Shown here in pieces: positions 1 to 64,000 of a stretch of DNA of 64,000 nucleotides; within the stretch, counting starts at the first letter, position 1, and each line of letters begins with the position of its first letter. The notes beneath the pieces were generated by a model. It was not told the origin of the DNA. It worked only from the letters and a program-made list of their open reading frames with translations, and did not search any database. The stretch lies in NCBI GenBank assembly GCA_038231435.1, contig JBBRLJ010000001.1, positions 96,001 to 160,000 of the forward strand, given 5' to 3'. A program made the translations under genes and the position numbers. The DNA comes from Planctomycetota bacterium (GTDB taxonomy: Bacteria > Planctomycetota > UBA11346).

Positions 1-1
1 C

Positions 2-436
2 GCCGACCAGGTGCTGCTCGGGGTGCTTGGGCCCCGCGAGCGCGTCGACGCGGTGATGTGCAATCCCCCCTTCCACGCCTCCCGCGAGGAGGCGCGCGCC
101 GGCACGCGCCGCAAGTGGACGAACCTCGGGCGCGACGCGCTCGCGCGCAAGCCGAACCCGACCACCAATTTCGGCGGCCGCGACGCCGAGCTGTGGTGCC
201 CGGGCGGCGAGGTCGGCTTCATCGGCAGGATGATCGCCGAGAGCGCCCAGGTGCCGTTGGCGAGCGGCTGGTTCACCGCCCTGCTGTCGCGAGCATCGCA
301 TGTGCCCGCGATCACGCGCGCCTGGGCGCGGGTGAATCCGGCCGAGACCCACGTGCTGCCGATCAGTCGCGGTCAGAAGCAGAGTCGCATCGTCGCCTGG
401 ACCTTCCTCGCGGCAGCGGCGCGCGCCGCACGCTGA
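2..436 (+). CDS. rlmF: 23S rRNA (adenine1618-N6)-methyltransferase, 5'-truncated by window edge
   Basis: MCNPPFH motif, NFGGxxAELWCPGGEVGFI, WFTxL and C-terminal GQKQSRIVAWTF are typical of RlmF; frame is open to the window start. Confidence 0.9.
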   Translation, partial: ADQVLLGVLGPRERVDAVMCNPPFHASREEARAGTRRKWTNLGRDALARKPNPTTNFGGRDAELWCPGGEVGFIGRMIAESAQVPLASGWFTALLSRASHVPAITRAWARVNPAETHVLPISRGQKQSRIVAWTFLAAAARAAR

Positions 437-527
437 GCGTGCGGTTGCCCGCTCAGCCACCGAACGGGCCGGCTGTTGCGATTGGACCTCGCCGGACGCG
501 GGTTATTCTCCTTCCATCGGAGATCCC

Positions 528-1163
528 ATGCCCGCCCCTCGCCTGCGCCGCGGTTGGACCATCGTGTTCGATGGCGATAGCATCACCAATCGTCGCGTGC
601 CGCCCTCGCTCGATACCTGGCCGTACCTGCAGCTGATGAACTGGCAGGGAACCTGGGCCGACGAAGTGGCGCGCTTGCTGTTCTGCTGGCGGCCCGAGCT
701 GCGCCTGGGCTTCCACAATGTCGCCGTCGGCGGGTCGATCGCCGCCGATCTCGACGAACGCGCCGAGCGCTTCGTGCTGCCGCACCGGCCCAAGCTCGTG
801 CTCGCCACCGTCGGAAGCAACGACGCGAACCGCAAGATCCCGACGCGCGATTTCGAGCGCTCGGTGCGGTCGTACGTGGCCAAGGTGGCCAGCGCCGGTG
901 GCCGCGTCGCCTGGGTCTTGAACCTTCCCGGCGTGGATGGCACCAGGACGAAACTGGAACCGTATCGGCGCGTGCTGCGCCGGGTGGCGAGCGCGGAAGG
1001 AGGCTGGTGCGTCGACGTCGGTCCGGCGATGCTGCGCGCCATGCGCGAGCTGCGCGCGCAGTGGGATGGGCACACCATCTTCAGCGATGGCAGCCACTTC
1101 AACGCCGTGGGCGCCACCATCATCGCGGGCGAGGTGCTGCGCTTCCTCGGCGATCGCCGCTGA
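528..1163 (+). CDS. SGNH/GDSL hydrolase family protein
   Basis: Block I FDGDSIT, block II NVAVGG, block III GSND, block V DGSHFN; GGAG upstream. Confidence 0.88.
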   Translation: MPAPRLRRGWTIVFDGDSITNRRVPPSLDTWPYLQLMNWQGTWADEVARLLFCWRPELRLGFHNVAVGGSIAADLDERAERFVLPHRPKLVLATVGSNDANRKIPTRDFERSVRSYVAKVASAGGRVAWVLNLPGVDGTRTKLEPYRRVLRRVASAEGGWCVDVGPAMLRAMRELRAQWDGHTIFSDGSHFNAVGATIIAGEVLRFLGDRR

Positions 1164-1259
1164 ACAGATGATCAGCTGCTGAGCGGACGCGACCTCGCGG
1201 GCGAGATCCTCGTCCGATCATGCCTGATGCAGTAGGAACTCGGCCGCGGCCCGGACTCC

Positions 1260-1829
1260 CTACGCTCTGGTCAGAGCCCAGGTCGTCATGGTGCGCGTGG
1301 TTTCGACCAGCGTGGTCTTCAACGGGTCCGCGCGGCTCGCCATCCAGCGCCGCTCGCACGCCATCAGCTCGGCTTCGGAAGCGAGATGGCGGAAACCAGC
1401 GGGCCTGACGTCGGGCAAGCCGATGCGCGTGGACAAGCGGGCGAGGAACAGCCCACCTGGCGCGAGCTGCAGCCAGCACGCCTCGGCCCAGCGCGCGAAG
1501 GCGGCGGCATCGGGTGCGAAGTGGAGCACGGCATTGACGATCACCACGTCGAATCCGCCGGGGGCGAACGGCATGCGCTCGAGGTCGCAGACGAGGATGC
1601 GATCGTCGAGGCGTCCGCCGAACAACGTCCTGGCAGCGGCTACCGCCTGCGCGTCGGCATCGATGGCTGTGATCGCACAGCCGGCAGCCAACAGCGCCGG
1701 CAGGTTGCGCCCGCCACCGCAGCCGACGTCGAGCGCGCTCATCCCCGAGCCGATGCGCCCGCGCAGGATCTGATCGATGAGGTAGATGTCGGCTCCCGCC
1801 AACGGGACCCACGCGGCAGGCAGGTTCAT
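1260..1829 (-). CDS. class I SAM-dependent methyltransferase
   Basis: ALDVGCGGGRN motif I and FDVVIVNAVLHFA; start chosen at MNLPAAW inside the longer 1260..2987 ORF. Confidence 0.85.
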   Translation of the reverse strand: MNLPAAWVPLAGADIYLIDQILRGRIGSGMSALDVGCGGGRNLPALLAAGCAITAIDADAQAVAAARTLFGGRLDDRILVCDLERMPFAPGGFDVVIVNAVLHFAPDAAAFARWAEACWLQLAPGGLFLARLSTRIGLPDVRPAGFRHLASEAELMACERRWMASRADPLKTTLVETTRTMTTWALTRA

Positions 1830-1970
1830 AGGCTCGCATGATCCCGACGGTGTCGCCCGGCCTAGCGAATTGCCCGTGCACCATCTCCGGCGCGCGCGAA
1901 TGCCACTGACCGTTTCATTCGTCCCATGGACCATCGCACGGACCCGGTCGGGCACGCCAGCAGCCACGCT

Positions 1971-1996
1971 GTGAACTTCGCCACGCGGCATGCGTT
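1971..1996 (+). promoter_or_regulatory. candidate ECF-sigma promoter (GTGAAC-N16-CGTT) for the A2M-like gene
   Basis: AAC and CGT elements at 16-nt spacing, just upstream of the GGAGG SD (2002-2006) and ATG 2016. Confidence 0.35.
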
Positions 1997-2015
1997 CTCC
2001 TGGAGGGGCGAGAGC

Positions 2016-5000
2016 ATGGGACGCCGCACTGGGATCATCGCGACGGTCGCCGTCTGCATCGCCATGCTGGCGATCGCCGTGGCGCGTTTCCACACCACGC
2101 GTCCGGACGCTGACGGAGCGAGCGCGACGGGCGCGGGCTGGCGAGCGGAACCGACCGAGCTGGTGGCGCGCATCGAGCATCTCGCGGACGCTGGAGAAGC
2201 CGACGCGGCAGCGAGCGTGCTCGCGCAGCTGCTCAAGCGTGACGGCATCGCCGCAACCGGGCTCGACGATCGCGCGCGCATGGCGGCAGCGCGCGGCTAC
2301 CTGAAGGCGAAGCGCACCGATGAGGCCCTCGCGCAGGTCGCGGCCATCCCCTGGGCGGACAAGAGCCGGGCGGTCGCGGCGCAGATCCTCGGCCTCGAAT
2401 TGGCGATACGTTGGCAAGGTCTGTTCGATCGCGATGGCCACCTGGCCCCGGCGGCGCTCGGCCCGCGTTTGTCCCCCGAGGCTCCGCAAGGCCTGCCCAA
2501 GGGCGCGTGGCTGCAGCGCTGGGAGCACTACCGCGCGCTCGCCGAACTCATCGATCGCGGCGCACACATGGTTTCTTCCGAAGGTGGCGCGGTCGCGATG
2601 CCGGCGTCGGCCGCGATGATGCAACTCGCCCGCCACGATCACGGGGATCTCAGCGAATCGGATTTCGCTGCGGCGATGGGCCCTACGCGCGACTGGCAGC
2701 CCGAGCTGGCCCTGGCGATGTGCCGGCTGCGCCTGCAGGAGTACGCCATCCCCGAGGCGATCGCGGCGGCCGAGGCGCTGTGGTCGGGGCATCCCGCCAG
2801 TGGCGAGGCTGCCGAGGCGTACCATCTGCTGCGTGTTTGGCAGCTCGAGCGCGGCCTGGCCTCGGGACACCTGCCGTTGTGGCGGTATCCCGAGGTGGAC
2901 GCTCGGCTCGACGCCCTGGCGACCATCTATAAAGACGCGGCCAGAAGCGCGGATATCGCGGTGGCGAGGATCCAGGAGCTCAACCAATGGGGCATGGCGA
3001 GCGCTATTGCTGCGCAGGCCGCGAAGGCCGCGAAGCCATTGCTGGATGCGGTCGAGACCGCGATCCCAACGGCCGAGATCGCGAGGAACGAGGATGCGAT
3101 CGACGACCGGCCCGAGCGGCGGGTCTTCGCCCTGGCGCTGGCATGGAACGGGCTGGAGTTGGCCAGCGAACGGCGCGAGGTGCCGCTCGGCGAACCCGCC
3201 ACGCTGACCATCACCTCAGTGCATCGCGGCCCGCACACCGTGCGCATCCATCGCCTCCCCAACCGCAAGACCTGGGATGTGATGTGCACCAAACCATCCA
3301 ACGCGTTGCTGCCAGCGGAAGCGGTCCACACCAGGGAACTGCAGGGTGGAGACTGGTCATCCCTCGGCGAGCCCTGCGCGATGCCCTTCAACGTGGATGG
3401 CCTGGGCGAGGGCTTCTATGTCGCCACCGTGGCCGTGCGCGGATGTCCGACCACGGTGCTCACGGGCTTCGTGGTCGTGGACCCGGACCTGTACGTGATC
3501 GCTGGACGCGACGAGGTGGTCACCTGGGTGGTCAGCCGCGCCAGCGGCAAACAGAAGTCCGGCGAACCCCTGCGCGCGACGATGAGCCTGGTGCGCGACC
3601 CAGCGCAAGCGGCTGGATCGGCATGGGACGGCGCAGACCCGGTGTGGCGTGCGGGCTTCACCGAGGCCTTCACCGATGAGCCGTCCGCCGCATTCGTGAC
3701 CGACGCGCTACGACCGGTGTTCGCAGCTGGGCGCACGGCCGGCCTCGCGGCCTCGGCCACTGATCCCCCCTTCTCCGCCGAGCTGGATGCGGTGAGTGGC
3801 GAGGATGGCATCGGCCGCGTGGCGCTGCCCGTGAGACTGCGCGACCGTTCCTACACAGTGGCCGTCTCGATCTCGCGCCCCGATGTGATGGTCAGGCGCG
3901 AGGCCCGCGTAGGACCGGCGGCAGATTGGACCGCGAAGGCCGTGGCGTGGGCGGACCGGCCCCTGGTGCGTCCGGGAGAGACCGTGCATTGGAAGATGCT
4001 GATGCGCGATCTCGATGGCTACAGCTACCGGCTGCCGGTGGGCGAGATCGAGCTGACTCTGCGCCTCGACGACCAGGTGCTGTGGAGTGGAACCCAGGCG
4101 ATCACGGATGCCGGCACGGTGGGCGGAGAGCTCGCCATCCCGCCGGGAGCCGCCGAGGGCCGGCTCACCGTATCAGCGGGAACGTCCGGGCCGCGCCACG
4201 CGCTCGCCGGCATCGAACGGGCGGCGTTGCCGAGCGTGCGCTATGACGTGATCGAGGACGAGACGTCGCGCTTGCGCGCCGGGGAATCCATCCGCACCGG
4301 CATCGGCATCCATGACGCCGCCGGTGAGCCCATCGCCGGCGTCGAAGTCACGTGCTCGGTCACCGCGTACCTCGACGGCGTGGCCACGCCGTGCCCGCAG
4401 CCTGGCATAACCACCAGCGACGTCGCGGGTATTGCCCATGTGGTGATCGCCACCATCCCCGATGCCCAGGCGCTGTACCGCGCATATTTCTCGTTCACCG
4501 TCGATCACCATCGCTACCGCATCGAGCGCTCATGGCAGGCGAGCACCTTTCCCTTCCCCCTCGAGGCGGTGGTGCGCAACCGCCAGCTCTCGGCCGTGGA
4601 TTCGGTGCGCGTCGAGCTGCGCTTCCCGGCCGAGGCGCAGGTGACGGTGCGCCTGGTGCGTGGCGAGCAGGCACTAGGCGAGGATCAGCATCCGCGCGGC
4701 GCCTGGCCGCTGTGGTGCGAAGCGCACGTGCCGCTGGATCGTTCGACGCAGAACGCCGACGCGGTCGAGGTATCTACCGCGGTCGCGGGAGGCGGCAGGG
4801 CGCGCCTGCGCATCCCGATCACCATTGCGCCGCCACCGATATCCGCCGGTGCGCCCGAGGTGCAGCTCTCGCCGGACCGGCTGCGCGTCGAACCGGAGCA
4901 GACGCTGGGACTGACTCTCGGCGTGAATGTTCCGGGACGCGATGTGCTGCTCGTCGGCGGCTCGCGCTCGGTGCAGTTGCTCCGCACCACCCGCCTGGAC

Positions 5001-8000
5001 ACGCCGGCGCACCGAGTGGAGGTGGCGATCGCCAGCGACTGGGCGCCCAACATCTCGCTGCAGGCGGTCGCCTACCTTCCCATCCGCGGATTCACGGCGA
5101 CATCGCGCCAGGACATCGAAGTCAGCCCGGTCGACCGCCTGCTGCGCGTGGTGGTCACTCCCGAGCGCGAGGACTACCATCCTGGTGACGACGTCGCGGC
5201 GAGCGTGCTGATCAGCGATTGGAAGGGCAGGCCCGCGGGCGGGGTATCAGTCAGCATCGGCGTGGTCAATGAGCTCATCTACCAGCTCGCCGATGACGCC
5301 ACGCCCGACCTGTGGACCTATTTCTATGGTTACCGGCGCGCGTACGGCTTGGTCGAGGGCACGGCCACCGCACTGCCCTTTCCGTCTGCGTCGTTGTGGC
5401 ACGGCGTCGCGTGGCGCTGGCAGTCGCCCGAGGGCTTCGCCTGCATCGGCTCGGAGATGGCGCTCTCAGCGATGAACGGCGCGCGCTACGGCGGCGGTCG
5501 CGCGCGGTCGATCTCGAGGGGCGGCGGTGCGTCGGCGAGCGAAGCGGCCATGCTCGCTTTGGAATCGGGCGTCGCCATCGCCTGGGTCGGCGACCTGCGC
5601 ACCGACGCGGATGGGCGGGCGACGATACGCTTCACCATGCCGGCGAACACCGGCCGTTTCCGCTGCACCGCCCGCGCCAGCTCCACCGACGCGCAGCTGA
5701 TGGTCGGCGAGGTGCGCATGGGCATCACCAGCCGTCAACCCTTCGGCTGCGCGCTACGCCTGCCCGAGACCGCGCGCGAGGGAGACGTGGTGCAGGCCGA
5801 ACTGGCGCTCGCCAGCTACGACGACGCGCCGCTGGCGCTGGCGCTGGAATTGCCGGACGGCTCGCGGCGCGAACTCACGTTGCCGGGGCGCGCCCGGCGC
5901 GCGCTCGCAGTGCCGGTGCGCATCGCCGCAGGAGACGGCGAGATACGCGTCGCTGGCGGACAGGTCGGCCGCGTCGTCACCCTGCGCGCATCCGCGGTGG
6001 CGGTGGCTGGCGCAGCCAAGCTCGAGACCCGCATCGTGGCGGCAGCGCACTGCCTGGTGATCGCCGCCGGCATACCACGCACCTGGTCGGGATTGGTCAG
6101 CGCGGGCGCGGATGGCTCCATCAGCCTACCGTGGCCGGTGCCCGAGGGCGCGGCGCTACGCGTGCGCTGTCGCGCTTGGCCAGATGCCTCGGCGCGACGC
6201 GACGCGCTCGCCGCCAGCGCGCGCGCGGGCGTACCCGCGGGAGCGGTCGCCGCCTTGGCATGGCTCGAAGCGCCCGCCGGCGAACGGCGCGCACGAGCCC
6301 TGGCGACGTGCTGGTCCACGCTCGACAAGTACATCCCTTCGGCGCTCGCGCGCCAAGCCGCCGCTCGCCGTGGCGAGGCCTTCGGATCCCTGGGCGCCGT
6401 ACCCGACGGCGTCGACGGCGATTGGCTGCTCGCGCGCGGTCGCTTCGATGGCCTGCTGCTCGGTGCGCCGCGCGAACGCGGCCATGTCGCCAGCGCGGGC
6501 AGTGATCGGATCGCGGCGGTGGCCATAGCGCTCGCCGAGAGTTGGCCCGAGGGCCATGCCTGGTGGCCTGGCATCCTCCAGGAGCTGGACCGCGCCAGCG
6601 ATGGCCAGGGCACAGATCCAACGCTGTTCAGTCTCGCGCTCGGCATCGACGCGGCGCGCATGGCGGGCGATGAGTCCGCCCGTACCCGCTTGGCGGCCCG
6701 GCTCGGGCGCCTGCCGTGGACCTGCGAGTTCGATCAAGCCCTGGCCCTGGTATCCATCCCGTCGGGACCGGGATCGATCGGCGGCGCGGTCCTCGTCCAG
6801 GATCGCGCGGGAGTCGGTGCAGCCGCCGCGACCGACATCGCCACCCTCGCCACCATCGCCACCCTCGACGCAGGCGCCGCGAGCGAGTGGCTCGGCGTCG
6901 CCGGTCCGTCGTTCACGTTGTCATCGACGCCAGGCGCGCTCGCGGATCTGGAAGTGCTGATGCAGACACCGGCACCGCTGCAAGCGAAGTCCGTCCAGCT
7001 CAGCGCCACCTTCTACGAGCGCTGCGAGGACGGCGGCTACACCGCCGTCCCCGCCGGTCGAGCGCTCTGGCCCGGACGTCCGCTGGCGATGGCGATCGCA
7101 TCGCCACAGATGGCCGAGGTGGTGCTGCGCCTGCCGAGCCTGCTGCGCATCGCCCCCGAGGGCGGCGAGTTCCTCATCGTCGATGCCGAGCGGTCGTCGA
7201 TCAGGATCGACGGAGACATCCGCCTGGCCGCGAGCCTGCTCGAGGGTGGCGATCGTGATGGCGCCCTCGCCAGTTTCTTCTCCATGTGCCAGCGCAATCC
7301 GGTGCTGCGGACAGGCGTGGGCCAACGCCTGCCGGTGCATGGAGCGGATTCCAAAGCCTTGATCTCCGCGGATGGAACCCTGTCGTTAAGCGTCTGGCCC
7401 GGACAGCCCACGTTCATCGCGCTCGCGACCTCCAGCGAGGGAACGGCGGCCTGGCCGCCGCTCGCCATCACTGGCACCATGCCAGGCGCTCAAGAACGCC
7501 AGCAGGAGCTTCCCAGCATCGTGGTGGGTGTCGGCGACATCGCGCCCCTAGCAGCACCGGAGATCGGCCTACCTGCGCGCGCACTCGCACGTCTGCGCCA
7601 CCTGGCCGCCGATGCGTCCACCGAGGACCTGAGCGCGCTGCTGCTCCAGATGCAGGACCTCGATGTCGACGACGATCCCCGCATCGCGCTGCTCGACCGG
7701 CACGCGGCGCACGATCCAGCGGCGCTGCTGGCGCATCCCCTCTCTGGGGTCCCGGGACACTGGTCGACGGCCGCGCTGCGCGCCTGGAGCGACGGCGACT
7801 TGATGCTGGCGGTGGACACTCCTACTTTGAAGCGCTGGTTGAGCCTCATGGATGGGGGCAGGAACCGCGCGACCGGGCTACAAGATGTTCCGGATGCCGG
7901 AGCGGAACTGGTCGCGGGGGTGGATTGGACCGCCGAGCTCGCACACCCCACCATGCGCACGTTGATCCTGCTCGCCGAGGCCGATGCCGCGCTGCGCAGG

Positions 8001-8636
8001 GAGATCGAGGTGCGCCTGCCGACCTCGATGGCGACGGCGCCGCGCGTAGTCTCGACCGCCAGGGACTGGTTCAGGCGTCTTGGCGCGCTCGGTCTCGCCC
8101 CGGCGCGGGACTACGACACCTGGGTCTGGGAGCAGGAGCTCGATGCGGATCTGCAGTCGACACTGGGATATCCAAGCGGGGTCGACGGCTGGGTCGCCTT
8201 CCTGCGCACACGCTGCGGGCTCGAGGTGCGCATCGGCACGGGGGTACCTGTCGAGATCCCCGGCATCGACCAGGTCTCGGGCCCGCGGCTGGGCGCATCC
8301 TTGCTCACGACGTGCGGATATGCCCTGCAACGTGTGGGCCCCGCGCTCGAGATTCGTCCGGCGCGGGGATTCATCCTCCAGGAACACCTCCTGACCATCA
8401 GCATCGATGTCACCGACGAACGCCTCGATACGGTTGTCGCCGACCTCGATACGCTGCTCGCCAATCGCGGCCTGCCGCCGCTGGAGGTGGACCCCGCATT
8501 CCATGGCGGCGATACGCGAGTCACGTTCGCCTGCAAGGAAGCGGACTGGCGGAACGCGGTGACATCGTTGGCGAGCGTGATCGGCGCGACGGTTGCATTC
8601 GACGGGAATCATGCGGCCCTGCGCCACGCGCATTGA
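2016..8636 (+). CDS. giant alpha-2-macroglobulin-like (MG2/A2M domain) envelope protein
   Basis: N-terminal hydrophobic anchor; MG2 signature ADRPLVRPGETVHWK; REDYHPGDDV; A2M segment WVGDLRTDADGRATIRFTMPANTGRFRCTARA; GGAGG SD; no CxEQ thioester seen. Confidence 0.8.
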   Translation: MGRRTGIIATVAVCIAMLAIAVARFHTTRPDADGASATGAGWRAEPTELVARIEHLADAGEADAAASVLAQLLKRDGIAATGLDDRARMAAARGYLKAKRTDEALAQVAAIPWADKSRAVAAQILGLELAIRWQGLFDRDGHLAPAALGPRLSPEAPQGLPKGAWLQRWEHYRALAELIDRGAHMVSSEGGAVAMPASAAMMQLARHDHGDLSESDFAAAMGPTRDWQPELALAMCRLRLQEYAIPEAIAAAEALWSGHPASGEAAEAYHLLRVWQLERGLASGHLPLWRYPEVDARLDALATIYKDAARSADIAVARIQELNQWGMASAIAAQAAKAAKPLLDAVETAIPTAEIARNEDAIDDRPERRVFALALAWNGLELASERREVPLGEPATLTITSVHRGPHTVRIHRLPNRKTWDVMCTKPSNALLPAEAVHTRELQGGDWSSLGEPCAMPFNVDGLGEGFYVATVAVRGCPTTVLTGFVVVDPDLYVIAGRDEVVTWVVSRASGKQKSGEPLRATMSLVRDPAQAAGSAWDGADPVWRAGFTEAFTDEPSAAFVTDALRPVFAAGRTAGLAASATDPPFSAELDAVSGEDGIGRVALPVRLRDRSYTVAVSISRPDVMVRREARVGPAADWTAKAVAWADRPLVRPGETVHWKMLMRDLDGYSYRLPVGEIELTLRLDDQVLWSGTQAITDAGTVGGELAIPPGAAEGRLTVSAGTSGPRHALAGIERAALPSVRYDVIEDETSRLRAGESIRTGIGIHDAAGEPIAGVEVTCSVTAYLDGVATPCPQPGITTSDVAGIAHVVIATIPDAQALYRAYFSFTVDHHRYRIERSWQASTFPFPLEAVVRNRQLSAVDSVRVELRFPAEAQVTVRLVRGEQALGEDQHPRGAWPLWCEAHVPLDRSTQNADAVEVSTAVAGGGRARLRIPITIAPPPISAGAPEVQLSPDRLRVEPEQTLGLTLGVNVPGRDVLLVGGSRSVQLLRTTRLDTPAHRVEVAIASDWAPNISLQAVAYLPIRGFTATSRQDIEVSPVDRLLRVVVTPEREDYHPGDDVAASVLISDWKGRPAGGVSVSIGVVNELIYQLADDATPDLWTYFYGYRRAYGLVEGTATALPFPSASLWHGVAWRWQSPEGFACIGSEMALSAMNGARYGGGRARSISRGGGASASEAAMLALESGVAIAWVGDLRTDADGRATIRFTMPANTGRFRCTARASSTDAQLMVGEVRMGITSRQPFGCALRLPETAREGDVVQAELALASYDDAPLALALELPDGSRRELTLPGRARRALAVPVRIAAGDGEIRVAGGQVGRVVTLRASAVAVAGAAKLETRIVAAAHCLVIAAGIPRTWSGLVSAGADGSISLPWPVPEGAALRVRCRAWPDASARRDALAASARAGVPAGAVAALAWLEAPAGERRARALATCWSTLDKYIPSALARQAAARRGEAFGSLGAVPDGVDGDWLLARGRFDGLLLGAPRERGHVASAGSDRIAAVAIALAESWPEGHAWWPGILQELDRASDGQGTDPTLFSLALGIDAARMAGDESARTRLAARLGRLPWTCEFDQALALVSIPSGPGSIGGAVLVQDRAGVGAAAATDIATLATIATLDAGAASEWLGVAGPSFTLSSTPGALADLEVLMQTPAPLQAKSVQLSATFYERCEDGGYTAVPAGRALWPGRPLAMAIASPQMAEVVLRLPSLLRIAPEGGEFLIVDAERSSIRIDGDIRLAASLLEGGDRDGALASFFSMCQRNPVLRTGVGQRLPVHGADSKALISADGTLSLSVWPGQPTFIALATSSEGTAAWPPLAITGTMPGAQERQQELPSIVVGVGDIAPLAAPEIGLPARALARLRHLAADASTEDLSALLLQMQDLDVDDDPRIALLDRHAAHDPAALLAHPLSGVPGHWSTAALRAWSDGDLMLAVDTPTLKRWLSLMDGGRNRATGLQDVPDAGAELVAGVDWTAELAHPTMRTLILLAEADAALRREIEVRLPTSMATAPRVVSTARDWFRRLGALGLAPARDYDTWVWEQELDADLQSTLGYPSGVDGWVAFLRTRCGLEVRIGTGVPVEIPGIDQVSGPRLGASLLTTCGYALQRVGPALEIRPARGFILQEHLLTISIDVTDERLDTVVADLDTLLANRGLPPLEVDPAFHGGDTRVTFACKEADWRNAVTSLASVIGATVAFDGNHAALRHAH

Positions 8637-8653
8637 GGCGCGACCAGTCCCCA

Positions 8654-8681
8654 TTGACGTCACGTCCACGTCCGGCACGAT
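8654..8681 (+). promoter_or_regulatory. candidate sigma70 promoter TTGACG-N16-CACGAT
   Basis: Near-consensus -35 and partial -10 ahead of the structured leader of the ankyrin gene. Confidence 0.45.
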
Positions 8682-8699
8682 CGCCAGTGCGCGAAAGGG

Positions 8700-8817
8700 C
8701 GCACCCCGTCCGCGGGCAGGACCGAGTCCACCTTTCCCGACAATCCGACGGTAGCGGTCCCGCAACCTCCCTTTCTGCCCCCTCTGCGGACACGTGGGCA
8801 AGATAAAGGAGGTCGCC
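8700..8817 (+). ncRNA. candidate structured cis-regulatory 5' leader (SD-sequestering hairpin plus pseudoknot/alternative pairing)
   Basis: GGACCG 8719-8724 / CGGTCC 8755-8760; ACCTCCCTTTCTGCCC 8765-8780 / GGGCAAGATAAAGGAGGT 8796-8813 covers the SD; loop GCGGAC 8786-8791 is complementary to GTCCGC 8708-8713. Confidence 0.55.
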
Positions 8818-10080
8818 ATGGCGACCCGTCTGCTTCCCGACCATCCCCATCTCGATCAGCTCAAGCGTCAGGCCAAGGAGCTGCTGCACGATCACCGGGC
8901 GGGCGATCCGGCGGCCTTCTCCCTCATCGCCGAATTCCTGCCCCCGCTGTCGCGGCCGCTCGCGCTCGCCGATGCGCAGCACGCGATCGCGCGGCGCTAT
9001 TCATTCCGCTCATGGGCGAAGCTCAAGGAGTTCATCGACACCTACGACGCCTCTGGCGTCTCGCCTGCGGCCGCGCGCCTGCGGCAGGCGATCGACGCCG
9101 ACCAGATCGCGCTGATGGCGCGCCTGCTCGACGATGAACCCGAGCTGATCGACGAGCCGGTGGCACGCGCGAAGATCCGCTACCGCAACCAGCGACCGCT
9201 GACCTACGCGTGCCAGAGCAACCACCCACGCGCGGTCGCGTTGCTGCTCGAACGCGGCGCCGATCCGGCGGCCGACGGATACCTTGCGGTGGCACGCGCG
9301 TCGATGAACGACGGCCAGCTGCCCTGCCTCGAGCTGCTGTTCGCGCGTGGGCTCGATCCGAACCTTGAGGTCTACGACTGGGGACCGCTGCTGCTCTATC
9401 CGTGCGAGTGCCTGGCCCCGGGCGTGATCCGCTTCCTGCTCGAGCGCGGCGCCGATCCGAACCGCTCCGATCCGCAGGCCCGCTGCACCCAGACTCCGCT
9501 GGCGATGGTGATGGATACCTACGCGCGGTCGCCAGCCCAGGCACGCTGCCTCGAGGCGCTGATCGCTGGCGGGGCGAGGTTCGAGGATTCGCCGGTGATG
9601 GACGTGCATCGCAACCGCCTCGACGCGCTGGCGCGGCGGCTCGATGCCGAACCGGGCCTCGTCCACCGGCGGTTCCCAGGCCTGGACTATGGCCGCACCG
9701 CCCACCGCGGCCTGACCGCGTCCGGCGGCACGCTGCTGCACGTGGCGGCGGAATTCTGCGTGGTGGAGGTCGCGAGACTGCTGCTGTCGCGCGGCGCCGA
9801 CGTCGATGCCCGAGCGGAGATCGATGCCGACGGGCATGGCGGCCAGACGCCGCTCTTCCACGCGGCATCGCACTACCACGATTGGGGAGTGGAGATGGTC
9901 GGACTGCTGCTCGAGCACCGCACCGATACCAGCACGCGCTGCACGCTGCGCGGCCACATCGAGCATCCCGGCGAATACGTGAGCTGCACCGCCCTCGGGT
10001 ATGCGCAGCGCTTTCCGCCCGAACGCGCCGACTCCGATCCGACCTTGGCGCTGCTGCGCGGGGCATGCGCACCCGCCTGA
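8818..10080 (+). CDS. ankyrin repeat protein with N-terminal LPxxPxLxQLKRQAKELL helical domain
   Basis: Multiple ankyrin repeats (LLLERGADP, GGTLLHVAAE, GQTPLFHAA); strong SD AAGGAGGT at 8806-8813. Confidence 0.88.
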   Translation: MATRLLPDHPHLDQLKRQAKELLHDHRAGDPAAFSLIAEFLPPLSRPLALADAQHAIARRYSFRSWAKLKEFIDTYDASGVSPAAARLRQAIDADQIALMARLLDDEPELIDEPVARAKIRYRNQRPLTYACQSNHPRAVALLLERGADPAADGYLAVARASMNDGQLPCLELLFARGLDPNLEVYDWGPLLLYPCECLAPGVIRFLLERGADPNRSDPQARCTQTPLAMVMDTYARSPAQARCLEALIAGGARFEDSPVMDVHRNRLDALARRLDAEPGLVHRRFPGLDYGRTAHRGLTASGGTLLHVAAEFCVVEVARLLLSRGADVDARAEIDADGHGGQTPLFHAASHYHDWGVEMVGLLLEHRTDTSTRCTLRGHIEHPGEYVSCTALGYAQRFPPERADSDPTLALLRGACAPA

Positions 10081-10081
10081 A

Positions 10082-10115
10082 CGCTCCCTCGACCCGAGAA
10101 CGGGTCGAGGGAGCG
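10082..10115 (+). terminator. perfect 15-bp hairpin after the ankyrin gene (terminator or RNA-stability element)
   Basis: CGCTCCCTCGACCCG-AGAA-CGGGTCGAGGGAGCG directly after the stop codon; no U-tract. Confidence 0.55.
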
Positions 10116-10163
10116 ATGGAGTCGCGCTTGGAGGAGGGCCGCCGATGCCATACTCGCGGTTCG

Positions 10164-11141
10164 ATGCCCCTGCTTACCTTGCGCCCCACGCTCGTCCTGC
10201 TCATCGCTGCTCTCGCCGGCTGCGGCGGGCATTCCGCCCTCGACCAGCCCGGGTGGCATCAGGGCGTGGTGGAGCACGACCAACGCGAGCTCGGCTTCGA
10301 GATCGCCGGCACGGTACGGTCGGTGACGGTGACGCGCGGCGCGCCGGTCGACCGCGACCAGGCGCTCGCCGAACTCGATGACCGGCTCGAAACCGCAGCG
10401 ATCGCGCAACGCGAGGCCGAGGTGCGTGTCGCCGAGGCGCGGCTCGCGCTCGTCGCCGCCGGTCCGCGCGCCCAGGATATCGCGATCGCGCGCGCCCAGG
10501 CCGAGTCGGCCGGAGTCTCCGCCGAGGTCGCTGGCGCCGAATTCGAGCGCCAGCGGGCCATCGCCGCGCAGAAGGCCCTGTCGGCGAGCGAGCTCGACCT
10601 GGCGCGCGGACGCCTGGCCGAGGCCACCGCCAACCGTGTCTCCGCCGAGCAGCGTCTGGCCACGGCGGTCGAAGGCGCACGGCCCGAGGAGAAGGCCGAG
10701 GCACAGGCCGCGCTCGAGGCCGCCCAGGCCACACTCGCCTTCGAGCGCGAGCGACTCGCCCGCCACTGGCTGCATGCGCCGATCGCCGGCCGCGTGGTCG
10801 AGGTCGCCGTCGATCCGGGCGAAGCCGCGCTGCCGGGGCGCGTGGTGTTGACCATTGCCGACACGCGCCACCCCTACATCGACGCCTATGTTCCCGAGAA
10901 GCAGCTCGCCGGCCTCGCCATCGGCGGCCACGCCCAAGCGCGCATCGACGGCGATGACCGCGTCTTCTCGGGCACCATCGAGGACATCGGCCGCCAGCTC
11001 GAGTACACGCCGCGCTTCCTGTTCAGCCCCGCCGATCGGCCGAACCTGGTGATGCGCGTGCGCGTGCGCGTCGACGATGCCGACGAACGCCTGCATGCAG
11101 GCGTGCCCGCCGCCGTGCGCTTCGGCGACGACGTGAAATGA
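10164..11141 (+). CDS. HlyD-family periplasmic adaptor subunit (YbhG-like), probable lipoprotein
   Basis: Lipobox-like LAGC, lipoyl halves (IAGTV, APIAGRV), coiled coil, EYTPRFL motif; coupled to ABC genes. Confidence 0.88.
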   Translation: MPLLTLRPTLVLLIAALAGCGGHSALDQPGWHQGVVEHDQRELGFEIAGTVRSVTVTRGAPVDRDQALAELDDRLETAAIAQREAEVRVAEARLALVAAGPRAQDIAIARAQAESAGVSAEVAGAEFERQRAIAAQKALSASELDLARGRLAEATANRVSAEQRLATAVEGARPEEKAEAQAALEAAQATLAFERERLARHWLHAPIAGRVVEVAVDPGEAALPGRVVLTIADTRHPYIDAYVPEKQLAGLAIGGHAQARIDGDDRVFSGTIEDIGRQLEYTPRFLFSPADRPNLVMRVRVRVDDADERLHAGVPAAVRFGDDVK

Positions 11142-12085
11142 CCGCCGGCGCGGGCGAGAGCGTGGTGGCAACCCGCGCCCTGTCCCGGCGCTTCGGCGAC
11201 CTGGTGGCGGTGCGCGGCATCGACCTCGACATCCGTCGTGGCGAGGTATTCGGGGTGCTCGGGCCCAATGGCGCCGGGAAATCGACGCTCATCCGCATGC
11301 TGTGCGGGATCCTCGCGCCCAGCTCAGGATCCGGCACAGTACTCGGCCTGGACGTGGCGACGCAATCGGAGCGTATCAAGGAGCGGATCGGCTACATGTC
11401 GCAGCGCTTCTCGCTCTACGAGGATCTCACCGTCGAGGAGAACCTGCGCTTCTACGCTGGCCTCTACGGCCTGCCATTCATCGGCAAGCGGCCGCAGGTG
11501 CACGAGACCCTCGCCCGCATCGGCCTCCAGGACCGCCGATCACAGCTGGCCGGCACGCTTTCGGGAGGATGGAAGCAGCGCCTGGCGCTGGCCTGCTCCA
11601 CCATCCATTCGCCGCCGCTGCTGTTTCTCGACGAGCCGACCGCTGGTGTCGATCCGGTGAGCCGCCGTGCCTTCTGGGACCAGATCCACCGCATCGCGCA
11701 CGACGGCACCACCGTGCTGGTCACCACCCACTACATGGACGAGGCCGAACGCTGCCACCGCATCGCGTTCATCTTCCGCGGCATGCTCATGGACGTCGGT
11801 ACGCCGGATGAGGTGGTCGATCGGCGCAGACTGTCGGTGTGCGAGATCGAATCTGGCGATCCCGCGGCCGCGGCCGCGGTGCTCTCGGCGACCGCGGGGA
11901 TCGCCGATGTCTCGTTCTTCGGGCGTAGCCTGCGCGTCACCGCGCGCGACGGCGTCGATGCCGCCGCGTCAGCGGTCACGGCACTGGCGGCGGCAGGGAT
12001 CTCGACGCCGGCGCCCCGGCCGCGTCGCGCAACGGTCGAGGATGCGTTCATCTCGCTGGTGCGCACCGAGGAACGCACGTCATGA
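11138..12085 (+). CDS. ABC transporter ATP-binding protein (YbhF-like)
   Basis: Walker A GPNGAGKS, signature LSGGWKQR, Walker B LLFLDEPT, H-loop TTHYM. Confidence 0.93.
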   Translation: MTAGAGESVVATRALSRRFGDLVAVRGIDLDIRRGEVFGVLGPNGAGKSTLIRMLCGILAPSSGSGTVLGLDVATQSERIKERIGYMSQRFSLYEDLTVEENLRFYAGLYGLPFIGKRPQVHETLARIGLQDRRSQLAGTLSGGWKQRLALACSTIHSPPLLFLDEPTAGVDPVSRRAFWDQIHRIAHDGTTVLVTTHYMDEAERCHRIAFIFRGMLMDVGTPDEVVDRRRLSVCEIESGDPAAAAAVLSATAGIADVSFFGRSLRVTARDGVDAAASAVTALAAAGISTPAPRPRRATVEDAFISLVRTEERTS

Positions 12086-13212
12086 GGCGGTTGCTCGCCG
12101 TCGCCTGGAAGGAGATGCGCCAGCTGATGCGCGATCGCCTCACCGCGGGCATGATGCTGGGCATCCCGGCGCTGCAGTTCCTGCTCTTCGGCTACGCTAT
12201 CAACACCGATGTGCGGCACCTGCCGCTCGCGGTGCTCGATCGCGATCGCACGCCCGCGTCGCGCGAACTCGCGCGGGCCCTGACCGTGACCGGCTACTTC
12301 GACATCGCCGGCGCCGTCGAGGACGACGCCCAGGTCGAACGCGCCCTGCGCATCGGCGGAGCGCGCGCCGCGCTGGTCATCCTGCCCGGATTCTCAGCGG
12401 ATCTCGCATCCGGACGCGGAGCGCGCGCACAGCTGGTGGTGGACGGCACAGACCCCCTCACCGTCACCAGCGCGAGCAACGCCGCGGTTGGATTGGCCTC
12501 GGCGCGCTCGGTGGCGCTGATGGTCCAGCGCCAGGCGGTCAGCGGCGGAGCAGCCGGAGGATCGGCGCAGCCGGCATTGACGATCGAACCGACGGTGTGG
12601 TACAACCCCGAGCTGCGCACCGCCGTCTACATCGTGCCCGGACTGGTGGGGGTGATCCTCACCCTGACCATGGTGATGATGACGGCGATGGCGATCGCGC
12701 GCGAGCGCGAACGCGGCACGCTCGAGGCGTTGGTGGTGTCTCCGGTCCGGCGCATCGAGCTGATCGGCGGCAAGATCCTCCCTTACATCGTGCTCGGCTA
12801 TCTGCAGATGACGCTGGTCCTGCTGCTCGGCTGGTGGCTCTTCGACATCCCGCTCGCGCGCCTAGGCTCGCTCTATCTCGCGGCGCTGCTGTTCATCGCC
12901 GACAACCTCTCGATCGGCCTGCTGTTCTCGACCCTCGCGAGCACCCAGGGCCAGGCGATGCAGATGTCGTTCTTCTTCCTGCTGCCCAACATCCTGCTCA
13001 GCGGCTTCATGTTCCCGCTCGCTGGCATGCCTGCCCCGATCGCGGCGGTGGCCGAGATCCTGCCGCTGACGCATTTCCTGCGCATCGTGCGCGGGCTCGA
13101 GCTCAAGGGCGCGACGCTCCTCGACTTCGGCGGCGACCTGCTGGCATTGGCCGTGGCGCTCACCGTGCTGGTGGCGCTGAGCACATGGCGCTTCCAGAAG
13201 CGCTTGGCCTGA
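12082..13212 (+). CDS. ABC-2 type transporter permease (YbhR/YbhS-like)
   Basis: LFGYAINTDV, WYNPEL, IARERERGTLE, LSGFMFP motifs; ATGA overlap with ATPase. Confidence 0.92.
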   Translation: MRRLLAVAWKEMRQLMRDRLTAGMMLGIPALQFLLFGYAINTDVRHLPLAVLDRDRTPASRELARALTVTGYFDIAGAVEDDAQVERALRIGGARAALVILPGFSADLASGRGARAQLVVDGTDPLTVTSASNAAVGLASARSVALMVQRQAVSGGAAGGSAQPALTIEPTVWYNPELRTAVYIVPGLVGVILTLTMVMMTAMAIARERERGTLEALVVSPVRRIELIGGKILPYIVLGYLQMTLVLLLGWWLFDIPLARLGSLYLAALLFIADNLSIGLLFSTLASTQGQAMQMSFFFLLPNILLSGFMFPLAGMPAPIAAVAEILPLTHFLRIVRGLELKGATLLDFGGDLLALAVALTVLVALSTWRFQKRLA

Positions 13213-13284
13213 TCACGCCGGATACGGCTAACGGTCCTGATTCCAGCCGTTTGCACGTTCCCCCGAGGGGGGGTCGCCATGCCA

Positions 13285-13313
13285 TTGGTCGGCCGCGGCC
13301 CGAGCGCTACGAT
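13285..13313 (+). promoter_or_regulatory. candidate leaderless sigma70 promoter TTGGTC-N17-TACGAT-N6-ATG
   Basis: Spacing puts the TSS at the ATG (13320); no SD present. Confidence 0.5.
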
Positions 13314-13319
13314 GGCGTC

Positions 13320-14135
13320 ATGGATCTCGCGCGCATCGCGACGTGCCTCGAACGGCGCCCGCTCGGTTTCGAACTCGGACTTCGCCATCACGTTCCCGTC
13401 CACGAGCCCTACTGGGAGAGCCATGAGGGCCTCGAGATCGCGCTGCACGTGTCCGGATCCGGCGTGGTCGACCTGGGCGATGGCGCAACGAACGCGTTCG
13501 GCCCAGGCTGCATCGAGGTCTACGCCCCGCGCATGCGCCATCGCCAGGTGATGGCGCGCGGCGGCGACGACTGCTTCGTCCGGGCAGCGCCCATGCCCGA
13601 GCTCGAGGCGGTCCTGACCGGGAACCTGTTCATGCCGCGCCCGCCCGATGCGCTTGCCGAGCACGATCTGCGTGCGCTCTCCGACGCGCCCACTCGGCCG
13701 ACGCGCATCCAGCTCGCCGAGTTCGGCCACCGCATGACCGCGCTGCTCCTGCGCCTGTTGTCGCACGCCGAGACGCGACCGGCTGGAGCCCGCCTCCTGC
13801 CCCCCGCCCCGCGTCCTGGGAAGGTGCTCGCGCGCGAAGCCCAACGCTACATCGACGACCACGTCGCGACCATCGATCGGATCGAGGAGATCGCCGACGC
13901 GCTCGGCATCAGCCACGACCGTCTCAGACATGTCTTCACCCGCGAATCCGGGCGCAGCCTGGTCAGGGCCTTGATGGAGGCCCGCGTCGTGCGCGCCAGC
14001 GACCTCCTGACCACGACCGATCTGCCGCTGGCAGCGGTGGCGTCGTGCTGCGGCCTGCACAGCGAAAGCTACCTCTGCCGCGTCTTCCGCCAGGTCCGCG
14101 GCTGCTCGCCCGCCTCGTTGCGCGCTCGCGCCTGA
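13320..14135 (+). CDS. AraC family transcriptional regulator
   Basis: N-terminal cupin (HEGLEIALH) and C-terminal double HTH (IADALGISHDRLRHVF...CGLHSESYLCRVFRQVRGCSP). Confidence 0.88.
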   Translation: MDLARIATCLERRPLGFELGLRHHVPVHEPYWESHEGLEIALHVSGSGVVDLGDGATNAFGPGCIEVYAPRMRHRQVMARGGDDCFVRAAPMPELEAVLTGNLFMPRPPDALAEHDLRALSDAPTRPTRIQLAEFGHRMTALLLRLLSHAETRPAGARLLPPAPRPGKVLAREAQRYIDDHVATIDRIEEIADALGISHDRLRHVFTRESGRSLVRALMEARVVRASDLLTTTDLPLAAVASCCGLHSESYLCRVFRQVRGCSPASLRARA

Positions 14136-14150
14136 TCGGATCAGCGACGG

Positions 14151-14209
14151 CCGACACCGCATCTGTGCGCCCGAAACGTGCAATCCCCAGCCGATAGGTG
14201 CGATTGCAA
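14151..14209 (+). promoter_or_regulatory. candidate AraC-type tandem operator overlapping a -35 (TTGCAA)
   Basis: CCGA-initiated repeats at 14151, 14171 and 14191 (20-bp period); CCGAaAcGTGCaAT vs CCGAtAgGTGCgAT. Confidence 0.45.
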
Positions 14210-14237
14210 GACGTCCGCATGTCGACATCACCTGGGC

Positions 14238-15134
14238 ATGATCACCACGTCAATCGCCGACAGCAGCGCCTCTTCCCCAACGCCGTCCCCCTCCGCCATG
14301 GATTCCGAGCGCCTCGCGTCGTTCGTCGAGAATGGCTGGGCGATCATCCCCGGCGCACACGATCGGCGTTGGATCGACACCATGCGCGCGCGCTTCCCGG
14401 TGCTGCGCGAGCGCCAGCCGAGCGCGAACGGCTGGAAGCACTTCATGATCGCGGACGTGGTCGAGGCCGAACCGGAACTCTGCATCGAGGCTGCGATGAA
14501 GCCGGCGGTGCTCGATTTCGCCGAGTTGCTGATCGGACCGCACGTGCAGCTCGAGTCAGTCACCTTCGCCGGCTTCGCCCCCGACCCAGCCGCGGCGGAT
14601 CCGCAGCGCGTATCGGGCTGGCACCGCGATCTCTTCGCCTGCTATCCCCAGGAAGGCCACTACCAGCGGCCGACCCTGTTCAACGCCATGGTCTATCTGC
14701 AGGATCTCACCGACGAGATCGGCCCCCTGCGCGTGATTGCCGGATCGCATCGCCGCGCGATGACCGTCGCACCCGGGAGCCAGGACCGCCGCCACCCTGA
14801 AGAGGTGGTGCTGTATCCGCAAGCCGGGGACGCGGTGGTCTTCCACCACGCGCTCCTGCATTCCGGGTCGCTCAATCGCGGCACCGACACGCGCTACTTC
14901 TTCGCCACGACCTACAACCACCAGTGGATGAAATTCCGCGCCAACTACAGCGGCCCGGCGTGCCAGGCGGTGATCCGCATCGCGCGCGAGCGCGGCGACC
15001 GCCGCCTGCTGCGCCTGCTGGGCGTCGACGATCAGCTCTGGGACCGCGCCGGAGATTGGGCGATGCAGCCGGACGAGGCGCGCTGGGAGCGCTGGCGCGC
15101 CGAGGACCGCGCTGCGCTGGTGACGCGGTCGTAA
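14238..15134 (+). CDS. phytanoyl-CoA dioxygenase (PhyH) family Fe(II)/2OG oxygenase
   Basis: GWHRD (HxD), GPLRVIAGSH, AGDAVVFHHALLHSG..N...R; alternative start at 14298. Confidence 0.88.
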   Translation: MITTSIADSSASSPTPSPSAMDSERLASFVENGWAIIPGAHDRRWIDTMRARFPVLRERQPSANGWKHFMIADVVEAEPELCIEAAMKPAVLDFAELLIGPHVQLESVTFAGFAPDPAAADPQRVSGWHRDLFACYPQEGHYQRPTLFNAMVYLQDLTDEIGPLRVIAGSHRRAMTVAPGSQDRRHPEEVVLYPQAGDAVVFHHALLHSGSLNRGTDTRYFFATTYNHQWMKFRANYSGPACQAVIRIARERGDRRLLRLLGVDDQLWDRAGDWAMQPDEARWERWRAEDRAALVTRS

Positions 15135-15177
15135 CGTTCGGCATTCCCAGGGATTCGCCCTTCCTGCGGGCGGGTCC

Positions 15178-16326
15178 CTACGGGTTCGCTGAAAGCGCCG
15201 CGCCTGTCTCCGCGTGAGGCGCGGACGGGATGCGCAGCTCGAGCTGCTCGCCAGGCAGCAGGTCGCCGGAATCGACCAGGGAGAAACGCAGGCAGCGCAC
15301 GCGCGTGTCGATCACATCCCCCGGAGCCCCGGAGGATTCACGTTTCGCACGCGCGACGGGCTCGATGAGCAGCACCTTCGCTGTCCAGGTGCGCGTCGGG
15401 TCGCCGCGACGCCAGGCGATCGCGTCGGCGGTACCCGCCCGCCATGCGTCGAGCGCATCCACCTCGGCGGTCAGGCGCAGGCGGGAGTCGTCGGCTAGAT
15501 CTAGCAGTCCGCCGCCCTCTGGCGCCACCCATTCACCGGCATGGACGGCGAGACGCATGATCTTGCCCGCGCGTGGAGCGTGGATGGTGCGCTGTGAGAG
15601 CGCGACGCGGGCGATCTCCACCGCCGACCGATCGGCGGCTGCGGTCGCCTCGGCAACCGCGATCGCGCTCACCGCCGCCTGCGCCTCTGCCTCGGCTACC
15701 GCGACATCGCGCGTCCAGCCGGGCGCGGCCGCCCGCAAGGCTTCCGCCGCGGCCTGGGCCGCGCGCGCGTCCGCGGCCTCGGCCTGGCGCGTACGCTCAG
15801 CCAGGTCGGCGGCCGGCACGATGCCGCGCGCCAGCTTCTGATAGCGTGCGAGTCGCTCGCGTGCCTCGGCTGCCTCGGCGCGCGCGACGCGTTCGGCCTC
15901 GGTCGCTGGCGCCACGTCTTCTGGACGCGGCTGCCCAGACACACGCGCGAGCCGGGCTTGCGCGATCGCGAGTTCTGCCCGGCGCAGGTCGACAATGATG
16001 GCAGCGGCGGACGCGATGCTTTCAGCGGCCTGGACGCGCGCGCGCGCCTCGGCGTCGTCGAGCACCACCAGCACATCCCCGGCCGCGACGCGCTGGCCGA
16101 CCACCACCTGGACCGCCGCGACCACGCCCGCCACCGCCGGCGCCACGCGTGTCGACTCGTCCAGTGGTTCCACCAGGCCGATCCCGTAGACGCCGCCCAC
16201 CGCAGGCTCGGACGATGCGATGGTCGGATCGGGGATCCGCGGCGAGCGCGCCGCGACCAGGGCGGCAAATCCCGCGCCTACGACGGCGAGGGCGGCGGTG
16301 ATACCGAGCGTGGCGCGGTTCCTCAT
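15178..16326 (-). CDS. HlyD/DevB-like membrane fusion protein of ABC exporter
   Basis: N-terminal TM, GIGLVEP, lipoyl motifs, long coiled coil, DTRV near the C-terminus. Confidence 0.85.
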   Translation of the reverse strand: MRNRATLGITAALAVVGAGFAALVAARSPRIPDPTIASSEPAVGGVYGIGLVEPLDESTRVAPAVAGVVAAVQVVVGQRVAAGDVLVVLDDAEARARVQAAESIASAAAIIVDLRRAELAIAQARLARVSGQPRPEDVAPATEAERVARAEAAEARERLARYQKLARGIVPAADLAERTRQAEAADARAAQAAAEALRAAAPGWTRDVAVAEAEAQAAVSAIAVAEATAAADRSAVEIARVALSQRTIHAPRAGKIMRLAVHAGEWVAPEGGGLLDLADDSRLRLTAEVDALDAWRAGTADAIAWRRGDPTRTWTAKVLLIEPVARAKRESSGAPGDVIDTRVRCLRFSLVDSGDLLPGEQLELRIPSAPHAETGAALSANP

Positions 16327-17201
16327 GGATGCTCCTTCCGCGTTCCCGCGGATGCGACTGATGCCGTGGATGCGGCTGGTGCGGTATCGGAATCGGGGGA
16401 TGTCACCACCGGTGGGGCGAGCTGGGCAAGTTGTGCGGCGTCCCCAAGGACCGGCGCGTCGGCGGATCCGTCGTCGTCACCGGCTCCGCCTGGCGTGGAG
16501 TCTCCCACTGGCAGCCGGCGGCGGACGATGCGCACAATGTGGCCATCCTCCATGGTGGCGATGCGATCGGCGAAGCCGTAGGCGCGCTGATCGTGCGTGA
16601 CCACGATCAACGTCCTCCCGCGTTCTGCCGCGAGCGAGCGCAGTAGGATCATGGCGCGGCGGCCGGTCGCCTGGTCGAGGGCGCTGGTCGGCTCGTCGCA
16701 CACCACCAGCGACGGCTCGTGGACGATGGCGCGCGCAATGGCGACGCGCTGCTGCTGACCGCCCGAGAGCTGCTGCGGATAGGTACCGAGCCGCGAACCC
16801 ATGCCTACCCGCTCGAGTACCATGGTCGCGCGCTCGCGTGCGACCATGCGGCTCATGCCGATCAAGAGCGCCGGCAGCTCGACGTTCTCGAGCGCGGTCA
16901 GGCCCGGGATCAGATTGAAGGCCTGGAAGACGAAACCGAGATGCCGCGCACGGAAATCAGCGAGCGCCCTGGGTGAGAGGCTGAAGGGACGCTCGCCCAG
17001 CACCTCCACCTCGCCGGCATCGGGACGTAGGATCGCGGCGAGCACCGACACCAGGGTGGTCTTGCCGCATCCCGACGGACCGATGACCATCATCAGCGCT
17101 CCGGCGGGCACCTCGAGCCGCACGCCGCGCAGGGCGCGCACCGACGCCTCGCCTGCGCCAAAGGATTTGCTCACGCCACTGAGTGAGGCGGCGGCTTGCA
17201 T
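16323..17201 (-). CDS. ABC exporter ATP-binding protein (DevA/LolD-like) with low-complexity C-terminal tail
   Basis: GPSGCGKTT, LGFVFQAFNL, LSGGQQQRVAIARA, CDEPTSALD, VTHD. Confidence 0.92.
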   Translation of the reverse strand: MQAAASLSGVSKSFGAGEASVRALRGVRLEVPAGALMMVIGPSGCGKTTLVSVLAAILRPDAGEVEVLGERPFSLSPRALADFRARHLGFVFQAFNLIPGLTALENVELPALLIGMSRMVARERATMVLERVGMGSRLGTYPQQLSGGQQQRVAIARAIVHEPSLVVCDEPTSALDQATGRRAMILLRSLAAERGRTLIVVTHDQRAYGFADRIATMEDGHIVRIVRRRLPVGDSTPGGAGDDDGSADAPVLGDAAQLAQLAPPVVTSPDSDTAPAASTASVASAGTRKEHP

Positions 17202-17202
17202 A

Positions 17203-18453
17203 TCAGCTCCGGAACACCGTCGCGGGATCGGCGCGCGTCGCCCGCCATCCGCCGAAGAGCGCGGCGATCACCACGATCACCACCGTCGCGCCCGCCGTGA
17301 GCGCAAACAATCCGGGGGTCAGGCGCGAGGCGAGGATGGTGCCGTGGACGGCGCGATCGAAGAGCGCCGCAAGGCCGATGCCGATCCCGTAGCCGAGCGC
17401 CCCCGCCGTGAGCGCCTGCGCGCAGACCATCGCCATGATCGTCCTGGTGCCCGCGCCCATGGCCTTGAGCGCGGCGAAATGACGCAGGTGATCATTGATG
17501 AACTGCAGGAAGGTCTGCCCGGCGATCGCCAGTCCCACTACGAAGCCGAGCCCGACGGCGATGGCGAAATTCGCAGGGATTCCGGTGTTTATCAGCAGGA
17601 AGATGAAATTCTCGTCGGAGAACGCGTCTCTAGTCAATGCCTTCAGCCCGGTCGCCGACGACACCGCGCGCGCCAGGCGCTCGTGATCGGCGCCAGGAAC
17701 GGCGCCGGCGAGGATGAAGCCCACCGAGCGCCGCTCCACCGCCTCATGGCGTCCGCGCGCGACCCAGATCACCGGCTGAAACTGGAAATTCCGCAGCGTG
17801 CGGCTGATGCCGACCACGGTCATCTCGCGTTCACCGACCGCCACGCGGTCGCCCACGCGCACCGGTATCCGGCTCGCTCCGGATCCGATCGCCAGATGGT
17901 CGGCAGCCTCGGCGTCGATCACCACCGCGTCTGGTCGCCGCAGGTCCTCAGCGTTCCCGGCTAGCATCGCGGTCGGCCCGCCGGCGAGCGTGCGTTCATC
18001 GATCGAGAACATCTGGCACTGCTCGTAGGTCCCGTCGCGGCGCCGCACCAGTTCGGGGCGCACGTTCAGCGCCGATGCCCAGGCCACGCCCTCCACCGAG
18101 GCCACGCGTCGCACGTCCGCAGGGCGCAGCGGCCACGAGATGGTGGTCATCTGCGCGTGCGGATCCGCCACCCACAAGTCGGCGCGCGAGGCGTCTACGG
18201 GATGCCGCGACAACTCCATCACGCCGAGGAACACGCCGAGCTGCTGGGTCATGAGCAGGGACGAGAATGCTATGCCGAAGACGATGCCCAGCAGCCTGGT
18301 GCGGTCGTAGACCAGCATCGACACCGCCTGGCGGAGCAGCCAGGGAGCCGACGGCGCAGCGGCGAGCTGGACATCGGAGGTCTCGACGACGGGCTCGACC
18401 CGGCCGCCGGAGACGCGGCGGACACGACCTCGCGACGGAGGACGCTGGCTCAC
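17203..18453 (-). CDS. ABC exporter permease (DevC/FtsX-like)
   Basis: MLVYDRTRLLGIVFGIAFSSLLMTQQ, ADLWV, FAALKAMGA, DPATVFR; GTG start overlaps the ThiF stop. Confidence 0.88.
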   Translation of the reverse strand: MSQRPPSRGRVRRVSGGRVEPVVETSDVQLAAAPSAPWLLRQAVSMLVYDRTRLLGIVFGIAFSSLLMTQQLGVFLGVMELSRHPVDASRADLWVADPHAQMTTISWPLRPADVRRVASVEGVAWASALNVRPELVRRRDGTYEQCQMFSIDERTLAGGPTAMLAGNAEDLRRPDAVVIDAEAADHLAIGSGASRIPVRVGDRVAVGEREMTVVGISRTLRNFQFQPVIWVARGRHEAVERRSVGFILAGAVPGADHERLARAVSSATGLKALTRDAFSDENFIFLLINTGIPANFAIAVGLGFVVGLAIAGQTFLQFINDHLRHFAALKAMGAGTRTIMAMVCAQALTAGALGYGIGIGLAALFDRAVHGTILASRLTPGLFALTAGATVVIVVIAALFGGWRATRADPATVFRS

Positions 18454-19409
18454 GACCGCCCCTGGGCATGGACCCGGGCGGAGGTGATGGTCGGATCATT
18501 CTGCACTCCCGCCGATCGCGAGCGTTCGGCCACCTCTTGCTCGTGCATGGCCTTGAAGGCGGGAAAGCGCGCGAAGCACAGGCGCCGCAGCAGGCGGCCG
18601 CGTAGGCTGCGAGTCAGCGATGGCCGCGGGCGCAGCTTGCGCACGCGACCGCGGAACGGGTCGTAATAGATGCCTCGGGGTGCGGCCATGGGTGCCCCTC
18701 GTCCACACAGCAGTTTCAACGTTTCGGTGCCTGCCGCCGCCGCGCACAGCATACAGGCGGTCGCGAGCGCCGGCCCGTTCTCGCCGGGGATGTCGACGCG
18801 CGCGGGATCGACATCGCTCACCAGGCCAGGCGCCAGGCCCAGGGCCATCGCCATCAGCTGCTCGGCGCGAGTCATGCCTTCCTCGAAGCGGAAGTAGTCC
18901 TCGAACGACATGCCACACGGCAAGAACACCAGCACCGCGGCGCCGTATCCGATCGGCCCTGCGTTCACCACTGGGATACCGCGCGCGCGGCAGGCGCCAT
19001 AGAGCAGCTTGCGCGCCTCGATGCGGAAGAAATCGATGCCATCGACCACCACCTCGACCCCGAACAGGAAGGACTCGATGTTGGTTTCGGTGATCCCCTC
19101 GCTGAAAACGCGCACCGAAGCGTCCGGGTTGATCGATGAGATCATGTCGGCGCAGACATCGGCCTTGCCCATGCCGATGGTCAGCATGGTCGCGCCGAGT
19201 TGGCGATTCAGGTTGGGGATATCGAAAGTGTCGGGATCGGCGAGATGGAAGGCGCCGATCCCGAGGCGGGCGAGCGTCTGCGCATGTCCGCCGCCGACGC
19301 CGCCGAGGCCTGCGAGCGCGACTCTGGCACCGCGCATGCGCGCCTGCTCGACCTCGCTCACCAGGCCGAGATTTCGCCGGAAGGCCTGATCATAGGCGAA
19401 GGCGCTCAT
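18450..19409 (-). CDS. ThiF/E1-like adenylyltransferase (no Zn CxxC pair, no nitroreductase domain)
   Basis: FRRNLG, AGLGGVGG, ADPDTFDIPNLNRQ, KAD, VVDGIDFF; ATGA overlap with the upstream acyltransferase. Confidence 0.88.
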   Translation of the reverse strand: MSAFAYDQAFRRNLGLVSEVEQARMRGARVALAGLGGVGGGHAQTLARLGIGAFHLADPDTFDIPNLNRQLGATMLTIGMGKADVCADMISSINPDASVRVFSEGITETNIESFLFGVEVVVDGIDFFRIEARKLLYGACRARGIPVVNAGPIGYGAAVLVFLPCGMSFEDYFRFEEGMTRAEQLMAMALGLAPGLVSDVDPARVDIPGENGPALATACMLCAAAAGTETLKLLCGRGAPMAAPRGIYYDPFRGRVRKLRPRPSLTRSLRGRLLRRLCFARFPAFKAMHEQEVAERSRSAGVQNDPTITSARVHAQGRS

Positions 19410-20317
19410 GGAGGGACACCGAGGCGCTGGCTGATCGGCACGGGACGCTTGCTGAGGTAATTCACCAGCAATGGATGACTGACGGCCTGCGCTTCCCAAG
19501 CCGGAGCCAACGGCGCGAGCAGCGATGCCGTCCGCGGGTCTTGCAGGAGGGCGCGCAGCGCGCGGCGGTCGATGCGGTATGGTTGGCGCAGCCCGCGAAA
19601 CTCCACACCGGGACCGATCGGATGGAAGACGAAACCGACACTGCGTGCGAGCTGCTGCAGGCGCGGTTCCATCAGAGCGAGGATGTAGTCCAACCGCGCA
19701 TGGACGGCGAGATGCGCAGCAGACAACCACAGGAACGAAGCGAGATTCTGGCGATGCTGGCTTTCCTCGCGCCAGCGGACCGCATCGATAGCCGCGGGCG
19801 GCCGACAGTCCTGCGAACGCGTGAAGCGTCGGAACGGCGCAACGATGCAGAAGCGCGATATCTCGGTGTATCCAAGGCGATCGCTGCCATCACGCGGCAG
19901 CATGCCCGTCTCCAGATGGGTGCAGACCTCCTCGAGATGGAACGGCGCCGCCAGGCATTGGGGATCGGCGAGCATCAGCCGGAAGCAGCCGATCGGCATG
20001 CCGGTGGCACGGTAATAGGCGACCACGCTCACCGAACGCATATCCGCGGCGTCGTATTCCAGATGATCTGGAAATCGCCCAGCCGGCTCGTAACCCAACT
20101 CATCGCAGTACACTTGCCAGCGCACCGAGAACGCGTCGCGCTCGGTGCTATCATCGGTCGCGACGCGCAGCTCGAAGATCTCGTCGATGCCGTGCTGGGG
20201 AGGCAGCACGCCGTCGGGCACGATTGGATCGGGCATCACCAGCGACGGCATGCGCTGGTAATGGAACGCCGGCACCAGCCGATTCGCGAGCGGAGTGATG
20301 GTCAGCGCCGCGCTCAC
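19406..20317 (-). CDS. GNAT-fold N-acyl amino acid synthase (PEP-CTERM/exosortase-associated acyltransferase / FeeM-like)
   Basis: AFSVRWQVYCDELGYE, EYDAAD, GCFRL, EISRFCI..FRR, ALMEPRL, IGPGVEFRGLRQPY; GTG start overlaps the ACP stop (alternative ATG 20251). Confidence 0.82.
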   Translation of the reverse strand: MSAALTITPLANRLVPAFHYQRMPSLVMPDPIVPDGVLPPQHGIDEIFELRVATDDSTERDAFSVRWQVYCDELGYEPAGRFPDHLEYDAADMRSVSVVAYYRATGMPIGCFRLMLADPQCLAAPFHLEEVCTHLETGMLPRDGSDRLGYTEISRFCIVAPFRRFTRSQDCRPPAAIDAVRWREESQHRQNLASFLWLSAAHLAVHARLDYILALMEPRLQQLARSVGFVFHPIGPGVEFRGLRQPYRIDRRALRALLQDPRTASLLAPLAPAWEAQAVSHPLLVNYLSKRPVPISQRLGVPP

Positions 20318-20547
20318 GGCTTGCCGCCCAAGGCGAGGATCTTCTGCGCCACATCGGCCAAGGTGGTGGTGTCCTTCGGCTCGTAGTCGGACATCTGCAC
20401 GCCGCAGATGCTCTCGATCTCCATCACCAGATTCACCGCGGTCATCGAATCCCAGTTCGGGCAATCGCTCAGGCGCAAGGTCGGCACCAGGGCGTCGTCG
20501 GCGAGTGACGGGAAGGCGTTGCGCATCGCCAGGGCGAGATTCTGCAT
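20314..20547 (-). CDS. acyl carrier protein
   Basis: 77 aa with phosphopantetheine site WDSMTAVNLVMEIE; AAGGAG SD. Confidence 0.88.
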   Translation of the reverse strand: MQNLALAMRNAFPSLADDALVPTLRLSDCPNWDSMTAVNLVMEIESICGVQMSDYEPKDTTTLADVAQKILALGGKP

Positions 20548-20549
20548 GG

Positions 20550-21650
20550 TCAGGCTCCTTGGGTGGTGGTTGGATCGGCAACGGGCGACGCGCTTGCGTC
20601 GGCCCGGGGACAGGCGTCGTGCGGTGCGATGAAACGGCATCCAGCCCAGGCGAGCCCGCCGCCGAAGACGGCGAGCAGTACCGATTGGCCCGCGGGGACC
20701 GGTCCACCGCGCGCGAGCTCGTCCAAGGCGATGAACACGCCCGCAGCTCCGGTGTTGCCGTAGCGGTCGAGATTGACCGGGAAGCGCTCGCGCGACAGCC
20801 CGCTGCGATCGGCGATTCCGTAGATGATGTTGATGTTGGCCTGGTGCAGCACCGCCGCGTGCACGCGCTCGCGGCCGCCTGCCATGGCAGTCAGCGCCTC
20901 GATCATCATCGCACCCTTGTCGATGGCGAACTCGAGGACCTTCTTCCCTTCCATGCGGAAGTAGAGCCGCTTGGGATCGGTACACGTCGTGCTGGGCTCG
21001 CGCGTGCCTCCGGCGGGAATCTCGATCACATGCTGTCCGCTGCCATCGCAGCCGAGGATGGTTTCATCGACGCAGGCGCGCGCCCAGGCCTTGTCAGCGT
21101 GCGCCGCTCCACCGATCAGCACCGCGCCAGCACCGTCACCGAAGTAGGGATAGGAGCTGAAGTCCTTCGGATTCATCAGCTTGGTGGTGGTATCGGCGCC
21201 GATCACCAGCAGCGGGCCCTTGGCGATCGGCAACATGCCGATCGCCGCGGTCAGCGCGTACAGCGCGCTGCTGCACACCGCCGCGAGATCGAAGGCGAAG
21301 GCGCTGGTAGGCGCCTTGAGCGCGTCGTGCACGATCGCCGCGGTCGGCGGGATGATCTTGTCCGCGCAACAGCTGCCGACCACGATGCCGCCGAGTGCGG
21401 AGGCGGAGATCCCGGCGCGTTCGAGACAGCGCCGAGCCGCCGCGATGGCCAGATCCGACGTCGCGGTCTCGGCGTCGGCGTGGCGACGCTCGCGGATGCC
21501 GGTCTTCACCGCGATCATCGGCAGCATTGCCGCCGGGAACTGCGTCAGATCGGCGTTGGCGACCACGCGATTTGGCACGGCGTGGCCGGTCGCCAGGATG
21601 TACGCCGGCGCGCTCGTGTGCCGCTGGACTGATGGGGACTGGCTCTGCAT
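20550..21650 (-). CDS. 3-oxoacyl-ACP synthase III (FabH-like)
   Basis: KTGIRERR; catalytic Cys (AAVCSS), FGDGAGA, His (LHQAN), Asn (YGNTGAAG), FGGGLAW. Confidence 0.9.
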   Translation of the reverse strand: MQSQSPSVQRHTSAPAYILATGHAVPNRVVANADLTQFPAAMLPMIAVKTGIRERRHADAETATSDLAIAAARRCLERAGISASALGGIVVGSCCADKIIPPTAAIVHDALKAPTSAFAFDLAAVCSSALYALTAAIGMLPIAKGPLLVIGADTTTKLMNPKDFSSYPYFGDGAGAVLIGGAAHADKAWARACVDETILGCDGSGQHVIEIPAGGTREPSTTCTDPKRLYFRMEGKKVLEFAIDKGAMMIEALTAMAGGRERVHAAVLHQANINIIYGIADRSGLSRERFPVNLDRYGNTGAAGVFIALDELARGGPVPAGQSVLLAVFGGGLAWAGCRFIAPHDACPRADASASPVADPTTTQGA

Positions 21651-21788
21651 GCGGGCTCCACAACGGATGCCCGGCGCCGATGGCATTAGGCGCGCCCCTC
21701 GGGTGCTCGGCCGGGCTCGACACGCCACTGTATGACGCAGGAATCCGCTCCGGCCTCGCCGCAGAAGCCCGGCCCCGAGCTTGGCTCG

Positions 21789-23876
21789 TCAGGGCTTGGT
21801 CGGGGTCATCCAGGGCGACTCGCCCGGAGTCATCAAGCGGAAATCCGCGCGCGCTGGATGCGCGGGATCCGGCCCGAAGCCCGGCATCGCCACCGTCGTT
21901 CCGGGCGTGCGCTCCGGCAGCGCCGCCACGGCCGCGCGCATGTCCTCGACCGGCGGCGCCTGCCATGCCTCGATCTCGTCGATGCGCAGGCGATCGAGGC
22001 GGTTCAATCCGATCACGAACAGCTGCAAGCGCGCCCCGGGCGCGGGCTCGCCGAACGCCAGTGCAGCGCGCTCGCCTTGCAGCCGGATCTCCATGTGCTC
22101 ACCGGACAGGTACTCGACGACGCGCGTGTACTCGGAAGCGGCTCCCTCGACGGGCGCGGGCAGGTCCAGGTCCTTGCCGATGTCGAGCAGCTGGGTCAGC
22201 GACCGGAAGGAATCCCACTGCACGAACACGCTGTAGGTACCCACCGTGTTCGGCAGGCACAAGCCTTCCTCGATGGTGATCCGCACCGGCACTGCCGGCG
22301 CTTGCACGTCGATCGCGACACCGAAACGCCCAGAGGTTGTCTCCATGCAGCCGGACCCACCCACGCCGCCTGACGCGAGATGCCGCCACGAGCCCCCGAG
22401 GACCGTGAAATCCGTTGGTCCGCCGTCGTCGAAATCCCATGCGCGGTGGTAGCCGGTTGCTGGCGCGCCCTCGGCGACCAGCGGAGTGGTTTCCACTGCG
22501 CCGGAGGCCTCGAAGCCGACGACCTCCTCGATCCACAGTTGTGCATCGGCGTCGGCGGGCGTTCCATCGGCATGGACGACCCGCCACTCGTAGGAGGCGA
22601 GCGGTGTCCCGGCTGCGAGCGTGCGCCGACCTCCGGTGTCGAGACGTGCGGTGAAACCACTGTCCAGGCTGATGGTGGCCGTGGTCAGGGTCTCGAAACG
22701 CGGGCGCAGGCGGACGTGGTATGCCTGGCCGCCAGTGTCGGTCGCCACCACCTCGATCAGGTCGGCGCTCGCGAAATGATCGGCGACATAGCGGAAGCTC
22801 AGGCAGGTGCGGCCTCCCGCCGGGAACGGTTCGGGCGATGCGCCAGAGTGGCGTGGGCCGTGCATGCCAAGGTAGGTGCGCTGGCCACCGGCAACACTCT
22901 GGGTGCGGACCGCCACCGTACCTGCCGGAGTTCCAGGAGGCTGGCCGAGCGCATCCGGCCACGCTTCGGGCGAGTCGGCGAACACCGTGGAGAACAGCGT
23001 CTTGGTGCCGAGCACCAACCGATCGGCGAGCGACCCCGAGCGCACGCTGGCGAACATGGCCTCGCGGTCGGCAGTGGCGGTGGCGGCATGGCCGGATCCG
23101 ATCTCGGCCACCGCGCCATCGCTCAGTCGGGTCAGGCGCACGCGCCCTTCGTCGACCTGCAGCCGCGTCGCCGAGGACGACACAGATAGCCGCAAGCGGG
23201 TGCCGATGACCTCGGCGCGTGCCTGCGAGGTGGAGAACACCAGCGCCTTGCCGGCGGCGCGGTGGGTGACCGCCGCATCGAGTTCGCCTTGTTCGAGCTC
23301 GAGCCGATCGCTCCCTGGCGCGGACATGCGCAACGTGGTCGATGGGCCGAGATCGAGGCGCGTGCCGTCGGCGTAAGCGAGGGCGAGATGGGAGCCCTCG
23401 CCCACCACGATGCGGTCGCCGGCGGCGATCGGCGCTGCTGGAACGAGCGGCGTCGTGCGTCCATCGCGCTGCGCCTCGGCTGAGCCGCCGACGTCGACGA
23501 CCGTCGCGATCGCGTGCGCCGCAACCAGCGGATCCGCGCCCGTGCCGGTCGCGTGGTCGCGCCTGGCGGCGACCACCGCCAGCATGGTCGAGATCAGCAG
23601 CAGCGCGGCCGCGGCGAGCCCCCACCGCCAGCGCGCCGCACGCGGCTTCGGCGCTGGCACGAGGCGCAGGCGCGTCGAGGGATGGTCGGGATGGCCGGCG
23701 CGCATGCGCAGCACCGACGAGAGCAGGACTTCGCGGGTGCTGAGTTCGGCGAATCGCGCCGCAGCGGCGGGATCCTCGCGCAGGCGCTGGTCGAGGGCCG
23801 CGAGCGCCTCGCCGTCGAGATCGCCGGTGAAATACGCGATGATGTCGCCGTCGAGCTCACGCGGGGACGCGGTCAC
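21789..23876 (-). CDS. FecR-domain anti-sigma factor with large extracytoplasmic C-terminus
   Basis: N-terminal anti-sigma helix, single TM (WRWGLAAAALLLI), FecR motifs ADGTRLDL, AEVIGTRL, VDEGRV; overlaps the sigma stop. Confidence 0.85.
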   Translation of the reverse strand: MTASPRELDGDIIAYFTGDLDGEALAALDQRLREDPAAAARFAELSTREVLLSSVLRMRAGHPDHPSTRLRLVPAPKPRAARWRWGLAAAALLLISTMLAVVAARRDHATGTGADPLVAAHAIATVVDVGGSAEAQRDGRTTPLVPAAPIAAGDRIVVGEGSHLALAYADGTRLDLGPSTTLRMSAPGSDRLELEQGELDAAVTHRAAGKALVFSTSQARAEVIGTRLRLSVSSSATRLQVDEGRVRLTRLSDGAVAEIGSGHAATATADREAMFASVRSGSLADRLVLGTKTLFSTVFADSPEAWPDALGQPPGTPAGTVAVRTQSVAGGQRTYLGMHGPRHSGASPEPFPAGGRTCLSFRYVADHFASADLIEVVATDTGGQAYHVRLRPRFETLTTATISLDSGFTARLDTGGRRTLAAGTPLASYEWRVVHADGTPADADAQLWIEEVVGFEASGAVETTPLVAEGAPATGYHRAWDFDDGGPTDFTVLGGSWRHLASGGVGGSGCMETTSGRFGVAIDVQAPAVPVRITIEEGLCLPNTVGTYSVFVQWDSFRSLTQLLDIGKDLDLPAPVEGAASEYTRVVEYLSGEHMEIRLQGERAALAFGEPAPGARLQLFVIGLNRLDRLRIDEIEAWQAPPVEDMRAAVAALPERTPGTTVAMPGFGPDPAHPARADFRLMTPGESPWMTPTKP

Positions 23877-24400
23877 GCTCCACTCCCCTGGCGGCGGGCG
23901 CGCTCGACGCAGTCCTCGAGCGCCAGCCGGGCGCGCTTGAGCACCGCGTACGCCCCCTGCACCGTGCGGCCGATGCGCTGGGCGATGGTCGGCACGTCGA
24001 GGCGCTCCACGTAGCGCGCCATCACGCCGGCGCGCGCGTCCCCGGACAGCTTGTCGACGCAGCTCGCCATGGCTTCGGACAAGCCGTTCTCGGTCTCCAC
24101 CGGATAGGCGACGGCGACCTGATCGAGGGCCTCGGACGAGAGCATGCGCGACATGCGCCCCTGCTTGCGCAAGAGCTCGCGCGACTTGCGCCGGATCACT
24201 TCCTTGAGCCAGGGCATGAACCCGTCGCTGGCCGGCAGCCCGTCGCGCTGCGACATCAGCACCAGGGCGACCTCCTGGTAGATGTCGTCGGCGAGGTGGA
24301 AATCACGGGTTATGGCGAAAGCGTAGGCCTCGATCATGCGCCGGTTGACGAGGGCGAGCTCCATCGCCCGGCGGTGCACATCCTGCTGGTCATCGTCCAC
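23873..24400 (-). CDS. ECF RNA polymerase sigma-70 factor (Rhodopirellula/Verrucomicrobium-like family)
   Basis: Region 2 RDFHLADDIYQEVALVL..FMPWL; region 4 CVDKLS..RY..IAQRIGRT..LKRARLALEDC; GGAGG SD. Confidence 0.9.
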   Translation of the reverse strand: MDDDQQDVHRRAMELALVNRRMIEAYAFAITRDFHLADDIYQEVALVLMSQRDGLPASDGFMPWLKEVIRRKSRELLRKQGRMSRMLSSEALDQVAVAYPVETENGLSEAMASCVDKLSGDARAGVMARYVERLDVPTIAQRIGRTVQGAYAVLKRARLALEDCVERARRQGSGA

Positions 24401-24569
24401 GCGCGCTCCTCCGAGGCCTTGCCCACCATCGAGTGTCGCTGGCCAGGCGATTTAGGCGATGCTGTTTTCCCCCGGGAGCCTCGGACGAGCCGCTGGAGCG
24501 GTGCAGGGGTTGCATGGACGGCTCGTGCCCCTTCCTCGCGGGTCGCCTCGGGACCCTCTCAGCGTGATC

Positions 24570-25661
24570 TCAGGGCGCCCCGGCCAGGTGTTCCGCCAGG
24601 AAGGCATAGGCGCGATCGCCGTTGATGCGATGCCTGCCCTCGAAGAGGTCCTCGGCGACCAGCGCCTCGGCGCCGAACACCCGGTAGTGATCGCGGGTCC
24701 GGGCCAGGCCTTCGCGCACCGCGGCGATCGGGAAGATCTCGTCGCGGGTCCCTGATTCGACCAGCACCGGCCGAGGCGCCACCAGCGCCGCGATGTCGTG
24801 CATCTCGCCGAAGCGGTGCAGTCCGGGCACCACGTTGCAGGAGCAGTGGTTGCAGTACAGCACGCTGCCCGCGAACGACGACAGGTAGCCGCTGATAGCG
24901 CACGCCGAGATGCGCGGATCGAGGGCGGCCGAGAATAGCGTGTGCATGCCGCCTCCGGATATGCCCATCGCGCCGATGCGCGCGGCATCCACCTCGGAGC
25001 GGCCGATCAGCCAATCGAGCAGGCGCTTTCCGTCGCGCACGCGCATCCCGACCACCGAGCCGCCGAGATGGAAGGCGAGCGCAGCGGTGTGGTGGCAGCA
25101 GTACGGCACCGGCGAACACGTCGCGACCAGTGGTGAATAGTCGGTCTGGCGATCGCCGAACGCCGAAATCTCGGGCGCCGCCACGACGAAGCCGCGCCGG
25201 CACAGCTCGAGCGCGAAGTCGCGCTGGTAGCCGTCGACGACGCGCCGTTCCGAGCCGTCTTCCCACAGGCCAACGATCTCCTTCGCGCCGTAGCCGTGTC
25301 CGTGGAAGGCGAGCACCGCGGGCCGCTTCCCGCGAGCGTCCGCTGCCACCCGGGCAGCGTTCTTGGGCAGCAGCAGGTAGACGGGCATCTTGACCTTCTC
25401 CGCCGTCGTCAGCTCGTGCAATTCGCGCACGTGATCGCCACGGTCGATGCTCTCTAGCAAGCGCGCCTTCACGCGGAAAGCCGGCTCCTGGAAACCGATC
25501 AACCGGTCGAGCTCACGACGCGTCGCGCGCTGCCAGCGCCGCGCCACGGCCGGGGAGCGCGCGGTGAAACGGTGCGGAGCGCTCTCCGGCGCATGCATCG
25601 CCCACAGGGCGTGGGCCGGCTGGTAGTCCTTCGGTTTGGAAGCGGACCTGGATGTCGGCAT
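24570..25661 (-). CDS. alpha/beta hydrolase (dienelactone hydrolase / acetylxylan esterase-like)
   Basis: PAVLAFHGHG, nucleophile elbow GISGGG, APRP, D(EIF), C-terminal H (EGRH). Confidence 0.85.
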   Translation of the reverse strand: MPTSRSASKPKDYQPAHALWAMHAPESAPHRFTARSPAVARRWQRATRRELDRLIGFQEPAFRVKARLLESIDRGDHVRELHELTTAEKVKMPVYLLLPKNAARVAADARGKRPAVLAFHGHGYGAKEIVGLWEDGSERRVVDGYQRDFALELCRRGFVVAAPEISAFGDRQTDYSPLVATCSPVPYCCHHTAALAFHLGGSVVGMRVRDGKRLLDWLIGRSEVDAARIGAMGISGGGMHTLFSAALDPRISACAISGYLSSFAGSVLYCNHCSCNVVPGLHRFGEMHDIAALVAPRPVLVESGTRDEIFPIAAVREGLARTRDHYRVFGAEALVAEDLFEGRHRINGDRAYAFLAEHLAGAP

Positions 25662-25768
25662 GGCTGCTCCGTTCCGCTCACGTGACTGGTGTCGACTGGC
25701 CCGGACGGGCGTCAGGCATCGGACGCCGCCCGTCGTTGAATTCAACCAGGCATCGCCCGGGCCCGCCG

Positions 25769-26107
25769 TCAGCGCGGACGCCAGCCGAAGCGGCGCAGGT
25801 CGATCCGCCCGCGCTCGTCGAAAGCCACTCCCTCAGCTTCGAGCCGCTGCCGCTGCCGGTCGTCGGCTCCGGGCTCGGCGCGGCGGCTCACCATGCCCTG
25901 GCTGTTCACCACCCGGTGCCAGGGCGTGCGCGCATCGAGCGGCAGCGCATGCAGGGCGTATCCGACCTGCCGCGCGCGGCCAGGCAGCCCGGCGATCTCC
26001 GCCACCTGCCCATAGCTGGCGACGCGTCGGCGCGGAATCGCGCGCACCACGTCATAGATGCGTTCGTAGGCGGGATGCCTGTGCGGGAAGGAGGCCGCGA
26101 TGGGCAC
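25769..26107 (-). CDS. alkyltransferase-like protein (Atl/YbaZ, MGMT family)
   Basis: IYDVVRAIP..SYGQVA..ARQVG and PWHRVV (Trp replaces the catalytic Cys of MGMT); start uncertain. Confidence 0.88.
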   Translation of the reverse strand: MPIAASFPHRHPAYERIYDVVRAIPRRRVASYGQVAEIAGLPGRARQVGYALHALPLDARTPWHRVVNSQGMVSRRAEPGADDRQRQRLEAEGVAFDERGRIDLRRFGWRPR

Positions 26108-26352
26108 GGCGCGCGGCGCGCCGGTTCCAGAGCCGACCCCAGGGCAGGCTCGCGCTCGACCGCTCGCTGGAACGTGGATGGATCGGCGACCTGCCATGGG
26201 TGTACGCTCGGCGAGTGGTTGGCAGTGGAAGCACTGACGGCCGGGGAGCCAGCGGTGCTCGTATTCGCAACGGTCATCCACCCTCCGCCACGAACAACCG
26301 GCTCGCCACGAGGAGCCGCTGGCGGTGGCGGCCAGGCCGGCATGCTGCCGGG

Positions 26353-26970
26353 ATGCCCGATGCTCCCGCGCCAGCCAAGGGATTCGTGGCCCGCATGAAG
26401 CTGATCCTGCTGTGGATCTGGTGGGGCGGCAGCACCAAGCCCGGGCCGGGTTGGGCTCTGGTCGGGGGCTTGGCCCTCGGGTTCATCGTTGGCGTGCTCT
26501 TGGACATGCGCTTCCGCGAAGTCGAGATCGTCGAGCGCGTGCGCACCTACATCTTCGGCGAGAAGTCGATGGAGCTGCCCAAGCCGGTGACTCCCCCTCC
26601 GCCAGGCATGGTCTGGGTGAAGGTGCTGACCACCGGATATTGCCCGTGCAGGATCTGCTGCGAGAAGGCGGTGCAGGATTGGAAGACGGCCATCAACCGC
26701 GACATCCGCACCTATCCCTACGGTATCGCCAGCGCGCATCAGCTGGTGCCGCCGCGCCTCTGGCTCACCATCCCCGGCTACGGGTACGCCATGGTCGACG
26801 ATACGGGCGGCGCCATGCTCAAGGACGCCAGCCGCGGCATCGTCCACCTCGATCTACGCTTCGAGGATCACCAGATCGCCCGCCATTGGGGGCGGCGCTG
26901 GGTGTGGGTCGCCCTGCCCGAAGAGAGCGGAGCGGCGCAGTTGCCGCGCGAGCCGGAGCCGACGCATTGA
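26353..26970 (+). CDS. membrane-anchored 3D-domain protein
   Basis: TM segment, then TGYCPCRICC, IPGYG..VDDTGGA, HLDLRF..ARHWGRR; start 26353 or 26395. Confidence 0.8.
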   Translation: MPDAPAPAKGFVARMKLILLWIWWGGSTKPGPGWALVGGLALGFIVGVLLDMRFREVEIVERVRTYIFGEKSMELPKPVTPPPPGMVWVKVLTTGYCPCRICCEKAVQDWKTAINRDIRTYPYGIASAHQLVPPRLWLTIPGYGYAMVDDTGGAMLKDASRGIVHLDLRFEDHQIARHWGRRWVWVALPEESGAAQLPREPEPTH

Positions 26971-26988
26971 CCAACGCAGGCATTTCCA

Positions 26989-27011
26989 TGATATAATACT
27001 GGTATTATATC
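26989..27011 (+). promoter_or_regulatory. extended -10 promoter (TGaTATAAT) inside a perfect palindromic operator
   Basis: GATATAATAC-TG-GTATTATATC (26990-27011) in an AT-rich spacer upstream of the GH5 gene. Confidence 0.65.
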
Positions 27012-27144
27012 CCGTGTCCGCGTCCATCTCCGGTTTTTCTAGTATTTCTGTCATACATTGCGTAGTTAGGCGTTCGAATGATAGACGAATAAGATACCGG
27101 TCCTATTCGACCCTCGCCACCCACGCGTCTTTCTGGAGCCCTCG

Positions 27145-28722
27145 ATGCTCATCCCCTCCGCCACCGCCCGAGCGCTCCTCATCGCCACCCTGGTCACAAT
27201 CACGATCGCCACCGCGCACGCCGCCGATCCGAAGCAATTGCTCGAACACGGCGACTTCGAAGCGGTCGATGCGCAAGGCAACGCCACCGGCTGGGGGCTG
27301 GCGCCCGGCATCACCGTGACCAGCGATCCGTTGAACCACTTCCTCCGCTTCCAGGCAGCCGGTCCCGCCAAGGCGGTGACGCTCTATCGCCAGGTCCCGC
27401 TCTCCGGCGCCAAGGCCATCGCGGTCACATGCCGGGTGCGCTACGCCGGAGTCGAGCGCGGCGCCGAGGGCTGGCACGACGCCCGCATCATCATGAACTT
27501 CAAGAACGACAAGAACGACAACGTCGGCGGCGACCCGTCGCATCCGTTCTTCACCGGAACCAGCGATGCGTGGCAGCCGGTCAAGGTCGTCTGCGCGGTG
27601 CCCGCCAGTGCAACATCGCTCGCGATCATGCCGGGGATGTGGCAGGCCAAGGCTGGCACCCTCGACATCGACGACCTCTCGGTGACCGCCATCGATCCCG
27701 CGAGCCTGCCCAAGAAGGACGACGCCCCCACCGCCAGCGTGGTCATCGATGCCGGACGTGCCCACCCGAAGATGCTGAAGACCGATGGCCCGCGCCTGAT
27801 CGACAGCGACGGCAAGGACGTGTGGCTCCAGGGCGTCAACGTTCCGAGCCTCGAGTGGTCGGACGGCGGCGAATCCCTGCTGCAATCGATCGTCGTCGCG
27901 ATCGACGACTGGAAGGCGAATATCATCCGACTGCCGGTGTCTGGCGAACGCTGGGCCAAGGGCGAACCCTACCGTGCGCTGGTCGACCAATGCGTGCTGG
28001 CCGCATCGTCGCGCGGCGCCTACCTGCTCCTCGACCTGCATGGCTACCGCGCGCCAAGCGATGCAGACATCGCGTTCTGGGTGTCGGCCGCGGCGCGCTA
28101 CAAGGACCAACCAGGCGTGATCTATGGCCTGCTCAATGAACCATTCGGCACCTCGTGGGAGATCTGGAAGAACGGCGGCGAGATCACCGACAAGAAAAGC
28201 GACGCGCCAGGGAACGACCAGCAGACCGTGTCGCATACCTCGCCCGGCCTGCAGAAGGTCGCCGACGCCGTGCGCGGCACCGGAGCGCACAACGTCATGG
28301 TCATCGGCGGCCTGGACTGGGCGTACGACCTCTCTGGGGTGATCGCCGGTTCGGCCATCGAGGACCACGGCGGAAACGGCATCATCTACGATTCGCACGT
28401 CTATTACTGGAAATCGGGCTGGCAGCACTCCTTCCTCGACATCGCCGCGAAATATCCGGTGATCCTCGGCGAAGTCGGCTGCGACATCAAGAACCTGTCC
28501 TTCATCCCGCCCGAGCGCTTCGAGAACCCGTACACCTGGGCGCCGGACATGCTCGCCTGCATCCAGAAGAACCACGTCCACTGGACCGGCTGGTCGTTCC
28601 ATCCTGGCGCGAGCCCTGCGATGCTTCAGGACATGAAGACCTACGCCCCGACACCGTACTGGGGTTCCTTCGCCAAGGCTGCGCTGCTCGGGGCGCACTT
28701 CGAGTCCACCAAGCTGCGCTGA
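27145..28722 (+). CDS. secreted glycoside hydrolase family 5 with N-terminal carbohydrate-binding-like domain
   Basis: Signal peptide (AHA-AD); LLEHGDFE CBM-like start; LQGVN, NIIRLP, LLDLH, acid/base NEP, DSHVY, nucleophile ILGEVG. Confidence 0.88.
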   Translation: MLIPSATARALLIATLVTITIATAHAADPKQLLEHGDFEAVDAQGNATGWGLAPGITVTSDPLNHFLRFQAAGPAKAVTLYRQVPLSGAKAIAVTCRVRYAGVERGAEGWHDARIIMNFKNDKNDNVGGDPSHPFFTGTSDAWQPVKVVCAVPASATSLAIMPGMWQAKAGTLDIDDLSVTAIDPASLPKKDDAPTASVVIDAGRAHPKMLKTDGPRLIDSDGKDVWLQGVNVPSLEWSDGGESLLQSIVVAIDDWKANIIRLPVSGERWAKGEPYRALVDQCVLAASSRGAYLLLDLHGYRAPSDADIAFWVSAAARYKDQPGVIYGLLNEPFGTSWEIWKNGGEITDKKSDAPGNDQQTVSHTSPGLQKVADAVRGTGAHNVMVIGGLDWAYDLSGVIAGSAIEDHGGNGIIYDSHVYYWKSGWQHSFLDIAAKYPVILGEVGCDIKNLSFIPPERFENPYTWAPDMLACIQKNHVHWTGWSFHPGASPAMLQDMKTYAPTPYWGSFAKAALLGAHFESTKLR

Positions 28723-28759
28723 TCTCGCCGCTTCGACGGCATCGCGGCCCAGCGCAGGA

Positions 28760-29821
28760 TCAGGGCCGCTTCCGTCGTCGCGTCGCTGGTGGCGGATCGG
28801 GAATCGGCGCCGCGCCCTCGGCCGCCCGACGCGTGCGCGATGGCCGTTCAACCGGCTTGCGCGAGGCCCGCTTGCGCTGCGCTGATGCCGAGGCGTCACC
28901 TACTCGCCGTTTCGGCGCGGCTCGCAGGCCTCGCGGGGGATGCGCGTCGAAGAGCGCCACGACCTCAGGCGCGCGCGCCGAGGCGCGCACCGGCACGCCA
29001 CGCTTGTCGACGGCATCCGGATCGGCCCCGTGCGCGAGCAGCAGCCGCGTCAGCGGCACCATCACGTCGGCCGTGCCGGCCGTGCCGCTCGCGCCGGTCC
29101 CGGACACCGCTCGCCGCAAGGGCGTCGAGCCACGCAGCTTGTCGCGCGCGTTCACATCCGCGCCCCGCTCCACCAGCACCGTGGCGACGGCGAGATTGCG
29201 CGCCCGCACCGCCTGATGCAGCGGCGTGACGTCATCCCAGTTGCGCGCGTCGATGGCGGCGCCGCGGTCGAGCAGCAACCCGGCCATCGCCGCGGCTGGC
29301 CGAGGCGGGGCCTGACGCAGGTCCGCCACGCGGTGCAGCGCGGATTCGCCATTGGCGTCCGAGTCCGCGGTGGTGGCGCCATGCTCGATCAGCAGCGACA
29401 CCAATTCGGGACGCAACGCCTCGACGGCGTGGTGCAGGATCGGCGAGCCTTCCTCGTCGCGCAGCCGCGCGAGCGCCGCATCGCGCCGCAATGCGCTTCT
29501 GAGTAGGCCACGTTCGCCAAGGTGGACGGCGGTGACCACTGATGTGATTGCGCCCTTGTCGCGCAGGAAGGCGACTATGTCCGCGGCTCCGCGTCTGGCT
29601 GCATAGGTGATCGGCGTGAGGTGGACACGCCCCTGCTGGATGTCCGCGCTCCGGCGCGCCAACCGCGACACCAAGTCGAGATCACCATAACGCGCGGCGC
29701 TCAGGAGTGGGGTGTTGCCCCAGCGATCAGCCGCATCGGGATCGACTCGCCCGGCGAGCTTGGCGAGGATGGCTTGGTCATGGCGCCACAGCGCGCGGCA
29801 GAAGGCTTCGACGTCGTCCAT
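28760..29821 (-). CDS. ankyrin repeat protein with basic C-terminal tail
   Basis: GNTPLLSAA, GESALHRVA, DVTPLHQAV, GSTPLRRAV, LLAHGADP. Confidence 0.88.
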   Translation of the reverse strand: MDDVEAFCRALWRHDQAILAKLAGRVDPDAADRWGNTPLLSAARYGDLDLVSRLARRSADIQQGRVHLTPITYAARRGAADIVAFLRDKGAITSVVTAVHLGERGLLRSALRRDAALARLRDEEGSPILHHAVEALRPELVSLLIEHGATTADSDANGESALHRVADLRQAPPRPAAAMAGLLLDRGAAIDARNWDDVTPLHQAVRARNLAVATVLVERGADVNARDKLRGSTPLRRAVSGTGASGTAGTADVMVPLTRLLLAHGADPDAVDKRGVPVRASARAPEVVALFDAHPPRGLRAAPKRRVGDASASAQRKRASRKPVERPSRTRRAAEGAAPIPDPPPATRRRKRP

Positions 29822-29958
29822 GGGGTACACCATGGCGCGCACCGGTACCGCGACAATGACCGCCGGAGGGACGTCCCAGCGAGCCGTGGCGACACCGATG
29901 GCTGATGGTTGCATTGATCGGACTTGCCGCGCGGATGGATTGGCGTCTGCTCGCCTTC

Positions 29959-30345
29959 ATGGCCATGGATGGCAGGTATCTGGAGCATCTGCGCGCCCTG
30001 CCCCGCAAGCGGGCGCGAGAGGCGGTCTCACAGCGGCTCGAGACCGAGTTGCCAAGCCTCTCCCGGCTGCCCGCGGTGGCCGAGGCGCTCGCCAGCCTGG
30101 GCCTCGAACGCACCGTCCTCGTGCGCTACACGTTCGATGAGCCACTGATCGAAGCGGGCGAGGCGCAGGTCCAGTTCACCTACCACCTGGGCGATCCCAC
30201 CGCCGCCCCCGGAGCCGCCTACCAGGAGGAAGTCCGCGGTTCGGGCATCGCGTTCATCGACGCGACGGGCGCGATGCGCTTCGAGGATGTCGACGCCGAG
30301 ATCTCCCGTCTCGTCGACGATGCCGAAATCCCCGCCGACGATTGA
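29959..30345 (+). CDS. hypothetical protein
   Basis: Fills the gap between divergent and convergent genes with protein-like composition; start uncertain (29959/29965). Confidence 0.6.
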   Translation: MAMDGRYLEHLRALPRKRAREAVSQRLETELPSLSRLPAVAEALASLGLERTVLVRYTFDEPLIEAGEAQVQFTYHLGDPTAAPGAAYQEEVRGSGIAFIDATGAMRFEDVDAEISRLVDDAEIPADD

Positions 30346-30429
30346 CCCGCCCGCCGCGAGCGGATCACCTGCTTTCCATTCGTCATGGCGTTCGCTTGGT
30401 CATTGGCCTTTCTTGGTGATCGAGCTTGG

Positions 30430-32508
30430 TCACGGCGCGTGGGCGCGCGCCAACGCGGATGCGGCCTGGCCTGGCAATGCAGGCAAGGCCACGCGCGAAC
30501 GCCACTTCGCCCACACCGTAGCGTCCTGGAGCAGCGGCATCACGTTGCCGCCGACCACTGAGCGCGCCTGGAACCCCTGCTGGCGGCCGCTGACGGTGTC
30601 GTACCAGTCGCTCAACGGCACTCGGTTCGGCGTCGACGAGACATAGGCGCAGCAGGCGTCGAGCATCGCCTGGCGGTCTTCGCGCCGCTCGGCCAGACTC
30701 GCCGACCAGATCGCGTGATCGAGGGTGGTGTAGGTCTTGCGGTTGTCCAAGGGCAGGCCGAAGCGCTCGAGCTTGGTCATGTAGAAGGCGACCTCGCGGC
30801 GCGCCACGGTTGCCGGAAACAGGTCGAGGCCGAGCAGACCGTCCCAGATCAGATTGTACTTCTGGCTCCAGGTGCCGGGCTGGTCGAAGGCGAGGCGGTA
30901 ATGGTCGCCGTCATCGGCGAGCGGCATCCAGCGCGCCACCATGCTCTTGGCCAGAGCGCGGAAGGCGCGCGCGTCATCGTCGTGCCCGAGCGCGCGGCAG
31001 AGTTCCGCGAAGGAGCCGAGACCGAGGATGGCCTTCACCGACAGGTTCACGTTGTGCGCGAGGTGCCCGGAGAAATCGTCGGTGCAGAGTTGGTCGGCGG
31101 GGTCGAAGCCCTCGTCGCGCAGGTAGCACGCCCAGGTCCGCAGCACCGGCCAATGCGCCCGCGCGAATCCCGGATCGCCGTCGGCGACTGCCAGGGCTTG
31201 CGCGAGGATCAGGATGTTGCCGCATTCCTCGACCGGCATCTGGTCGTCGTCCGTCAGCTCGCCGCCGCCATAGACCTGACCGTTGGCGAGCGGATAGGTT
31301 CCGAGGTCGTGCGGAGCGAACGGGAATTTCCAGGCGCTGGTCGCGGCGTAGCGCATCACCGGTTCGAGCATGGCGCGCAGCAGGGAGGGATTCAGCAGCA
31401 GGTACAAGGGCGCCGACGGGAAGGTCACGTCGACCGTGGCGATGCATCCGTTCGAGAAGTTCTCTTTCGAGAAGAACATCGGCGTGCCGTCCACATCCAT
31501 GACCAGCTTGTGCGCGGCGATGCTCTGCCGGTAGCTCAGGGCCGCGACGTCGGCGAAGGCATTGCCGCCCGCCTTCACGCAGTCATGGCTGAATTCACGA
31601 TCGAAGGCCTGGCAGCGTTCGGTGATCGCCTCGCGTTCACGCGCGGCGGCGACCAGCAGCCCGTCGATCTCGGTCCGGCCGCTGGCCCGCCAGTAGGGAC
31701 GCAGTCTTCGACGCAGGTACTCGATCGAGAACTGGTCGTCATAGGCGATCATCACCGTGCGCTCGACCTCGGCGCTACCCACGAGACCGAAGGTCGCGCG
31801 CACTGCCAGGGCCGGCCAGCAGTCGTTGACGCGCCGCGGCATGCGCATGTCGTCCGCCGGCGATGGCTCGCCAGCGATGAAGCGCGCGCGCAGCGTGCGG
31901 TGGTCGCCAATCGCGGTATGCGCCTGCTGACCATCGGCGGCGGCCAGGAACAGCTGTCCCCAATCGATGCGCAGATCATCACCCTGACGGGCGAGGACAC
32001 GCTGCTCCGCCGAACCGACCGCGACCGCGTCGACACCATCGAGCCGATACCGACTCCACGTCACCAGCTGATCGCAACTGTCCACCGCGATCTCGGCGCT
32101 GACGTCCAGATGCACCTCGACCTCGTGCTCGCGGCCGTCGTCCGACCACGCCGTCACGGTGACATAGCTGACCGGTCGCGCGAGCACTTCGAGTTCATTC
32201 GCGAGCAGCGGTGACAGGAAGCGCACGCGCAGACGGATACCGCCGCCGGAGAACACATAGGTGGTCGCAGTCGGTGAGATGATGCACGCGTGCTGGGTGA
32301 GCGGTGGTACCCGCGCCGGATCAGGACCAGCAAAGCGGTGGCAGGCGCCATCGATGCGGACCAGTCCGGCGAGCGGATGGTTGCGGCCGGTCCAATGCTT
32401 GGTGTGCGACGACGTCAGCTCGTCGCCCATCGACCAGATGCTGAAATACGGGTCGTGGGCGATGAGCGGGACGGCGGGAGCGCGGAAGGGCAGGATGGTG
32501 GTGGTCAT
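30430..32508 (-). CDS. glutaminase A (GtaA)-like / DUF4965-DUF5127 protein, (alpha/alpha)6 fold
   Basis: RAPAVPLIAHDPYFSIWS, FSKENFSNGCIATVDV, APHDLGTYPLANGQ, MPVEECGN, QLCTDDF, WSQKYNL, FQARSVVGG. Confidence 0.88.
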   Translation of the reverse strand: MTTTILPFRAPAVPLIAHDPYFSIWSMGDELTSSHTKHWTGRNHPLAGLVRIDGACHRFAGPDPARVPPLTQHACIISPTATTYVFSGGGIRLRVRFLSPLLANELEVLARPVSYVTVTAWSDDGREHEVEVHLDVSAEIAVDSCDQLVTWSRYRLDGVDAVAVGSAEQRVLARQGDDLRIDWGQLFLAAADGQQAHTAIGDHRTLRARFIAGEPSPADDMRMPRRVNDCWPALAVRATFGLVGSAEVERTVMIAYDDQFSIEYLRRRLRPYWRASGRTEIDGLLVAAAREREAITERCQAFDREFSHDCVKAGGNAFADVAALSYRQSIAAHKLVMDVDGTPMFFSKENFSNGCIATVDVTFPSAPLYLLLNPSLLRAMLEPVMRYAATSAWKFPFAPHDLGTYPLANGQVYGGGELTDDDQMPVEECGNILILAQALAVADGDPGFARAHWPVLRTWACYLRDEGFDPADQLCTDDFSGHLAHNVNLSVKAILGLGSFAELCRALGHDDDARAFRALAKSMVARWMPLADDGDHYRLAFDQPGTWSQKYNLIWDGLLGLDLFPATVARREVAFYMTKLERFGLPLDNRKTYTTLDHAIWSASLAERREDRQAMLDACCAYVSSTPNRVPLSDWYDTVSGRQQGFQARSVVGGNVMPLLQDATVWAKWRSRVALPALPGQAASALARAHAP

Positions 32509-32716
32509 GATCCCAGTCGTACGCATGCGCTCGCTGCTTAGCCAGCGTCCCGGCATGCGTACACACATCATGGGCATTCGCGGGGTTATCAGGTGCAAAG
32601 ATGGCGCACTCCTATCGAACCACGTCCGCTCCGACCGCGAGACCGAGCGAGTCAGGCGGCAGCTTCGCGATCAGCTACGTATTGATCCCGGTTGCTGGCT
32701 TGGACGCTAGCGCTAC

Positions 32717-33910
32717 GTGTCCCGCCTAGCGCACATCACTTCAGCTTCAGTGGCAGTGGTCCTCCTCCTGGTCGCCGGTTGCGGCGAGAAGGCCGAGAAC
32801 GGCGGGAAGGCGAAGCAGACCTGGCGGATGCCGGTGCAGGTGCAGGCCGTCGCCACGCGCTCGGTCGCCCAAGAGATCCGCGCCGGCGGTACCCTCGATC
32901 CCGCGGAGGTGGTGCAGATCACCAATCGCGTGGCCGGGGTTGCCGAGCACGTCGCGTTCAATGCCGGCGATGCGGCGAAGGCAGGCCAGGTTCTGGTCGA
33001 AATCGAACCGGAACGCTTCCGCATCGCCATCGAGCGCGCCCAGGCCGGCTTGGCCAAAGCCGAGGCCCAGGTCGCCGAGGCGCGCGCGGCGCTGGCCAGG
33101 CGCGAGGAGATCGCTGCCAAGGGCGACGGCCTGATCACCGCCGAGGAATTGGCGACCTGGCGCAGCCGTCTGGCCCAGGGCACGGCGGATGTCGCGCTGG
33201 GCAAGGCCGGTGTCGACCAGGCCGAGCTCGATGCGCGGGACGCTGGCGTCCGCGCTCCCATAACCGCCATCATCGAATCGCGCGCCGTGCGCACCGGCCA
33301 ATTCCTGCCGGTCGGCACGGTGGTCGCGACCCAGGTCCAGCGCCTGCCCATGCGTCTGCGCGCGCGTGTGACCGCGGCCGAGGCCGGGCTGTTGGCGGTC
33401 GGCCAGCCAGTACGGGTGCTTCCCGCCGCGGGCGGCGAACTCGCCGGCAAGATCGCGCTGGTCGGAGCCGTCGGCGACACCGCCACCCGCACCGTCGAGG
33501 TGGTGGCCGAGATGGCGACCGCGCCGGATGCGATCATCGCCGGAGGCTTCGCTGAACTGGTGGCCAGCGCCAGCGGCGCCAAGACCCAGCCGGCCGTCCC
33601 GCAGTCGGCGCTGCGCGCCACCGAACGCGGCTACGTCGCCCTGGTCGCGACCAGGGACGGCGGGGGCTGGGTCGCGCGCTCGCGCATCGTCGATGCGGGC
33701 CTGCGCTCGCCGGATGGCTGGGTCGAGATCCGCGCAGGCCTGGCCGCCGGCGATTCGCTGATCGTGCTCGGCGCCGACGGCCTGCGCGATGGACAGGCGA
33801 TCGACCCGACCGAGGCGACGTCTCCCGCGGCAGCCTCGGCCGACTCCAGCGCCGACTCCGAGCCAGCCAAGGCCGAGGCTGCTTCCAAGGGCCAGGCTGG
33901 GAAGCGCTGA
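32717..33910 (+). CDS. RND efflux periplasmic adaptor subunit, lipoprotein
   Basis: Lipobox LVAGC, RVAGV, VRAPI, ATRTV, GLAAGD. Confidence 0.88.
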   Translation: MSRLAHITSASVAVVLLLVAGCGEKAENGGKAKQTWRMPVQVQAVATRSVAQEIRAGGTLDPAEVVQITNRVAGVAEHVAFNAGDAAKAGQVLVEIEPERFRIAIERAQAGLAKAEAQVAEARAALARREEIAAKGDGLITAEELATWRSRLAQGTADVALGKAGVDQAELDARDAGVRAPITAIIESRAVRTGQFLPVGTVVATQVQRLPMRLRARVTAAEAGLLAVGQPVRVLPAAGGELAGKIALVGAVGDTATRTVEVVAEMATAPDAIIAGGFAELVASASGAKTQPAVPQSALRATERGYVALVATRDGGGWVARSRIVDAGLRSPDGWVEIRAGLAAGDSLIVLGADGLRDGQAIDPTEATSPAAASADSSADSEPAKAEAASKGQAGKR

Positions 33911-33923
33911 ACGTGACCACGCC

Positions 33924-36900
33924 GTGCTCGCCGCGCTGACCGACCACTGCATCAAGCGTCCGCTCACCGCCTGGGTGCTGATGGTGGCGATGACGCTGAT
34001 CGGCGGCCTGGCCCTGTCACGCATCGGTCTGAGCCAGTTCCCGGACGTCGACAAACCCGAGATCTCAGTGACCGCCGAGCTTCCAGGGTCGTCGCCGGCC
34101 TCGATGGAGCGCGACATCTGCGAACTGCTCGAGGAGGTCCTGGTCCAGGCCGAAGGCGTGGCCTCGATGGAATCGTCGGTGCGGTCAGGCCGCGCGACCA
34201 TCACCATGCACCTGCAGACCGGCCGGGATGTCGAGGCCGCGCTCCAGGACGCCCAGAACCGCATCTCGCGCATCGCCGACGATCTGCCGCGCGACATGTT
34301 GCCGATCCATCTCTCGAAGACCAATCCAGAGGACCGACCGCTGGTGTTCCTGTCGCTCAGCGGGCCGTATTCCAACCAGGCGCTGTCGGACACCGCGCAC
34401 AATCTCATTTCGGACGCGCTGCAGGCGGTCCCTGGCGTCGGCTCGGTAGACCTGCAGGGTCCTCAGATCCGCGCGGTCAAGGTGTGGCTGCAGCGCGAGC
34501 GCCTCGAGGCGCGCGACCTGACCATCTCGGATGTGCTCGCCGGACTGCGCGCGAACAATCTCGAGGCCTCGGGTGGCACCATCGAGGGCGCCGGCGGAGA
34601 TCTCGGCGTGCGCGTGCTCGGACAGCCGCGCGAGATCCGCGATCTCGCCGGCGTGGTGATTGCGACCCGTCCAGTGCCGGGCGGAGCTCCCGCCGCGGTC
34701 CGGCTCGGCGACCTGGCGATGATCGAGGACGGCTTCGTCGAGGAACACCGCATCAATCGCGTCGATGGCCAGCAGCGCCAGGGGATCGCCATAGCAAAGC
34801 AGCGCGGCGCCAATGCCGTGGCGGTTTCCGCCGGCATCCGCGCGGTGATGGTTCGCCTGGGCTCGCAGCTGCCGAAGAGCATGGTCCTCGAGATGGCGTT
34901 CGACGGCAGCGTGTTCGTGCTGCAGTCGCTGTCGGCGATGTGGCACGAGTTGGCGGTGGCGGTGGTGCTGACCGCGCTGGTGTGCTGGGTGTTCCTCGGC
35001 GCCTGGTGGGCGGCGGCATCGGTGCTGCTCGCCATCCCCATGGCCCTGCTGGGCACCGTGGCGGTGCTGTGGGGCACCGGGGCCACGCTCAACACCTTCA
35101 CCCTGCTCGGCCTGGCGCTGGCGATCGGCCTGGTGGTGGACGACGCGATCATGGTGCAGGAGAGCATCGATCGGCATCGCGGCCAGGGCATGCCGCCCAA
35201 GGACGCTGCCGCGCGCGGCACCGCGGCAGTGCGCTTCGCCGCACTGGCGGCATCGGTGGCGGTGCTCGCGGTATTCTCGCCGGTGATGTTCATGGGCGGT
35301 GAGATCGGCGCGTCCTTCCTGCAGTTCGGCGTCGCACTGTGCGTCGCCGTGGGGCTCAGCTACCTCGAGGCCGTGACGCTGGCTCCCGCGCGCGCGGCGC
35401 AGTTCATGGGCTCGGGCCGACGCGTCCACGAACCGCGCGCGTGGAAGGCCATAGAACGCGGCTACCGCCGGATCCTCGGCATCGCTTTACGCAGGCCATG
35501 GCCGACCCTCGCCAGCGCGGTGCTCGCCACCGTGACGGGCGCCTGGGCACTGGCGTCGCTGCCGCGCGAAACCGCGCCCGAGCAGGACGGCAGCCGCATC
35601 GAGATCCCCTGGAGCGCGCCCGCCACCGCCGATCAGCGCACGGTGGACGCGATCGCGGATGCGATGTCGGCCACGCTCGGCACCATTCCGGGTGTCATCT
35701 CGGTGCAGGTGAACGCCAACGGGGTCAACGGCCGCTGCTACGCGACTCTCGCGCCGCGCGGACAGCGCCCGGTGCAGGGCAGGATCCTCATCGAGGTGCG
35801 CAAGCGGCTCGCCGTGATCCCCGGACTGACCGCGCGCGCGCGCCCATCGGTCCAGGATCTGATCCAGGTGCCTGACGCGGCCGCGGCCGACATCTCGATC
35901 CGCGGACCCGAGCACCAGCGCTGTGCGGACATCGCCGATGCGATCCTCCGCCGCTGGCGCGACGATCCGCGTCTGGTCGAGGCCTCCACCAGCTGGAAGA
36001 TCGCCGCCGCCGAGCTGACCGTCGAGCCCGATCGCGCGGCGTGCGCTGATCTCGGCGTCGATATCAACGTCTTGGCGGCGACCATCGACAGTCTGATCGG
36101 CGGCAGCGGTGCGGGCACATTTACGCTCGAAGGCCGGCGCCAGGACGTACGCGTCCGCCTGCGCATCAGCGAGCGCTCGACGCCCGAGGACATCGGCCTG
36201 GTGCGCGTGCGCACCCGCTCGGGCGCCACCGTCCCCCTGTCCTCGGTGGCGCATGTCGGCATCCGTCCGGCGCCGGCGCAGCTGACCCGGCTCGACCGCG
36301 AACCCGCGGTGATCCTGCGCGCGAACGCCGCGCCCGGCGTGTCGCAGGATGCAGCCCAGCACGTTGCCGCGTCGCTGGTCGGCGAGCTTCCGCCCGGATA
36401 CCGCGCCGTCCCCGGGGATTCGGCGGCGGTATTCAACAATGCCATGAGCAATCTCGGCTTTGCACTGGTCATCGGCTTGGCCGCCGCCTACCTCATCCTG
36501 GTGGTCCAGTTCAACTCGTTGATCCATCCGCTGACCGTGCTCACGGCCTTGCCCCTGGCTGCAGCCGGCGCAGGCGTGGCGCTGCTGATCACCGGGCAAT
36601 CGCTCAACCTCTACAGCGGCATCGGCATGCTCCTACTCATGGGCCTGGCCAAGAAGAACTCGATCCTGCTCGTCGACCGCGCCAACCACGCCCGTGATCA
36701 CGGCGAAGCCGGGGATGCCGCCGATGCCATGCGCATCGCCGGACCGGCGCGCTTGCGCGCCATCCTCATGACCTCGGCAGCGACCTGCGCCGCGGCCCTG
36801 CCGATCGCCGCCGGACTCGGCGAGGGCTCGGAGGTGCGGCGCCCGATGGCGATCGCCATCATCGGCGGCGTCGCCATCTCGACCGCGCTCAGCCTGGTGG

Positions 36901-36980
36901 TGGTGCCTGCGTTTTACATCATCAGCGATCGTCTCGGTCGCCGCGGAAGCCCCGCGCGCCGGGAAGCCGACCAGTCCTGA
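33924..36980 (+). CDS. RND efflux permease (AcrB/MdtB family)
   Basis: QFPDVD, IGLVVDDAIMVQE, KKNSILLVD, RLRAILMTS (proton-relay residues intact); GTG start inferred. Confidence 0.92.
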   Translation: MLAALTDHCIKRPLTAWVLMVAMTLIGGLALSRIGLSQFPDVDKPEISVTAELPGSSPASMERDICELLEEVLVQAEGVASMESSVRSGRATITMHLQTGRDVEAALQDAQNRISRIADDLPRDMLPIHLSKTNPEDRPLVFLSLSGPYSNQALSDTAHNLISDALQAVPGVGSVDLQGPQIRAVKVWLQRERLEARDLTISDVLAGLRANNLEASGGTIEGAGGDLGVRVLGQPREIRDLAGVVIATRPVPGGAPAAVRLGDLAMIEDGFVEEHRINRVDGQQRQGIAIAKQRGANAVAVSAGIRAVMVRLGSQLPKSMVLEMAFDGSVFVLQSLSAMWHELAVAVVLTALVCWVFLGAWWAAASVLLAIPMALLGTVAVLWGTGATLNTFTLLGLALAIGLVVDDAIMVQESIDRHRGQGMPPKDAAARGTAAVRFAALAASVAVLAVFSPVMFMGGEIGASFLQFGVALCVAVGLSYLEAVTLAPARAAQFMGSGRRVHEPRAWKAIERGYRRILGIALRRPWPTLASAVLATVTGAWALASLPRETAPEQDGSRIEIPWSAPATADQRTVDAIADAMSATLGTIPGVISVQVNANGVNGRCYATLAPRGQRPVQGRILIEVRKRLAVIPGLTARARPSVQDLIQVPDAAAADISIRGPEHQRCADIADAILRRWRDDPRLVEASTSWKIAAAELTVEPDRAACADLGVDINVLAATIDSLIGGSGAGTFTLEGRRQDVRVRLRISERSTPEDIGLVRVRTRSGATVPLSSVAHVGIRPAPAQLTRLDREPAVILRANAAPGVSQDAAQHVAASLVGELPPGYRAVPGDSAAVFNNAMSNLGFALVIGLAAAYLILVVQFNSLIHPLTVLTALPLAAAGAGVALLITGQSLNLYSGIGMLLLMGLAKKNSILLVDRANHARDHGEAGDAADAMRIAGPARLRAILMTSAATCAAALPIAAGLGEGSEVRRPMAIAIIGGVAISTALSLVVVPAFYIISDRLGRRGSPARREADQS

Positions 36981-37007
36981 CGGTCCCGGTCGTGTCCGCC
37001 AACAGGC

Positions 37008-37571
37008 TCACGACTTCTTGGCGTGGATCTCGACCCAGACGGCGAAGGCCTGGATGAACCGGCTAGCGGTCTCGCGCATCTTCTCATCGCTCAAGGCGCC
37101 CGTGGCGTCGAACAGGGATGCGGCATTGCCGATGTAGGCCTCGGGCTGCGGCATGGTCGGGATGTTGAGATACATCAGTGACTGGCGCAGGTGGTGGTTC
37201 GCGCCGAACGCGCCCTGCCCGCCGACGGTCACGCTCATCACGGCGCCAGGCTTGCCATTCCACGCACTCTTCCCGTACGGACGCGAGCCGATGTCGATCG
37301 CGTTCTTCAGCATTCCAGGAACCGAGCGGTTGTATTCGGGTGTCAGGAACAGCAGCGCATCGGCGCGGCGGATGCGGTCGCGGAAGGCGACCCAGGGCTG
37401 GGGAGGCTTTTCGTCGAGGTCCTGGTCGTACATCGACAGTTCGCGGAGCTCAACGATCTCGAGCTTCAGGCTCGCCGGGGCGAGCGCCGACAGCGCGTTC
37501 GCCATCAGCCGGTTGAAGGAGCCTTTGCGCAGGCTGCCGACGATGACGGCGACGTCGCGGGGATTGCTCAT
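37008..37571 (-). CDS. NADPH-dependent FMN reductase (ChrR/YieF-like)
   Basis: GSLRKGSFN, TPEYNRSVPGMLKNAID.GSRPYGKSAW, HLRQ. Confidence 0.92.
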   Translation of the reverse strand: MSNPRDVAVIVGSLRKGSFNRLMANALSALAPASLKLEIVELRELSMYDQDLDEKPPQPWVAFRDRIRRADALLFLTPEYNRSVPGMLKNAIDIGSRPYGKSAWNGKPGAVMSVTVGGQGAFGANHHLRQSLMYLNIPTMPQPEAYIGNAASLFDATGALSDEKMRETASRFIQAFAVWVEIHAKKS

Positions 37572-37698
37572 GGATGCTCCAACAGGTGACAGCGGACAGG
37601 ATGGGAAGCAGAGATGTCGCGACTATCTCCCCCCTCTCGTCCTTCCCATGGCAATCCGCCATGCGTTGGACAACTTGGCCCGAACACACCGTGCGGAG

Positions 37699-38586
37699 TC
37701 AGGAATGTTTCTTGGCGACGCGCATGACCATGGTCAGGAGTCGGCGCGCGCCGGTTCCAAGCACCAGCACGGCGCCCAGGAACGCCACCGCCATCTGGCC
37801 TGGAGGATGATCCCGGTGATTCGCCCAGACGAATGCCAGGATCGTGACCATCAGCGCGATCGCCGGCGCCGCGATGAACATGCCAGCCAAGGTGCGGCAC
37901 CACGAGCGCGCGATGAGCGCCGGCAACACCAAGCAGCCGAAGGTGAAAAGCGTACCGGCACTAGCGATGGCGAGACCGAGTGCGACGCCTAGGGACAGCG
38001 CGAGACCCGCCGACCACCAGTTCACCCGGATGCCGACGGCGGAGGCGAAGGTGGGATCGAGCACCACCAGGCAGATCCTCCGGCGGAACACCGCGAAGCC
38101 GACCGCGATGACCACCGCGAGCGCGGCGAACATTTCCACATCGATGCGCGATGCGCCGATCAGGGACGACGCGAACAGGTGGCTGACCTGCTCGAGATCG
38201 TGCGGGTGGGTCGCCAAGAGCAGCATGGGCATGCACCCGCCCATCAGGAACAGCCAGGCGGTAGAGGAATCGCCCGAGCGGCCGCGCGCGAGCCCCGCGA
38301 TCGACGCGAGCGTTCCGCCGATGATCGCGGCGGCGGTGTTCGCGGCATGGCCAGGATCGCCTTCATGGGAGGCCAGCCATGGGATGGCGAACGCCGTTGA
38401 TGCCCACAGCGCGATGGCGACGCTCCCCGCCGAGGCCTGGGCCACCGCCGCGCCGAGAAAGGCCTGGTTGCGGGCCACGACCAGGCAGCCGAGCTGGGCC
38501 AGTGCCACCGCGATCAGCCAGCCGGAGAGGTACGAATTGCCGAAGAATTGCCACGAGGTGAGGAATTCCTTGATGAAAGCGTTCAT
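37699..38586 (-). CDS. metal ABC transporter permease (ZnuB/TroCD-like)
   Basis: Highly hydrophobic; FLGAAVAQ, LDPTFASAVG, GTLFTFGCLVLPAL; ATGA overlap with ATPase. Confidence 0.85.
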   Translation of the reverse strand: MNAFIKEFLTSWQFFGNSYLSGWLIAVALAQLGCLVVARNQAFLGAAVAQASAGSVAIALWASTAFAIPWLASHEGDPGHAANTAAAIIGGTLASIAGLARGRSGDSSTAWLFLMGGCMPMLLLATHPHDLEQVSHLFASSLIGASRIDVEMFAALAVVIAVGFAVFRRRICLVVLDPTFASAVGIRVNWWSAGLALSLGVALGLAIASAGTLFTFGCLVLPALIARSWCRTLAGMFIAAPAIALMVTILAFVWANHRDHPPGQMAVAFLGAVLVLGTGARRLLTMVMRVAKKHS

Positions 38587-39329
38587 CGCCGCGCCTCCGC
38601 GACCGCCGCCGCCAGGCCCGAGGCCGCCGCCGGCTGCAGTCCGTAGGCGTGCTGCAACCGCTCGGGCGTCAGCACCTCGACGATCGATCCCGCCGACACC
38701 TGGCCGCGATCGAAGAGCGCGGCGTGGGTGGCGCACTGCGACGCGAGCGCCAGGTCGTGCGTGACCAGCAGAATGGTCATGCCGCCGCCCGCATGCAGCT
38801 TGGCGAGGGTCTCGACCAATTCGTGCTCGCTGGTCGGATCGAGCCCGTTGGTCGGCTCGTCGAGCAGCAGCAGGGTCGGGCGACGCGCCAGCGCGCGAGC
38901 GAGCACCCCTCGCTGGCGCTGCCCGCCCGAGAGCGACAGGTAGGCGGCGTTCGGGCGGTCTCCCAGGGCGACTCGCGCGAGCGCCTCTTCCACCCGGTCC
39001 TTCGCCTCCATCCCACGGGCACCGGTGCCGACCAATCCCAATTCGACGAATTCGCGTAGGGATACCGGCACCGTATCCGGAAAATCGGTGCGCTGGGGCA
39101 CGATGCCGATGCGCGCGCTGTGCGGGAACGAGGATGCGAGCGTGAGCGTCCCACCGAGCGGCGCGAGTTGCCCGAGCAGCACCTTGAGCAAGGTGCTCTT
39201 GCCGCAGCCGTTCGGGCCGAGCACGCACCAGAACTCGCCCTCGGCAACCGTCAGATCGATGGTGGCGAGCGGGCAGCCAGGCGCATACCCCAGCACCAGC
39301 GAGCGCGTGCTGAACAGCGGCGTAGTCAT
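38583..39329 (-). CDS. metal ABC transporter ATP-binding protein (ZnuC-like)
   Basis: GPNGCGKSTLLK, IGIVPQ, LSGGQRQR, LLLDEPT, VTHDL. Confidence 0.9.
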   Translation of the reverse strand: MTTPLFSTRSLVLGYAPGCPLATIDLTVAEGEFWCVLGPNGCGKSTLLKVLLGQLAPLGGTLTLASSFPHSARIGIVPQRTDFPDTVPVSLREFVELGLVGTGARGMEAKDRVEEALARVALGDRPNAAYLSLSGGQRQRGVLARALARRPTLLLLDEPTNGLDPTSEHELVETLAKLHAGGGMTILLVTHDLALASQCATHAALFDRGQVSAGSIVEVLTPERLQHAYGLQPAAASGLAAAVAEARR

Positions 39330-40360
39330 TTGCCTGCCGCGAATGCGTCGGCGACGGCCGTGACATTATGGTCGATGAATGCCAGGTAGTCATCGGTGCC
39401 GGCCAACGCGCCGACCTGGTGCGCCATCGCGGCGATATGCCCTCCGGTCTGCTCGGCGACCACGCGCGCATCCTTCGGGTCGAAGAACGGCGTGGTCAGG
39501 ATCACGACGATGCCCTGGGACTTCATCATCGATATCACCTCTTGCAGGTGCTTGGTCGTCGGCGGGATGCCTGGCTTGGGCTCCAGATAGCCCACGACCT
39601 CGAAGCCGAAGGTGCGCGAGAAGTACGGCCACACCGCGTGATCGGCGACGACCTTCTTCCCATTGCATGCGCGCATACGCCCGAGCCATCCACCGAGCTT
39701 GGCGTCGTCGCCCTGACTCTTGAGGAATTCGCCGAGCTTGCCGCGCTCGACCAGAAGCCCGAGCTTGGACGGATCGTATTTCGAGGAGAGCTCCTTGCCG
39801 AACAGCCGCTCGCCGAGGCGCTTGGCGAAATCCTGGTAACGGCCGTGAACGTACTCCGCATCGGCGGGGCGCAGCTCGGCGATCTTGGCCTCGATCAGCG
39901 CCGCCACCTTCAGCCCGCTGAGCGGATCCGTGAAGAAGTGCGGATTACCGCCCGGATGGACGTCGCCCAGGGAGCGGTCTACCGTGCCGGTAGGTACCTC
40001 CAGGGGCTGGATGACCGTGCAGGCCTCGAGGAAGCCCGGTGTTCCAGGCAGCACCTTCTCATTGCGCGCGTTCTTGAGCAGGACCGGGGCCCAGCCGATC
40101 TCGAGCTCGAGACCGCTCTGGATGAAGAGGTCGGCGTTCGCGAGTGCGCGCACGAAGCTCGGCCGCGCCTCGATGTAATGCGGATCCTCGGGTCCCTTGG
40201 CGAAGGTGGTGACCTTCACGCGCTCGCCGCCGACTTCCTGGGTCAAGGAGGCGAGATCGGGGACGGTGACGCATACCTCCAATGGTTTGTCGGCCGCGAT
40301 GCCTGGCGCGGCGAGCGCGAGAACCAGCAGGATGATGGTGGCGATGGGGAGTGGTTTCAT
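39326..40360 (-). CDS. metal ABC transporter substrate-binding protein (ZnuA/TroA-like)
   Basis: Signal peptide, EDPHY, GLELE.GW, GDVHPGGNPH, DH..W.YF, LEPKPGIPPT..HL. Confidence 0.92.
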   Translation of the reverse strand: MKPLPIATIILLVLALAAPGIAADKPLEVCVTVPDLASLTQEVGGERVKVTTFAKGPEDPHYIEARPSFVRALANADLFIQSGLELEIGWAPVLLKNARNEKVLPGTPGFLEACTVIQPLEVPTGTVDRSLGDVHPGGNPHFFTDPLSGLKVAALIEAKIAELRPADAEYVHGRYQDFAKRLGERLFGKELSSKYDPSKLGLLVERGKLGEFLKSQGDDAKLGGWLGRMRACNGKKVVADHAVWPYFSRTFGFEVVGYLEPKPGIPPTTKHLQEVISMMKSQGIVVILTTPFFDPKDARVVAEQTGGHIAAMAHQVGALAGTDDYLAFIDHNVTAVADAFAAGK

Positions 40361-40372
40361 GGTGGATCTCGC

Positions 40373-41743
40373 TCAGTAATTGTGCGCGGGATGCGCGCCG
40401 ATCATGACTTCGAATCCGAGCCACACGCTCTGGGCGTCGTGCGTCGGCAGCGCGGCGGAATGGTCGAAATCGTATTGGAGCCTGAACTTCGAGAATTCAC
40501 TGGGATTGAAGGTCAGGAGCGGCGACAGGCGATAGCGGTTGTCGCGAGTCGGATCAGCGTCGTGGCTGACCAGACCGGTTCCAACCTGGTACGAATCGCC
40601 AGCTCCAGTCGCGTATTCGGCGCGGAATCCGGCGGCCCAGCGGGGCTGGAAGCCGACCACGACCTGGGAGCATATGCCCCAGTCCCTGAGGAGGTCCGCG
40701 GGGATTAACCCCGCGCTCACCGGATCCACCGCCGCGTCGGCGTGGTAGCGACGGGCAATGACCTCGGTCTGCCACACCAGGCTCGGGATGGCGCGCACCC
40801 GCTCGTGCCATTTGACCAGCAGGTCGGCGCCGAAGATCTCGGTCCGACCGGTCGGCCCGGTATTATTGGGGCCGAATGCCGCGGACACGCCGAACTGGAG
40901 CATGGTCGCCTCGGGCAACTCCCAATTGTTCACCCAGCGCACCGCGTACAGGAAATCAGCCAGGCTGCGCGTGGTGCGCGCGACCGCGGGTCGGCCACCG
41001 ATGGTGAGCGGTGGACCGCTCGCAGGAGTCTCCCCGCCCATGAAGCTGCGCTCGGTGGCGTCGTCGGGATTCTGCATGCCCGCGAACACCTCTGAGAACC
41101 ACGGCAGCGGCGCGAGCCATGATACGCGGCCGCCCACGCCCCGGTTCCCATCTGGGCCGAAGATGCGCGAGTTCACCACCGGCTCGTCGAGCCATGGCCA
41201 CTGGTGCGGATGCTGCGGATTGGTGCGGCCGAATTCGGTGAGGTAGTAGCCACCCTTGAACTGGAGGGAGTACGGAAGCTGCGTCGTCGTCGCGTAGGCC
41301 TCTTCGAGCTCGACGCCGTCCTCCTTATAGACGATGTGCGCCTCGGCGTTGAAGTACGGATCCACAGCCCCGAAAAACGAGATCTCAGCCTGCTGCAGCG
41401 TGAAGCCGCGGCGCTTGGGATCGTGATCTCCGCCCTGGAGCTGGGTGATCTGCGGATCGGTGGCTGTCGAGGCCCCGCCCGCCGTGTTGATATCGAGCGA
41501 GACGTCGGCCAGTTTGACGGTCGGGCTGCCGCCTCCACCCCCGATCTGGGCGATTGGGGCGCGCGTGGTCGTCGCATCACCGCGAGGCACGGGCCGAGCA
41601 GGTGCATCGAGGCCAGCGAGCGCGCGATCGAGCGCGGCGTTGGGATCGTCGGTGGGCGGGTTCTCCGCGGCCTGTATCAGGGTGGGGGAAAAGAGGACAG
41701 CGGCGGCTGCTGGCAGCAGCCACCACAGCACGGGGCTGCGCAT
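40373..41743 (-). CDS. outer-membrane beta-barrel of the zinc-regulated porin/receptor type
   Basis: Signal peptide, GDHDP..GF.LQQAE...GAVDPYF, LEEAY, FGRTNPQHPHQW, SEFSKFRLQY, C-terminal IGAHPAHNY. Confidence 0.82.
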   Translation of the reverse strand: MRSPVLWWLLPAAAAVLFSPTLIQAAENPPTDDPNAALDRALAGLDAPARPVPRGDATTTRAPIAQIGGGGGSPTVKLADVSLDINTAGGASTATDPQITQLQGGDHDPKRRGFTLQQAEISFFGAVDPYFNAEAHIVYKEDGVELEEAYATTTQLPYSLQFKGGYYLTEFGRTNPQHPHQWPWLDEPVVNSRIFGPDGNRGVGGRVSWLAPLPWFSEVFAGMQNPDDATERSFMGGETPASGPPLTIGGRPAVARTTRSLADFLYAVRWVNNWELPEATMLQFGVSAAFGPNNTGPTGRTEIFGADLLVKWHERVRAIPSLVWQTEVIARRYHADAAVDPVSAGLIPADLLRDWGICSQVVVGFQPRWAAGFRAEYATGAGDSYQVGTGLVSHDADPTRDNRYRLSPLLTFNPSEFSKFRLQYDFDHSAALPTHDAQSVWLGFEVMIGAHPAHNY

Positions 41744-41748
41744 GGGAT

Positions 41749-41826
41749 CTCCGTCGGGAACATGGAGTCGTCGGGGTGCGCGCACGCGCACCGGAGCGAG
41801 GAATCAGCTCAACGACGATGACGGAG
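41749..41826 (-). promoter_or_regulatory. SD-sequestering RNA structure linking the uORF 3' end to the porin RBS
   Basis: mRNA CUCCGUC (41826-41820) pairs with GACGGAG SD (41755-41749); UCGUCG (41818-41813) with CGACGA (41773-41768); inner hairpin 41775-41792. Confidence 0.6.
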
Positions 41827-42166
41827 GCCCGCGCGCGGGCGGTTGACGAGAGAGCCCAGGAGCCCACCCCCAACCGATCGGTGGTGCGTTCAGGGTGACG
41901 GGGATGGAAGGAGGCGCGATGACCGAGGGAGCCAGCGGCTCAATGGCCTGGCCCGGCGCAGAGGACAGCAGCTGGCAGATCGCGCACGTCGTGTCGTCAT
42001 GGTCGCTAGCGATCGACGCCAGGGTGACGGTCGATGCGCGCGCACCGGTCTGCTGCGCGTGATGTTGCGCCTCGTGCACCAGGCGCAGGACGGGGACGCC
42101 GAGGCTGGCGATGAGCGCCAGTGCGACGAGCAGATTCCCCACCAACGTGCGTCCGACCAATGCCAT
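41804..42166 (-). CDS. DUF2946-like leader/arrest peptide (TM - His cluster - CxxC - Pro-rich - RGPP)
   Basis: N-terminal hydrophobic segment, HEAQHH, DHDDTTCAICQ, C-terminal PPARGPP; heads the metal-uptake operon. Confidence 0.78.
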   Translation of the reverse strand: MALVGRTLVGNLLVALALIASLGVPVLRLVHEAQHHAQQTGARASTVTLASIASDHDDTTCAICQLLSSAPGQAIEPLAPSVIAPPSIPVTLNAPPIGWGWAPGLSRQPPARGPPSSSLS

Positions 42167-42294
42167 CGACGCAGGTCTAACTGTGCCTTACACGAATGCA
42201 AAGACGAGGACGGCTGTCGCATTGCGCAAGAGCGCAACGATCGACGCCATCGACCGGTACCGAGGTACTCCACGGTGACGGTGATGGCGCCGGA

Positions 42295-45195
42295 TCACCA
42301 GTAGATGAAACGCTCGAAATCGCTGCGTCCGGGATCCGGTAGCGCCGAGACGTCGAGCACCACGTAGCGGTTCTCCTCGACGTCGAGCAGGACCTTGCCC
42401 TTGGCGCCGTAATCCTGGGCGGTGTCGTACGACCACTTCATGATGAACTCGCGCTCGCCGAGATCGGTCTGGACCTTGAGCATCAGGTAGTCGTGCTCGA
42501 CGCGGATCGAGTCAATGGCTGTCACGGTGTGGATCAGATAGCGGCGCTGCAGCGATTCGCGGATCAGCTTCTGGGCGGCCTCGGGCCACTCGGAGAGGTC
42601 GCGGATCAGGCCGATCTCCTGCTCGCGGTTGTCCTCGATGACCCAACGCAGGCTGATGTATTTGTCCGGGTGGCGCACCGGCATGCAGCGCAGGGTGAAC
42701 ACGCCGTCGTAGGTGCGGTCGTTGGCGACGGTGACGTGCAGGGTCTGGCGCTCGTCGAGCGTGATGGTGGTGAACTCGGGCTTCAGCCAGCGTGGCCGGT
42801 GGCCGGTGACCGGCCCCAGCCCGGTGGTGGCATCGACCCCCTCCTTGGAGGCCGAGGATCCCGCGCCACCGCGCGTCTGCTTCTCCTGCTCGACCAGCGT
42901 ATCGATGCTGCCTTCGTCGGCGGCGCCTTGGATGCGCACCAGCTTGGCGTAGCGGCCGTCCAGTTTCATCAGTTCGGCGTGCGCACCCTGCTCGACGATA
43001 CGGCCGTCGTCGACCACCATGATGCTGTCGCAGTTGCGTAGCGTGCTCAGGCGATGTGCGATGATGATGCTGGTGCGGCCCTTCACCAGTTCGCCGAGCG
43101 CGGTCTGGATCGCCAGCTCGGACTCGCTGTCGACCGATGACGTCGCCTCATCGAGGATCAGGATGCGCGGCTCGCACAACAGCGCCCTGGCGATCGATAG
43201 CCGCTGGCGCTCGCCACCCGACAAGCCCGCGCCGCGTTCGCCGACCCAGGTGTCGTAGGCCTGCATCTGGCGCATGATGAAGTCATGGGAATTGCCGGCG
43301 CGGCTCGCGGCGATGACGTCCTCGATCGAGGCGTCCGAGCGGCCGTACGCGAGGTTGTCCCAGAGCGTGCCGCGGAACAGGAACGGCTCCTGAAGCACCA
43401 CGCCGATGTTGCGGCGCAGGTCGTTCTTGCTCATCTGCCGAACCTCGATGCCGTCGATCAGCACCTGGCCCTCGTCCACGTCGTAGAAGCGCGAGATCAG
43501 ATTGATGACCGTCGACTTGCCCGAGCCGCTGCGCCCCACCACGCCGATCATCTGCCCCGGCTGAATGTGGAAGTCGACATTCTTGAGGATCGGCGACTGC
43601 CGGCTGTAGCCGAAGGTCACGCCCTTGAACTCGATCTCGCCGCGCATCTTCGGCAGCGCCTGCGGCTGGGTGGCCTCGGGGATGGCGATCGGAGTATCGA
43701 GCACCTCGAAGATGCGATGCATCTGCGTGCTGAATTGGGTCAGCCACGAGGTCAGATTGGTGAGCCCCGATAGCGGCCCGTAGAATAGCCCAAGATAGCT
43801 GAAGAAGGCGATCAGGGTGCCGAGGCTGATGCCCGCGGCGTTGTCGGCGCCGACGCCCTGGCCGATCGAGACGTTGTTCTCGAGCACCTTCTGTCCGCCC
43901 ACGTACCAGACGATCCACCCGCCGACACCGAAGATCAGGCCCATCAACGGGTAGAAGGTCGCGGCCGAGGCGTCGACGCGCAGGCGGGCGTCGCGCAGGG
44001 TCTCGGACGAGGCGGTGAAGCGCTTGAGCTCACGGTCCTCCTGGGCGAAGGATTTCACCACGCGGATGCCGCTGAGCAGACCGTTGAGCATGCCGGCCTG
44101 GCGCGACGAACGCTCCCAGAAGCGCTGGTAATGCGGGTAGACGAAGCGGTAGAAGATGAAGGTGCCCGCGATCACGAACGGCGCCGGGATCAGCGCCCAC
44201 AGCGCCAGGTGCGGCTCCAGGCTGTACATCGAGATGGCGGCGAGGATCACCATCAGGATCTGCATCAGGAAGCCGGCGGTGAGCTGGCCCATGAAGCCCT
44301 GAACCGCTTCGGTGTCGTAGGCGACTCGACCGACCAGCGACCCCACCGACTGCTTGTCGTAGTAGCTCAGGCTCAGCTGCTCGAGATGGCCGACCAGCTT
44401 GGTGCGGATGTCGAAGGAGATCGAGGTGCCGACCCGGCTGGCGATGCGGCCGTTGGCTACCGTGGCGATCGCGCGCAGGATCTGCGCCAGCGCGTACGCG
44501 CCGACCACCAGCAGCAGCAGGTGCGTGGGCTGCGTGACGTGCTCGAGGAAAGCGAACGGCTGGGACTTGCCCGCTGATTTCGGATCGAGGACGTGATCGA
44601 TGAGGTACTGGATCAGCCGAGGCGCGATCATGTCGAGAGCGACGGCGATGATCAGCAGCGCCATCATCGCGAAGGCCGCAGGCCAATAGGGCCTCATCAG
44701 CTGCATGACCCGCGAGAGGGCGGCGCCGTGCTTCACCGCGAATGGCGACAGCTGGCCTGGATACTCGAGGATGATGCCCGAGACCGCGCAGCGGCGCGGG
44801 TCGACGTCGTCCTCGGGCGAGAATTCGATTGGCTTCCCCTGGCGCAGCTGGTCGAGGCGCTTCCCGGCGCGCCCGAAATGGTATTTCGCGCGGTTGCTGT
44901 AGCGCGCGATGTCGAGCCAGATGCCGCCGACCTTGGCCTGGAGCAGCCCCGATCCGTAGACCGCGACGGTGCGGAATTCCTGGGTCTCGGCGAATGCGAG
45001 CACCAGCAGCGGTTTCGCCGGCGCGGTCTCGTCCAAGACCCATACCGTCGACGCGCTCGCGACCACCCACTGCCTGACGTAGAGGCCGGTGAGGTTGATG
45101 TCGGTGGCGATCGAGATCGCCACGTCGCGCGGATCGCCGCCCGCCTGGCGAAGGCCATCGGCGATGGCCGGAGGCAGGTCTTCCTTGAGCTTCAT
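42295..45195 (-). CDS. ABC transporter permease/ATP-binding protein fused to a C-terminal DUF1854-like domain
   Basis: TMD; GRSGSGKST, LSGGERQR, LILDEATSSVD, IAHRLST; C-terminal RCMPV..P..YISL..EIGLI.DL..L..RY..VQTDLG.REF..LLDVEENRY; start 45195 or 45249. Confidence 0.88.
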   Translation of the reverse strand: MKLKEDLPPAIADGLRQAGGDPRDVAISIATDINLTGLYVRQWVVASASTVWVLDETAPAKPLLVLAFAETQEFRTVAVYGSGLLQAKVGGIWLDIARYSNRAKYHFGRAGKRLDQLRQGKPIEFSPEDDVDPRRCAVSGIILEYPGQLSPFAVKHGAALSRVMQLMRPYWPAAFAMMALLIIAVALDMIAPRLIQYLIDHVLDPKSAGKSQPFAFLEHVTQPTHLLLLVVGAYALAQILRAIATVANGRIASRVGTSISFDIRTKLVGHLEQLSLSYYDKQSVGSLVGRVAYDTEAVQGFMGQLTAGFLMQILMVILAAISMYSLEPHLALWALIPAPFVIAGTFIFYRFVYPHYQRFWERSSRQAGMLNGLLSGIRVVKSFAQEDRELKRFTASSETLRDARLRVDASAATFYPLMGLIFGVGGWIVWYVGGQKVLENNVSIGQGVGADNAAGISLGTLIAFFSYLGLFYGPLSGLTNLTSWLTQFSTQMHRIFEVLDTPIAIPEATQPQALPKMRGEIEFKGVTFGYSRQSPILKNVDFHIQPGQMIGVVGRSGSGKSTVINLISRFYDVDEGQVLIDGIEVRQMSKNDLRRNIGVVLQEPFLFRGTLWDNLAYGRSDASIEDVIAASRAGNSHDFIMRQMQAYDTWVGERGAGLSGGERQRLSIARALLCEPRILILDEATSSVDSESELAIQTALGELVKGRTSIIIAHRLSTLRNCDSIMVVDDGRIVEQGAHAELMKLDGRYAKLVRIQGAADEGSIDTLVEQEKQTRGGAGSSASKEGVDATTGLGPVTGHRPRWLKPEFTTITLDERQTLHVTVANDRTYDGVFTLRCMPVRHPDKYISLRWVIEDNREQEIGLIRDLSEWPEAAQKLIRESLQRRYLIHTVTAIDSIRVEHDYLMLKVQTDLGEREFIMKWSYDTAQDYGAKGKVLLDVEENRYVVLDVSALPDPGRSDFERFIYW

Positions 45196-45298
45196 GGCGG
45201 GCTGCGGTCCTACGGGAGGGCGTATGAGGAAGGGCGAGGTCTGGAACATGGCGGATCTCCAGCGGGTTGATGGCGTGGCGGCGACGTCACCGCCAGCA

Positions 45299-46126
45299 TC
45301 AACCCACCGACCTCACCTCGGGACGGTCCCACACGCCCGGCCCGCTGGCGATCGCGCGCTGTCGCGGCGTCAGATCCGCGCCGTCGCCCACTACCCGCGG
45401 CGAGCTCCCCCACTGCATGTAGGCCGGCGCGAACTTCAGCAGCGCCGCGCGGCGCTCGTGCGTTGCGCAAGTCCAGGGCATGGTGCCGTGCGACAGCGCC
45501 TCGGTGAACACCACCACGTCGCCGGCGCGCATGGGCACGTGTTCCAGCAGCGGATTATCCAGCACGCCGTACCACTGGGGCGGCAGCGGATACAGCGTCT
45601 TGTGCGTGCCGGGAACACAGCAGAAGCCTCCGGCTCCCGCCGGCACATCGCACAGGGCGTAGCTCACCACCACCAGTCCGTTGTGCATGCGCGCGCCGTG
45701 GGTCGTGTAAAAGCAGCCGTGATCGAACATCGCGGCGTTGTGGTGGAGCCCTTCACCGCCGCGCTGGCCATCGGCGCTCATCGCCATGCCGTAGGCGTGG
45801 TCGAGCCGGAACTTCTCGCCGATGATGCTGCGCAAGATCGGCAGGATGCGTGGGTGGTCGATGAGCCCGGCCCAGTCCTGACCCCACTCTAGGAATCCAG
45901 AGAAGCGCGACTTGAACGGATCGTTCGCCGCGTTCATGATGCCTTTGACGTCCATCTCGGCGCGCATGCGCTGGACACGCGAGGGTTCGAGCACGCCCCG
46001 AATGACGATGAAGCCACGGAGGTCGAAGAGGAACTTCTCCTCGGTGCTCATCTCACCGGGATAATCGGGCTCTTGGCGTTTGACGTCGTCGGTCGAGGTT
46101 CCGACCGCGGGAATCGTGGACTGCAT
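45299..46126 (-). CDS. PhyH-family Fe(II)/2OG oxygenase with non-canonical metal motif
   Basis: EKFLFDLRGF, FRLDHAY, GGFCCVPGTHK, AGDVVVFTEALSHGTMPW..ERR; AAGGAG SD. Confidence 0.85.
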   Translation of the reverse strand: MQSTIPAVGTSTDDVKRQEPDYPGEMSTEEKFLFDLRGFIVIRGVLEPSRVQRMRAEMDVKGIMNAANDPFKSRFSGFLEWGQDWAGLIDHPRILPILRSIIGEKFRLDHAYGMAMSADGQRGGEGLHHNAAMFDHGCFYTTHGARMHNGLVVVSYALCDVPAGAGGFCCVPGTHKTLYPLPPQWYGVLDNPLLEHVPMRAGDVVVFTEALSHGTMPWTCATHERRAALLKFAPAYMQWGSSPRVVGDGADLTPRQRAIASGPGVWDRPEVRSVG

Positions 46127-46564
46127 GCATGCTCCTTGCCGCGAATGCGGCATGGACGACGGAGCGTTGGAGCTCCGCCGAATGGTAGTGGAGGTGGGAG
46201 CCGCGTGGCGCGGCGATGATTCATTGGAGGCGAGCGCGAGGCGCTCATCCATTGCCCACGGAAGACCGCTGAAGGCCGCCGCGGGGCGCAGAGGATCGCT
46301 ACGGGCCCGGTAAGTCCCGCGAAGCGCGACCTGCCCGGCGCTAGGCCAGGACGGGACCCGGACCGAACAGACCGACAGCGCCGGCGTGATGCTGGCAGCT
46401 CGGGAACGTCGGCAGCGGAAGGAACTCGCGCGTGGTCATTGCGTCACCTGTGGGTGGAGACGCCCATTCGAATACCGAGCGGCCAGTCGGCGTCAAGCCA
46501 CCCGCGACATGCGAATACCGCGCCGAAACGGGAATATGACATCGCAAGACCTTGCCGCACAGCC

Positions 46565-46591
46565 GCCGCGGCATGGGCGCCATGCCGCGGC
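46565..46591 (-). terminator. 12-bp hairpin downstream of the Gfo/Idh/MocA gene
   Basis: GCCGCGGCATGG-GCG-CCATGCCGCGGC, 15 nt after the stop codon; no U-tract. Confidence 0.5.
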
Positions 46592-46606
46592 AGGTGCCGC
46601 GAGCAT

Positions 46607-47776
46607 TCAGGGTTGACGCTCGAAATACGCCACCAGGGCCGGGTCCAGGCGAGGGATGTCCAACGGGATGCCGCCGGCTCGCAACGATTGGGTCGCCATG
46701 CATCCGGCGGCCACGCTCTGCCGCGCCGCCACGGGCGAGGTCATGGTGGCGCCGCCATCGCGCGCGAAGCGCACGAACTCGGCGACGATGCGCGGATCCG
46801 CGCCGCCGTGCGCCTCGGCGCCGCCCGCGACGATCGGGAATTCGGCATCGCCTTGCGGCTTGTACGCGCCCCGCTTATTCCAGACCCTGACCACGCAGTC
46901 GCCTGGGCAATCACCGAAGTTCTCGACCCGACCGGCGGTACCGATCACGGTGTAGTTGCGCCACGCGTCCGGGGTGAAATGGCATTGCACGTACGAACAG
47001 AAGACGCCGTTGTCGAGCTGCATCTGCATCATGCTCTGGTCCTCGACGTCCATCACCGGATTCATCCCCTTCTGCGAGAGCGGCGGCCAATTGGCATCGC
47101 TCCACGAGGCGATGCCGCGCTGCGACGGGGCATGGCGATCCGCGATCCCCCCGTACACCGTCAACCCGCCCAGCGCGTTGACACGGCTGCTGTAGCCGCC
47201 GCACAGCCAATGCAGGACATCGATGTCGTGCGCCGCCTTCTGCAGCAGCAGGCTCGTCGACTTGCGACGATCCGCGTGCCAATCCTTGAAGTACGCGTCA
47301 CCGCCGTACGAGATGAAGTGCCGGCACCAGCCGGCCTTGACCTCGCCGATCGCGCCGCTGTCGATGATCTCCTTCATCTTCTGCACGAAGCTCATGTGGC
47401 GCATGTTGTGGCCGAGGAACAGCCGCGCCTTGTGCTTGCGCGCCGTCTCCAGGATGCGATCGCAGCCGTCGACGGTGATCGCCATGGGCTTCTCGAGATA
47501 GACGGCCTTGCCCGCCTCGAGCGCCGCGACCGCGTGTTCCTCATGGCAGAAATCTGGGGTGGTGACGAAGACCGCGTCGACGTCGCGGCGCGCCAGCAAT
47601 TCGCGATAGTCGCTGGTCGTGAAGACCTCGCCATGGGTCGTGCGGAAGTGGGCGAGGGCGCCCGGGTCGAGATCCGCACCGGCGACGATCCGCCCTCCGG
47701 CGGCGACCGCGTGGGCGGCGATGCCGCCCCTGCCGCCAACTCCGATGACGCCGATCGCCAGATTTCTGGTGGCCAT
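46607..47776 (-). CDS. Gfo/Idh/MocA family oxidoreductase
   Basis: IGVIGVGGRG, DAVFVTTPD..H, YLEKPMA, GHNMRH, AAHDID. Confidence 0.92.
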   Translation of the reverse strand: MATRNLAIGVIGVGGRGGIAAHAVAAGGRIVAGADLDPGALAHFRTTHGEVFTTSDYRELLARRDVDAVFVTTPDFCHEEHAVAALEAGKAVYLEKPMAITVDGCDRILETARKHKARLFLGHNMRHMSFVQKMKEIIDSGAIGEVKAGWCRHFISYGGDAYFKDWHADRRKSTSLLLQKAAHDIDVLHWLCGGYSSRVNALGGLTVYGGIADRHAPSQRGIASWSDANWPPLSQKGMNPVMDVEDQSMMQMQLDNGVFCSYVQCHFTPDAWRNYTVIGTAGRVENFGDCPGDCVVRVWNKRGAYKPQGDAEFPIVAGGAEAHGGADPRIVAEFVRFARDGGATMTSPVAARQSVAAGCMATQSLRAGGIPLDIPRLDPALVAYFERQP

Positions 47777-48042
47777 GGTCGACTCCTTATCCCCCAGCAT
47801 CCCGCGGCGAGCACAGCCGGGCAAGGGCGACGCTCCGCGGCCGACCATGGATGCCGCCGCAGCGGGCCACGCTCCCTTGGTCGATTTGGAGCCGGGGGTA
47901 CCGGCCCGCATGTCGATAAGACCTCGCCTGTGAAACCATGAAATCATACACGAGCTTGCTGGGCGAGCTGTAAATGCCGCGCTGTGTAAGGTTTCCGGCA
48001 GATACCGTTGCGTTCACCGGCCTTCGCGGCGACTCTGACTCC

Positions 48043-48486
48043 ATGCCCGGGCTGCGCATCCTGCACGTCGACGACAATCCGGGCGACGCCAATCTCCTGT
48101 CGGAAGCGGTGTCCGAGGCAGGGGTGTCCGCGACCATCGAGACCGCGCCGAACGGCGTGCGCGCCATCGAGTATCTGCACCAATGCGCCTCCCACCCGGG
48201 ACACGCGCTTCCCGATCTGATCCTGCTCGACCTGAACATGCCGGTGATGAACGGCCTGACTTTGCTGCGCATCATCAGCAGGCACGACGACTGGCGGCGG
48301 GTTCCGGTGGCGGTTCTCAGCAGTTCGCAGCTGAACGCCGAGCAGGAGGAGGCCTTCGCGCTCGGCGCTATCGCTTATCTGATCAAGCCGCACGACTTCG
48401 TCGGCTATCTCACGCTCGCGCGCCAGTTGCCGCATTTTCCGAAGTTGGAAGGTTCCGTCCGCGCCGCGGCCGCCGTGGCGCGCTGA
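48043..48486 (+). CDS. single-domain response regulator (Rcp1/CheY-like)
   Basis: ILHVDDN, PDLILLDLNMP, VLSSS, YLIKP. Confidence 0.9.
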   Translation: MPGLRILHVDDNPGDANLLSEAVSEAGVSATIETAPNGVRAIEYLHQCASHPGHALPDLILLDLNMPVMNGLTLLRIISRHDDWRRVPVAVLSSSQLNAEQEEAFALGAIAYLIKPHDFVGYLTLARQLPHFPKLEGSVRAAAAVAR

Positions 48487-48496
48487 TCGCACCTAT

Positions 48497-48520
48497 TCAC
48501 GGGTCAACTCACGGGTCAAC
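48497..48520 (+). repeat. perfect tandem 12-bp direct repeat (TCACGGGTCAAC x2)
   Basis: Read directly from the intergenic sequence upstream of GH44. Confidence 0.8.
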
Positions 48521-48600
48521 GTCTCGGCGCCAATCCCGTAGTCATCGACCCCCTCCACGTCGGACGTCCAGCTGATATGACCTCCGGCCTCGGAGGCTCC

Positions 48601-50352
48601 ATGCCGTTACCCAGACCACCTCGATCAATCGTGCGCGCTCTCTGCATACTGCTGTCGTCCAGTGCGCTGGGCACGCTCTCGCTCCATGCCGAGGACGAGT
48701 CGATCAGCGTCCAATCGGAGATCGACCTCGCCGCCACGGGCGCGCCGATCAGCCGCTTCATCTACGGCACCGCGCAGACCGAGATCGCGAACGCCAAGCT
48801 GATGGGCCTGACCACCCGCCGACTGGGCGGGAACACCGTCAGCTCGTGGAACTGGAGGAAGGGCTTCTGGTCGAGCGGGGCTGACTGGTACTTCGTCAAC
48901 AACCCCAAGGACGAGAGCAAGGCCAAGGGCGGCAAGGACAACTGGTGGGCCGAATTCCAACGTGCCAACCGCGACGCGGCGCTCGAAGGCTACTTCACCA
49001 TCCCGATGATGGGCCGGGTCGCCAAGGACGGCACCTCGTCCGGCTTCGACATCGGCAAGTATCCCGGCCAGCAATCGTGGGAGTCGAAGGATCATCCCGG
49101 CGACCTGCATCCGAACGCCGGCAATGGCAAGCGCGTGGTGCGCGGTGCCGACGGCAAGGAGAAGACCGAGGAGCTGACGCCGGACCCCGACGACACCTCG
49201 GTCGCGATCACCCCCGACGAGCAGTGCGCCCTGCTAGAATACATGATCAAGGACCTCGGCTTCGGCACCGCCGAGCACGGAGGCGTGAAGTATATCGTGC
49301 TCGACAACGAGCCGGCGCTGTGGAACGGCACGCATCGCGCCATGCATCCCGCCGGCTGCTCGTACGACGAGCTGTGGGAGAAGACCAAGACATTCGCGAC
49401 CACGCTCAAGCGCATCGACCCGGGCGTCAAGATCGCGGGACCCGCGATGTGGGGCTGGACGGAATACTTCTGCTCCGGCCTGGATTCGCAGCTGATCGGC
49501 CAGGGCAAAGGCTCATGGGACGCGCCGCCCGACGCGAAGGCGCACGGCGGCATGCCCTTGACCAAATGGTACCTGACCCAGCTCGCCAAGGAGGAGAAGG
49601 CCTCCGGCAAACGCTTGGTCGACATCCTCGACTGGCATTTCTACCCGCAGGCCAAGACCGGCGGCAAGCCCCACGATACGCAGGGCATGGAGGACCGCGT
49701 CCAGGAGACTCGCGTGATGTGGGATCCCACCTTCAAGGACAGCTCGTGGATGGGCGCGCAGACCGGCAAGGTGCTGCGCATCATCCCGCTGATGAAGGAG
49801 TGGATCGCCGAGTGTTACCCGGGCACCAAGACGGCGATCGGCGAGTACGATTTCGGCGGCGGCCAGGACGCATCCGGCGGCGTCGCCCAGGCCGAGCTGC
49901 TGGGCGTCTTCGCGCGCGAGGGCCTCGACTTCGGCTATTACTGGTTCGCGCCAGACGCGAAGTCGTCCATCCACCTCGGATTCTGCCTGTATCGCAATCC
50001 AGATGGTGATCCCGCCGGCGCCCCGGCGGACAGCGCGGCGAAGCCCGGACGGCCGGTGGGTGATCAGTACCTGCCGTCGACGTGCAGCGCGCCCGAGGAC
50101 GTCTCGGTCCATGCCATCAAGGATGGCGCGAGCGGAAAGGTCAGCCTGATCCTCATCAACAAGCGCGGACGCAAGCCCGCGCATCTGATCATTTCGCTGA
50201 AACAGCCGCTCCCGAAGCAGCAGGCCCATGCTTGGCGTCTGGACGACGTGGATGCGAAGGCGCTGAAGCCGTCCGAGCTCGCGCTCGGGGGCGAGCGGCT
50301 GGAATTCGACCTGCCGCCCATCTCGGCCACCAGGGTCGACCTCGCGCCCTGA
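48601..50352 (+). CDS. secreted glycoside hydrolase family 44
   Basis: Signal peptide, PISRFIYG, RRLGGN..S.WNW, S.GADWYF.N, acid/base LDNEPALW..THR..HP, LDWHFYPQ, nucleophile IGEYDFGG. Confidence 0.88.
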   Translation: MPLPRPPRSIVRALCILLSSSALGTLSLHAEDESISVQSEIDLAATGAPISRFIYGTAQTEIANAKLMGLTTRRLGGNTVSSWNWRKGFWSSGADWYFVNNPKDESKAKGGKDNWWAEFQRANRDAALEGYFTIPMMGRVAKDGTSSGFDIGKYPGQQSWESKDHPGDLHPNAGNGKRVVRGADGKEKTEELTPDPDDTSVAITPDEQCALLEYMIKDLGFGTAEHGGVKYIVLDNEPALWNGTHRAMHPAGCSYDELWEKTKTFATTLKRIDPGVKIAGPAMWGWTEYFCSGLDSQLIGQGKGSWDAPPDAKAHGGMPLTKWYLTQLAKEEKASGKRLVDILDWHFYPQAKTGGKPHDTQGMEDRVQETRVMWDPTFKDSSWMGAQTGKVLRIIPLMKEWIAECYPGTKTAIGEYDFGGGQDASGGVAQAELLGVFAREGLDFGYYWFAPDAKSSIHLGFCLYRNPDGDPAGAPADSAAKPGRPVGDQYLPSTCSAPEDVSVHAIKDGASGKVSLILINKRGRKPAHLIISLKQPLPKQQAHAWRLDDVDAKALKPSELALGGERLEFDLPPISATRVDLAP

Positions 50353-50434
50353 CTCCCCTCCGGGCTTCCTGGTCCGGCGCGCTGCAACACGTGGTTTTTC
50401 TCTCCGCCGCGTATGCTGTCGGTCGAGGACACCC

Positions 50435-50782
50435 ATGGCCATCGACGAGAAGATCCTGGCCCTGCTCGAGCGCAGGGGCTATCAGGTCACCGACGCGGTA
50501 CGCGAGGCGCTCGACGAGTTCATCGCCGCCGCAGAGGACGCCAGCGTCCGCATCGATGTGAACGATGTCGACGAAGACGAACCGGGCGGCGACGACGACG
50601 ACCTCGCCACCACCAAGCAGATCGCCTGCCCGCACTGCGGCGAGGACATCGCCATTAGCATCGATCTCAGCGGCGAGGACCAGGATACTGTCCAGGACTG
50701 CCAGGTGTGCTGCAGCCCGATCCGGGTCACGTACACGGTGGTCGACGGTCGGATGGGCGCGTTCTCGGCTGAGGCGAGCTGA
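50435..50782 (+). CDS. CPXCG-motif cysteine-rich protein with N-terminal extension
   Basis: IACPHCGE...QDCQVCCSPI; acidic linker. Confidence 0.85.
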   Translation: MAIDEKILALLERRGYQVTDAVREALDEFIAAAEDASVRIDVNDVDEDEPGGDDDDLATTKQIACPHCGEDIAISIDLSGEDQDTVQDCQVCCSPIRVTYTVVDGRMGAFSAEAS

Positions 50783-50790
50783 TTCATTTC

Positions 50791-50946
50791 AGGGGCTTCG
50801 CCCCTACGGGCCTGCGGCCCTACCCCTCGGGCTTTGTCGGGGCTCGATGTCGCCGGAGGCCAGCGAAATCGTGGGCGGATGGGCGGCGCGCCCATTGTAT
50901 CCGCCCACCGCCACTCGGCGCCCGCCCCGTTGCGGAGCAACGGGGC
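50791..50946. other. cluster of GC-rich hairpins between convergent genes
   Basis: AGGGGC-TTC-GCCCCT; GGGCC-TGC-GGCCC; GTGGGCGGAT/ATCCGCCCAC; GCCCCGTTGC-GGA-GCAACGGGGC. Confidence 0.6.
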
Positions 50947-50969
50947 CCCCGAAGAGATTGTTCACAGTG

Positions 50970-53693
50970 CTACTTCGCGGAGGCGGACTTGGCGGAGGTG
51001 GTGGCGGCGGTGGTCGAGAAGGCGGCGGTGAAGACATAGGTGCCGGCGCCGGTCTCGATGACGGCGTAGCCAGGTTCGTGGCGGGCGGGAGTCGGCCAGG
51101 GCTTGCCGGCTTCGCGCAGGGATGCGGTGTCGGAGGTCGGGATCCAGATCTCGGCGCTGGTGTTCGGGGGCACGGTCACCACGAGCGTGAGCGCGCCCTG
51201 GGCGTGCGTCCACGAGCTGCGGATCTCGCCGTGGATGCAGCGGTGGGTCGCCTCGGCCCTGGTGAGGCCGCCGCCGATGCGGGGGCGGATGCGCATGCGC
51301 TTGAAGCCGGGCTCGAGCAGGTCGATGCCGGCGACGTCAGAAAACAGCCACTCGCCGCACGCGCCGTAGGCGTAATGGCTGTAGGAGTTCATGCCGGGAT
51401 CGGCGGGGCCCTCCTCCTTCTTCCAGCCGTTCCAGCGTTCCCAGATGGTGGTCGCGCCCTGGGTGATCGGATAGAGCCACGACGGGTAGGTGGTGGTGTT
51501 GAGCAGTCGGTAGGCGACATCGGTGCGGCCATTGGCGCTGAGCACCGGCAGCAGGTACGGCAGACCGACGAATCCGGTGGACAGGTGCCAGTCGCGCGCG
51601 GCGATGCATGCCACCAGCTTCTCGACCGCTGCGGCGCGCAGCGCGGCCGGCACCAGATCGAAATGCAGCGCGAGCAGGTAGATGGTCTGCGTCTCGTCGT
51701 CCGTGCGCTTGCCGAGGATCGTGCCATCGGCCTTCACGAACTCGCGCTGGAACGCCTTCTTCACCTTCTCGTGCAGCTCGCGGAAGCGCGTCGCCTCGGC
51801 CTGCTTGCCCAGCACCTCGGCCGCCTCGGCGACGAGCTTGGCGCCGTGCGCGTAGAACGCCGTCATGATCACTTCGGGCGGAGTCCAGCAGTCGACCTGC
51901 AGCCAGTCGCCGAAGACGATGAACTGCTTGTCGCGGTGGTAGCGGATGTTGATGCCCTCGATCGCGGTGCGGTCGCAGTACTCGACCCACTTCACCATCG
52001 CCGGGAACATCGCCGCCAGGATGTCCTTGTCGGCGTAGCAGCGCCACATGGTGAGCGGGCATATGGTACCAGCGTCGGCCCACGCGGCGTCGCCGCGCTC
52101 GAGTCCCCACACGCCGCCAAGGCCGGGGACCTGCGGGGCGATGTTCGGGAATGTGCCGTCGGCGTTCTGCGCGTCGCGCAGGTCCTGCAGCCATTTGGTG
52201 AAGAACGCGGCGATGTCGCGACTGCAGATCGCGGTGCGGATGTAGGCCTGGGCGTCGCCCGTCCAGCCGAGGCGCTCGTCGCGCTGCGGGCAGTCGGTCG
52301 GCACTTCGAGGTAGTTCGCCCGCTGGGTGCGGACGATGTTGCCATACAGCTTGTCGATCATCGGATCCGAGCAGGTGAACGATCCGGCGGCGGGACAGTC
52401 GCTGCCGAGCACGATGCCGGTGATGGCGTCCAGCGGTGGTTCGCCGGGCCAACCGGCCACCTCGACGTATTGGAAGCCGTGGAAGGTGAAGCGCGGTTCC
52501 CAGATCTCCTCGCCGGTGCCCGCCGCGGTGAAGACGTCGATGCTGGTGGCGGTGCGCAAGTTGTCGACGTAGAGCTGACGATCGGGTGTCACCATCTCGC
52601 CGTGGCGCAGGCGGATGGTGGTGCCCGCAGGTGCGCGCAGGCGGATGCGCACGCGGCCGGCGATGTTCTCGCCGAGATCGAAGATCCAGGATCCCGGGCG
52701 CGCCTGCCAGCGCGCGACTGGTTTGACCTCGGACAGGCGGCGCACCGGCGGCCCTTGGTGAGCCTGGAGGATCGGCGCGTCTCCGATCGCGGTGGCGTTG
52801 ACCTTGTGCCAGCCCTTCGCGTCGAAACCGGCGCGGTCCCAGCCTATCGGCTCGGCTCCGCCATCGTACAGCTCGCCCTTGAGGAAGGTTGATGACAGCA
52901 CCGGACTGTTTGCGGTGCGCCACTGGTCATCGCTGACGATCCAGGTGACGGTGCCATCGGCGTGCTCCAGGCGCAGCAGCATCAGCAACTCGCAGCGGCC
53001 ACCCCAGATGTGGGCCTTGCCCTCCCATCCGACCGGTCCCTTGTACCAGCCGTCGTTGATCTGGGCCGACAGCACCCGCTCACCGGCTGCTCCAGAGTCG
53101 TTGACGAGTGCAGTGACGTCATGGCAACGATACAGGAGCCGCTTCGCGTAATCGGTCCAGCCGGGCGCGAACTGCTCGTCGCTGACCGGGCGTCCGTTGA
53201 TCCACGCCAGGAAGATGCCACGCGCCGTCGCATAGAGGCGAGCGTCCGTGACCGGCTTGTCCAGGCTGAACGAGCGGCGGAAGTACGGGCTGTTGCTCGA
53301 CACCTGGGCCGGGCTGTGGATCCACTGCCCGCGCCACTCCTCGCGCTTCAGGATGCCCATGGCCCAGCCGGCGACCGCGCTCCACGGCGAGGCGACGCCC
53401 GTCTCGTCCCACACCTGCACGCGCCAGGCGGCGCGTTGAAAGCTGGCGAGCGGCGTACCCGCGTAGTGGATGTGCGCCGATGCGTCAGACTCGATCCGAC
53501 CAGAATCCCAGAGCAGGGAACGCCCGGCGAGCAGATCGGCACCGGTCTTGGCCACTACCACGCGATAGGCCGTCTGGCGCGCGCCGCGCGCCGCGCTGTC
53601 CGAGCGCCACGACAACCGCGGGTCCGGACGCTCGATGGCGAGCGGGTGCTCCAGGTATTCGCAAGCGAGGGCGACGGGGGTCAGCGAGCTCAT
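50970..53693 (-). CDS. alpha-L-rhamnosidase (GH78), no signal peptide seen
   Basis: CEYLEHPL..PRLSW, PGWTDY, FDLGEN, PRFTFHGFQY, PTDCPQRDERLGWTGD, GATTIWERW, MNSYSHYAYG. Confidence 0.93.
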   Translation of the reverse strand: MSSLTPVALACEYLEHPLAIERPDPRLSWRSDSAARGARQTAYRVVVAKTGADLLAGRSLLWDSGRIESDASAHIHYAGTPLASFQRAAWRVQVWDETGVASPWSAVAGWAMGILKREEWRGQWIHSPAQVSSNSPYFRRSFSLDKPVTDARLYATARGIFLAWINGRPVSDEQFAPGWTDYAKRLLYRCHDVTALVNDSGAAGERVLSAQINDGWYKGPVGWEGKAHIWGGRCELLMLLRLEHADGTVTWIVSDDQWRTANSPVLSSTFLKGELYDGGAEPIGWDRAGFDAKGWHKVNATAIGDAPILQAHQGPPVRRLSEVKPVARWQARPGSWIFDLGENIAGRVRIRLRAPAGTTIRLRHGEMVTPDRQLYVDNLRTATSIDVFTAAGTGEEIWEPRFTFHGFQYVEVAGWPGEPPLDAITGIVLGSDCPAAGSFTCSDPMIDKLYGNIVRTQRANYLEVPTDCPQRDERLGWTGDAQAYIRTAICSRDIAAFFTKWLQDLRDAQNADGTFPNIAPQVPGLGGVWGLERGDAAWADAGTICPLTMWRCYADKDILAAMFPAMVKWVEYCDRTAIEGINIRYHRDKQFIVFGDWLQVDCWTPPEVIMTAFYAHGAKLVAEAAEVLGKQAEATRFRELHEKVKKAFQREFVKADGTILGKRTDDETQTIYLLALHFDLVPAALRAAAVEKLVACIAARDWHLSTGFVGLPYLLPVLSANGRTDVAYRLLNTTTYPSWLYPITQGATTIWERWNGWKKEEGPADPGMNSYSHYAYGACGEWLFSDVAGIDLLEPGFKRMRIRPRIGGGLTRAEATHRCIHGEIRSSWTHAQGALTLVVTVPPNTSAEIWIPTSDTASLREAGKPWPTPARHEPGYAVIETGAGTYVFTAAFSTTAATTSAKSASAK

Positions 53694-53773
53694 GGCGTCT
53701 CCAGTGCTGGCAGACTACGTGGCGGGTCTTGACTTTGGCGCCACCGACCGCGACGAATTAGCACGAAAACGTC

Positions 53774-54652
53774 ATGAAGACCGTCAACCTCATTGGCCCC
53801 GCGACCTTCCCCATCGCCCTACGGCGCATGGATCCGCAGGATGACATGGCACTGCACAGCCACGACAACATCGAACTGGTGGTGATCATCGGCGGTTCTG
53901 GTCGCCACCGCACCCGCGATGGCCGGTACGCCCTCGCGCGCGGCGATGTCTTCGTCGTGCCAGTGGGCATGCCCCACGGCTACGAGCGCGTCGATGGTCT
54001 GCGCCTGGTGAACCTGGTCTTCGATCCGGTGCGTGCCGAACTGCCTCTGGGCCGCCTCGCGTCGCTGCCCGGCTACCACGCCCTGGTCAGCCTCGAGCCT
54101 GGCCTGCGTCGCCATCACGACTTCTCGGGCCACCTGCGCCTCGACGAACCAGCGCTGGCGTGGCTCGAGCGCGCGCTCGACGACCTGGAGGCAGAGCTCG
54201 CGTCGCGCACGCCCGCCTGGGACCAGGCCTCGTGCGCCTGGCTGCTGCAGATCCTCATCCGCCTGGCGCGTCTCTACGCCGACCACGATGCTCCGGCCTC
54301 TCGACTGGTGGTGCGGCTCGGCGCGGTGCTGGCGCATCTCGAGACCCATCTCGACCAGGACCTCGACCTCGATCGCCTGGGCAGGATCGGCGGCATGTCC
54401 AAGAGCACCCTGCAACGCTGCTTCCGCGCGCTCTACGGCGTGCCGGTGAAGCGCCACGTCACCGATCTGCGCCTGCGCGTCGCGCGCGACCTGCTCGCCA
54501 GCGGCCTGCCGGTGGCCGAGGTCGGCCGACGCGTCGGGATCCACGACGCCAACTACTTCTCGCGCGTCTTCCGCCGCGGCGTGGGCACCACTGCGGGGAG
54601 TTTCCGCGCGCGCGCACGCTCCACCTCCACCTCCATTCAGACGGCGAAATAA
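53774..54652 (+). CDS. AraC family regulator (RhaR/RhaS-like)
   Basis: HSHDNIELV cupin, GDVFVV..HGY, C-terminal VGIHDANYFSRVFRR; divergent from GH78. Confidence 0.9.
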   Translation: MKTVNLIGPATFPIALRRMDPQDDMALHSHDNIELVVIIGGSGRHRTRDGRYALARGDVFVVPVGMPHGYERVDGLRLVNLVFDPVRAELPLGRLASLPGYHALVSLEPGLRRHHDFSGHLRLDEPALAWLERALDDLEAELASRTPAWDQASCAWLLQILIRLARLYADHDAPASRLVVRLGAVLAHLETHLDQDLDLDRLGRIGGMSKSTLQRCFRALYGVPVKRHVTDLRLRVARDLLASGLPVAEVGRRVGIHDANYFSRVFRRGVGTTAGSFRARARSTSTSIQTAK

Positions 54653-55560
54653 CGCATCTCGATCGCCGGCGCGAACACGTGCCGCGAGATCGGCAGGCTG
54701 GTGTTGCCCTCGGGCGCCGACGGATCGTGATTGAGCTTGGCCTTCGACGGTGGATGGCCGAACAGGCGCCGGTAGCACCGGCTGAAGTACAGGGGATCGG
54801 GAAAGCCGCACGACCGCGCCGCCTCCTTGGCGCTCGCCCCCTCCTGCAGCATGCGCCGTCCCTTCCACAACCGCCGTTGCAGCAGGTACTGCTTCGGCGT
54901 ATTTCCGGTATAGCGGCGGAAGGTGCGGATGAATGCCTCGGTGCCCAGGCCGAACTCGCGTGCCAGCTCCGAGATGCGCGGCATGCGCGGTTCGTCCTCC
55001 AACCGCGCGATCAGTTTCTCCCAAGGATTCAGCCGCAGGGTGCGCGCGCGTCGGCGATGGAACGCGGCCTCGCAGGCGAGGCGCTGGATGTCGAGCACCG
55101 CGGCAGCCGATTCCAGCCGCCACGTCGGAGACGCCTGCAGCAGTGATTGGATCACCCGATCCCACAACGCGATCAGCGCGCCCATGCGCTCGCCCACCGC
55201 TACGCGATGCGGCAATGCGCCGAGTTCCGGCAGCACCGGTACGCCGTCCGCGAGCGCGTCGAGACCCGCATGCCAATGCAGCTGGTAGAAGGACAGGGGC
55301 CCGGATCGGTCGACCTCGTATTGGTTCACCCCTGGGCCGAACCATACCAGGTCGCCCGGACCGGCGATGCCAGCGCCGCCCTCGGGGAATGCGAAGTGCA
55401 TCGCGCCACCGGTGACCAGGCAGTAATGGAGTCCACGCACGCGGTAGCGGGGCGCGATCGGCGGCTGACTGACATAGAAACCCGCCATCAGCACCTGCGG
55501 GGCCAGGCGCTCGGGAGGGATATGTGGCCAAGGGAGCTCGGGCAGCGATTGCGGTGCCAT
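54637..55560 (-). CDS. AraC family regulator
   Basis: LAREFGL..FIRTFRRYTGNTP.QY, CGFPDPLYFSRCYRRLFGHPPS. Confidence 0.9.
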   Translation of the reverse strand: MAPQSLPELPWPHIPPERLAPQVLMAGFYVSQPPIAPRYRVRGLHYCLVTGGAMHFAFPEGGAGIAGPGDLVWFGPGVNQYEVDRSGPLSFYQLHWHAGLDALADGVPVLPELGALPHRVAVGERMGALIALWDRVIQSLLQASPTWRLESAAAVLDIQRLACEAAFHRRRARTLRLNPWEKLIARLEDEPRMPRISELAREFGLGTEAFIRTFRRYTGNTPKQYLLQRRLWKGRRMLQEGASAKEAARSCGFPDPLYFSRCYRRLFGHPPSKAKLNHDPSAPEGNTSLPISRHVFAPAIEMRYFAV

Positions 55561-55588
55561 CAGCGTCTGGCTCCGGCTACGAGGTCAG

Positions 55589-55665
55589 GGCCAATTTCAT
55601 CCATGCCGGAGTCACGATATTCCATACCACATCTGTTGGAAGAGCGAAATGCCCCGGCATATAAT
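55589..55665 (+). promoter_or_regulatory. AraC-type tandem half-sites plus sigma70 promoter (TTGGAA-N18-TATAAT)
   Basis: 17-bp half-sites GGCCAATTTCATCCATG (55589-55605) and AGTCACGATATTCCATA (55610-55626), 21-bp period; TATAAT at 55660-55665. Confidence 0.55.
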
Positions 55666-55734
55666 GGATCCAGCGCAGCGACAGACCCCCTCGGACCAGC
55701 CCAGACTTCCTCACATGGATGAAAGAGAGATGCC

Positions 55735-56775
55735 GTGAGCACCCCAGCCAGCCAGCAAGCCACCGCGCCGACGCCCCAGACCTCGGCCAAGGCCGCCGCG
55801 GTGGTCTTCGACCAGGAACGCCGCGCGAGCATGCGCGACATCGTGATGCCGCCACCGGCGCGCGACCAGGTGCGTGTGCGCACCGAGTTCTCGTCCATCA
55901 GCTCCGGCACCGAGGGCTGGGCGTTCAAGAACGAGTTCTCGTGGAGCGCCACTTCCTTCCCGTGCGTCCCCGGCTACCAGCGCGTCGGCACCATCACCGC
56001 GCTCGGAGAGAACGTCACCGGCTGGGCGATCGGCGATCGGGTGATGGCCACGACCGGCGTATGGTCTGGCGACGTCACTCCCTTCTGGGGCTCGCACGTG
56101 GCCGAAGCCAACACCTGGGCCGGCGAACTGTGGCGCCTGCCAGCGGGAGTCGATGCGGTCGATGCGTCGGGCCTGGTAGTGGCGCAGGTCGGTTTCAACG
56201 CGGCATCGAGGCTCGATCTGGCCGCCGGCGACTGGGTCGCGGTGTACGGCGACGGCATGATCGGGCAGTGCGCGGCGCAGGCGGCGCGGGCGCGCGGCGC
56301 GCGGGTGGTGCTCATCGGCCACCGCGACGAGCGCGTGGCGCTCGCGGCCAAGCACAGCGCGGACTTCGCGGTGAACGCCAAGACCAGCGACGCCGCGGCA
56401 TTCGTCCATGACCTCACTGGCGGCAAGCCGGTGCGCGGCGTGCTCGACACCATCCAGTCCGAGACGGTCCAACGCGCCTACATGCCGCTGCTCGAGTACG
56501 CACGCGGCCAGATCGTGTACTCGGGATTCACCCCCGGCACCACCTGGGCGGACATGGCCGAACTGCAGAAGCGCGAGCTCACCACGCATTATGTCGCCGG
56601 CTGGACGCGTCCGCGCATGGACGCGACCCTGGCGCTTATGGCCGCGGGCAAGATGCGTCTGCGCCCGCTCATCACCCATCTGGTGCCGCACACCCGCGGC
56701 GCCGACATGTACCGCATGATCCTCGATAAAACCGAACCATTCGTGGGCATCGCCCTCGACTGGGCCAGGAGCTGA
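55735..56775 (+). CDS. MDR-family (alcohol dehydrogenase fold) oxidoreductase lacking canonical Zn ligands
   Basis: SSISSGTE, FPCVPGYQRVG (no GHE), VYGDGMIG, RPLITH. Confidence 0.85.
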   Translation: MSTPASQQATAPTPQTSAKAAAVVFDQERRASMRDIVMPPPARDQVRVRTEFSSISSGTEGWAFKNEFSWSATSFPCVPGYQRVGTITALGENVTGWAIGDRVMATTGVWSGDVTPFWGSHVAEANTWAGELWRLPAGVDAVDASGLVVAQVGFNAASRLDLAAGDWVAVYGDGMIGQCAAQAARARGARVVLIGHRDERVALAAKHSADFAVNAKTSDAAAFVHDLTGGKPVRGVLDTIQSETVQRAYMPLLEYARGQIVYSGFTPGTTWADMAELQKRELTTHYVAGWTRPRMDATLALMAAGKMRLRPLITHLVPHTRGADMYRMILDKTEPFVGIALDWARS

Positions 56776-56778
56776 ACC

Positions 56779-57699
56779 ATGAAGATCCTCATCACCGGCG
56801 CCTGCGGGCTCGTCGCCCGCTCCCTCATCGCCGAACTCGAATCCAACCACCAGCTGACCCTGGTCGACCGCACCGACCCGCGCGAAGCGACGGTGTTCTC
56901 ACCCGGTTCGGCTGAACGCAAGAAGGTGCCGCTCGAGACCCGCTGGCCGTTCATCAAGGCCGAGATCACCGACCACGCGGCGATGCGCGAAGCGGTGCGC
57001 GGCCATGACGCGGTCATCCATCTCGCCGCCGCCGTCACCGGCCTGCCCGAGCACGGCGTCGAGACCATGCACGCCAACGTCTGCGGCACCTTCGCGGTGC
57101 TCGACGCCTGCCGGCTCGAGGGCGTGAAGCGCTTCCTGTGCGCGTCGTCGATCAATGCCTTCGGCACCATCTACTGGCGCGTCAGCGGCAAGGCCCCGGT
57201 CTACACCAGCATGCCGTTGACCGAGGACTTCGCCGTCCAGGTCGAGGATCCCTACAGCCTCAGCAAGTACGTCAACGAGCTGACCTGCGCGGCGTTCACC
57301 CGCGGTTACGGCATGACCACCGCCGCCTTCCGCTTCGCCGGCATTATCACCGACCAGCAGTACCGCGAGGCGCTGGCCTGGGACGGCACCATCACCTCGT
57401 GGTCGGACGACCTCTTCCAGTGGGTGCATCTCGAGGACGTCGCGCACGGCATCCGCCAGGCCGTCGAGCATCCGAATCTACCCGCGCATGGCGTCTACAC
57501 CCTGGGCGCCGCGGACACCCGCGCCAACGAGACTACCATGCAGCTGCTCGAGCGTTTCCGCCCCGACCTGGCGGCGAACCTCACCAAGCCGCTGCCTGGC
57601 CGCACCGCGCTGATGTCGATCGACGCCGCGCGCCAGGCCTTCGGCTACGAGCCGCGCTTCCGCATGGAGCGCAAGATCCAGCGCGCCGCGGCGCGCTGA
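56779..57699 (+). CDS. NAD-dependent epimerase/dehydratase (extended SDR)
   Basis: ILITGACG, DAVIHLAA, ASS, YSLSK. Confidence 0.9.
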   Translation: MKILITGACGLVARSLIAELESNHQLTLVDRTDPREATVFSPGSAERKKVPLETRWPFIKAEITDHAAMREAVRGHDAVIHLAAAVTGLPEHGVETMHANVCGTFAVLDACRLEGVKRFLCASSINAFGTIYWRVSGKAPVYTSMPLTEDFAVQVEDPYSLSKYVNELTCAAFTRGYGMTTAAFRFAGIITDQQYREALAWDGTITSWSDDLFQWVHLEDVAHGIRQAVEHPNLPAHGVYTLGAADTRANETTMQLLERFRPDLAANLTKPLPGRTALMSIDAARQAFGYEPRFRMERKIQRAAAR

Positions 57700-57701
57700 G
57701 C

Positions 57702-58859
57702 GTGGGGCCGGCCAGGGCGTTGCTCGGTGTGCTCGCGGCATTTGCCGCCATGACCGCGGCGCCTGTCGCGCTCACGGCGGCCGAAATCACGAGCGATGTC
57801 TGGCTGATCTCGGGCCAATCGAACGCCTGCGGCTGGGCGGTCGGCGAGGGACACCAGCCTGACCCGCGCGTCCAGATCTACGATCCGGCGAAACGCGCGT
57901 GGGCGATGGCGGCGGAACCGCTGGCCCTGCTGCACGGCACCGGCGTCGGGCCTTGGCACTCCGCAGCGCTCGTGGTCGCGCAAGGCGGCATCAAGGTGGG
58001 CCTCACCGGATTCGCGGATCCGGGCAAGCCGATCGCGAACTGGGATCCCGGCGCGGTCGACATGGTCGGCCTCGAACGCAGCATCCACGAGCAGGGCGGC
58101 GAGGGCGCCGGCGTATTCCTATGGTACCAGGGCGAAAGCGATGCGAACACCGCGATGGATACGCCGACCTACCAGGCGAAGCTGCGCGATCTGATCGCCC
58201 GGGTTCGAAAGTCGGCGAGGAATCCGACGATGACCGCGGTGATCATCCAACTCGCCTACTGGGGACCTTCCGTAGCCAATGCCGTCGCCATCCGCGAGGC
58301 GCAGCGCTGCTTCGTCATCGATGACGGCAATGCGCTGCTGGTTCCGGCCCTCGGCCTGCCGATGCAGGGAGACGGCGGCCACCTGACGCGCGAGGGCTAC
58401 TTCTCGCTCGGCGAGCGGATCGCAAAAGCGCTGCTCAAGACCCGCTACCATCGCAAGGACATCGATTGGCCAGGCCCGGTGCTCGACGCCGCCACGCTGG
58501 GGCAGGGCGGCACCGTGATGGCGCACTTCGCCGAGACCAAGCGCATCGCCGCCTGCGCCGCGGGTGACTTCTGCGTGCTGGACAAGGATGGCGTGAACAC
58601 GTGCACCGAGGCTCAGGCGCAGGGCACCCGCGTCGCGCTCTCGTTCGCGCGTCCGGTGAAGCCGCCCGCGCGGCTGGTAGTGGGATACGGCCAGGCCATA
58701 CCCCTCACTCTGGCGGACGAGGCGGGAAACCCCGGTCCGGCGGCGATTCTCCAGATCGCCGCGGGAGCCGTTCCTGGCGATGGCGTGACCTCGGCCCCCA
58801 ACGGGGCAGGTCGCCCCTCAGAGGCCGGGATGCACACCGTCAATAAGCCAAGCCACTAG
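57702..58859 (+). CDS. secreted sialate O-acetylesterase (SASA/CE6-like)
   Basis: Signal peptide, ISGQSNA, WYQGESD, DGGHL; start 57702 or 57750. Confidence 0.85.
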   Translation: MGPARALLGVLAAFAAMTAAPVALTAAEITSDVWLISGQSNACGWAVGEGHQPDPRVQIYDPAKRAWAMAAEPLALLHGTGVGPWHSAALVVAQGGIKVGLTGFADPGKPIANWDPGAVDMVGLERSIHEQGGEGAGVFLWYQGESDANTAMDTPTYQAKLRDLIARVRKSARNPTMTAVIIQLAYWGPSVANAVAIREAQRCFVIDDGNALLVPALGLPMQGDGGHLTREGYFSLGERIAKALLKTRYHRKDIDWPGPVLDAATLGQGGTVMAHFAETKRIAACAAGDFCVLDKDGVNTCTEAQAQGTRVALSFARPVKPPARLVVGYGQAIPLTLADEAGNPGPAAILQIAAGAVPGDGVTSAPNGAGRPSEAGMHTVNKPSH

Positions 58860-58937
58860 GAGACGCCGCCTCCACATCTGTCTCGCCGATCGACAGACCG
58901 CATCCAGGAAGTTCCATTCACACTTCCGATGCCGTCA

Positions 58938-58948
58938 TGTGGTATCAT
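58938..58948 (+). promoter_or_regulatory. extended -10 promoter TGTGgTATCAT
   Basis: TRTGnTAnnnT match 18 nt upstream of the kinase ATG. Confidence 0.5.
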
Positions 58949-58966
58949 ATGGAGTGAGTACACGGC

Positions 58967-61900
58967 ATGCCTGAGGGGTCGAGTGTCGGCGGCGGTCCAC
59001 CGCCCGCCTCCGAGCAGGCATTCTCACGCACCGTCCCCGGCGATTCGTTGACAGCCGAGGGAGCGCAGGCTCATTACCTGCGCACCCAGACCACCGGCTT
59101 CGCTCCGCGACAACCCACAGCCGAGGCGGGACCACCGGTGCTCGCCGGCGAGGCCCTGGGGGAGCGTCTGCGCTCGCACGGACTGCTCTCCGATCAGGAG
59201 CCGACGAGCGGCACGCGTTACGAATTGCACGGGATGCTCGGGGTCGGCGCCACCGGCCAGGTCTTTGCCGTGCGCGACCGCAACCTCGGCCGCGAAGTCG
59301 CGGTGAAGGTGCTCACCACCACCGCGGTGGCCGATCGTTCCGGCGTAGCATCGTTCATCGACGAGGCGCGCATCACCGCGTCGCTGACCCATCCCAACGT
59401 GCTGCCGGTGTACGAGATCGACATCACCAGCCAGGGGCAGCCCTACTTCACCATGGGCAAGGTCTCGGGCCAGACCCTGGGCGAGGCGATCCAGCGATCC
59501 ACGGACGGACACCGTGATGCGCGGATCGCATCCACCAACGCGCTGGTCAGCATCATCATCGGCGTCGGCAACGCGCTCTCGTACGCGCACGACCACGGCC
59601 TCGTCCACCAGGACATCAAGCCCGACAATATCCTGCTCGGCGATTTCGGCGAAGTCCTGGTCCTGGATTGGGGCAGCGCCACGCAGTGGCCCACCACGGG
59701 AACCTCCAAGCTCTACGGCACGCCCATCTACATGAGCCCCGAGCAGGCTCGACGCGAACAATCGACTCCACTGAGCGACGTGTACTGCCTTGGCGCCACG
59801 CTGTTCCATGCGCTTCTGCTGCGCTTCCCGACCTGGGCAGATGATCCGGAGACGTTCTGGGAGCGGAAGCAGCGCGGCGAGATCGATCCACCGACCAGTG
59901 ATGAGCTGCGCGCGGCTCCGCGTGCGCTGGTCGAGATCAGCCTCAAGGCGATGGCGCCGCAGTCGGCCCACCGCTATCCCACCATGAAGGAACTGGTGCG
60001 GGATCTCGAACGCTACCAGGCGGGGTTCGCGGTGACCGCGCTGCGCGAGGGCTGGCGCCTGAGCCTGCTGCGCTGGTACCGCAGGAATCGCCGTGTGTTC
60101 TGGATCTCCACGGCTGCCGTGGCAATGGTATCAGCGATCGGGACGGCGCTCGTGGGCGAGAAGCTGAAGGAGCGCCAGGATTGGTCGGGCCCATGCAACC
60201 TGGATCTGGTCCACGCCACGCCAGAGAACCTGTCGGCGGAGTGGGACCTGATGACCAAGCCTGCATGGGGCCCAGGCACCTGGGAGTCGGTGCCCTTCAC
60301 CGACGCGCAGAAATTCAGTTATGGCGGCGGATCACTCGATCTCATCTGCGGCAACTATGCGCTCGACCTGGAATGGAAGCGCACCATCAGCGGCGATTTC
60401 AAGGTCGAATGGGACTACACCGCGATTCGCACCCAACAGAACCTCAACTGCTTCATCGGCGACAATCGCGAGTCCGGCTACACCTTCCATATCTCGTCTT
60501 GGGGTGACACCACCTTCATGGTGATGACCACCGGGGCGGAATTCCGCATGGTGGACATGCGGGTCGCTGAGCGTCCATTCGTCATGAACCACGCCTACCA
60601 TTTCGTCATGGAAAGGAAGGACCGGCACGCGCAGCTCAGCATCGACGGAAATAAAGTCCTCGATTTCATGGATGTCGAGCACGAATTGCCGCAACGCTTC
60701 GGCTTGGACTGCTTTACCAACCAGGATCTGCGCATCGCCAACCTGCACGTCTATCAGCGCCCCCTGCCGCAGCGCGTCTCACCGCTGGCGGTGGCCGCGA
60801 AACTCTACCAACTGGGGAACTTCGTCGAGGCCGAGCGCCAATATCAGGAGATCGCCAGCGCGTACCCGGGAAGCGATCTGGCGGTGAACGCATCGTTTTG
60901 GCTGGGCATGTGCGCTCTTCGCCTAGCGCACGTGGATCGCGGGATCGCGCTGCTCGAGTCGTTCGAGAAAGGCAATCCACGCCACGAACTGGTCCCATTC
61001 TCGCTCCATGCCCGCCTGGTGAATGCTGTCGAGTCGCATGATGATGAGGTCGAACGCACGTTGCGCACAGCCCTTGCCGCATTCCCTGGGCACCCGATAT
61101 CATGTACGGTGCTGCGCGAATTGGGCGAGGAGCGTCTCGAGCTGCTCAAACCCAAGCCGGTCGAGGATCCCTCGGACGACCCCTATCCGCCTGATATCGC
61201 GGAGCGCATCGTCGCAGCCATCGCCGAGATCCGGCAGTGGTCGGATCGCTACCGCACGCCGTGGCAGAACAACGCCTTCATCAGCGCCGCCGGCTTGCGC
61301 CTGATCCAGCTGGGACGGCTCGATGACGCCTTCGCCTCAATTCCGCGAGGAACCCACGAATACGCCCAAGCACTCTACCAGGCGGGCCAGTTCGACCGTG
61401 AGCTGGCCGAATATCCGACCAACAGCTGGTTGCATTCGGCGATCTCGAATTGCAGCCGTTCCGCGGAAGAGCTCTTCGCCGGCAAGGGCGACGAATGGAA
61501 TGTCACCTTCAAGCAGTACGTGCGGGGTGAGTTCGAACCGTTGCTCGCCAATCCCGACGATGCGTTGTGCGTCGAGATCCTTCTCGGCCAGAGGCGATGG
61601 GAGGACATCCTGCGCCTCTATCCCGAGACACCCCGTGACGACAGCGCCGATCGCAGCCCCCGTTTCCTCGCCATGATCGCGCTCGGCCGTTACGACGACG
61701 TGCTCGCGCAGGCCAAACATCCGCGCATGCGAGCGATGGCCGAGATCGCCGCTGGCCACATCGAGCAGGGCCTGGCGGAAGGCCGTGATCACGAGGAGAT
61801 CCGCTCTCTCGTCGGCTTACGCTGGCGAGAGGCCAACGATCCACGCGGCGTGGCCCTGCTCGAACGCGTCGCCGCCGGTCCCACCGACTTCACGCAGCAG

Positions 61901-62269
61901 TCGACCATGTTCTCGCACCATCTCCTGGCCCCGATGGTGCAAGCCATTGGGGGCGATCGCGGCGCGGCTCGAGACCGCATAGCGTTGGTCTCGAAGCGGT
62001 ACCCGATCCAATACATGCAGCAGCTCCACAAGCTGGCGGATCTCGTGCTGGGTACCATCGACGACGCGGCATACCTCGCGCAGCCGGTGCACTACGGCAC
62101 CGAGGCGCGTCTCGTTCTCGGCCATGCGCTGCGTGCGGAACTGGAAGGCGATCCCCGCGCCGCGCTCGCCGCGTACCAGGCGTTCATGGCGGTGCCGTTC
62201 AACCACCTGACGCGCGAGATCCTCGAGGATGCATTCGTCGCATGGCGGATCAGGGCCCTGTCTTTGTGA
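58967..62269 (+). CDS. Hanks-type Ser/Thr protein kinase with TM, beta-sandwich and TPR-like domains
   Basis: LGVGATGQV, VAVK, EARITASLTHPN, HQDIKPDN, DWG, GTPIYMSPEQ, SDVYCLG; TM VFWISTAAVAMVSAIGTALV; TPR-like helices. Confidence 0.92.
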   Translation: MPEGSSVGGGPPPASEQAFSRTVPGDSLTAEGAQAHYLRTQTTGFAPRQPTAEAGPPVLAGEALGERLRSHGLLSDQEPTSGTRYELHGMLGVGATGQVFAVRDRNLGREVAVKVLTTTAVADRSGVASFIDEARITASLTHPNVLPVYEIDITSQGQPYFTMGKVSGQTLGEAIQRSTDGHRDARIASTNALVSIIIGVGNALSYAHDHGLVHQDIKPDNILLGDFGEVLVLDWGSATQWPTTGTSKLYGTPIYMSPEQARREQSTPLSDVYCLGATLFHALLLRFPTWADDPETFWERKQRGEIDPPTSDELRAAPRALVEISLKAMAPQSAHRYPTMKELVRDLERYQAGFAVTALREGWRLSLLRWYRRNRRVFWISTAAVAMVSAIGTALVGEKLKERQDWSGPCNLDLVHATPENLSAEWDLMTKPAWGPGTWESVPFTDAQKFSYGGGSLDLICGNYALDLEWKRTISGDFKVEWDYTAIRTQQNLNCFIGDNRESGYTFHISSWGDTTFMVMTTGAEFRMVDMRVAERPFVMNHAYHFVMERKDRHAQLSIDGNKVLDFMDVEHELPQRFGLDCFTNQDLRIANLHVYQRPLPQRVSPLAVAAKLYQLGNFVEAERQYQEIASAYPGSDLAVNASFWLGMCALRLAHVDRGIALLESFEKGNPRHELVPFSLHARLVNAVESHDDEVERTLRTALAAFPGHPISCTVLRELGEERLELLKPKPVEDPSDDPYPPDIAERIVAAIAEIRQWSDRYRTPWQNNAFISAAGLRLIQLGRLDDAFASIPRGTHEYAQALYQAGQFDRELAEYPTNSWLHSAISNCSRSAEELFAGKGDEWNVTFKQYVRGEFEPLLANPDDALCVEILLGQRRWEDILRLYPETPRDDSADRSPRFLAMIALGRYDDVLAQAKHPRMRAMAEIAAGHIEQGLAEGRDHEEIRSLVGLRWREANDPRGVALLERVAAGPTDFTQQSTMFSHHLLAPMVQAIGGDRGAARDRIALVSKRYPIQYMQQLHKLADLVLGTIDDAAYLAQPVHYGTEARLVLGHALRAELEGDPRAALAAYQAFMAVPFNHLTREILEDAFVAWRIRALSL

Positions 62270-62370
62270 ACGCGTGCGCCGCTAGGCCGTGGTAGCGATG
62301 GACACGGATCTGCGTAGTGCACCGTTAGAAGCCATGCGCGCTCCGCCGCCCATGTCGGCGGGTTGACGAA

Positions 62371-63471
62371 TCAGGGAGACATACTCGAAAAGACCGCGAT
62401 GACCGGCGTCTGTCCGGATACGCTGATCTCGATCGTCCGTTCGCGGGCCATGCCCGGAAACGCCAGCAGCTCGGGCGCGTGCGTGAGCGTCACGATCACT
62501 CCTCCTGGCGCGAGCACCCGCAGGGATTCCGCGCTGATCCGCGTGTAGAGATCGCCGATATCGGCGCCGGCGTTCACCTGCACGCCCCAGGGGAGATTGC
62601 ACACCAGGCGATCCACCGATGCGTCCGCGAGCGGAAGCGCGCGGGCGTCCCAGCGCGCGGGTGGCGCGAGCCCGGCGACGGCGGAGGCGGAGGCGGAGGC
62701 GGTATTGTCGCGCGCCACTGCCACCGCCGCGGGATCGATATCCCCGCCGATCGCGCATGCCCCGGCTGCGCCGGCCTCGATGACGATGGTCCCGGCTCCG
62801 CAGCACGGATCGACGGCCAGGTGCCCGCGTCCGATGCGCGCGAGCGCGACCATGGCGGCGGCGATCGAGGGCCGCAGCGAGCCGGGGACATGGGCCCGCT
62901 TGTAGCCGCGCTCGTGCAGCGGACGCGCGGCCAGGCGTACCCCGAGGTGGGCGCGCTCGTGCTCGATGAATACGCGCAGGTTGAGATCCGACTCGTCGTC
63001 GCGTTCGCGATGCTCCCAACCGTGGCGGGCGGCGACCGCCCCGGCGATCGCCGCCTTGATCTCCTCGTTGCCGTAGTTGCGCTTCCCGACGAAGCTCGGC
63101 GTGACCGAGAACGTCGGCCGCGCCGCGATCGATCGCACCGCGGCGCATGCGCGTTGCGCAGGTCGTAGATCGAGCCTGGAAGCGAGCGCGGTCAGCTCGG
63201 CGAGCACGCTGCGCGGTCGGCCGATGCCGCTCCAGGACGCGACCTCGAGGAAGACGTCATCCACGCAGCGCAGCGCCAGCAGCGCTCCCGCGTCCGCACA
63301 GCGGGCCGATACGCGCCGATACGCGGTCTCGAGCACCACCGCGCCGGGGATGCGGCCGATCTCCTCTGCCGCCACCGGCTCGAGACCGCGCGTGGCCAGG
63401 GCGAAGACGCCAGTCGCAGCCGGCGTGCGGGTCTCGATGGCCCGCGTGGATGTTCCAACGTCCTCGGCCAT
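62371..63471 (-). CDS. THUMP-domain RNA methyltransferase (UPF0020, TrmN/RlmL-like)
   Basis: TRGLE, LHERGY, SLRPSIAAAM, DPCCGAGTI, GGDID, NLPWG; start 63471 or 63480. Confidence 0.88.
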   Translation of the reverse strand: MAEDVGTSTRAIETRTPAATGVFALATRGLEPVAAEEIGRIPGAVVLETAYRRVSARCADAGALLALRCVDDVFLEVASWSGIGRPRSVLAELTALASRLDLRPAQRACAAVRSIAARPTFSVTPSFVGKRNYGNEEIKAAIAGAVAARHGWEHRERDDESDLNLRVFIEHERAHLGVRLAARPLHERGYKRAHVPGSLRPSIAAAMVALARIGRGHLAVDPCCGAGTIVIEAGAAGACAIGGDIDPAAVAVARDNTASASASAVAGLAPPARWDARALPLADASVDRLVCNLPWGVQVNAGADIGDLYTRISAESLRVLAPGGVIVTLTHAPELLAFPGMARERTIEISVSGQTPVIAVFSSMSP

Positions 63472-63653
63472 CGGCAGCATGCTCGTCCGCTCACACTCGC
63501 CCGCAATGCCCTCCGCCATCATGGACGCGGGCGCCCATGGGACCAACGCTTCTCAAACCTCTCTTGTACACGGCTGAGCGTATGGGGGCGTAGGGCTCGT
63601 GGCGCCCCTGTACGGGATGCGAGGATAGTTCCTATCTGCCCAGCAGATGTGGT

Positions 63654-63659
63654 TATAAT
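63654..63659 (+). promoter_or_regulatory. consensus -10 (TATAAT) upstream of the BlaI-family gene
   Basis: Perfect hexamer in a GC-rich genome, in the divergent intergenic region. Confidence 0.45.
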
Positions 63660-63736
63660 GAGGTCCTCGGGCATGCCGCTGCCCGTCATCGACTGCCGAT
63701 CAGGGCAGTACTTCCATAGCGGCAGGATGGCTATTT

Positions 63737-64000
63737 ATGATCACCGATTCCCTCGAACCCCTCGACCCGAATCACCACGAGGTGCATGTGGCTCATGTCG
63801 ATCCGGCCAACAAGCCGGTCGAGCAGGTCGGACCACTGCAACTCCGCGTCATGCACTTCATCTGGAAGCATGGTCCTTCGACTGTGCAGACGGTGATGAC
63901 GGCTCTCAACGGCGACCATGGCTCCCGGCCGTTGGCCTACACCACCTTCCTGACCGTGATGCGCAACCTGGCGCGGCGCAATCTGCTCGAACAGAAGAAG
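63737..64000 (+). CDS. BlaI/MecI/CopY family transcriptional regulator, 3'-truncated (absent from the supplied ORF track)
   Basis: Manual translation: MITDSLEPLDPNHHEVHVAHVDPANKPVEQVGPLQLRVMHFIWKHGPSTVQTV...LAYTTFLTVMRNLARRNLLEQKK. Confidence 0.88.
   Translation, partial: MITDSLEPLDPNHHEVHVAHVDPANKPVEQVGPLQLRVMHFIWKHGPSTVQTVMTALNGDHGSRPLAYTTFLTVMRNLARRNLLEQKK

Follow-up and report, generated by a model that had tools for sequence, protein, structure and literature searches.

A widespread 5′ leader RNA with two pseudoknots pairs the Shine-Dalgarno sequence of genes that begin with one N-terminal domain and is probably a translation-control switch

Pseudoknotted leaders are known from autogenous translational operators, such as the E. 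coli rpsO/S15 leader and the phage T4 gene 32 leader, and from riboswitches in which a pseudoknot sequesters the Shine-Dalgarno (SD) sequence (SAM-II, preQ1-II, preQ1-III and guanidine-III). In the ZTP riboswitch (pfl motif, RF01750), a variable linker connects two sub-domains, and a pseudoknot spans them. Antiterminators of the BglG/SacY type, in turn, carry an N-terminal RNA-binding CAT domain that acts on RAT RNA in the leader of their own operon. Here we describe a leader RNA that can be set beside all of these. It lies upstream of an ankyrin gene in a 64,000-nucleotide stretch of a Planctomycetota genome (contig JBBRLJ010000001.1, positions 96,001 to 160,000, forward strand; hereafter the window), and belongs to a family of 5′ leader RNAs of ~125-140 nt that is widespread, uncatalogued and probably a new translation-control switch.

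The leader is delimited by covariance model R1, which was derived from related leaders and matches 8679-8820 of the window with 60.5 bits (E 2e-10), its sole match in the 5.2-Mb source genome. Other family members score up to 141.9 bits, and the copy in the window is a divergent one. The family was reached only via the upstream regions of protein homologues; a DNA-similarity search with the leader against its own genome and 48 genomes of its family returned chance matches only (15-52 nt, E 0.001 or weaker), and an exact consensus pattern had 0 matches among viral contigs. Of 140 orthologue upstream regions, 137 contain both TCCGCGG and GCGGA. Judging from record titles, the orthologue leaders come from MAGs of Acidobacteriota, Verrucomicrobiota, Pseudomonadota, Armatimonadota and Dormiibacterota; leaders are also present in the window's own phylum, Planctomycetota, and cultured carriers are Acidicapsa dinghuensis 4GSKX, Acidobacteria bacterium AB60 and Methylosinus sp. 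C49 (plasmid pMSC49b).

A sequence-only reading of this locus had been unable to assign the leader to an Rfam family, and our scans agree. Against Rfam 15, positions 8300-9200 gave three chance-level matches at a permissive E <= 10, all of them away from the leader, and in 11 related loci no match at E <= 1 falls on any leader. The covariance models of SAM-II (RF00521), preQ1-II (RF01054) and ZTP (RF01750) in this release likewise have no match on it. Literature on ankyrin-linked leader RNAs and riboswitches, searched outside the subscription journals, held no description of the leader RNA; a paper on Na+ riboswitches that came up for orphan riboswitches of Acidobacteria is unrelated. Two further resemblances were set aside: the helix order does not appear to be that of the HDV-like double pseudoknot, and a likeness by eye to SRP RNA, RNase P and the 23S GTPase centre is met by a P2 loop that varies among paralogues and by the lack of an Rfam match.

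Four helices and two pseudoknots make up the fold: P1 and P2 are hairpins, P3 is a long helix that pairs the SD and encloses a further hairpin, P4, and the pseudoknots are PK1 and PK2. Its parts, in window coordinates, are as follows.

8679..8820, forward strand: leader RNA motif, matched by covariance model R1; its 3′ end is the start codon
8688..8703, forward strand: P1 hairpin, 8688-8692 with 8699-8703, loop GAAAGG
8696..8733, forward strand: PK2, P1-loop A8696, G8697 and G8698 with C8731, C8732 and T8733
8708..8791, forward strand: PK1, GTCCGC 8708-8713 with GCGGAC 8786-8791 in the P4 loop
8719..8729, forward strand: P2 hairpin, GGAC-CGA-GTCC
8734..8760, forward strand: variable linker, from alignments; contains a CGGTCC at its 3′ end
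8761..8815, forward strand: P3, ACCTCC-C-TTT (8765-8774, anti-SD) with AAAGGAGGT (8805-8813), enclosing P4
8776..8800, forward strand: P4 hairpin, TGCCCC 8776-8781 with G8794 and GGGCA 8796-8800; the loop bears the PK1 strand
8805..8813, forward strand: SD sequence AAAGGAGGT, read from the sequence, 4 nt 5′ of ATG 8818

For the leader as a single sequence, the gain over chance is only modest: the MFE is -61.4 kcal/mol (z -1.74), and 7 of 200 shuffles fold equally well or better. Comparative evidence for the structure is much stronger. Among 132 leaders aligned with MAFFT, 94.5% of cells pair and double changes occur at 18 of 33 pairs; none of 500 shuffles reaches the observed value, and slid controls are 40-50% paired. 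A set of 80 leaders that includes paralogues gives 94.1% paired cells, with double changes at 29 of 33 pairs (147 cells), again reached by 0 of 500 shuffles. RNAalifold recovered no more than the pseudoknot helix and a fragment from the MAFFT alignment, so the structure was drawn up manually and then tested through these pair counts.

Each helix contributes to this signal. Among the 80 leaders, double changes are found at four of five pairs in P1, at all four in P2 (99.4% paired), at five of five in P4 (98% paired), and at 8 of 10 core and all three outer pairs of P3, in which ACCTCC (8765-8770) pairs with GGAGGT (8808-8813) and TTT (8772-8774) with AAA (8805-8807). PK1, which connects the P4 loop with the segment separating P1 from P2 and was left out of the covariance model, is 99% paired in the same set, with double changes at 5 of 6 pairs; its variants include GTTCGC/GCGAAC, GTCCAC/GTGGAC (twice), GTCTGC/GCAGAC, ATCCGC/GCGGAT and GACTCAC/GTGAGTC. 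The second pseudoknot, PK2, was detected post hoc in an all-pairs scan. It joins the P1 loop to a CCY just 3′ of P2 and shows 23 double-change cells at 97.1% pairing, a result matched by 0 of 500 shuffles; one of its pairs is AU in 47 cases, GC in 18 and GU in 10. The earlier reading, which lacked PK2, had proposed a real structured leader with a stem B, equivalent to P3 plus P4, that buries the SD, and with a pseudoknot between GTCCGC and GCGGAC. All of these are preserved across homologue leaders through compensatory changes.

The same reading also drew a long-range stem A, GGACCG (8719-8724) with CGGTCC (8755-8760), and supposed that it competes with the pseudoknot as a switch. Stem A does appear in the MFE fold of this single sequence. 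Its 3′ half, however, lies in the variable linker and is missing from L167, the closest relative, as from the other aligned leaders, and its 5′ half belongs to the conserved, covarying local hairpin P2; the linker is longer in this copy and in L167 than in most relatives. Stem A thus is not conserved, the competition falls with it, and we consider a switch of this kind highly improbable. L167, a short metagenome contig, is the only DNA located for the protein relatives at 52-61% identity (P0002-P0006); a same-genus copy is cut before its N-terminus.

P3 makes the SD part of the expression platform. Its predicted unpaired probability has a family median of 0.003, compared with 0.42 when the upstream part is shuffled, and falls below 0.05 in 52 of 76 leaders but in none of the 76 shuffled-upstream controls; in the window's own copy the predicted value is 0.22. 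The P3/P4 domain of the window, folded alone, has -23.9 kcal/mol. Such strong default sequestration would also suit an element read by temperature, by a shared trans-acting protein or sRNA, or by the ribosome, or else an RNP structural partner that is not a switch at all. In the consensus, the motif contains a palindrome, TCCGCGGA, and an SD-like GGAAAGG, which could pair with the anti-SD strand, and variants of this segment are uncompensated. Yet two conserved pseudoknots and invariant joining bases are unneeded in simple thermometers, nothing points to a particular trans factor, and the strict link to an N-terminal domain described below would be left without explanation, so that we rate these options as unlikely. 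An alternative anti-sequestor pairing, GAAAGGG/TTCTTTC, is speculation: both strands are highly conserved, and variants such as GGACAGGG occur without compensation.

The leader is followed by the ankyrin gene, and both are flanked by further candidate elements.

8654..8681, forward strand: putative promoter-like element, TTGACG 8654-8659, 16-nt spacer, CACGAT 8676-8681
8818..10080, forward strand: gene for a 420-aa protein, N-terminal domain then ankyrin repeats (Pfam Ank families; start ATG 8818)
8818..9075, forward strand: N-terminal four-helix domain, residues 1-86 (domain profile A4, E 6.9e-27)
10082..10115, forward strand: 15-bp hairpin after the stop codon, 10082-10096 with 10101-10115, loop AGAA

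Against sigma-70-type consensus sequences, TTGACG matches at five of six positions and CACGAT at three of six (relative to TATAAT), and a consensus promoter scan lists no site at 8654-8681 because of the latter. In alignment A2, CACGAT aligns with TAnnAT of the relatives. In 106 of 137 leaders an extended -10 (TGnTAnnnT) precedes the pseudoknot strand by 32-52 nt, and the position of the candidate promoter agrees with it. At the other end, the perfect 15-bp hairpin noted earlier at the gene end is present. It has no T tract, is followed by GATGGAGT, and has no entry in a scan for intrinsic terminators.

The protein matches Ank (PF00023, 73.2 bits) and Ank_2 (PF12796, 71 bits) above the gathering score, and has 2593 homologues, the best at 61% identity, sharing the start MAT(R/Q)LLP. 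Its full-length model has a pLDDT of 92.6. For the N-terminal domain (~85 residues), AlphaFold2 predicts 4 helices (pLDDT 84.5). This domain has no match in Pfam, NCBIfam or PDB sequences, none in Foldseek at E <= 0.001, a best Z of 3.7 in VIA, and in the ESM Atlas only unnamed clusters with scores below 0.9. The VIA, Foldseek and PDB-sequence searches bring out no resemblance to a known RNA-binding fold, a point against its acting as an autoregulatory RNA binder. The window protein does not match PF20066 (Glyoxalase_8) at E <= 0.01; N-terminal residues of relatives match positions 4-67 of that model, only one of them above the cut-off, and 12 of 124 scanned domain members match it. Its positions 5-57 are the part equivalent to the N-terminal domain of the relatives. 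A literature search found no paper on PF20066.

The domain is very large as a family, with 9,992 clusters at 50% identity (E <= 0.001), and it is almost always N-terminal. It had been described as recurring on diverse ankyrin proteins, and Ank repeats are indeed carried by 50 of the 124 top representatives scanned; it also heads glyoxalase-type, LRR and Clp_N proteins.

The RNA and this domain occur together. RNA-only searches (1 + 5 + 150 + 20 genomes) yielded 35 distinct matches, every one of them directly upstream, on the same strand, of a gene that starts with the N-terminal domain. Conversely, 37 of the 45 N-domain genes in the searched genomes have the full RNA, two have a partial or marginal one, and six have none. 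These six are all weaker domain matches (E 1e-14 to 2e-4). The conserved basic motif LKKQAK is lost in four of them and in the gene behind the marginal copy (G142), no more than a weak lead. The carboxy-terminal parts behind the RNA differ, being either ankyrin, in proteins of 396 to >500 aa, or glyoxalase/bleomycin-binding-like, in proteins of 216-218 aa. The RNA thus tracks the N-terminal domain and not ankyrin repeats as such, as an autoregulation model predicts, and the 35 matches include no unrelated gene families with a shared metabolic theme. As in an autogenous operator, a structured RNA stands at the ribosome-binding site of the gene of its proposed binder and co-occurs with it.

Autoregulation of translation through the N-terminal domain is how we would best read the locus, with a probability of about 0.5. 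The transcript would probably start just upstream of P1, and the leader would fold into P1, P2, P3 enclosing P4, PK1 and PK2. In this closed fold the ribosome-binding site would be double-stranded, so that translation of the gene is proposed to be held down. The most likely effector would be the gene's own product, whose N-terminal four-helix domain may attach to the knotted 5′ region of the RNA, either stabilizing or releasing the closed form. The outcome would be autogenous control of translation, in a direction that we can only infer. P3 alone is very stable (about -24 to -28 kcal/mol), so a repressor seems hardly needed, and the regulatory logic could be activation instead of repression. 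Co-occurrence may also have another source: the RNA borders the domain's coding sequence on the DNA, and gene duplications and swaps of 3′ parts would preserve their pairing without physical interaction.

The main rival is a small-molecule or ion riboswitch, with the double-pseudoknot 5′ domain as the aptamer, P3 as the platform that opens or closes the SD, and the N-terminal domain tied to the biology of the ligand and not to RNA binding. Although the proteins are only 35-45% identical, there is almost no variation in the unpaired nucleotides from one phylum to another, and paralogues in one genome keep the same unpaired bases. Near-invariance of this sort is the typical look of small-molecule aptamers, and under autoregulation it would make paralogues cross-regulate. 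The intricate architecture, with two covarying pseudoknots, and an SD-pairing platform resembling those of translational riboswitches point the same way. Against this, all 35 RNA-only matches precede the same domain and none of them has a transporter or biosynthetic gene behind it; neighbouring genes vary in strand and distance, with no evident shared operon (26 loci, ORF calls only), and no Rfam class matches. We regard a riboswitch as possible but doubtful.

Within the autoregulatory reading, a broader and distinctly speculative version can be drawn. Here the leader and the N-terminal domain would form a portable, self-contained feedback cassette placed before stoichiometric binder proteins in many phyla, so that synthesis tracks the demand for the binder. 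Its hosts would comprise ankyrin, LRR, bleomycin-binding-like glyoxalase, Clp_N, ClpX zinc finger and FliG_C proteins. Free protein would bind its own double-pseudoknot leader via the N-terminal domain and lock the ribosome-binding site, whereas protein with a target on its carboxy-terminal part would leave the leader unbound. If true, the cassette would be a general protein-level sensing module for thousands of protein families.

If confirmed, the leader would stand for a class of structured regulatory RNA that is new, broad in its phylogenetic range and built with two pseudoknots, in phyla such as Acidobacteriota, Planctomycetota and Verrucomicrobiota with few known RNA regulators. It would also offer a first way into the function of a protein domain that is very large as a family and has no name. 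The strict pairing of RNA and domain raises the question of whether the small N-terminal domain is a transferable autoregulatory RNA-binding tag.

Compared with the described systems, the leader is like the rpsO/S15 and T4 gene 32 operators in arrangement, as a pseudoknotted leader at the ribosome-binding site of the proposed binder's own gene and as an RNA specific to one protein family. In contrast to those operators, the product here belongs neither to the ribosomal proteins nor to the nucleic-acid-binding proteins of known fold, its binding is only proposed, and the unit of leader plus domain heads proteins with unrelated carboxy-terminal parts. With SAM-II, preQ1-II, preQ1-III and guanidine-III, the leader shares a compact aptamer-like fold with a pseudoknot, joining nucleotides that are conserved, and an SD paired inside; it differs in being larger (~125 nt, four helices and two pseudoknots) and tied to one protein domain. 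Like the ZTP riboswitch, it combines a variable linker between two sub-domains with a pseudoknot that connects them, but it lacks an RF01750 match (E <= 10 in the window, E <= 1 at 11 loci) and stands in a gene context without ties to purine or folate metabolism. Finally, as in BglG and SacY, a small N-terminal domain is combined with variable sensing or binding domains and a candidate cognate RNA lies in the gene's own leader. There is no sequence or fold similarity to these antiterminators, however, and where they act on transcription termination, the leader described here pairs the SD.

The leader upstream of the ankyrin gene belongs to an RNA family that is well supported, as is its fold. 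The family of the window protein is large (2593 matches of 8000 scored candidates), and 160 loci were fetched from reference genomes and metagenomes using an alignment of 20 homologues as the query, with 8 further loci taken from the window's phylum. tblastn gave a plus-strand match in 163 of these 168 loci. The N-terminus was reached (query start ≤ 25) in 146, a start-codon candidate was found in 145, and 200 nt of upstream sequence was present for 139, giving 140 upstream regions with the window included. Bin labels of the leader-bearing records, which can err, name Acidobacteriota, Opitutales, Verrucomicrobiia, Gammaproteobacteria, Pseudomonadota, Rhizomicrobium, Chthonomonadaceae and Dormiibacterota MAGs. 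A DNA search of the window's genome and of 48 genomes from the same family brought up no homologue of the leader.

Features of the leader RNA and its flanking genes (window positions, plus strand)
1926-8636: alpha-2-macroglobulin-like gene, 2236 aa (MG2, A2M and bait-region domains)
8688-8692 with 8699-8703: helix P1, consensus GCGY-loop-RCGC, followed by a joining strand that holds GUCCGC
8696-8698 with 8731-8733: pseudoknot PK2
8708-8713 with 8786-8791: pseudoknot PK1
8719-8722 with 8726-8729: hairpin P2, preceded in the consensus by GGAAA and followed by ACCY and a variable linker
8765-8774 with 8805-8813: helix P3, consensus GCG-A-ACCUUCUUUC paired with GAAAGGAGGU-CGC, containing the Shine-Dalgarno (SD) sequence and ending a few bases 5′ of the start codon
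8776-8781 with 8794-8800: helix P4, consensus GCCCG paired with CGGGC, enclosed by P3, its loop carrying GCGGAC
8818-10080: ankyrin gene, ATG to end of stop codon, 420 aa

Of the 140 upstream regions, 137 carry TCCGCGG (median position -102) together with GCGGA (median -35); the exceptions have a compensated GTTCGC/GCGAAC (L138), a single mismatch (L085) and a deletion (L058). When 132 distinct leaders are aligned with MAFFT, the proportion of paired cells is 94.5% and both sides change in 18 of 33 pairs (79 cells), values matched by 0 of 500 shuffles, although these are counts rather than probabilities and are inflated by kinship. Slid controls of this alignment reach 40-50% pairing. Our covariance model, R1, rests on 58 diverse leaders: 20 selected as divergent were joined by a greedy set kept under 86% identity, and L058 and L084 were excluded. 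An R1-based alignment of 80 leaders, paralogues included, has 94.1% of cells paired and double changes in 29 of 33 pairs (147 cells), which is the conserved, covarying structure that the sequence-only reading had proposed to seek upstream of homologues.

The same 80 leaders bear out the GTCCGC/GCGGAC pseudoknot put forward from the window alone: PK1, which lies outside the R1 model, has 99% pairing, and 5 of its 6 pairs show double changes. Its independent variants include GTTCGC/GCGAAC, GTCCAC/GTGGAC (twice), GTCTGC/GCAGAC, ATCCGC/GCGGAT and GACTCAC/GTGAGTC. PK2, in which RGG of the P1 loop pairs with CCY 3′ of P2, emerged post hoc from an all-against-all column scan. It is 97.1% paired, one pair being AU in 47, GC in 18 and GU in 10, a level matched by 0 of 500 shuffles, again as counts that related sequences inflate. 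In most leaders the 5′ strand of PK1 falls within a perfect palindrome, TCCGCGGA (window 8709-8716), which could allow intermolecular self-pairing or a local hairpin and is used in that way in the window's single-sequence MFE fold.

The window's copy is divergent, scoring 60.5 bits against R1 vs up to 141.9 in the family. It shares this divergence and a longer linker with L167, a metagenome contig encoding the closest protein for which DNA is available. Alone, its fold is unremarkable (z -1.74, with 7 of 200 shuffles folding equally well). All sequence elements listed in the sequence-only reading are present, namely TTGACG-N16-CACGAT (8654-8681), GTCCGC, GCGGAC, the anti-SD/SD helix and, beyond the stop codon, the 15-bp hairpin. 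Its stem A does not hold: it combines the 5′ half of P2 with a stretch of the variable linker, and its counterpart is absent from L167 and from the family. The sequence-only reading assigned the leader to no Rfam family, and Rfam 15 gives no match to it or to the leaders of 11 related loci.

Folded alone, the P3/P4 domain reaches -24 to -28 kcal/mol. We calculated SD accessibility from nested-structure ensembles, skipping 4 of the 80 leaders that have no recognizable SD string. The median unpaired probability is 0.003 vs 0.42 with the upstream part shuffled, and 52 of 76 leaders lie under 0.05 vs 0 of 76 shuffled controls. The proposed burial of the SD by the stem B helix is thereby upheld, with a value of 0.22 for the window itself. 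P3 is not followed by a T tract, so control would be translational rather than by termination. Further upstream, 106 of 137 leaders have TAnnnT 32-52 nt before the PK1 strand, with TG ahead of it (T 84%, G 82%), and no -35 element is conserved. At the aligned -10 place the window has CACGAT together with a good -35, a candidate promoter.

The start codon at 8818 is fixed by the closest homologues, which begin with the same MAT(R/Q)LLP. Ankyrin repeats are the sole Pfam content of the 420-aa protein. In the 400-aa orthologue family (alignment A1), Cys196-Glu197, Tyr235, Arg237, His308, Glu312 and Tyr395 are invariant among the repeats, a pattern not usual in a pure scaffold and one that suggests a candidate binding or catalytic site. 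A gap of 181 nt separates the gene from the alpha-2-macroglobulin-like gene, and other loci gave no sign of a link between them. Downstream of the post-stop hairpin, three plus-strand ORFs (~10146-13212) resemble, by translation, an HlyD-like membrane-fusion protein, an ABC ATPase (GPNGAGKST) and an ABC-2-type permease.

R1 finds one match in the window's genome and 13 in five other genomes, and all the additional matches precede genes that start with an ~85-residue N-terminal domain (N-domain; LPxRPxLEQLKKQAK ... AQLVIAREYGFxSWPKL). A profile of this domain likewise finds 13 genes in the five genomes and one in the window's, one-to-one with the RNA. Beyond the N-domain the proteins differ: two, 216-218 aa long, are glyoxalase/bleomycin-binding-like, and some are ankyrin proteins with a different architecture; at L224, a domain search places the N-domain directly 3′ of the RNA. 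Across 151 genomes of the window's phylum, each of 13 RNA matches adjoins an N-domain match; of the 20 N-domain genes there, 13 have an RNA match, one (G159) a rearranged copy seen with filters off, and six, all weaker matches, no RNA or a marginal copy only. Among 21 Acidicapsa relatives, all 12 RNA matches adjoin an N-domain, and the 15 N-domain genes include one whose RNA copy was seen with filters off (G444, again with GUUCGC/GCGAAC), one with only the RNA 5′ half and one without RNA. In total, an N-domain follows 35 of 35 RNA matches; of 45 N-domain genes, 37 have a full RNA, 6 have none, and in the other 2 it is partial or marginal.

Open reading frames around 26 inspected loci differ in strand and distance, so, judged by ORF positions, a shared operon is not evident. 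The RNA also precedes a hypothetical protein (WP_161915291.1) on the Methylosinus sp. C49 plasmid pMSC49b, at 57.1 bits. The Opitutales MAG of L046 (G429, contig C6, 139480-153600) has three leader and N-domain genes within 14 kb; the PK1 sequences differ between copies, with compensation, and the scanned gene encodes a small glyoxalase/bleomycin-binding-like protein. Half leaders stand at L265 (G432:C14) and L261 (G142:C160), one a 5′ domain lacking P3/P4 and the other a P3/P4-like SD hairpin lacking the 5′ domain; either could be a product of decay or simplification.

The N-domain itself has no match in Pfam, NCBIfam or PDB sequences. The N-domains of some relatives align to PF20066 (Glyoxalase_8) over its positions 4-67, and the N-terminal third of that family is the domain heading the ankyrin proteins; Pfam therefore contains the domain only as an unrecognized part of a composite model. 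At E ≤ 0.001 the N-domain profile matches 9,992 representative clusters (5,674 at 1e-10), nearly always within residues 1-90 of proteins of 99-1047 aa. We scanned 124 of the best 150 representatives for partner domains, omitting short ones, and found Ank in 50, PF20066 in 12, Clp_N, FliG_C and LRR in 3 each, and a ClpX zinc finger in 2, in keeping with the statement of the sequence-only reading that the domain recurs on diverse ankyrin proteins. In many N-domain proteins the profile match is split into two stretches, and P0151 has a second AQ..IAREYGF.SW half close to its C-terminus, so this half can recur alone. AlphaFold2 predicts four helices (pLDDT 84.5), which in the full-length model pack confidently on the repeats (pLDDT 92.6, pTM 0.88). 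Fold searches with the N-domain were uninformative, and no description of it or of the leader RNA was found in literature outside subscription journals.

We favor translational autoregulation through putative binding of the RNA by the N-domain, at a probability of about one half, because an exclusive two-way link between RNA and domain, whatever the fusion partner, fits autogenous operators. Three caveats apply: adjacency in the DNA would by itself hold the two together, the N-domain is without a recognizable RNA-binding fold, and the near-invariant joining bases resemble a fixed-ligand aptamer. For these reasons a small-molecule riboswitch stays a serious if less likely rival. Exclusive pairing with one domain is typical of autogenous operators, which the leader RNA resembles in this respect, whereas such exclusivity is atypical of riboswitches, from which it differs.

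What the first reader, a model, noticed from the sequence alone, without database searches (positions are those of the whole stretch)
15178..21650. Self-contained N-acyl amino acid/oxazolone-type lipid biosynthesis and export operon (FabH-ACP-NAS-ThiF-DevCAB)
Seen: seven co-directional genes joined by overlapping or 1-2 nt junctions (20550/20547, GTGA at 20314-20317, ATGA at 19406-19409, GTGA at 18450-18453, 17203/17201, ATGA at 16323-16326). They encode KAS III with an intact C/H/N triad, a dedicated ACP (WDSM), an exosortase-associated/FeeM-type acyltransferase, a ThiF adenylyltransferase and a tripartite exporter. Known: FeeM- and ExoAT-type enzymes make long-chain N-acyl amino acids from acyl-ACP, and DevBCA-type exporters secrete glycolipids in cyanobacteria. 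Inference: a private FabH+ACP supplies an unusual acyl chain that is amide-linked to an amino acid, activated by ThiF and exported as a signal, antibiotic or surface lipid. No exosortase or PEP-CTERM gene is in the window. I do not know of a characterised cluster with this exact composition.
Basis: partly seen in the sequence, partly recalled or inferred. Interest (0 to 1): 0.85.

Follow-up and report, generated by a model that had tools for sequence, protein, structure and literature searches.

The report
Acyl-amino-acid cluster with private starter module
A real seven-gene cluster, probably from a planctomycete, that likely joins an acyl chain to an amino acid, activates it with ATP and exports it, as the known oxazolone pathways do, but with an unusual condensing enzyme and its own carrier protein where relatives have a fatty-acid loader, which would give a different and still unknown product.

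Summary
The seven genes, their junctions and their family labels are as described. The acyltransferase is ExoAT-type (TIGR03694), not FeeM-type. The ThiF is PRK08223-type and 46% identical to ThiF domains of ThiF-nitroreductase fusions. So the core works like OxzAB/TyzABC. Relatives in the same family carry ACP-acyltransferase-ThiF-DevCAB with a fatty acyl-AMP ligase where this cluster has KAS III. The KAS III form recurs: one contig read directly, and five more inferred from matching contig lengths. The KAS III belongs to a distinct subfamily. It keeps Cys-His-Asn but lacks three residues found in 24 of 24 housekeeping FabH enzymes, and it sits beside a [WF]DSM carrier in three unrelated genomes, once next to a PHA synthase. 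No nitroreductase or ketoreductase is in the cluster. The likely product is an N-(3-oxoacyl) amino acid cyclised by ThiF, either to a saturated oxazolone or, more novel, to a tetramic acid. The cluster is not self-contained: FabD, a PPTase and a TolC-type channel are encoded elsewhere. No product has been measured. Verdict: new variant of a known kind.

The parts
20550..21650 (-). KAS III, 366 aa, of a distinct subfamily (motif DFxxYPYFGD); triad C126/H269/N299; M45, F164 and N274 where housekeeping FabH has W, R and R
   Evidence: PRK09352 250.7 bits, cut-off 249; TIGR00747 below cut-off; residue counts; tree
20314..20547 (-). Dedicated divergent acyl carrier protein, 77 aa, WDSM with Ser34
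   Evidence: weak ACP hits; 64% identical to the L071 ACP, 26-32% to ACPs beside the same KAS III subfamily, 16-25% to FAAL-linked ACPs
19406..20317 (-). ExoAT-type N-acyltransferase, 303 aa, LuxI/FeeM-like GNAT fold
   Evidence: TIGR03694 145.8 bits, cut-off 111.95; PF13444 in 31 of 31 homologues; model pLDDT 87; fold searches
18450..19409 (-). ThiF-family adenylating/cyclising enzyme, 319 aa, PRK08223 type, no fused nitroreductase
   Evidence: PRK08223 331 bits, cut-off 266; MoeB, ThiF and TcdA models 92 bits or less; ATP-binding residues conserved, 45-46% identical to the ThiF domains of two ThiF-nitroreductase fusions
17203..18453 (-). DevC-like MacB/FtsX permease, 416 aa; the only DevC match in the genome
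16323..17201 (-). DevA-like ABC ATPase, 292 aa with a low-complexity C-terminal tail
15178..16326 (-). DevB-like membrane fusion protein, 382 aa, N-terminal hydrophobic segment
21789..24400 (-). Possible regulators: ECF sigma factor (24400-23873) and FecR-domain protein (23876-21789), co-directional and directly upstream; a link to the cluster is inferred only
   Evidence: ECF sigma genes also adjoin L167, L068, L165, and sigma-FecR-ThiF occurs twice in L004

Best explanation
This seven-gene cluster likely makes and exports an N-acyl amino acid derivative: the KAS III is predicted to condense a short 3-oxoacyl chain on its own ACP, the ExoAT would transfer it to an amino acid, the ThiF would adenylate and cyclise the product, and the DevBCA-like pump would export it. 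Shown: gene content, tight junctions, family membership, catalytic residues, recurrence of the arrangement, and KAS III+ACP standing where relatives have FAAL+ACP. Inferred from characterised families: amide formation by the ExoAT, and ATP-dependent activation and cyclisation by the ThiF (as in OxzB, TyzB, TrzS). Inferred from weaker clues: the KAS III condenses rather than only loads; the chain is short and keeps its 3-oxo group (no ketoreductase in the cluster); the KAS III is private to its ACP. The default end product is a saturated oxazolone or the N-acyl amino acid it hydrolyses back to; a 3-acyl tetramic acid is the alternative closure. The amino acid is not known.
For: Families over cut-off. 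TIGR03694 genes sit directly before ThiF-nitroreductase fusions in L077 and L121, the OxzAB layout (layout from bioRxiv 10.1101/2020.06.11.147165 passages). A nitroreductase lies within 4 kb in 35 of 63 other ThiF matches. Same-family genomes: L167 FAAL-ACP-NAT-ThiF-DevC-DevA-DevB-FeeM; L163 FAAL-DevA-ACP-NAT-ThiF with DevC-DevB divergent; L162 FAAL-ACP-NAT-DevC-DevA with ThiF-nitroreductase divergent; L068 ACP-NAT-ThiF. DevCAB also adjoins ThiF in L003, L033 and L020. KAS III form: L071 has FabH-ACP-NAT at 61/64/56%. 5 of 11 close KAS III homologues share a longest-contig length and source with an acyltransferase homologue, against 1 of 108 distant ones (Fisher p 1.5e-5; shifted control mean 0.07). 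The closest ThiF homologue (77%) has the same 27306-base length. The seven KAS III-linked acyltransferases fall in one 10-row group apart from the FAAL-linked ones (SH-aLRT 81, quick tree). His and Asn are kept in 120 of 120 subfamily members. The subfamily sits beside a [WF]DSM ACP in L199, L206 and L207, with a PHA synthase-like gene and FabD in L206 and an LnmK-like protein in L207. TrzS can cyclise before desaturation, giving a saturated ring (PMC12856293 passages).
Against: No product was measured. The acyltransferase fold is closer to AHL synthases (Z 15.7, rmsd 3.3, 199 aligned) than to FeeM (Z 13.3, rmsd 3.5, 174 aligned). Craig et al. 2011, the source for ExoAT activity, was not held; I rely on a citing passage and recall. 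The short-chain idea rests on one PHA synthase neighbour and on top plasmid hits in mevalonate clusters, but the tree does not place this subfamily with those NphT7-like enzymes. In Stieleria neptunia the synthase inside the cluster was not the main producer, and the ThiF role there is called enigmatic (PMC12479983), so clustering in this phylum can mislead. Housekeeping FabG could reduce the 3-oxo group, and a nitroreductase on C32 could act in trans.
Confidence: 0.6

Rival explanations
1. The KAS III is only a loader: it moves an existing acyl chain onto the private ACP, doing the job of FAAL in relatives, and the product is an ordinary N-acyl amino acid or oxazolone with a normal fatty chain.
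For: KAS III occupies the FAAL slot. This genome has no close FAAL homologue, best hit 29%. FAAL-type relatives L163 and L167 also lack a nitroreductase, so the downstream chemistry may be the same.
Against: His269 and Asn299 are kept in 120 of 120 subfamily members; loader-type KAS III enzymes usually change the triad (recalled, not tested). The module sits beside FabD or an LnmK-like protein elsewhere.
Confidence: 0.2
2. The acyltransferase is a LuxI-like synthase that uses SAM to make a 3-oxoacyl homoserine lactone or related signal, and ThiF acts on something else.
For: The top 10 Foldseek hits and top 4 VIA-align hits are AHL synthases. The residues matching TofI (R66, E87, D89, D92, R113, E152, S154, R155) are invariant in 31 homologues.
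Against: PF00765 is matched by only 4 of 31 members, best E 0.018, against PF13444 in 31 of 31. The same residues occur in TIGR03694 proteins before ThiF-nitroreductase fusions. TyzA is also nearest to BjaI and FeeM by structure yet acylates tyrosine. No Autoind_bind domain was found in the genome, 87.6% complete. ThiF needs a free carboxylate.
Confidence: 0.08
3. The activated N-acyl amino acid is an acyl donor for a cell-surface polymer, lipid or protein, so the exported product is an envelope component rather than a small molecule.
For: ExoAT genes are tied to exosortase and EPS systems, and an ExoAT knockout lost its polysaccharide band (PMC11072679 passages). Related loci carry an exosortase (L003), PEP-CTERM proteins (L090, L137) or dTDP-rhamnose genes (L162).
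Against: No exosortase match in this genome and no polysaccharide-synthesis genes next to the cluster. The PEP-CTERM search rang in no control, so it shows nothing.
Confidence: 0.12

Closest known systems
OxzAB of Pseudoalteromonas rubra; TyzABC and TrzAS of mycobacteria (acyl-oxazolones)
   Same: N-acyltransferase of LuxI/FeeM-like fold next to a ThiF of the group that is fused or adjacent to a flavin-dependent oxidase.
   Different: No nitroreductase in the cluster. It has its own ACP, KAS III and exporter; the characterised enzymes were assayed with acyl-CoA. Direct sequence comparison with OxzB or TyzB was not possible because no tool supplied them.
[quoted passage not shown]
   Same: N-acyl amino acid synthase plus ThiF in Planctomycetota and others, with transporters nearby. 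This genome has such a ThiF-FeeM-nitroreductase trio on C32.
   Different: The window cluster has an ExoAT, a private KAS III+ACP, and no desaturase or methyltransferase.
ExoAT (TIGR03694) N-acyl amino acid synthases of PEP-CTERM/exosortase loci (Craig et al. 2011; not read, seen through citing passages)
   Same: Over the family cut-off.
   Different: No exosortase match in the genome; part of a lineage-specific clade of about 30 proteins at 51-70% identity.
fee cluster (FeeM with the ACP FeeL)
   Same: [quoted passage not shown]
   Different: The synthase is 14-15% identical to FeeM-family proteins; ThiF present; KAS III present.
NphT7 acetoacetyl-CoA synthase
   Same: The best plasmid hits of the KAS III (41-42%) lie in Streptomyces mevalonate clusters, the NphT7 position; both lack the arginine after HQAN.
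   Different: Separate groups on the tree. The mevalonate enzymes keep the W and a basic residue near the R site and have no adjacent ACP.
DevBCA (HgdBCA) glycolipid exporter of Anabaena (function recalled)
   Same: DevA, DevB and DevC are the best or second-best NCBIfam matches.
   Different: All three score below cut-off; the order is C-A-B; the substrate is unknown.

Membership tests
Acyl-oxazolone pathway (OxzAB/TyzABC/TrzAS) | N-acyltransferase of LuxI/FeeM-like fold | tested here: met
Acyl-oxazolone pathway (OxzAB/TyzABC/TrzAS) | ThiF cyclase of the oxidase-linked group with intact ATP site | tested here: met
   PRK08223 over cut-off, also passed by the L077 fusion; 45-46% identity to fusion domains; not compared with OxzB or TyzB themselves
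Acyl-oxazolone pathway (OxzAB/TyzABC/TrzAS) | Fused or adjacent flavin-dependent oxidase (nitroreductase) | tested here: not met
   No hit near the window ThiF; the only genome hit of the profile is on C32
Acyl-oxazolone pathway (OxzAB/TyzABC/TrzAS) | Makes an acyl-oxazolone from Tyr, Phe or Trp | not testable with these tools
   needs LC-MS
ExoAT (TIGR03694) | Score over the curated cut-off | tested here: met
   145.8 against 111.95 bits
ExoAT (TIGR03694) | Exosortase/PEP-CTERM system in the genome | tested here: inconclusive
   No exosortase match in an 87.6% complete genome; the PEP-CTERM search had no positive control
FeeM-type synthase (PF21926) | Match to PF21926 | tested here: not met
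   No hit for the window protein; 7 of 31 homologues weak, best E 0.0019
LuxI AHL synthase | Match to PF00765 | tested here: not met
   No hit for the window protein; 4 of 31 homologues, best E 0.018
LuxI AHL synthase | LuxI fold and conserved Arg/Glu/Asp residues | tested here: met
   not diagnostic, since other TIGR03694 proteins share them
LuxI AHL synthase | Uses SAM as amine donor | not testable with these tools
   needs an enzyme assay
Housekeeping FabH | Cys-His-Asn triad | tested here: met
Housekeeping FabH | Trp and Arg at the CoA-adenine site and Arg after HQAN (roles recalled from E. coli W32, R151, R249) | tested here: not met
   M45, F164, N274; W, R, R in 24 of 24 housekeeping FabH of the order; W and R at the first two sites in 0 of 120 subfamily members; N at the third in 115 of 120
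NphT7 acetoacetyl-CoA synthase | Groups with mevalonate-cluster KAS III and lies in a mevalonate cluster | tested here: not met
   separate groups, SH-aLRT 99, quick tree of 34 rows; context differs
DevBCA exporter | TIGR02982, TIGR02971, TIGR01185 over cut-off | tested here: not met
   213/295.8, 61/129 and 56/290 bits; DevBCA-like only

The most novel reading that the evidence does not exclude
The cluster is a route to 3-acyl tetramic acids without any NRPS or PKS. A private KAS III/ACP pair makes acetoacetyl- or another 3-oxoacyl-ACP, the ExoAT amidates an amino acid with it, and ThiF adenylation lets the beta-keto methylene close a pyrrolidine-2,4-dione ring in place of the oxazolone, so no desaturase is needed. 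The enzyme-free version of this closure is known for 3-oxo-AHLs (PMC8307130 passages). The KAS III would be the first case with a proposed product for an apparently unstudied subfamily of at least 120 proteins that pairs with its own ACP.
Probability: 0.17. Interest if true: 0.8.

Novelty: new variant of a known kind. Interest (0 to 1): 0.52.

Why it matters
The role of ThiF enzymes in N-acyl amino acid clusters that lack a desaturase is open; PMC12479983 calls it enigmatic even where a desaturase is present. Here one scaffold exists in two forms within a lineage, with FAAL+ACP or KAS III+ACP as acyl supply. That gives a natural side-by-side experiment on how acyl supply sets the product. The four biosynthetic genes span 3.2 kb and can be expressed together. 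A tetramate product would be a new ring-forming role for ThiF enzymes. An ordinary product would still give a first function for an odd KAS III subfamily. The interest is for natural-product and planctomycete specialists; the logic is assembled from known parts.

Tried and rejected
NphT7 orthology: suggested by plasmid hits, not supported by the tree. FeeM membership: rejected. Cofactor-synthesis or tRNA ThiF/MoeB/TcdA: 92 bits or less against 331. Missing desaturase as a sign specific to the KAS III form: rejected, because L163, L167, L068, L165 and L053 lack one too. L070 as an independent case: its acyltransferase is nearly identical to that of L163. Close KAS III orthologues in the order: none in 47 other genomes; the hits listed were 32-38% identical. 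TIGR03694 over cut-off in the phylum sample: 2 of 401 genomes, this one included. KAS III subfamily motif: 2 of 401 phylum genomes, 0 viral stretches. Profile search in other phyla: 5 of 301, 1 of 251 and 0 of 241 genomes passed; 2 of the 5 were not subfamily members. Promoter and terminator scan: at chance level. RNA runs: none was listed. PEP-CTERM genome search: no control rang. N-acyl-cyclolysine link: one review passage gave no enzymes. Literature: 1 irrelevant paper held all of ThiF, FabH, acyl carrier protein, N-acyltransferase and gene cluster; none of the 10 listed of 15 tetramate papers contained ThiF; most subscription journals are not in the library. The acyltransferase tree is the quick tree; the careful search did not finish. 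My ORF caller misses some genes, so neighbour lists are incomplete. No complex prediction was sent. bioRxiv supplements on OxzA families were not seen and may bear on which family OxzA belongs to.
Full report
Observation. Seven ORFs lie head to tail on the minus strand from 21650 to 15178. All have high GC3. Co-transcription is inferred from these junctions; no RNA run was listed. An ECF sigma factor and a FecR-domain gene lie directly upstream in the same direction. The organism is probably a planctomycete, judged from the names on close protein homologues.

Gene identities. The acyltransferase passes TIGR03694 and matches PF13444, not FeeM. The ThiF passes PRK08223 at 331 bits, scores 256 with PRK14851, and 92 or less with MoeB, ThiF and TcdA models. 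The KAS III just passes PRK09352 and has Cys126, His269 and Asn299. The ACP is divergent but has Ser34 in WDSM. The three transport genes are DevC-, DevA- and DevB-like, below the curated cut-offs. FabD, one PPTase and several TolC-type channels are on other contigs, so the cluster is not self-contained.

What the core works like. OxzA acylates tyrosine and the ThiF-nitroreductase fusion OxzB cyclises and oxidises the product with ATP (bioRxiv 10.1101/2020.06.11.147165, passages; PMC12596934, passages). In L077 and L121 a TIGR03694 gene lies directly before such a fusion, whose ThiF part is 45-46% identical to the window ThiF. Of 63 other ThiF matches examined, after dropping 22 loci as duplicates, 35 have a flavin-dependent oxidase within 4 kb. 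The profile was built from 9 of these loci, and 5 of the 28 negatives have under 600 bases of flank on one side. The window ThiF has none. The genome's only hit to that profile is on C32, in a ThiF-FeeM-nitroreductase trio. TrzS can cyclise without desaturation (PMC12856293, passages), so a ThiF alone can close a saturated ring.

The LuxI question. The model of the acyltransferase (pLDDT 87) is nearest to AHL synthases: RpaI Z 15.7, TofI 14.8, LasI 14.7, MesI 13.9, FeeM 13.3 (Foldseek agrees). Residues matching TofI are invariant in 31 homologues. I do not count it as a refutation. TyzA is likewise nearest to BjaI and FeeM and acylates tyrosine (PMC10404671, passages). The residues are shared by TIGR03694 proteins in OxzAB-like layouts. 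PF00765 is barely touched, and no autoinducer-binding domain was found in the genome. It remains a rival at low odds.

Synteny. With the acyltransferase profile, 5 of 48 genomes of the order match, this one included. L167 reads FAAL-ACP-NAT-ThiF-DevC-DevA-DevB-FeeM, the same order as the window with FAAL in place of KAS III. L163 and L162 hold the same genes rearranged; L068 has ACP-NAT-ThiF. Several other family copies of the acyltransferase lie in unrelated contexts (L065, L066, L067). DevCAB also adjoins ThiF in L003, L033 and L020. The KAS III form was read directly only in L071 (FabH-ACP-NAT, 1.9 kb). Five of 11 close KAS III homologues share a longest-contig length and source with an acyltransferase homologue, against 1 of 108 distant ones; the 27306-base case also matches the closest ThiF. 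These are inferred, not read. On a quick tree of 61 rows the seven KAS III-linked acyltransferases fall in one 10-row group with modest support (SH-aLRT 81), apart from the FAAL-linked ones. The two other genomes of the genus gave no match; they are 61% and 79% complete.

The KAS III/ACP module. The window enzyme, its 11 close and 108 more distant homologues share a DFxxYPYFGD-type motif. None of the 120 has the Trp or the Arg found at positions 45 and 164 in 24 of 24 housekeeping FabH of the order; at position 274, Arg in 24 of 24 housekeeping enzymes, 115 of 120 have Asn. From recall, these correspond to E. coli W32 and R151, which hold the CoA adenine, and R249, which docks ACP; PMC10054515 (passages) mentions W32 and R151 only as inhibitor contacts. 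The subfamily forms one group with SH-aLRT 99 on a 34-row quick tree. In three unrelated genomes it is followed by a [WF]DSM ACP, with no ExoAT or ThiF seen nearby: alone in L199, with a PHA synthase-like gene and FabD in L206, and with an LnmK-like and a FabK-like gene in L207. In L201 and L203 it precedes a different ACP, in L201 with an acyl-CoA ligase. The window ACP is slightly closer to the module ACPs (26-32%) than to FAAL-linked ACPs (16-25%). I infer that a KAS III+ACP module replaced FAAL+ACP, or the reverse; no root was tested. The PHA synthase neighbour and the best plasmid hits, which lie in mevalonate clusters at the NphT7 position (PMC5509993, passages), hint at a four-carbon 3-oxoacyl product. 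The tree does not support NphT7 orthology, so the hint is weak.

Mechanism. Most likely the KAS III builds a 3-oxoacyl chain on its ACP, the ExoAT passes it to an amino acid, ThiF adenylates the carboxylate and the product cyclises, and the pump exports it (0.6 for this outline). With no ketoreductase in the cluster the 3-oxo group may survive. An activated N-(3-oxoacyl) amino acid can close through oxygen to a saturated oxazolone or through carbon to a tetramic acid; 3-oxo-AHLs make the carbon closure without an enzyme (PMC8307130, passages). I put the tetramate outcome at about 0.17. Against it, FAAL-type relatives also lack the oxidase, and host FabG or the C32 oxidase could act in trans. 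A caution from this phylum: in Stieleria neptunia the clustered synthase was not the main producer (PMC12479983, parts 1-2 of 5 read).

Novelty. The parts and the NAT-ThiF logic are known. I found no description of this composition in the searches run, which miss most subscription journals; Craig et al. 2011 was not held. Two earlier notes of this scan describe carrier-linked oxazolone clusters in CPR bacteria; these are unchecked leads, but they suggest dedicated ACPs in such clusters are not rare. Other papers seen as passages only: PMC7293339, PMC12078418, PMC11511702, PMC11072679, PMC13419125, PMC11631085. Verdict: a new variant of a known kind, interest about 0.5.

Noticed in passing
G000:C32, L051 7432-10665: A second cluster in the same genome, ThiF-FeeM-nitroreductase, a complete stieleriacine/TyzABC-like trio; its ThiF is about 60% identical to the window's.
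   Followed up: partly
L206 7746-11591 (G545): The same KAS III subfamily with an FDSM ACP, a class I PHA synthase-like gene and FabD in one run: a possible ACP-dependent route into PHA without thiolase.
   Followed up: partly
L207 7707-11262 (G947): KAS III subfamily, WDSM ACP, an LnmK-like protein with an N-terminal ACP-like stretch, and a FabK-like gene.
   Followed up: partly
P0037-P0155: A KAS III subfamily of at least 120 proteins that lacks the canonical Trp/Arg/Arg residues and has a DFxxYPYFGD motif; no close solved structure, best E 1e-43.
   Followed up: partly
L004 = L054 (G039:C154): Three PRK08223-like ThiF genes in 11.6 kb, two preceded by ECF sigma-FecR pairs and one followed by FeeM.
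   Followed up: no
L065-L068 (G017): One genome of the family holds five ExoAT copies; three lie near FAD-binding oxidase genes, two of these also near methyltransferases.
   Followed up: no
L164-L166 (G423): Three ExoAT copies each next to a ketosynthase gene, a third type of acyl supply.
   Followed up: no
window 10164-13212 and 32756-36977: Two further export systems: a HlyD/ABC-2 set on the + strand 2 kb from the cluster, and an RND pair.
   Followed up: no
window 1926-8633: A 2236-aa bacterial alpha-2-macroglobulin-like gene.
   Followed up: no
G000:C30, L196 3454-4425: The housekeeping-type fabH lies directly upstream of 2-oxoacid dehydrogenase E1/E2 genes rather than in a fab operon.
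   Followed up: no
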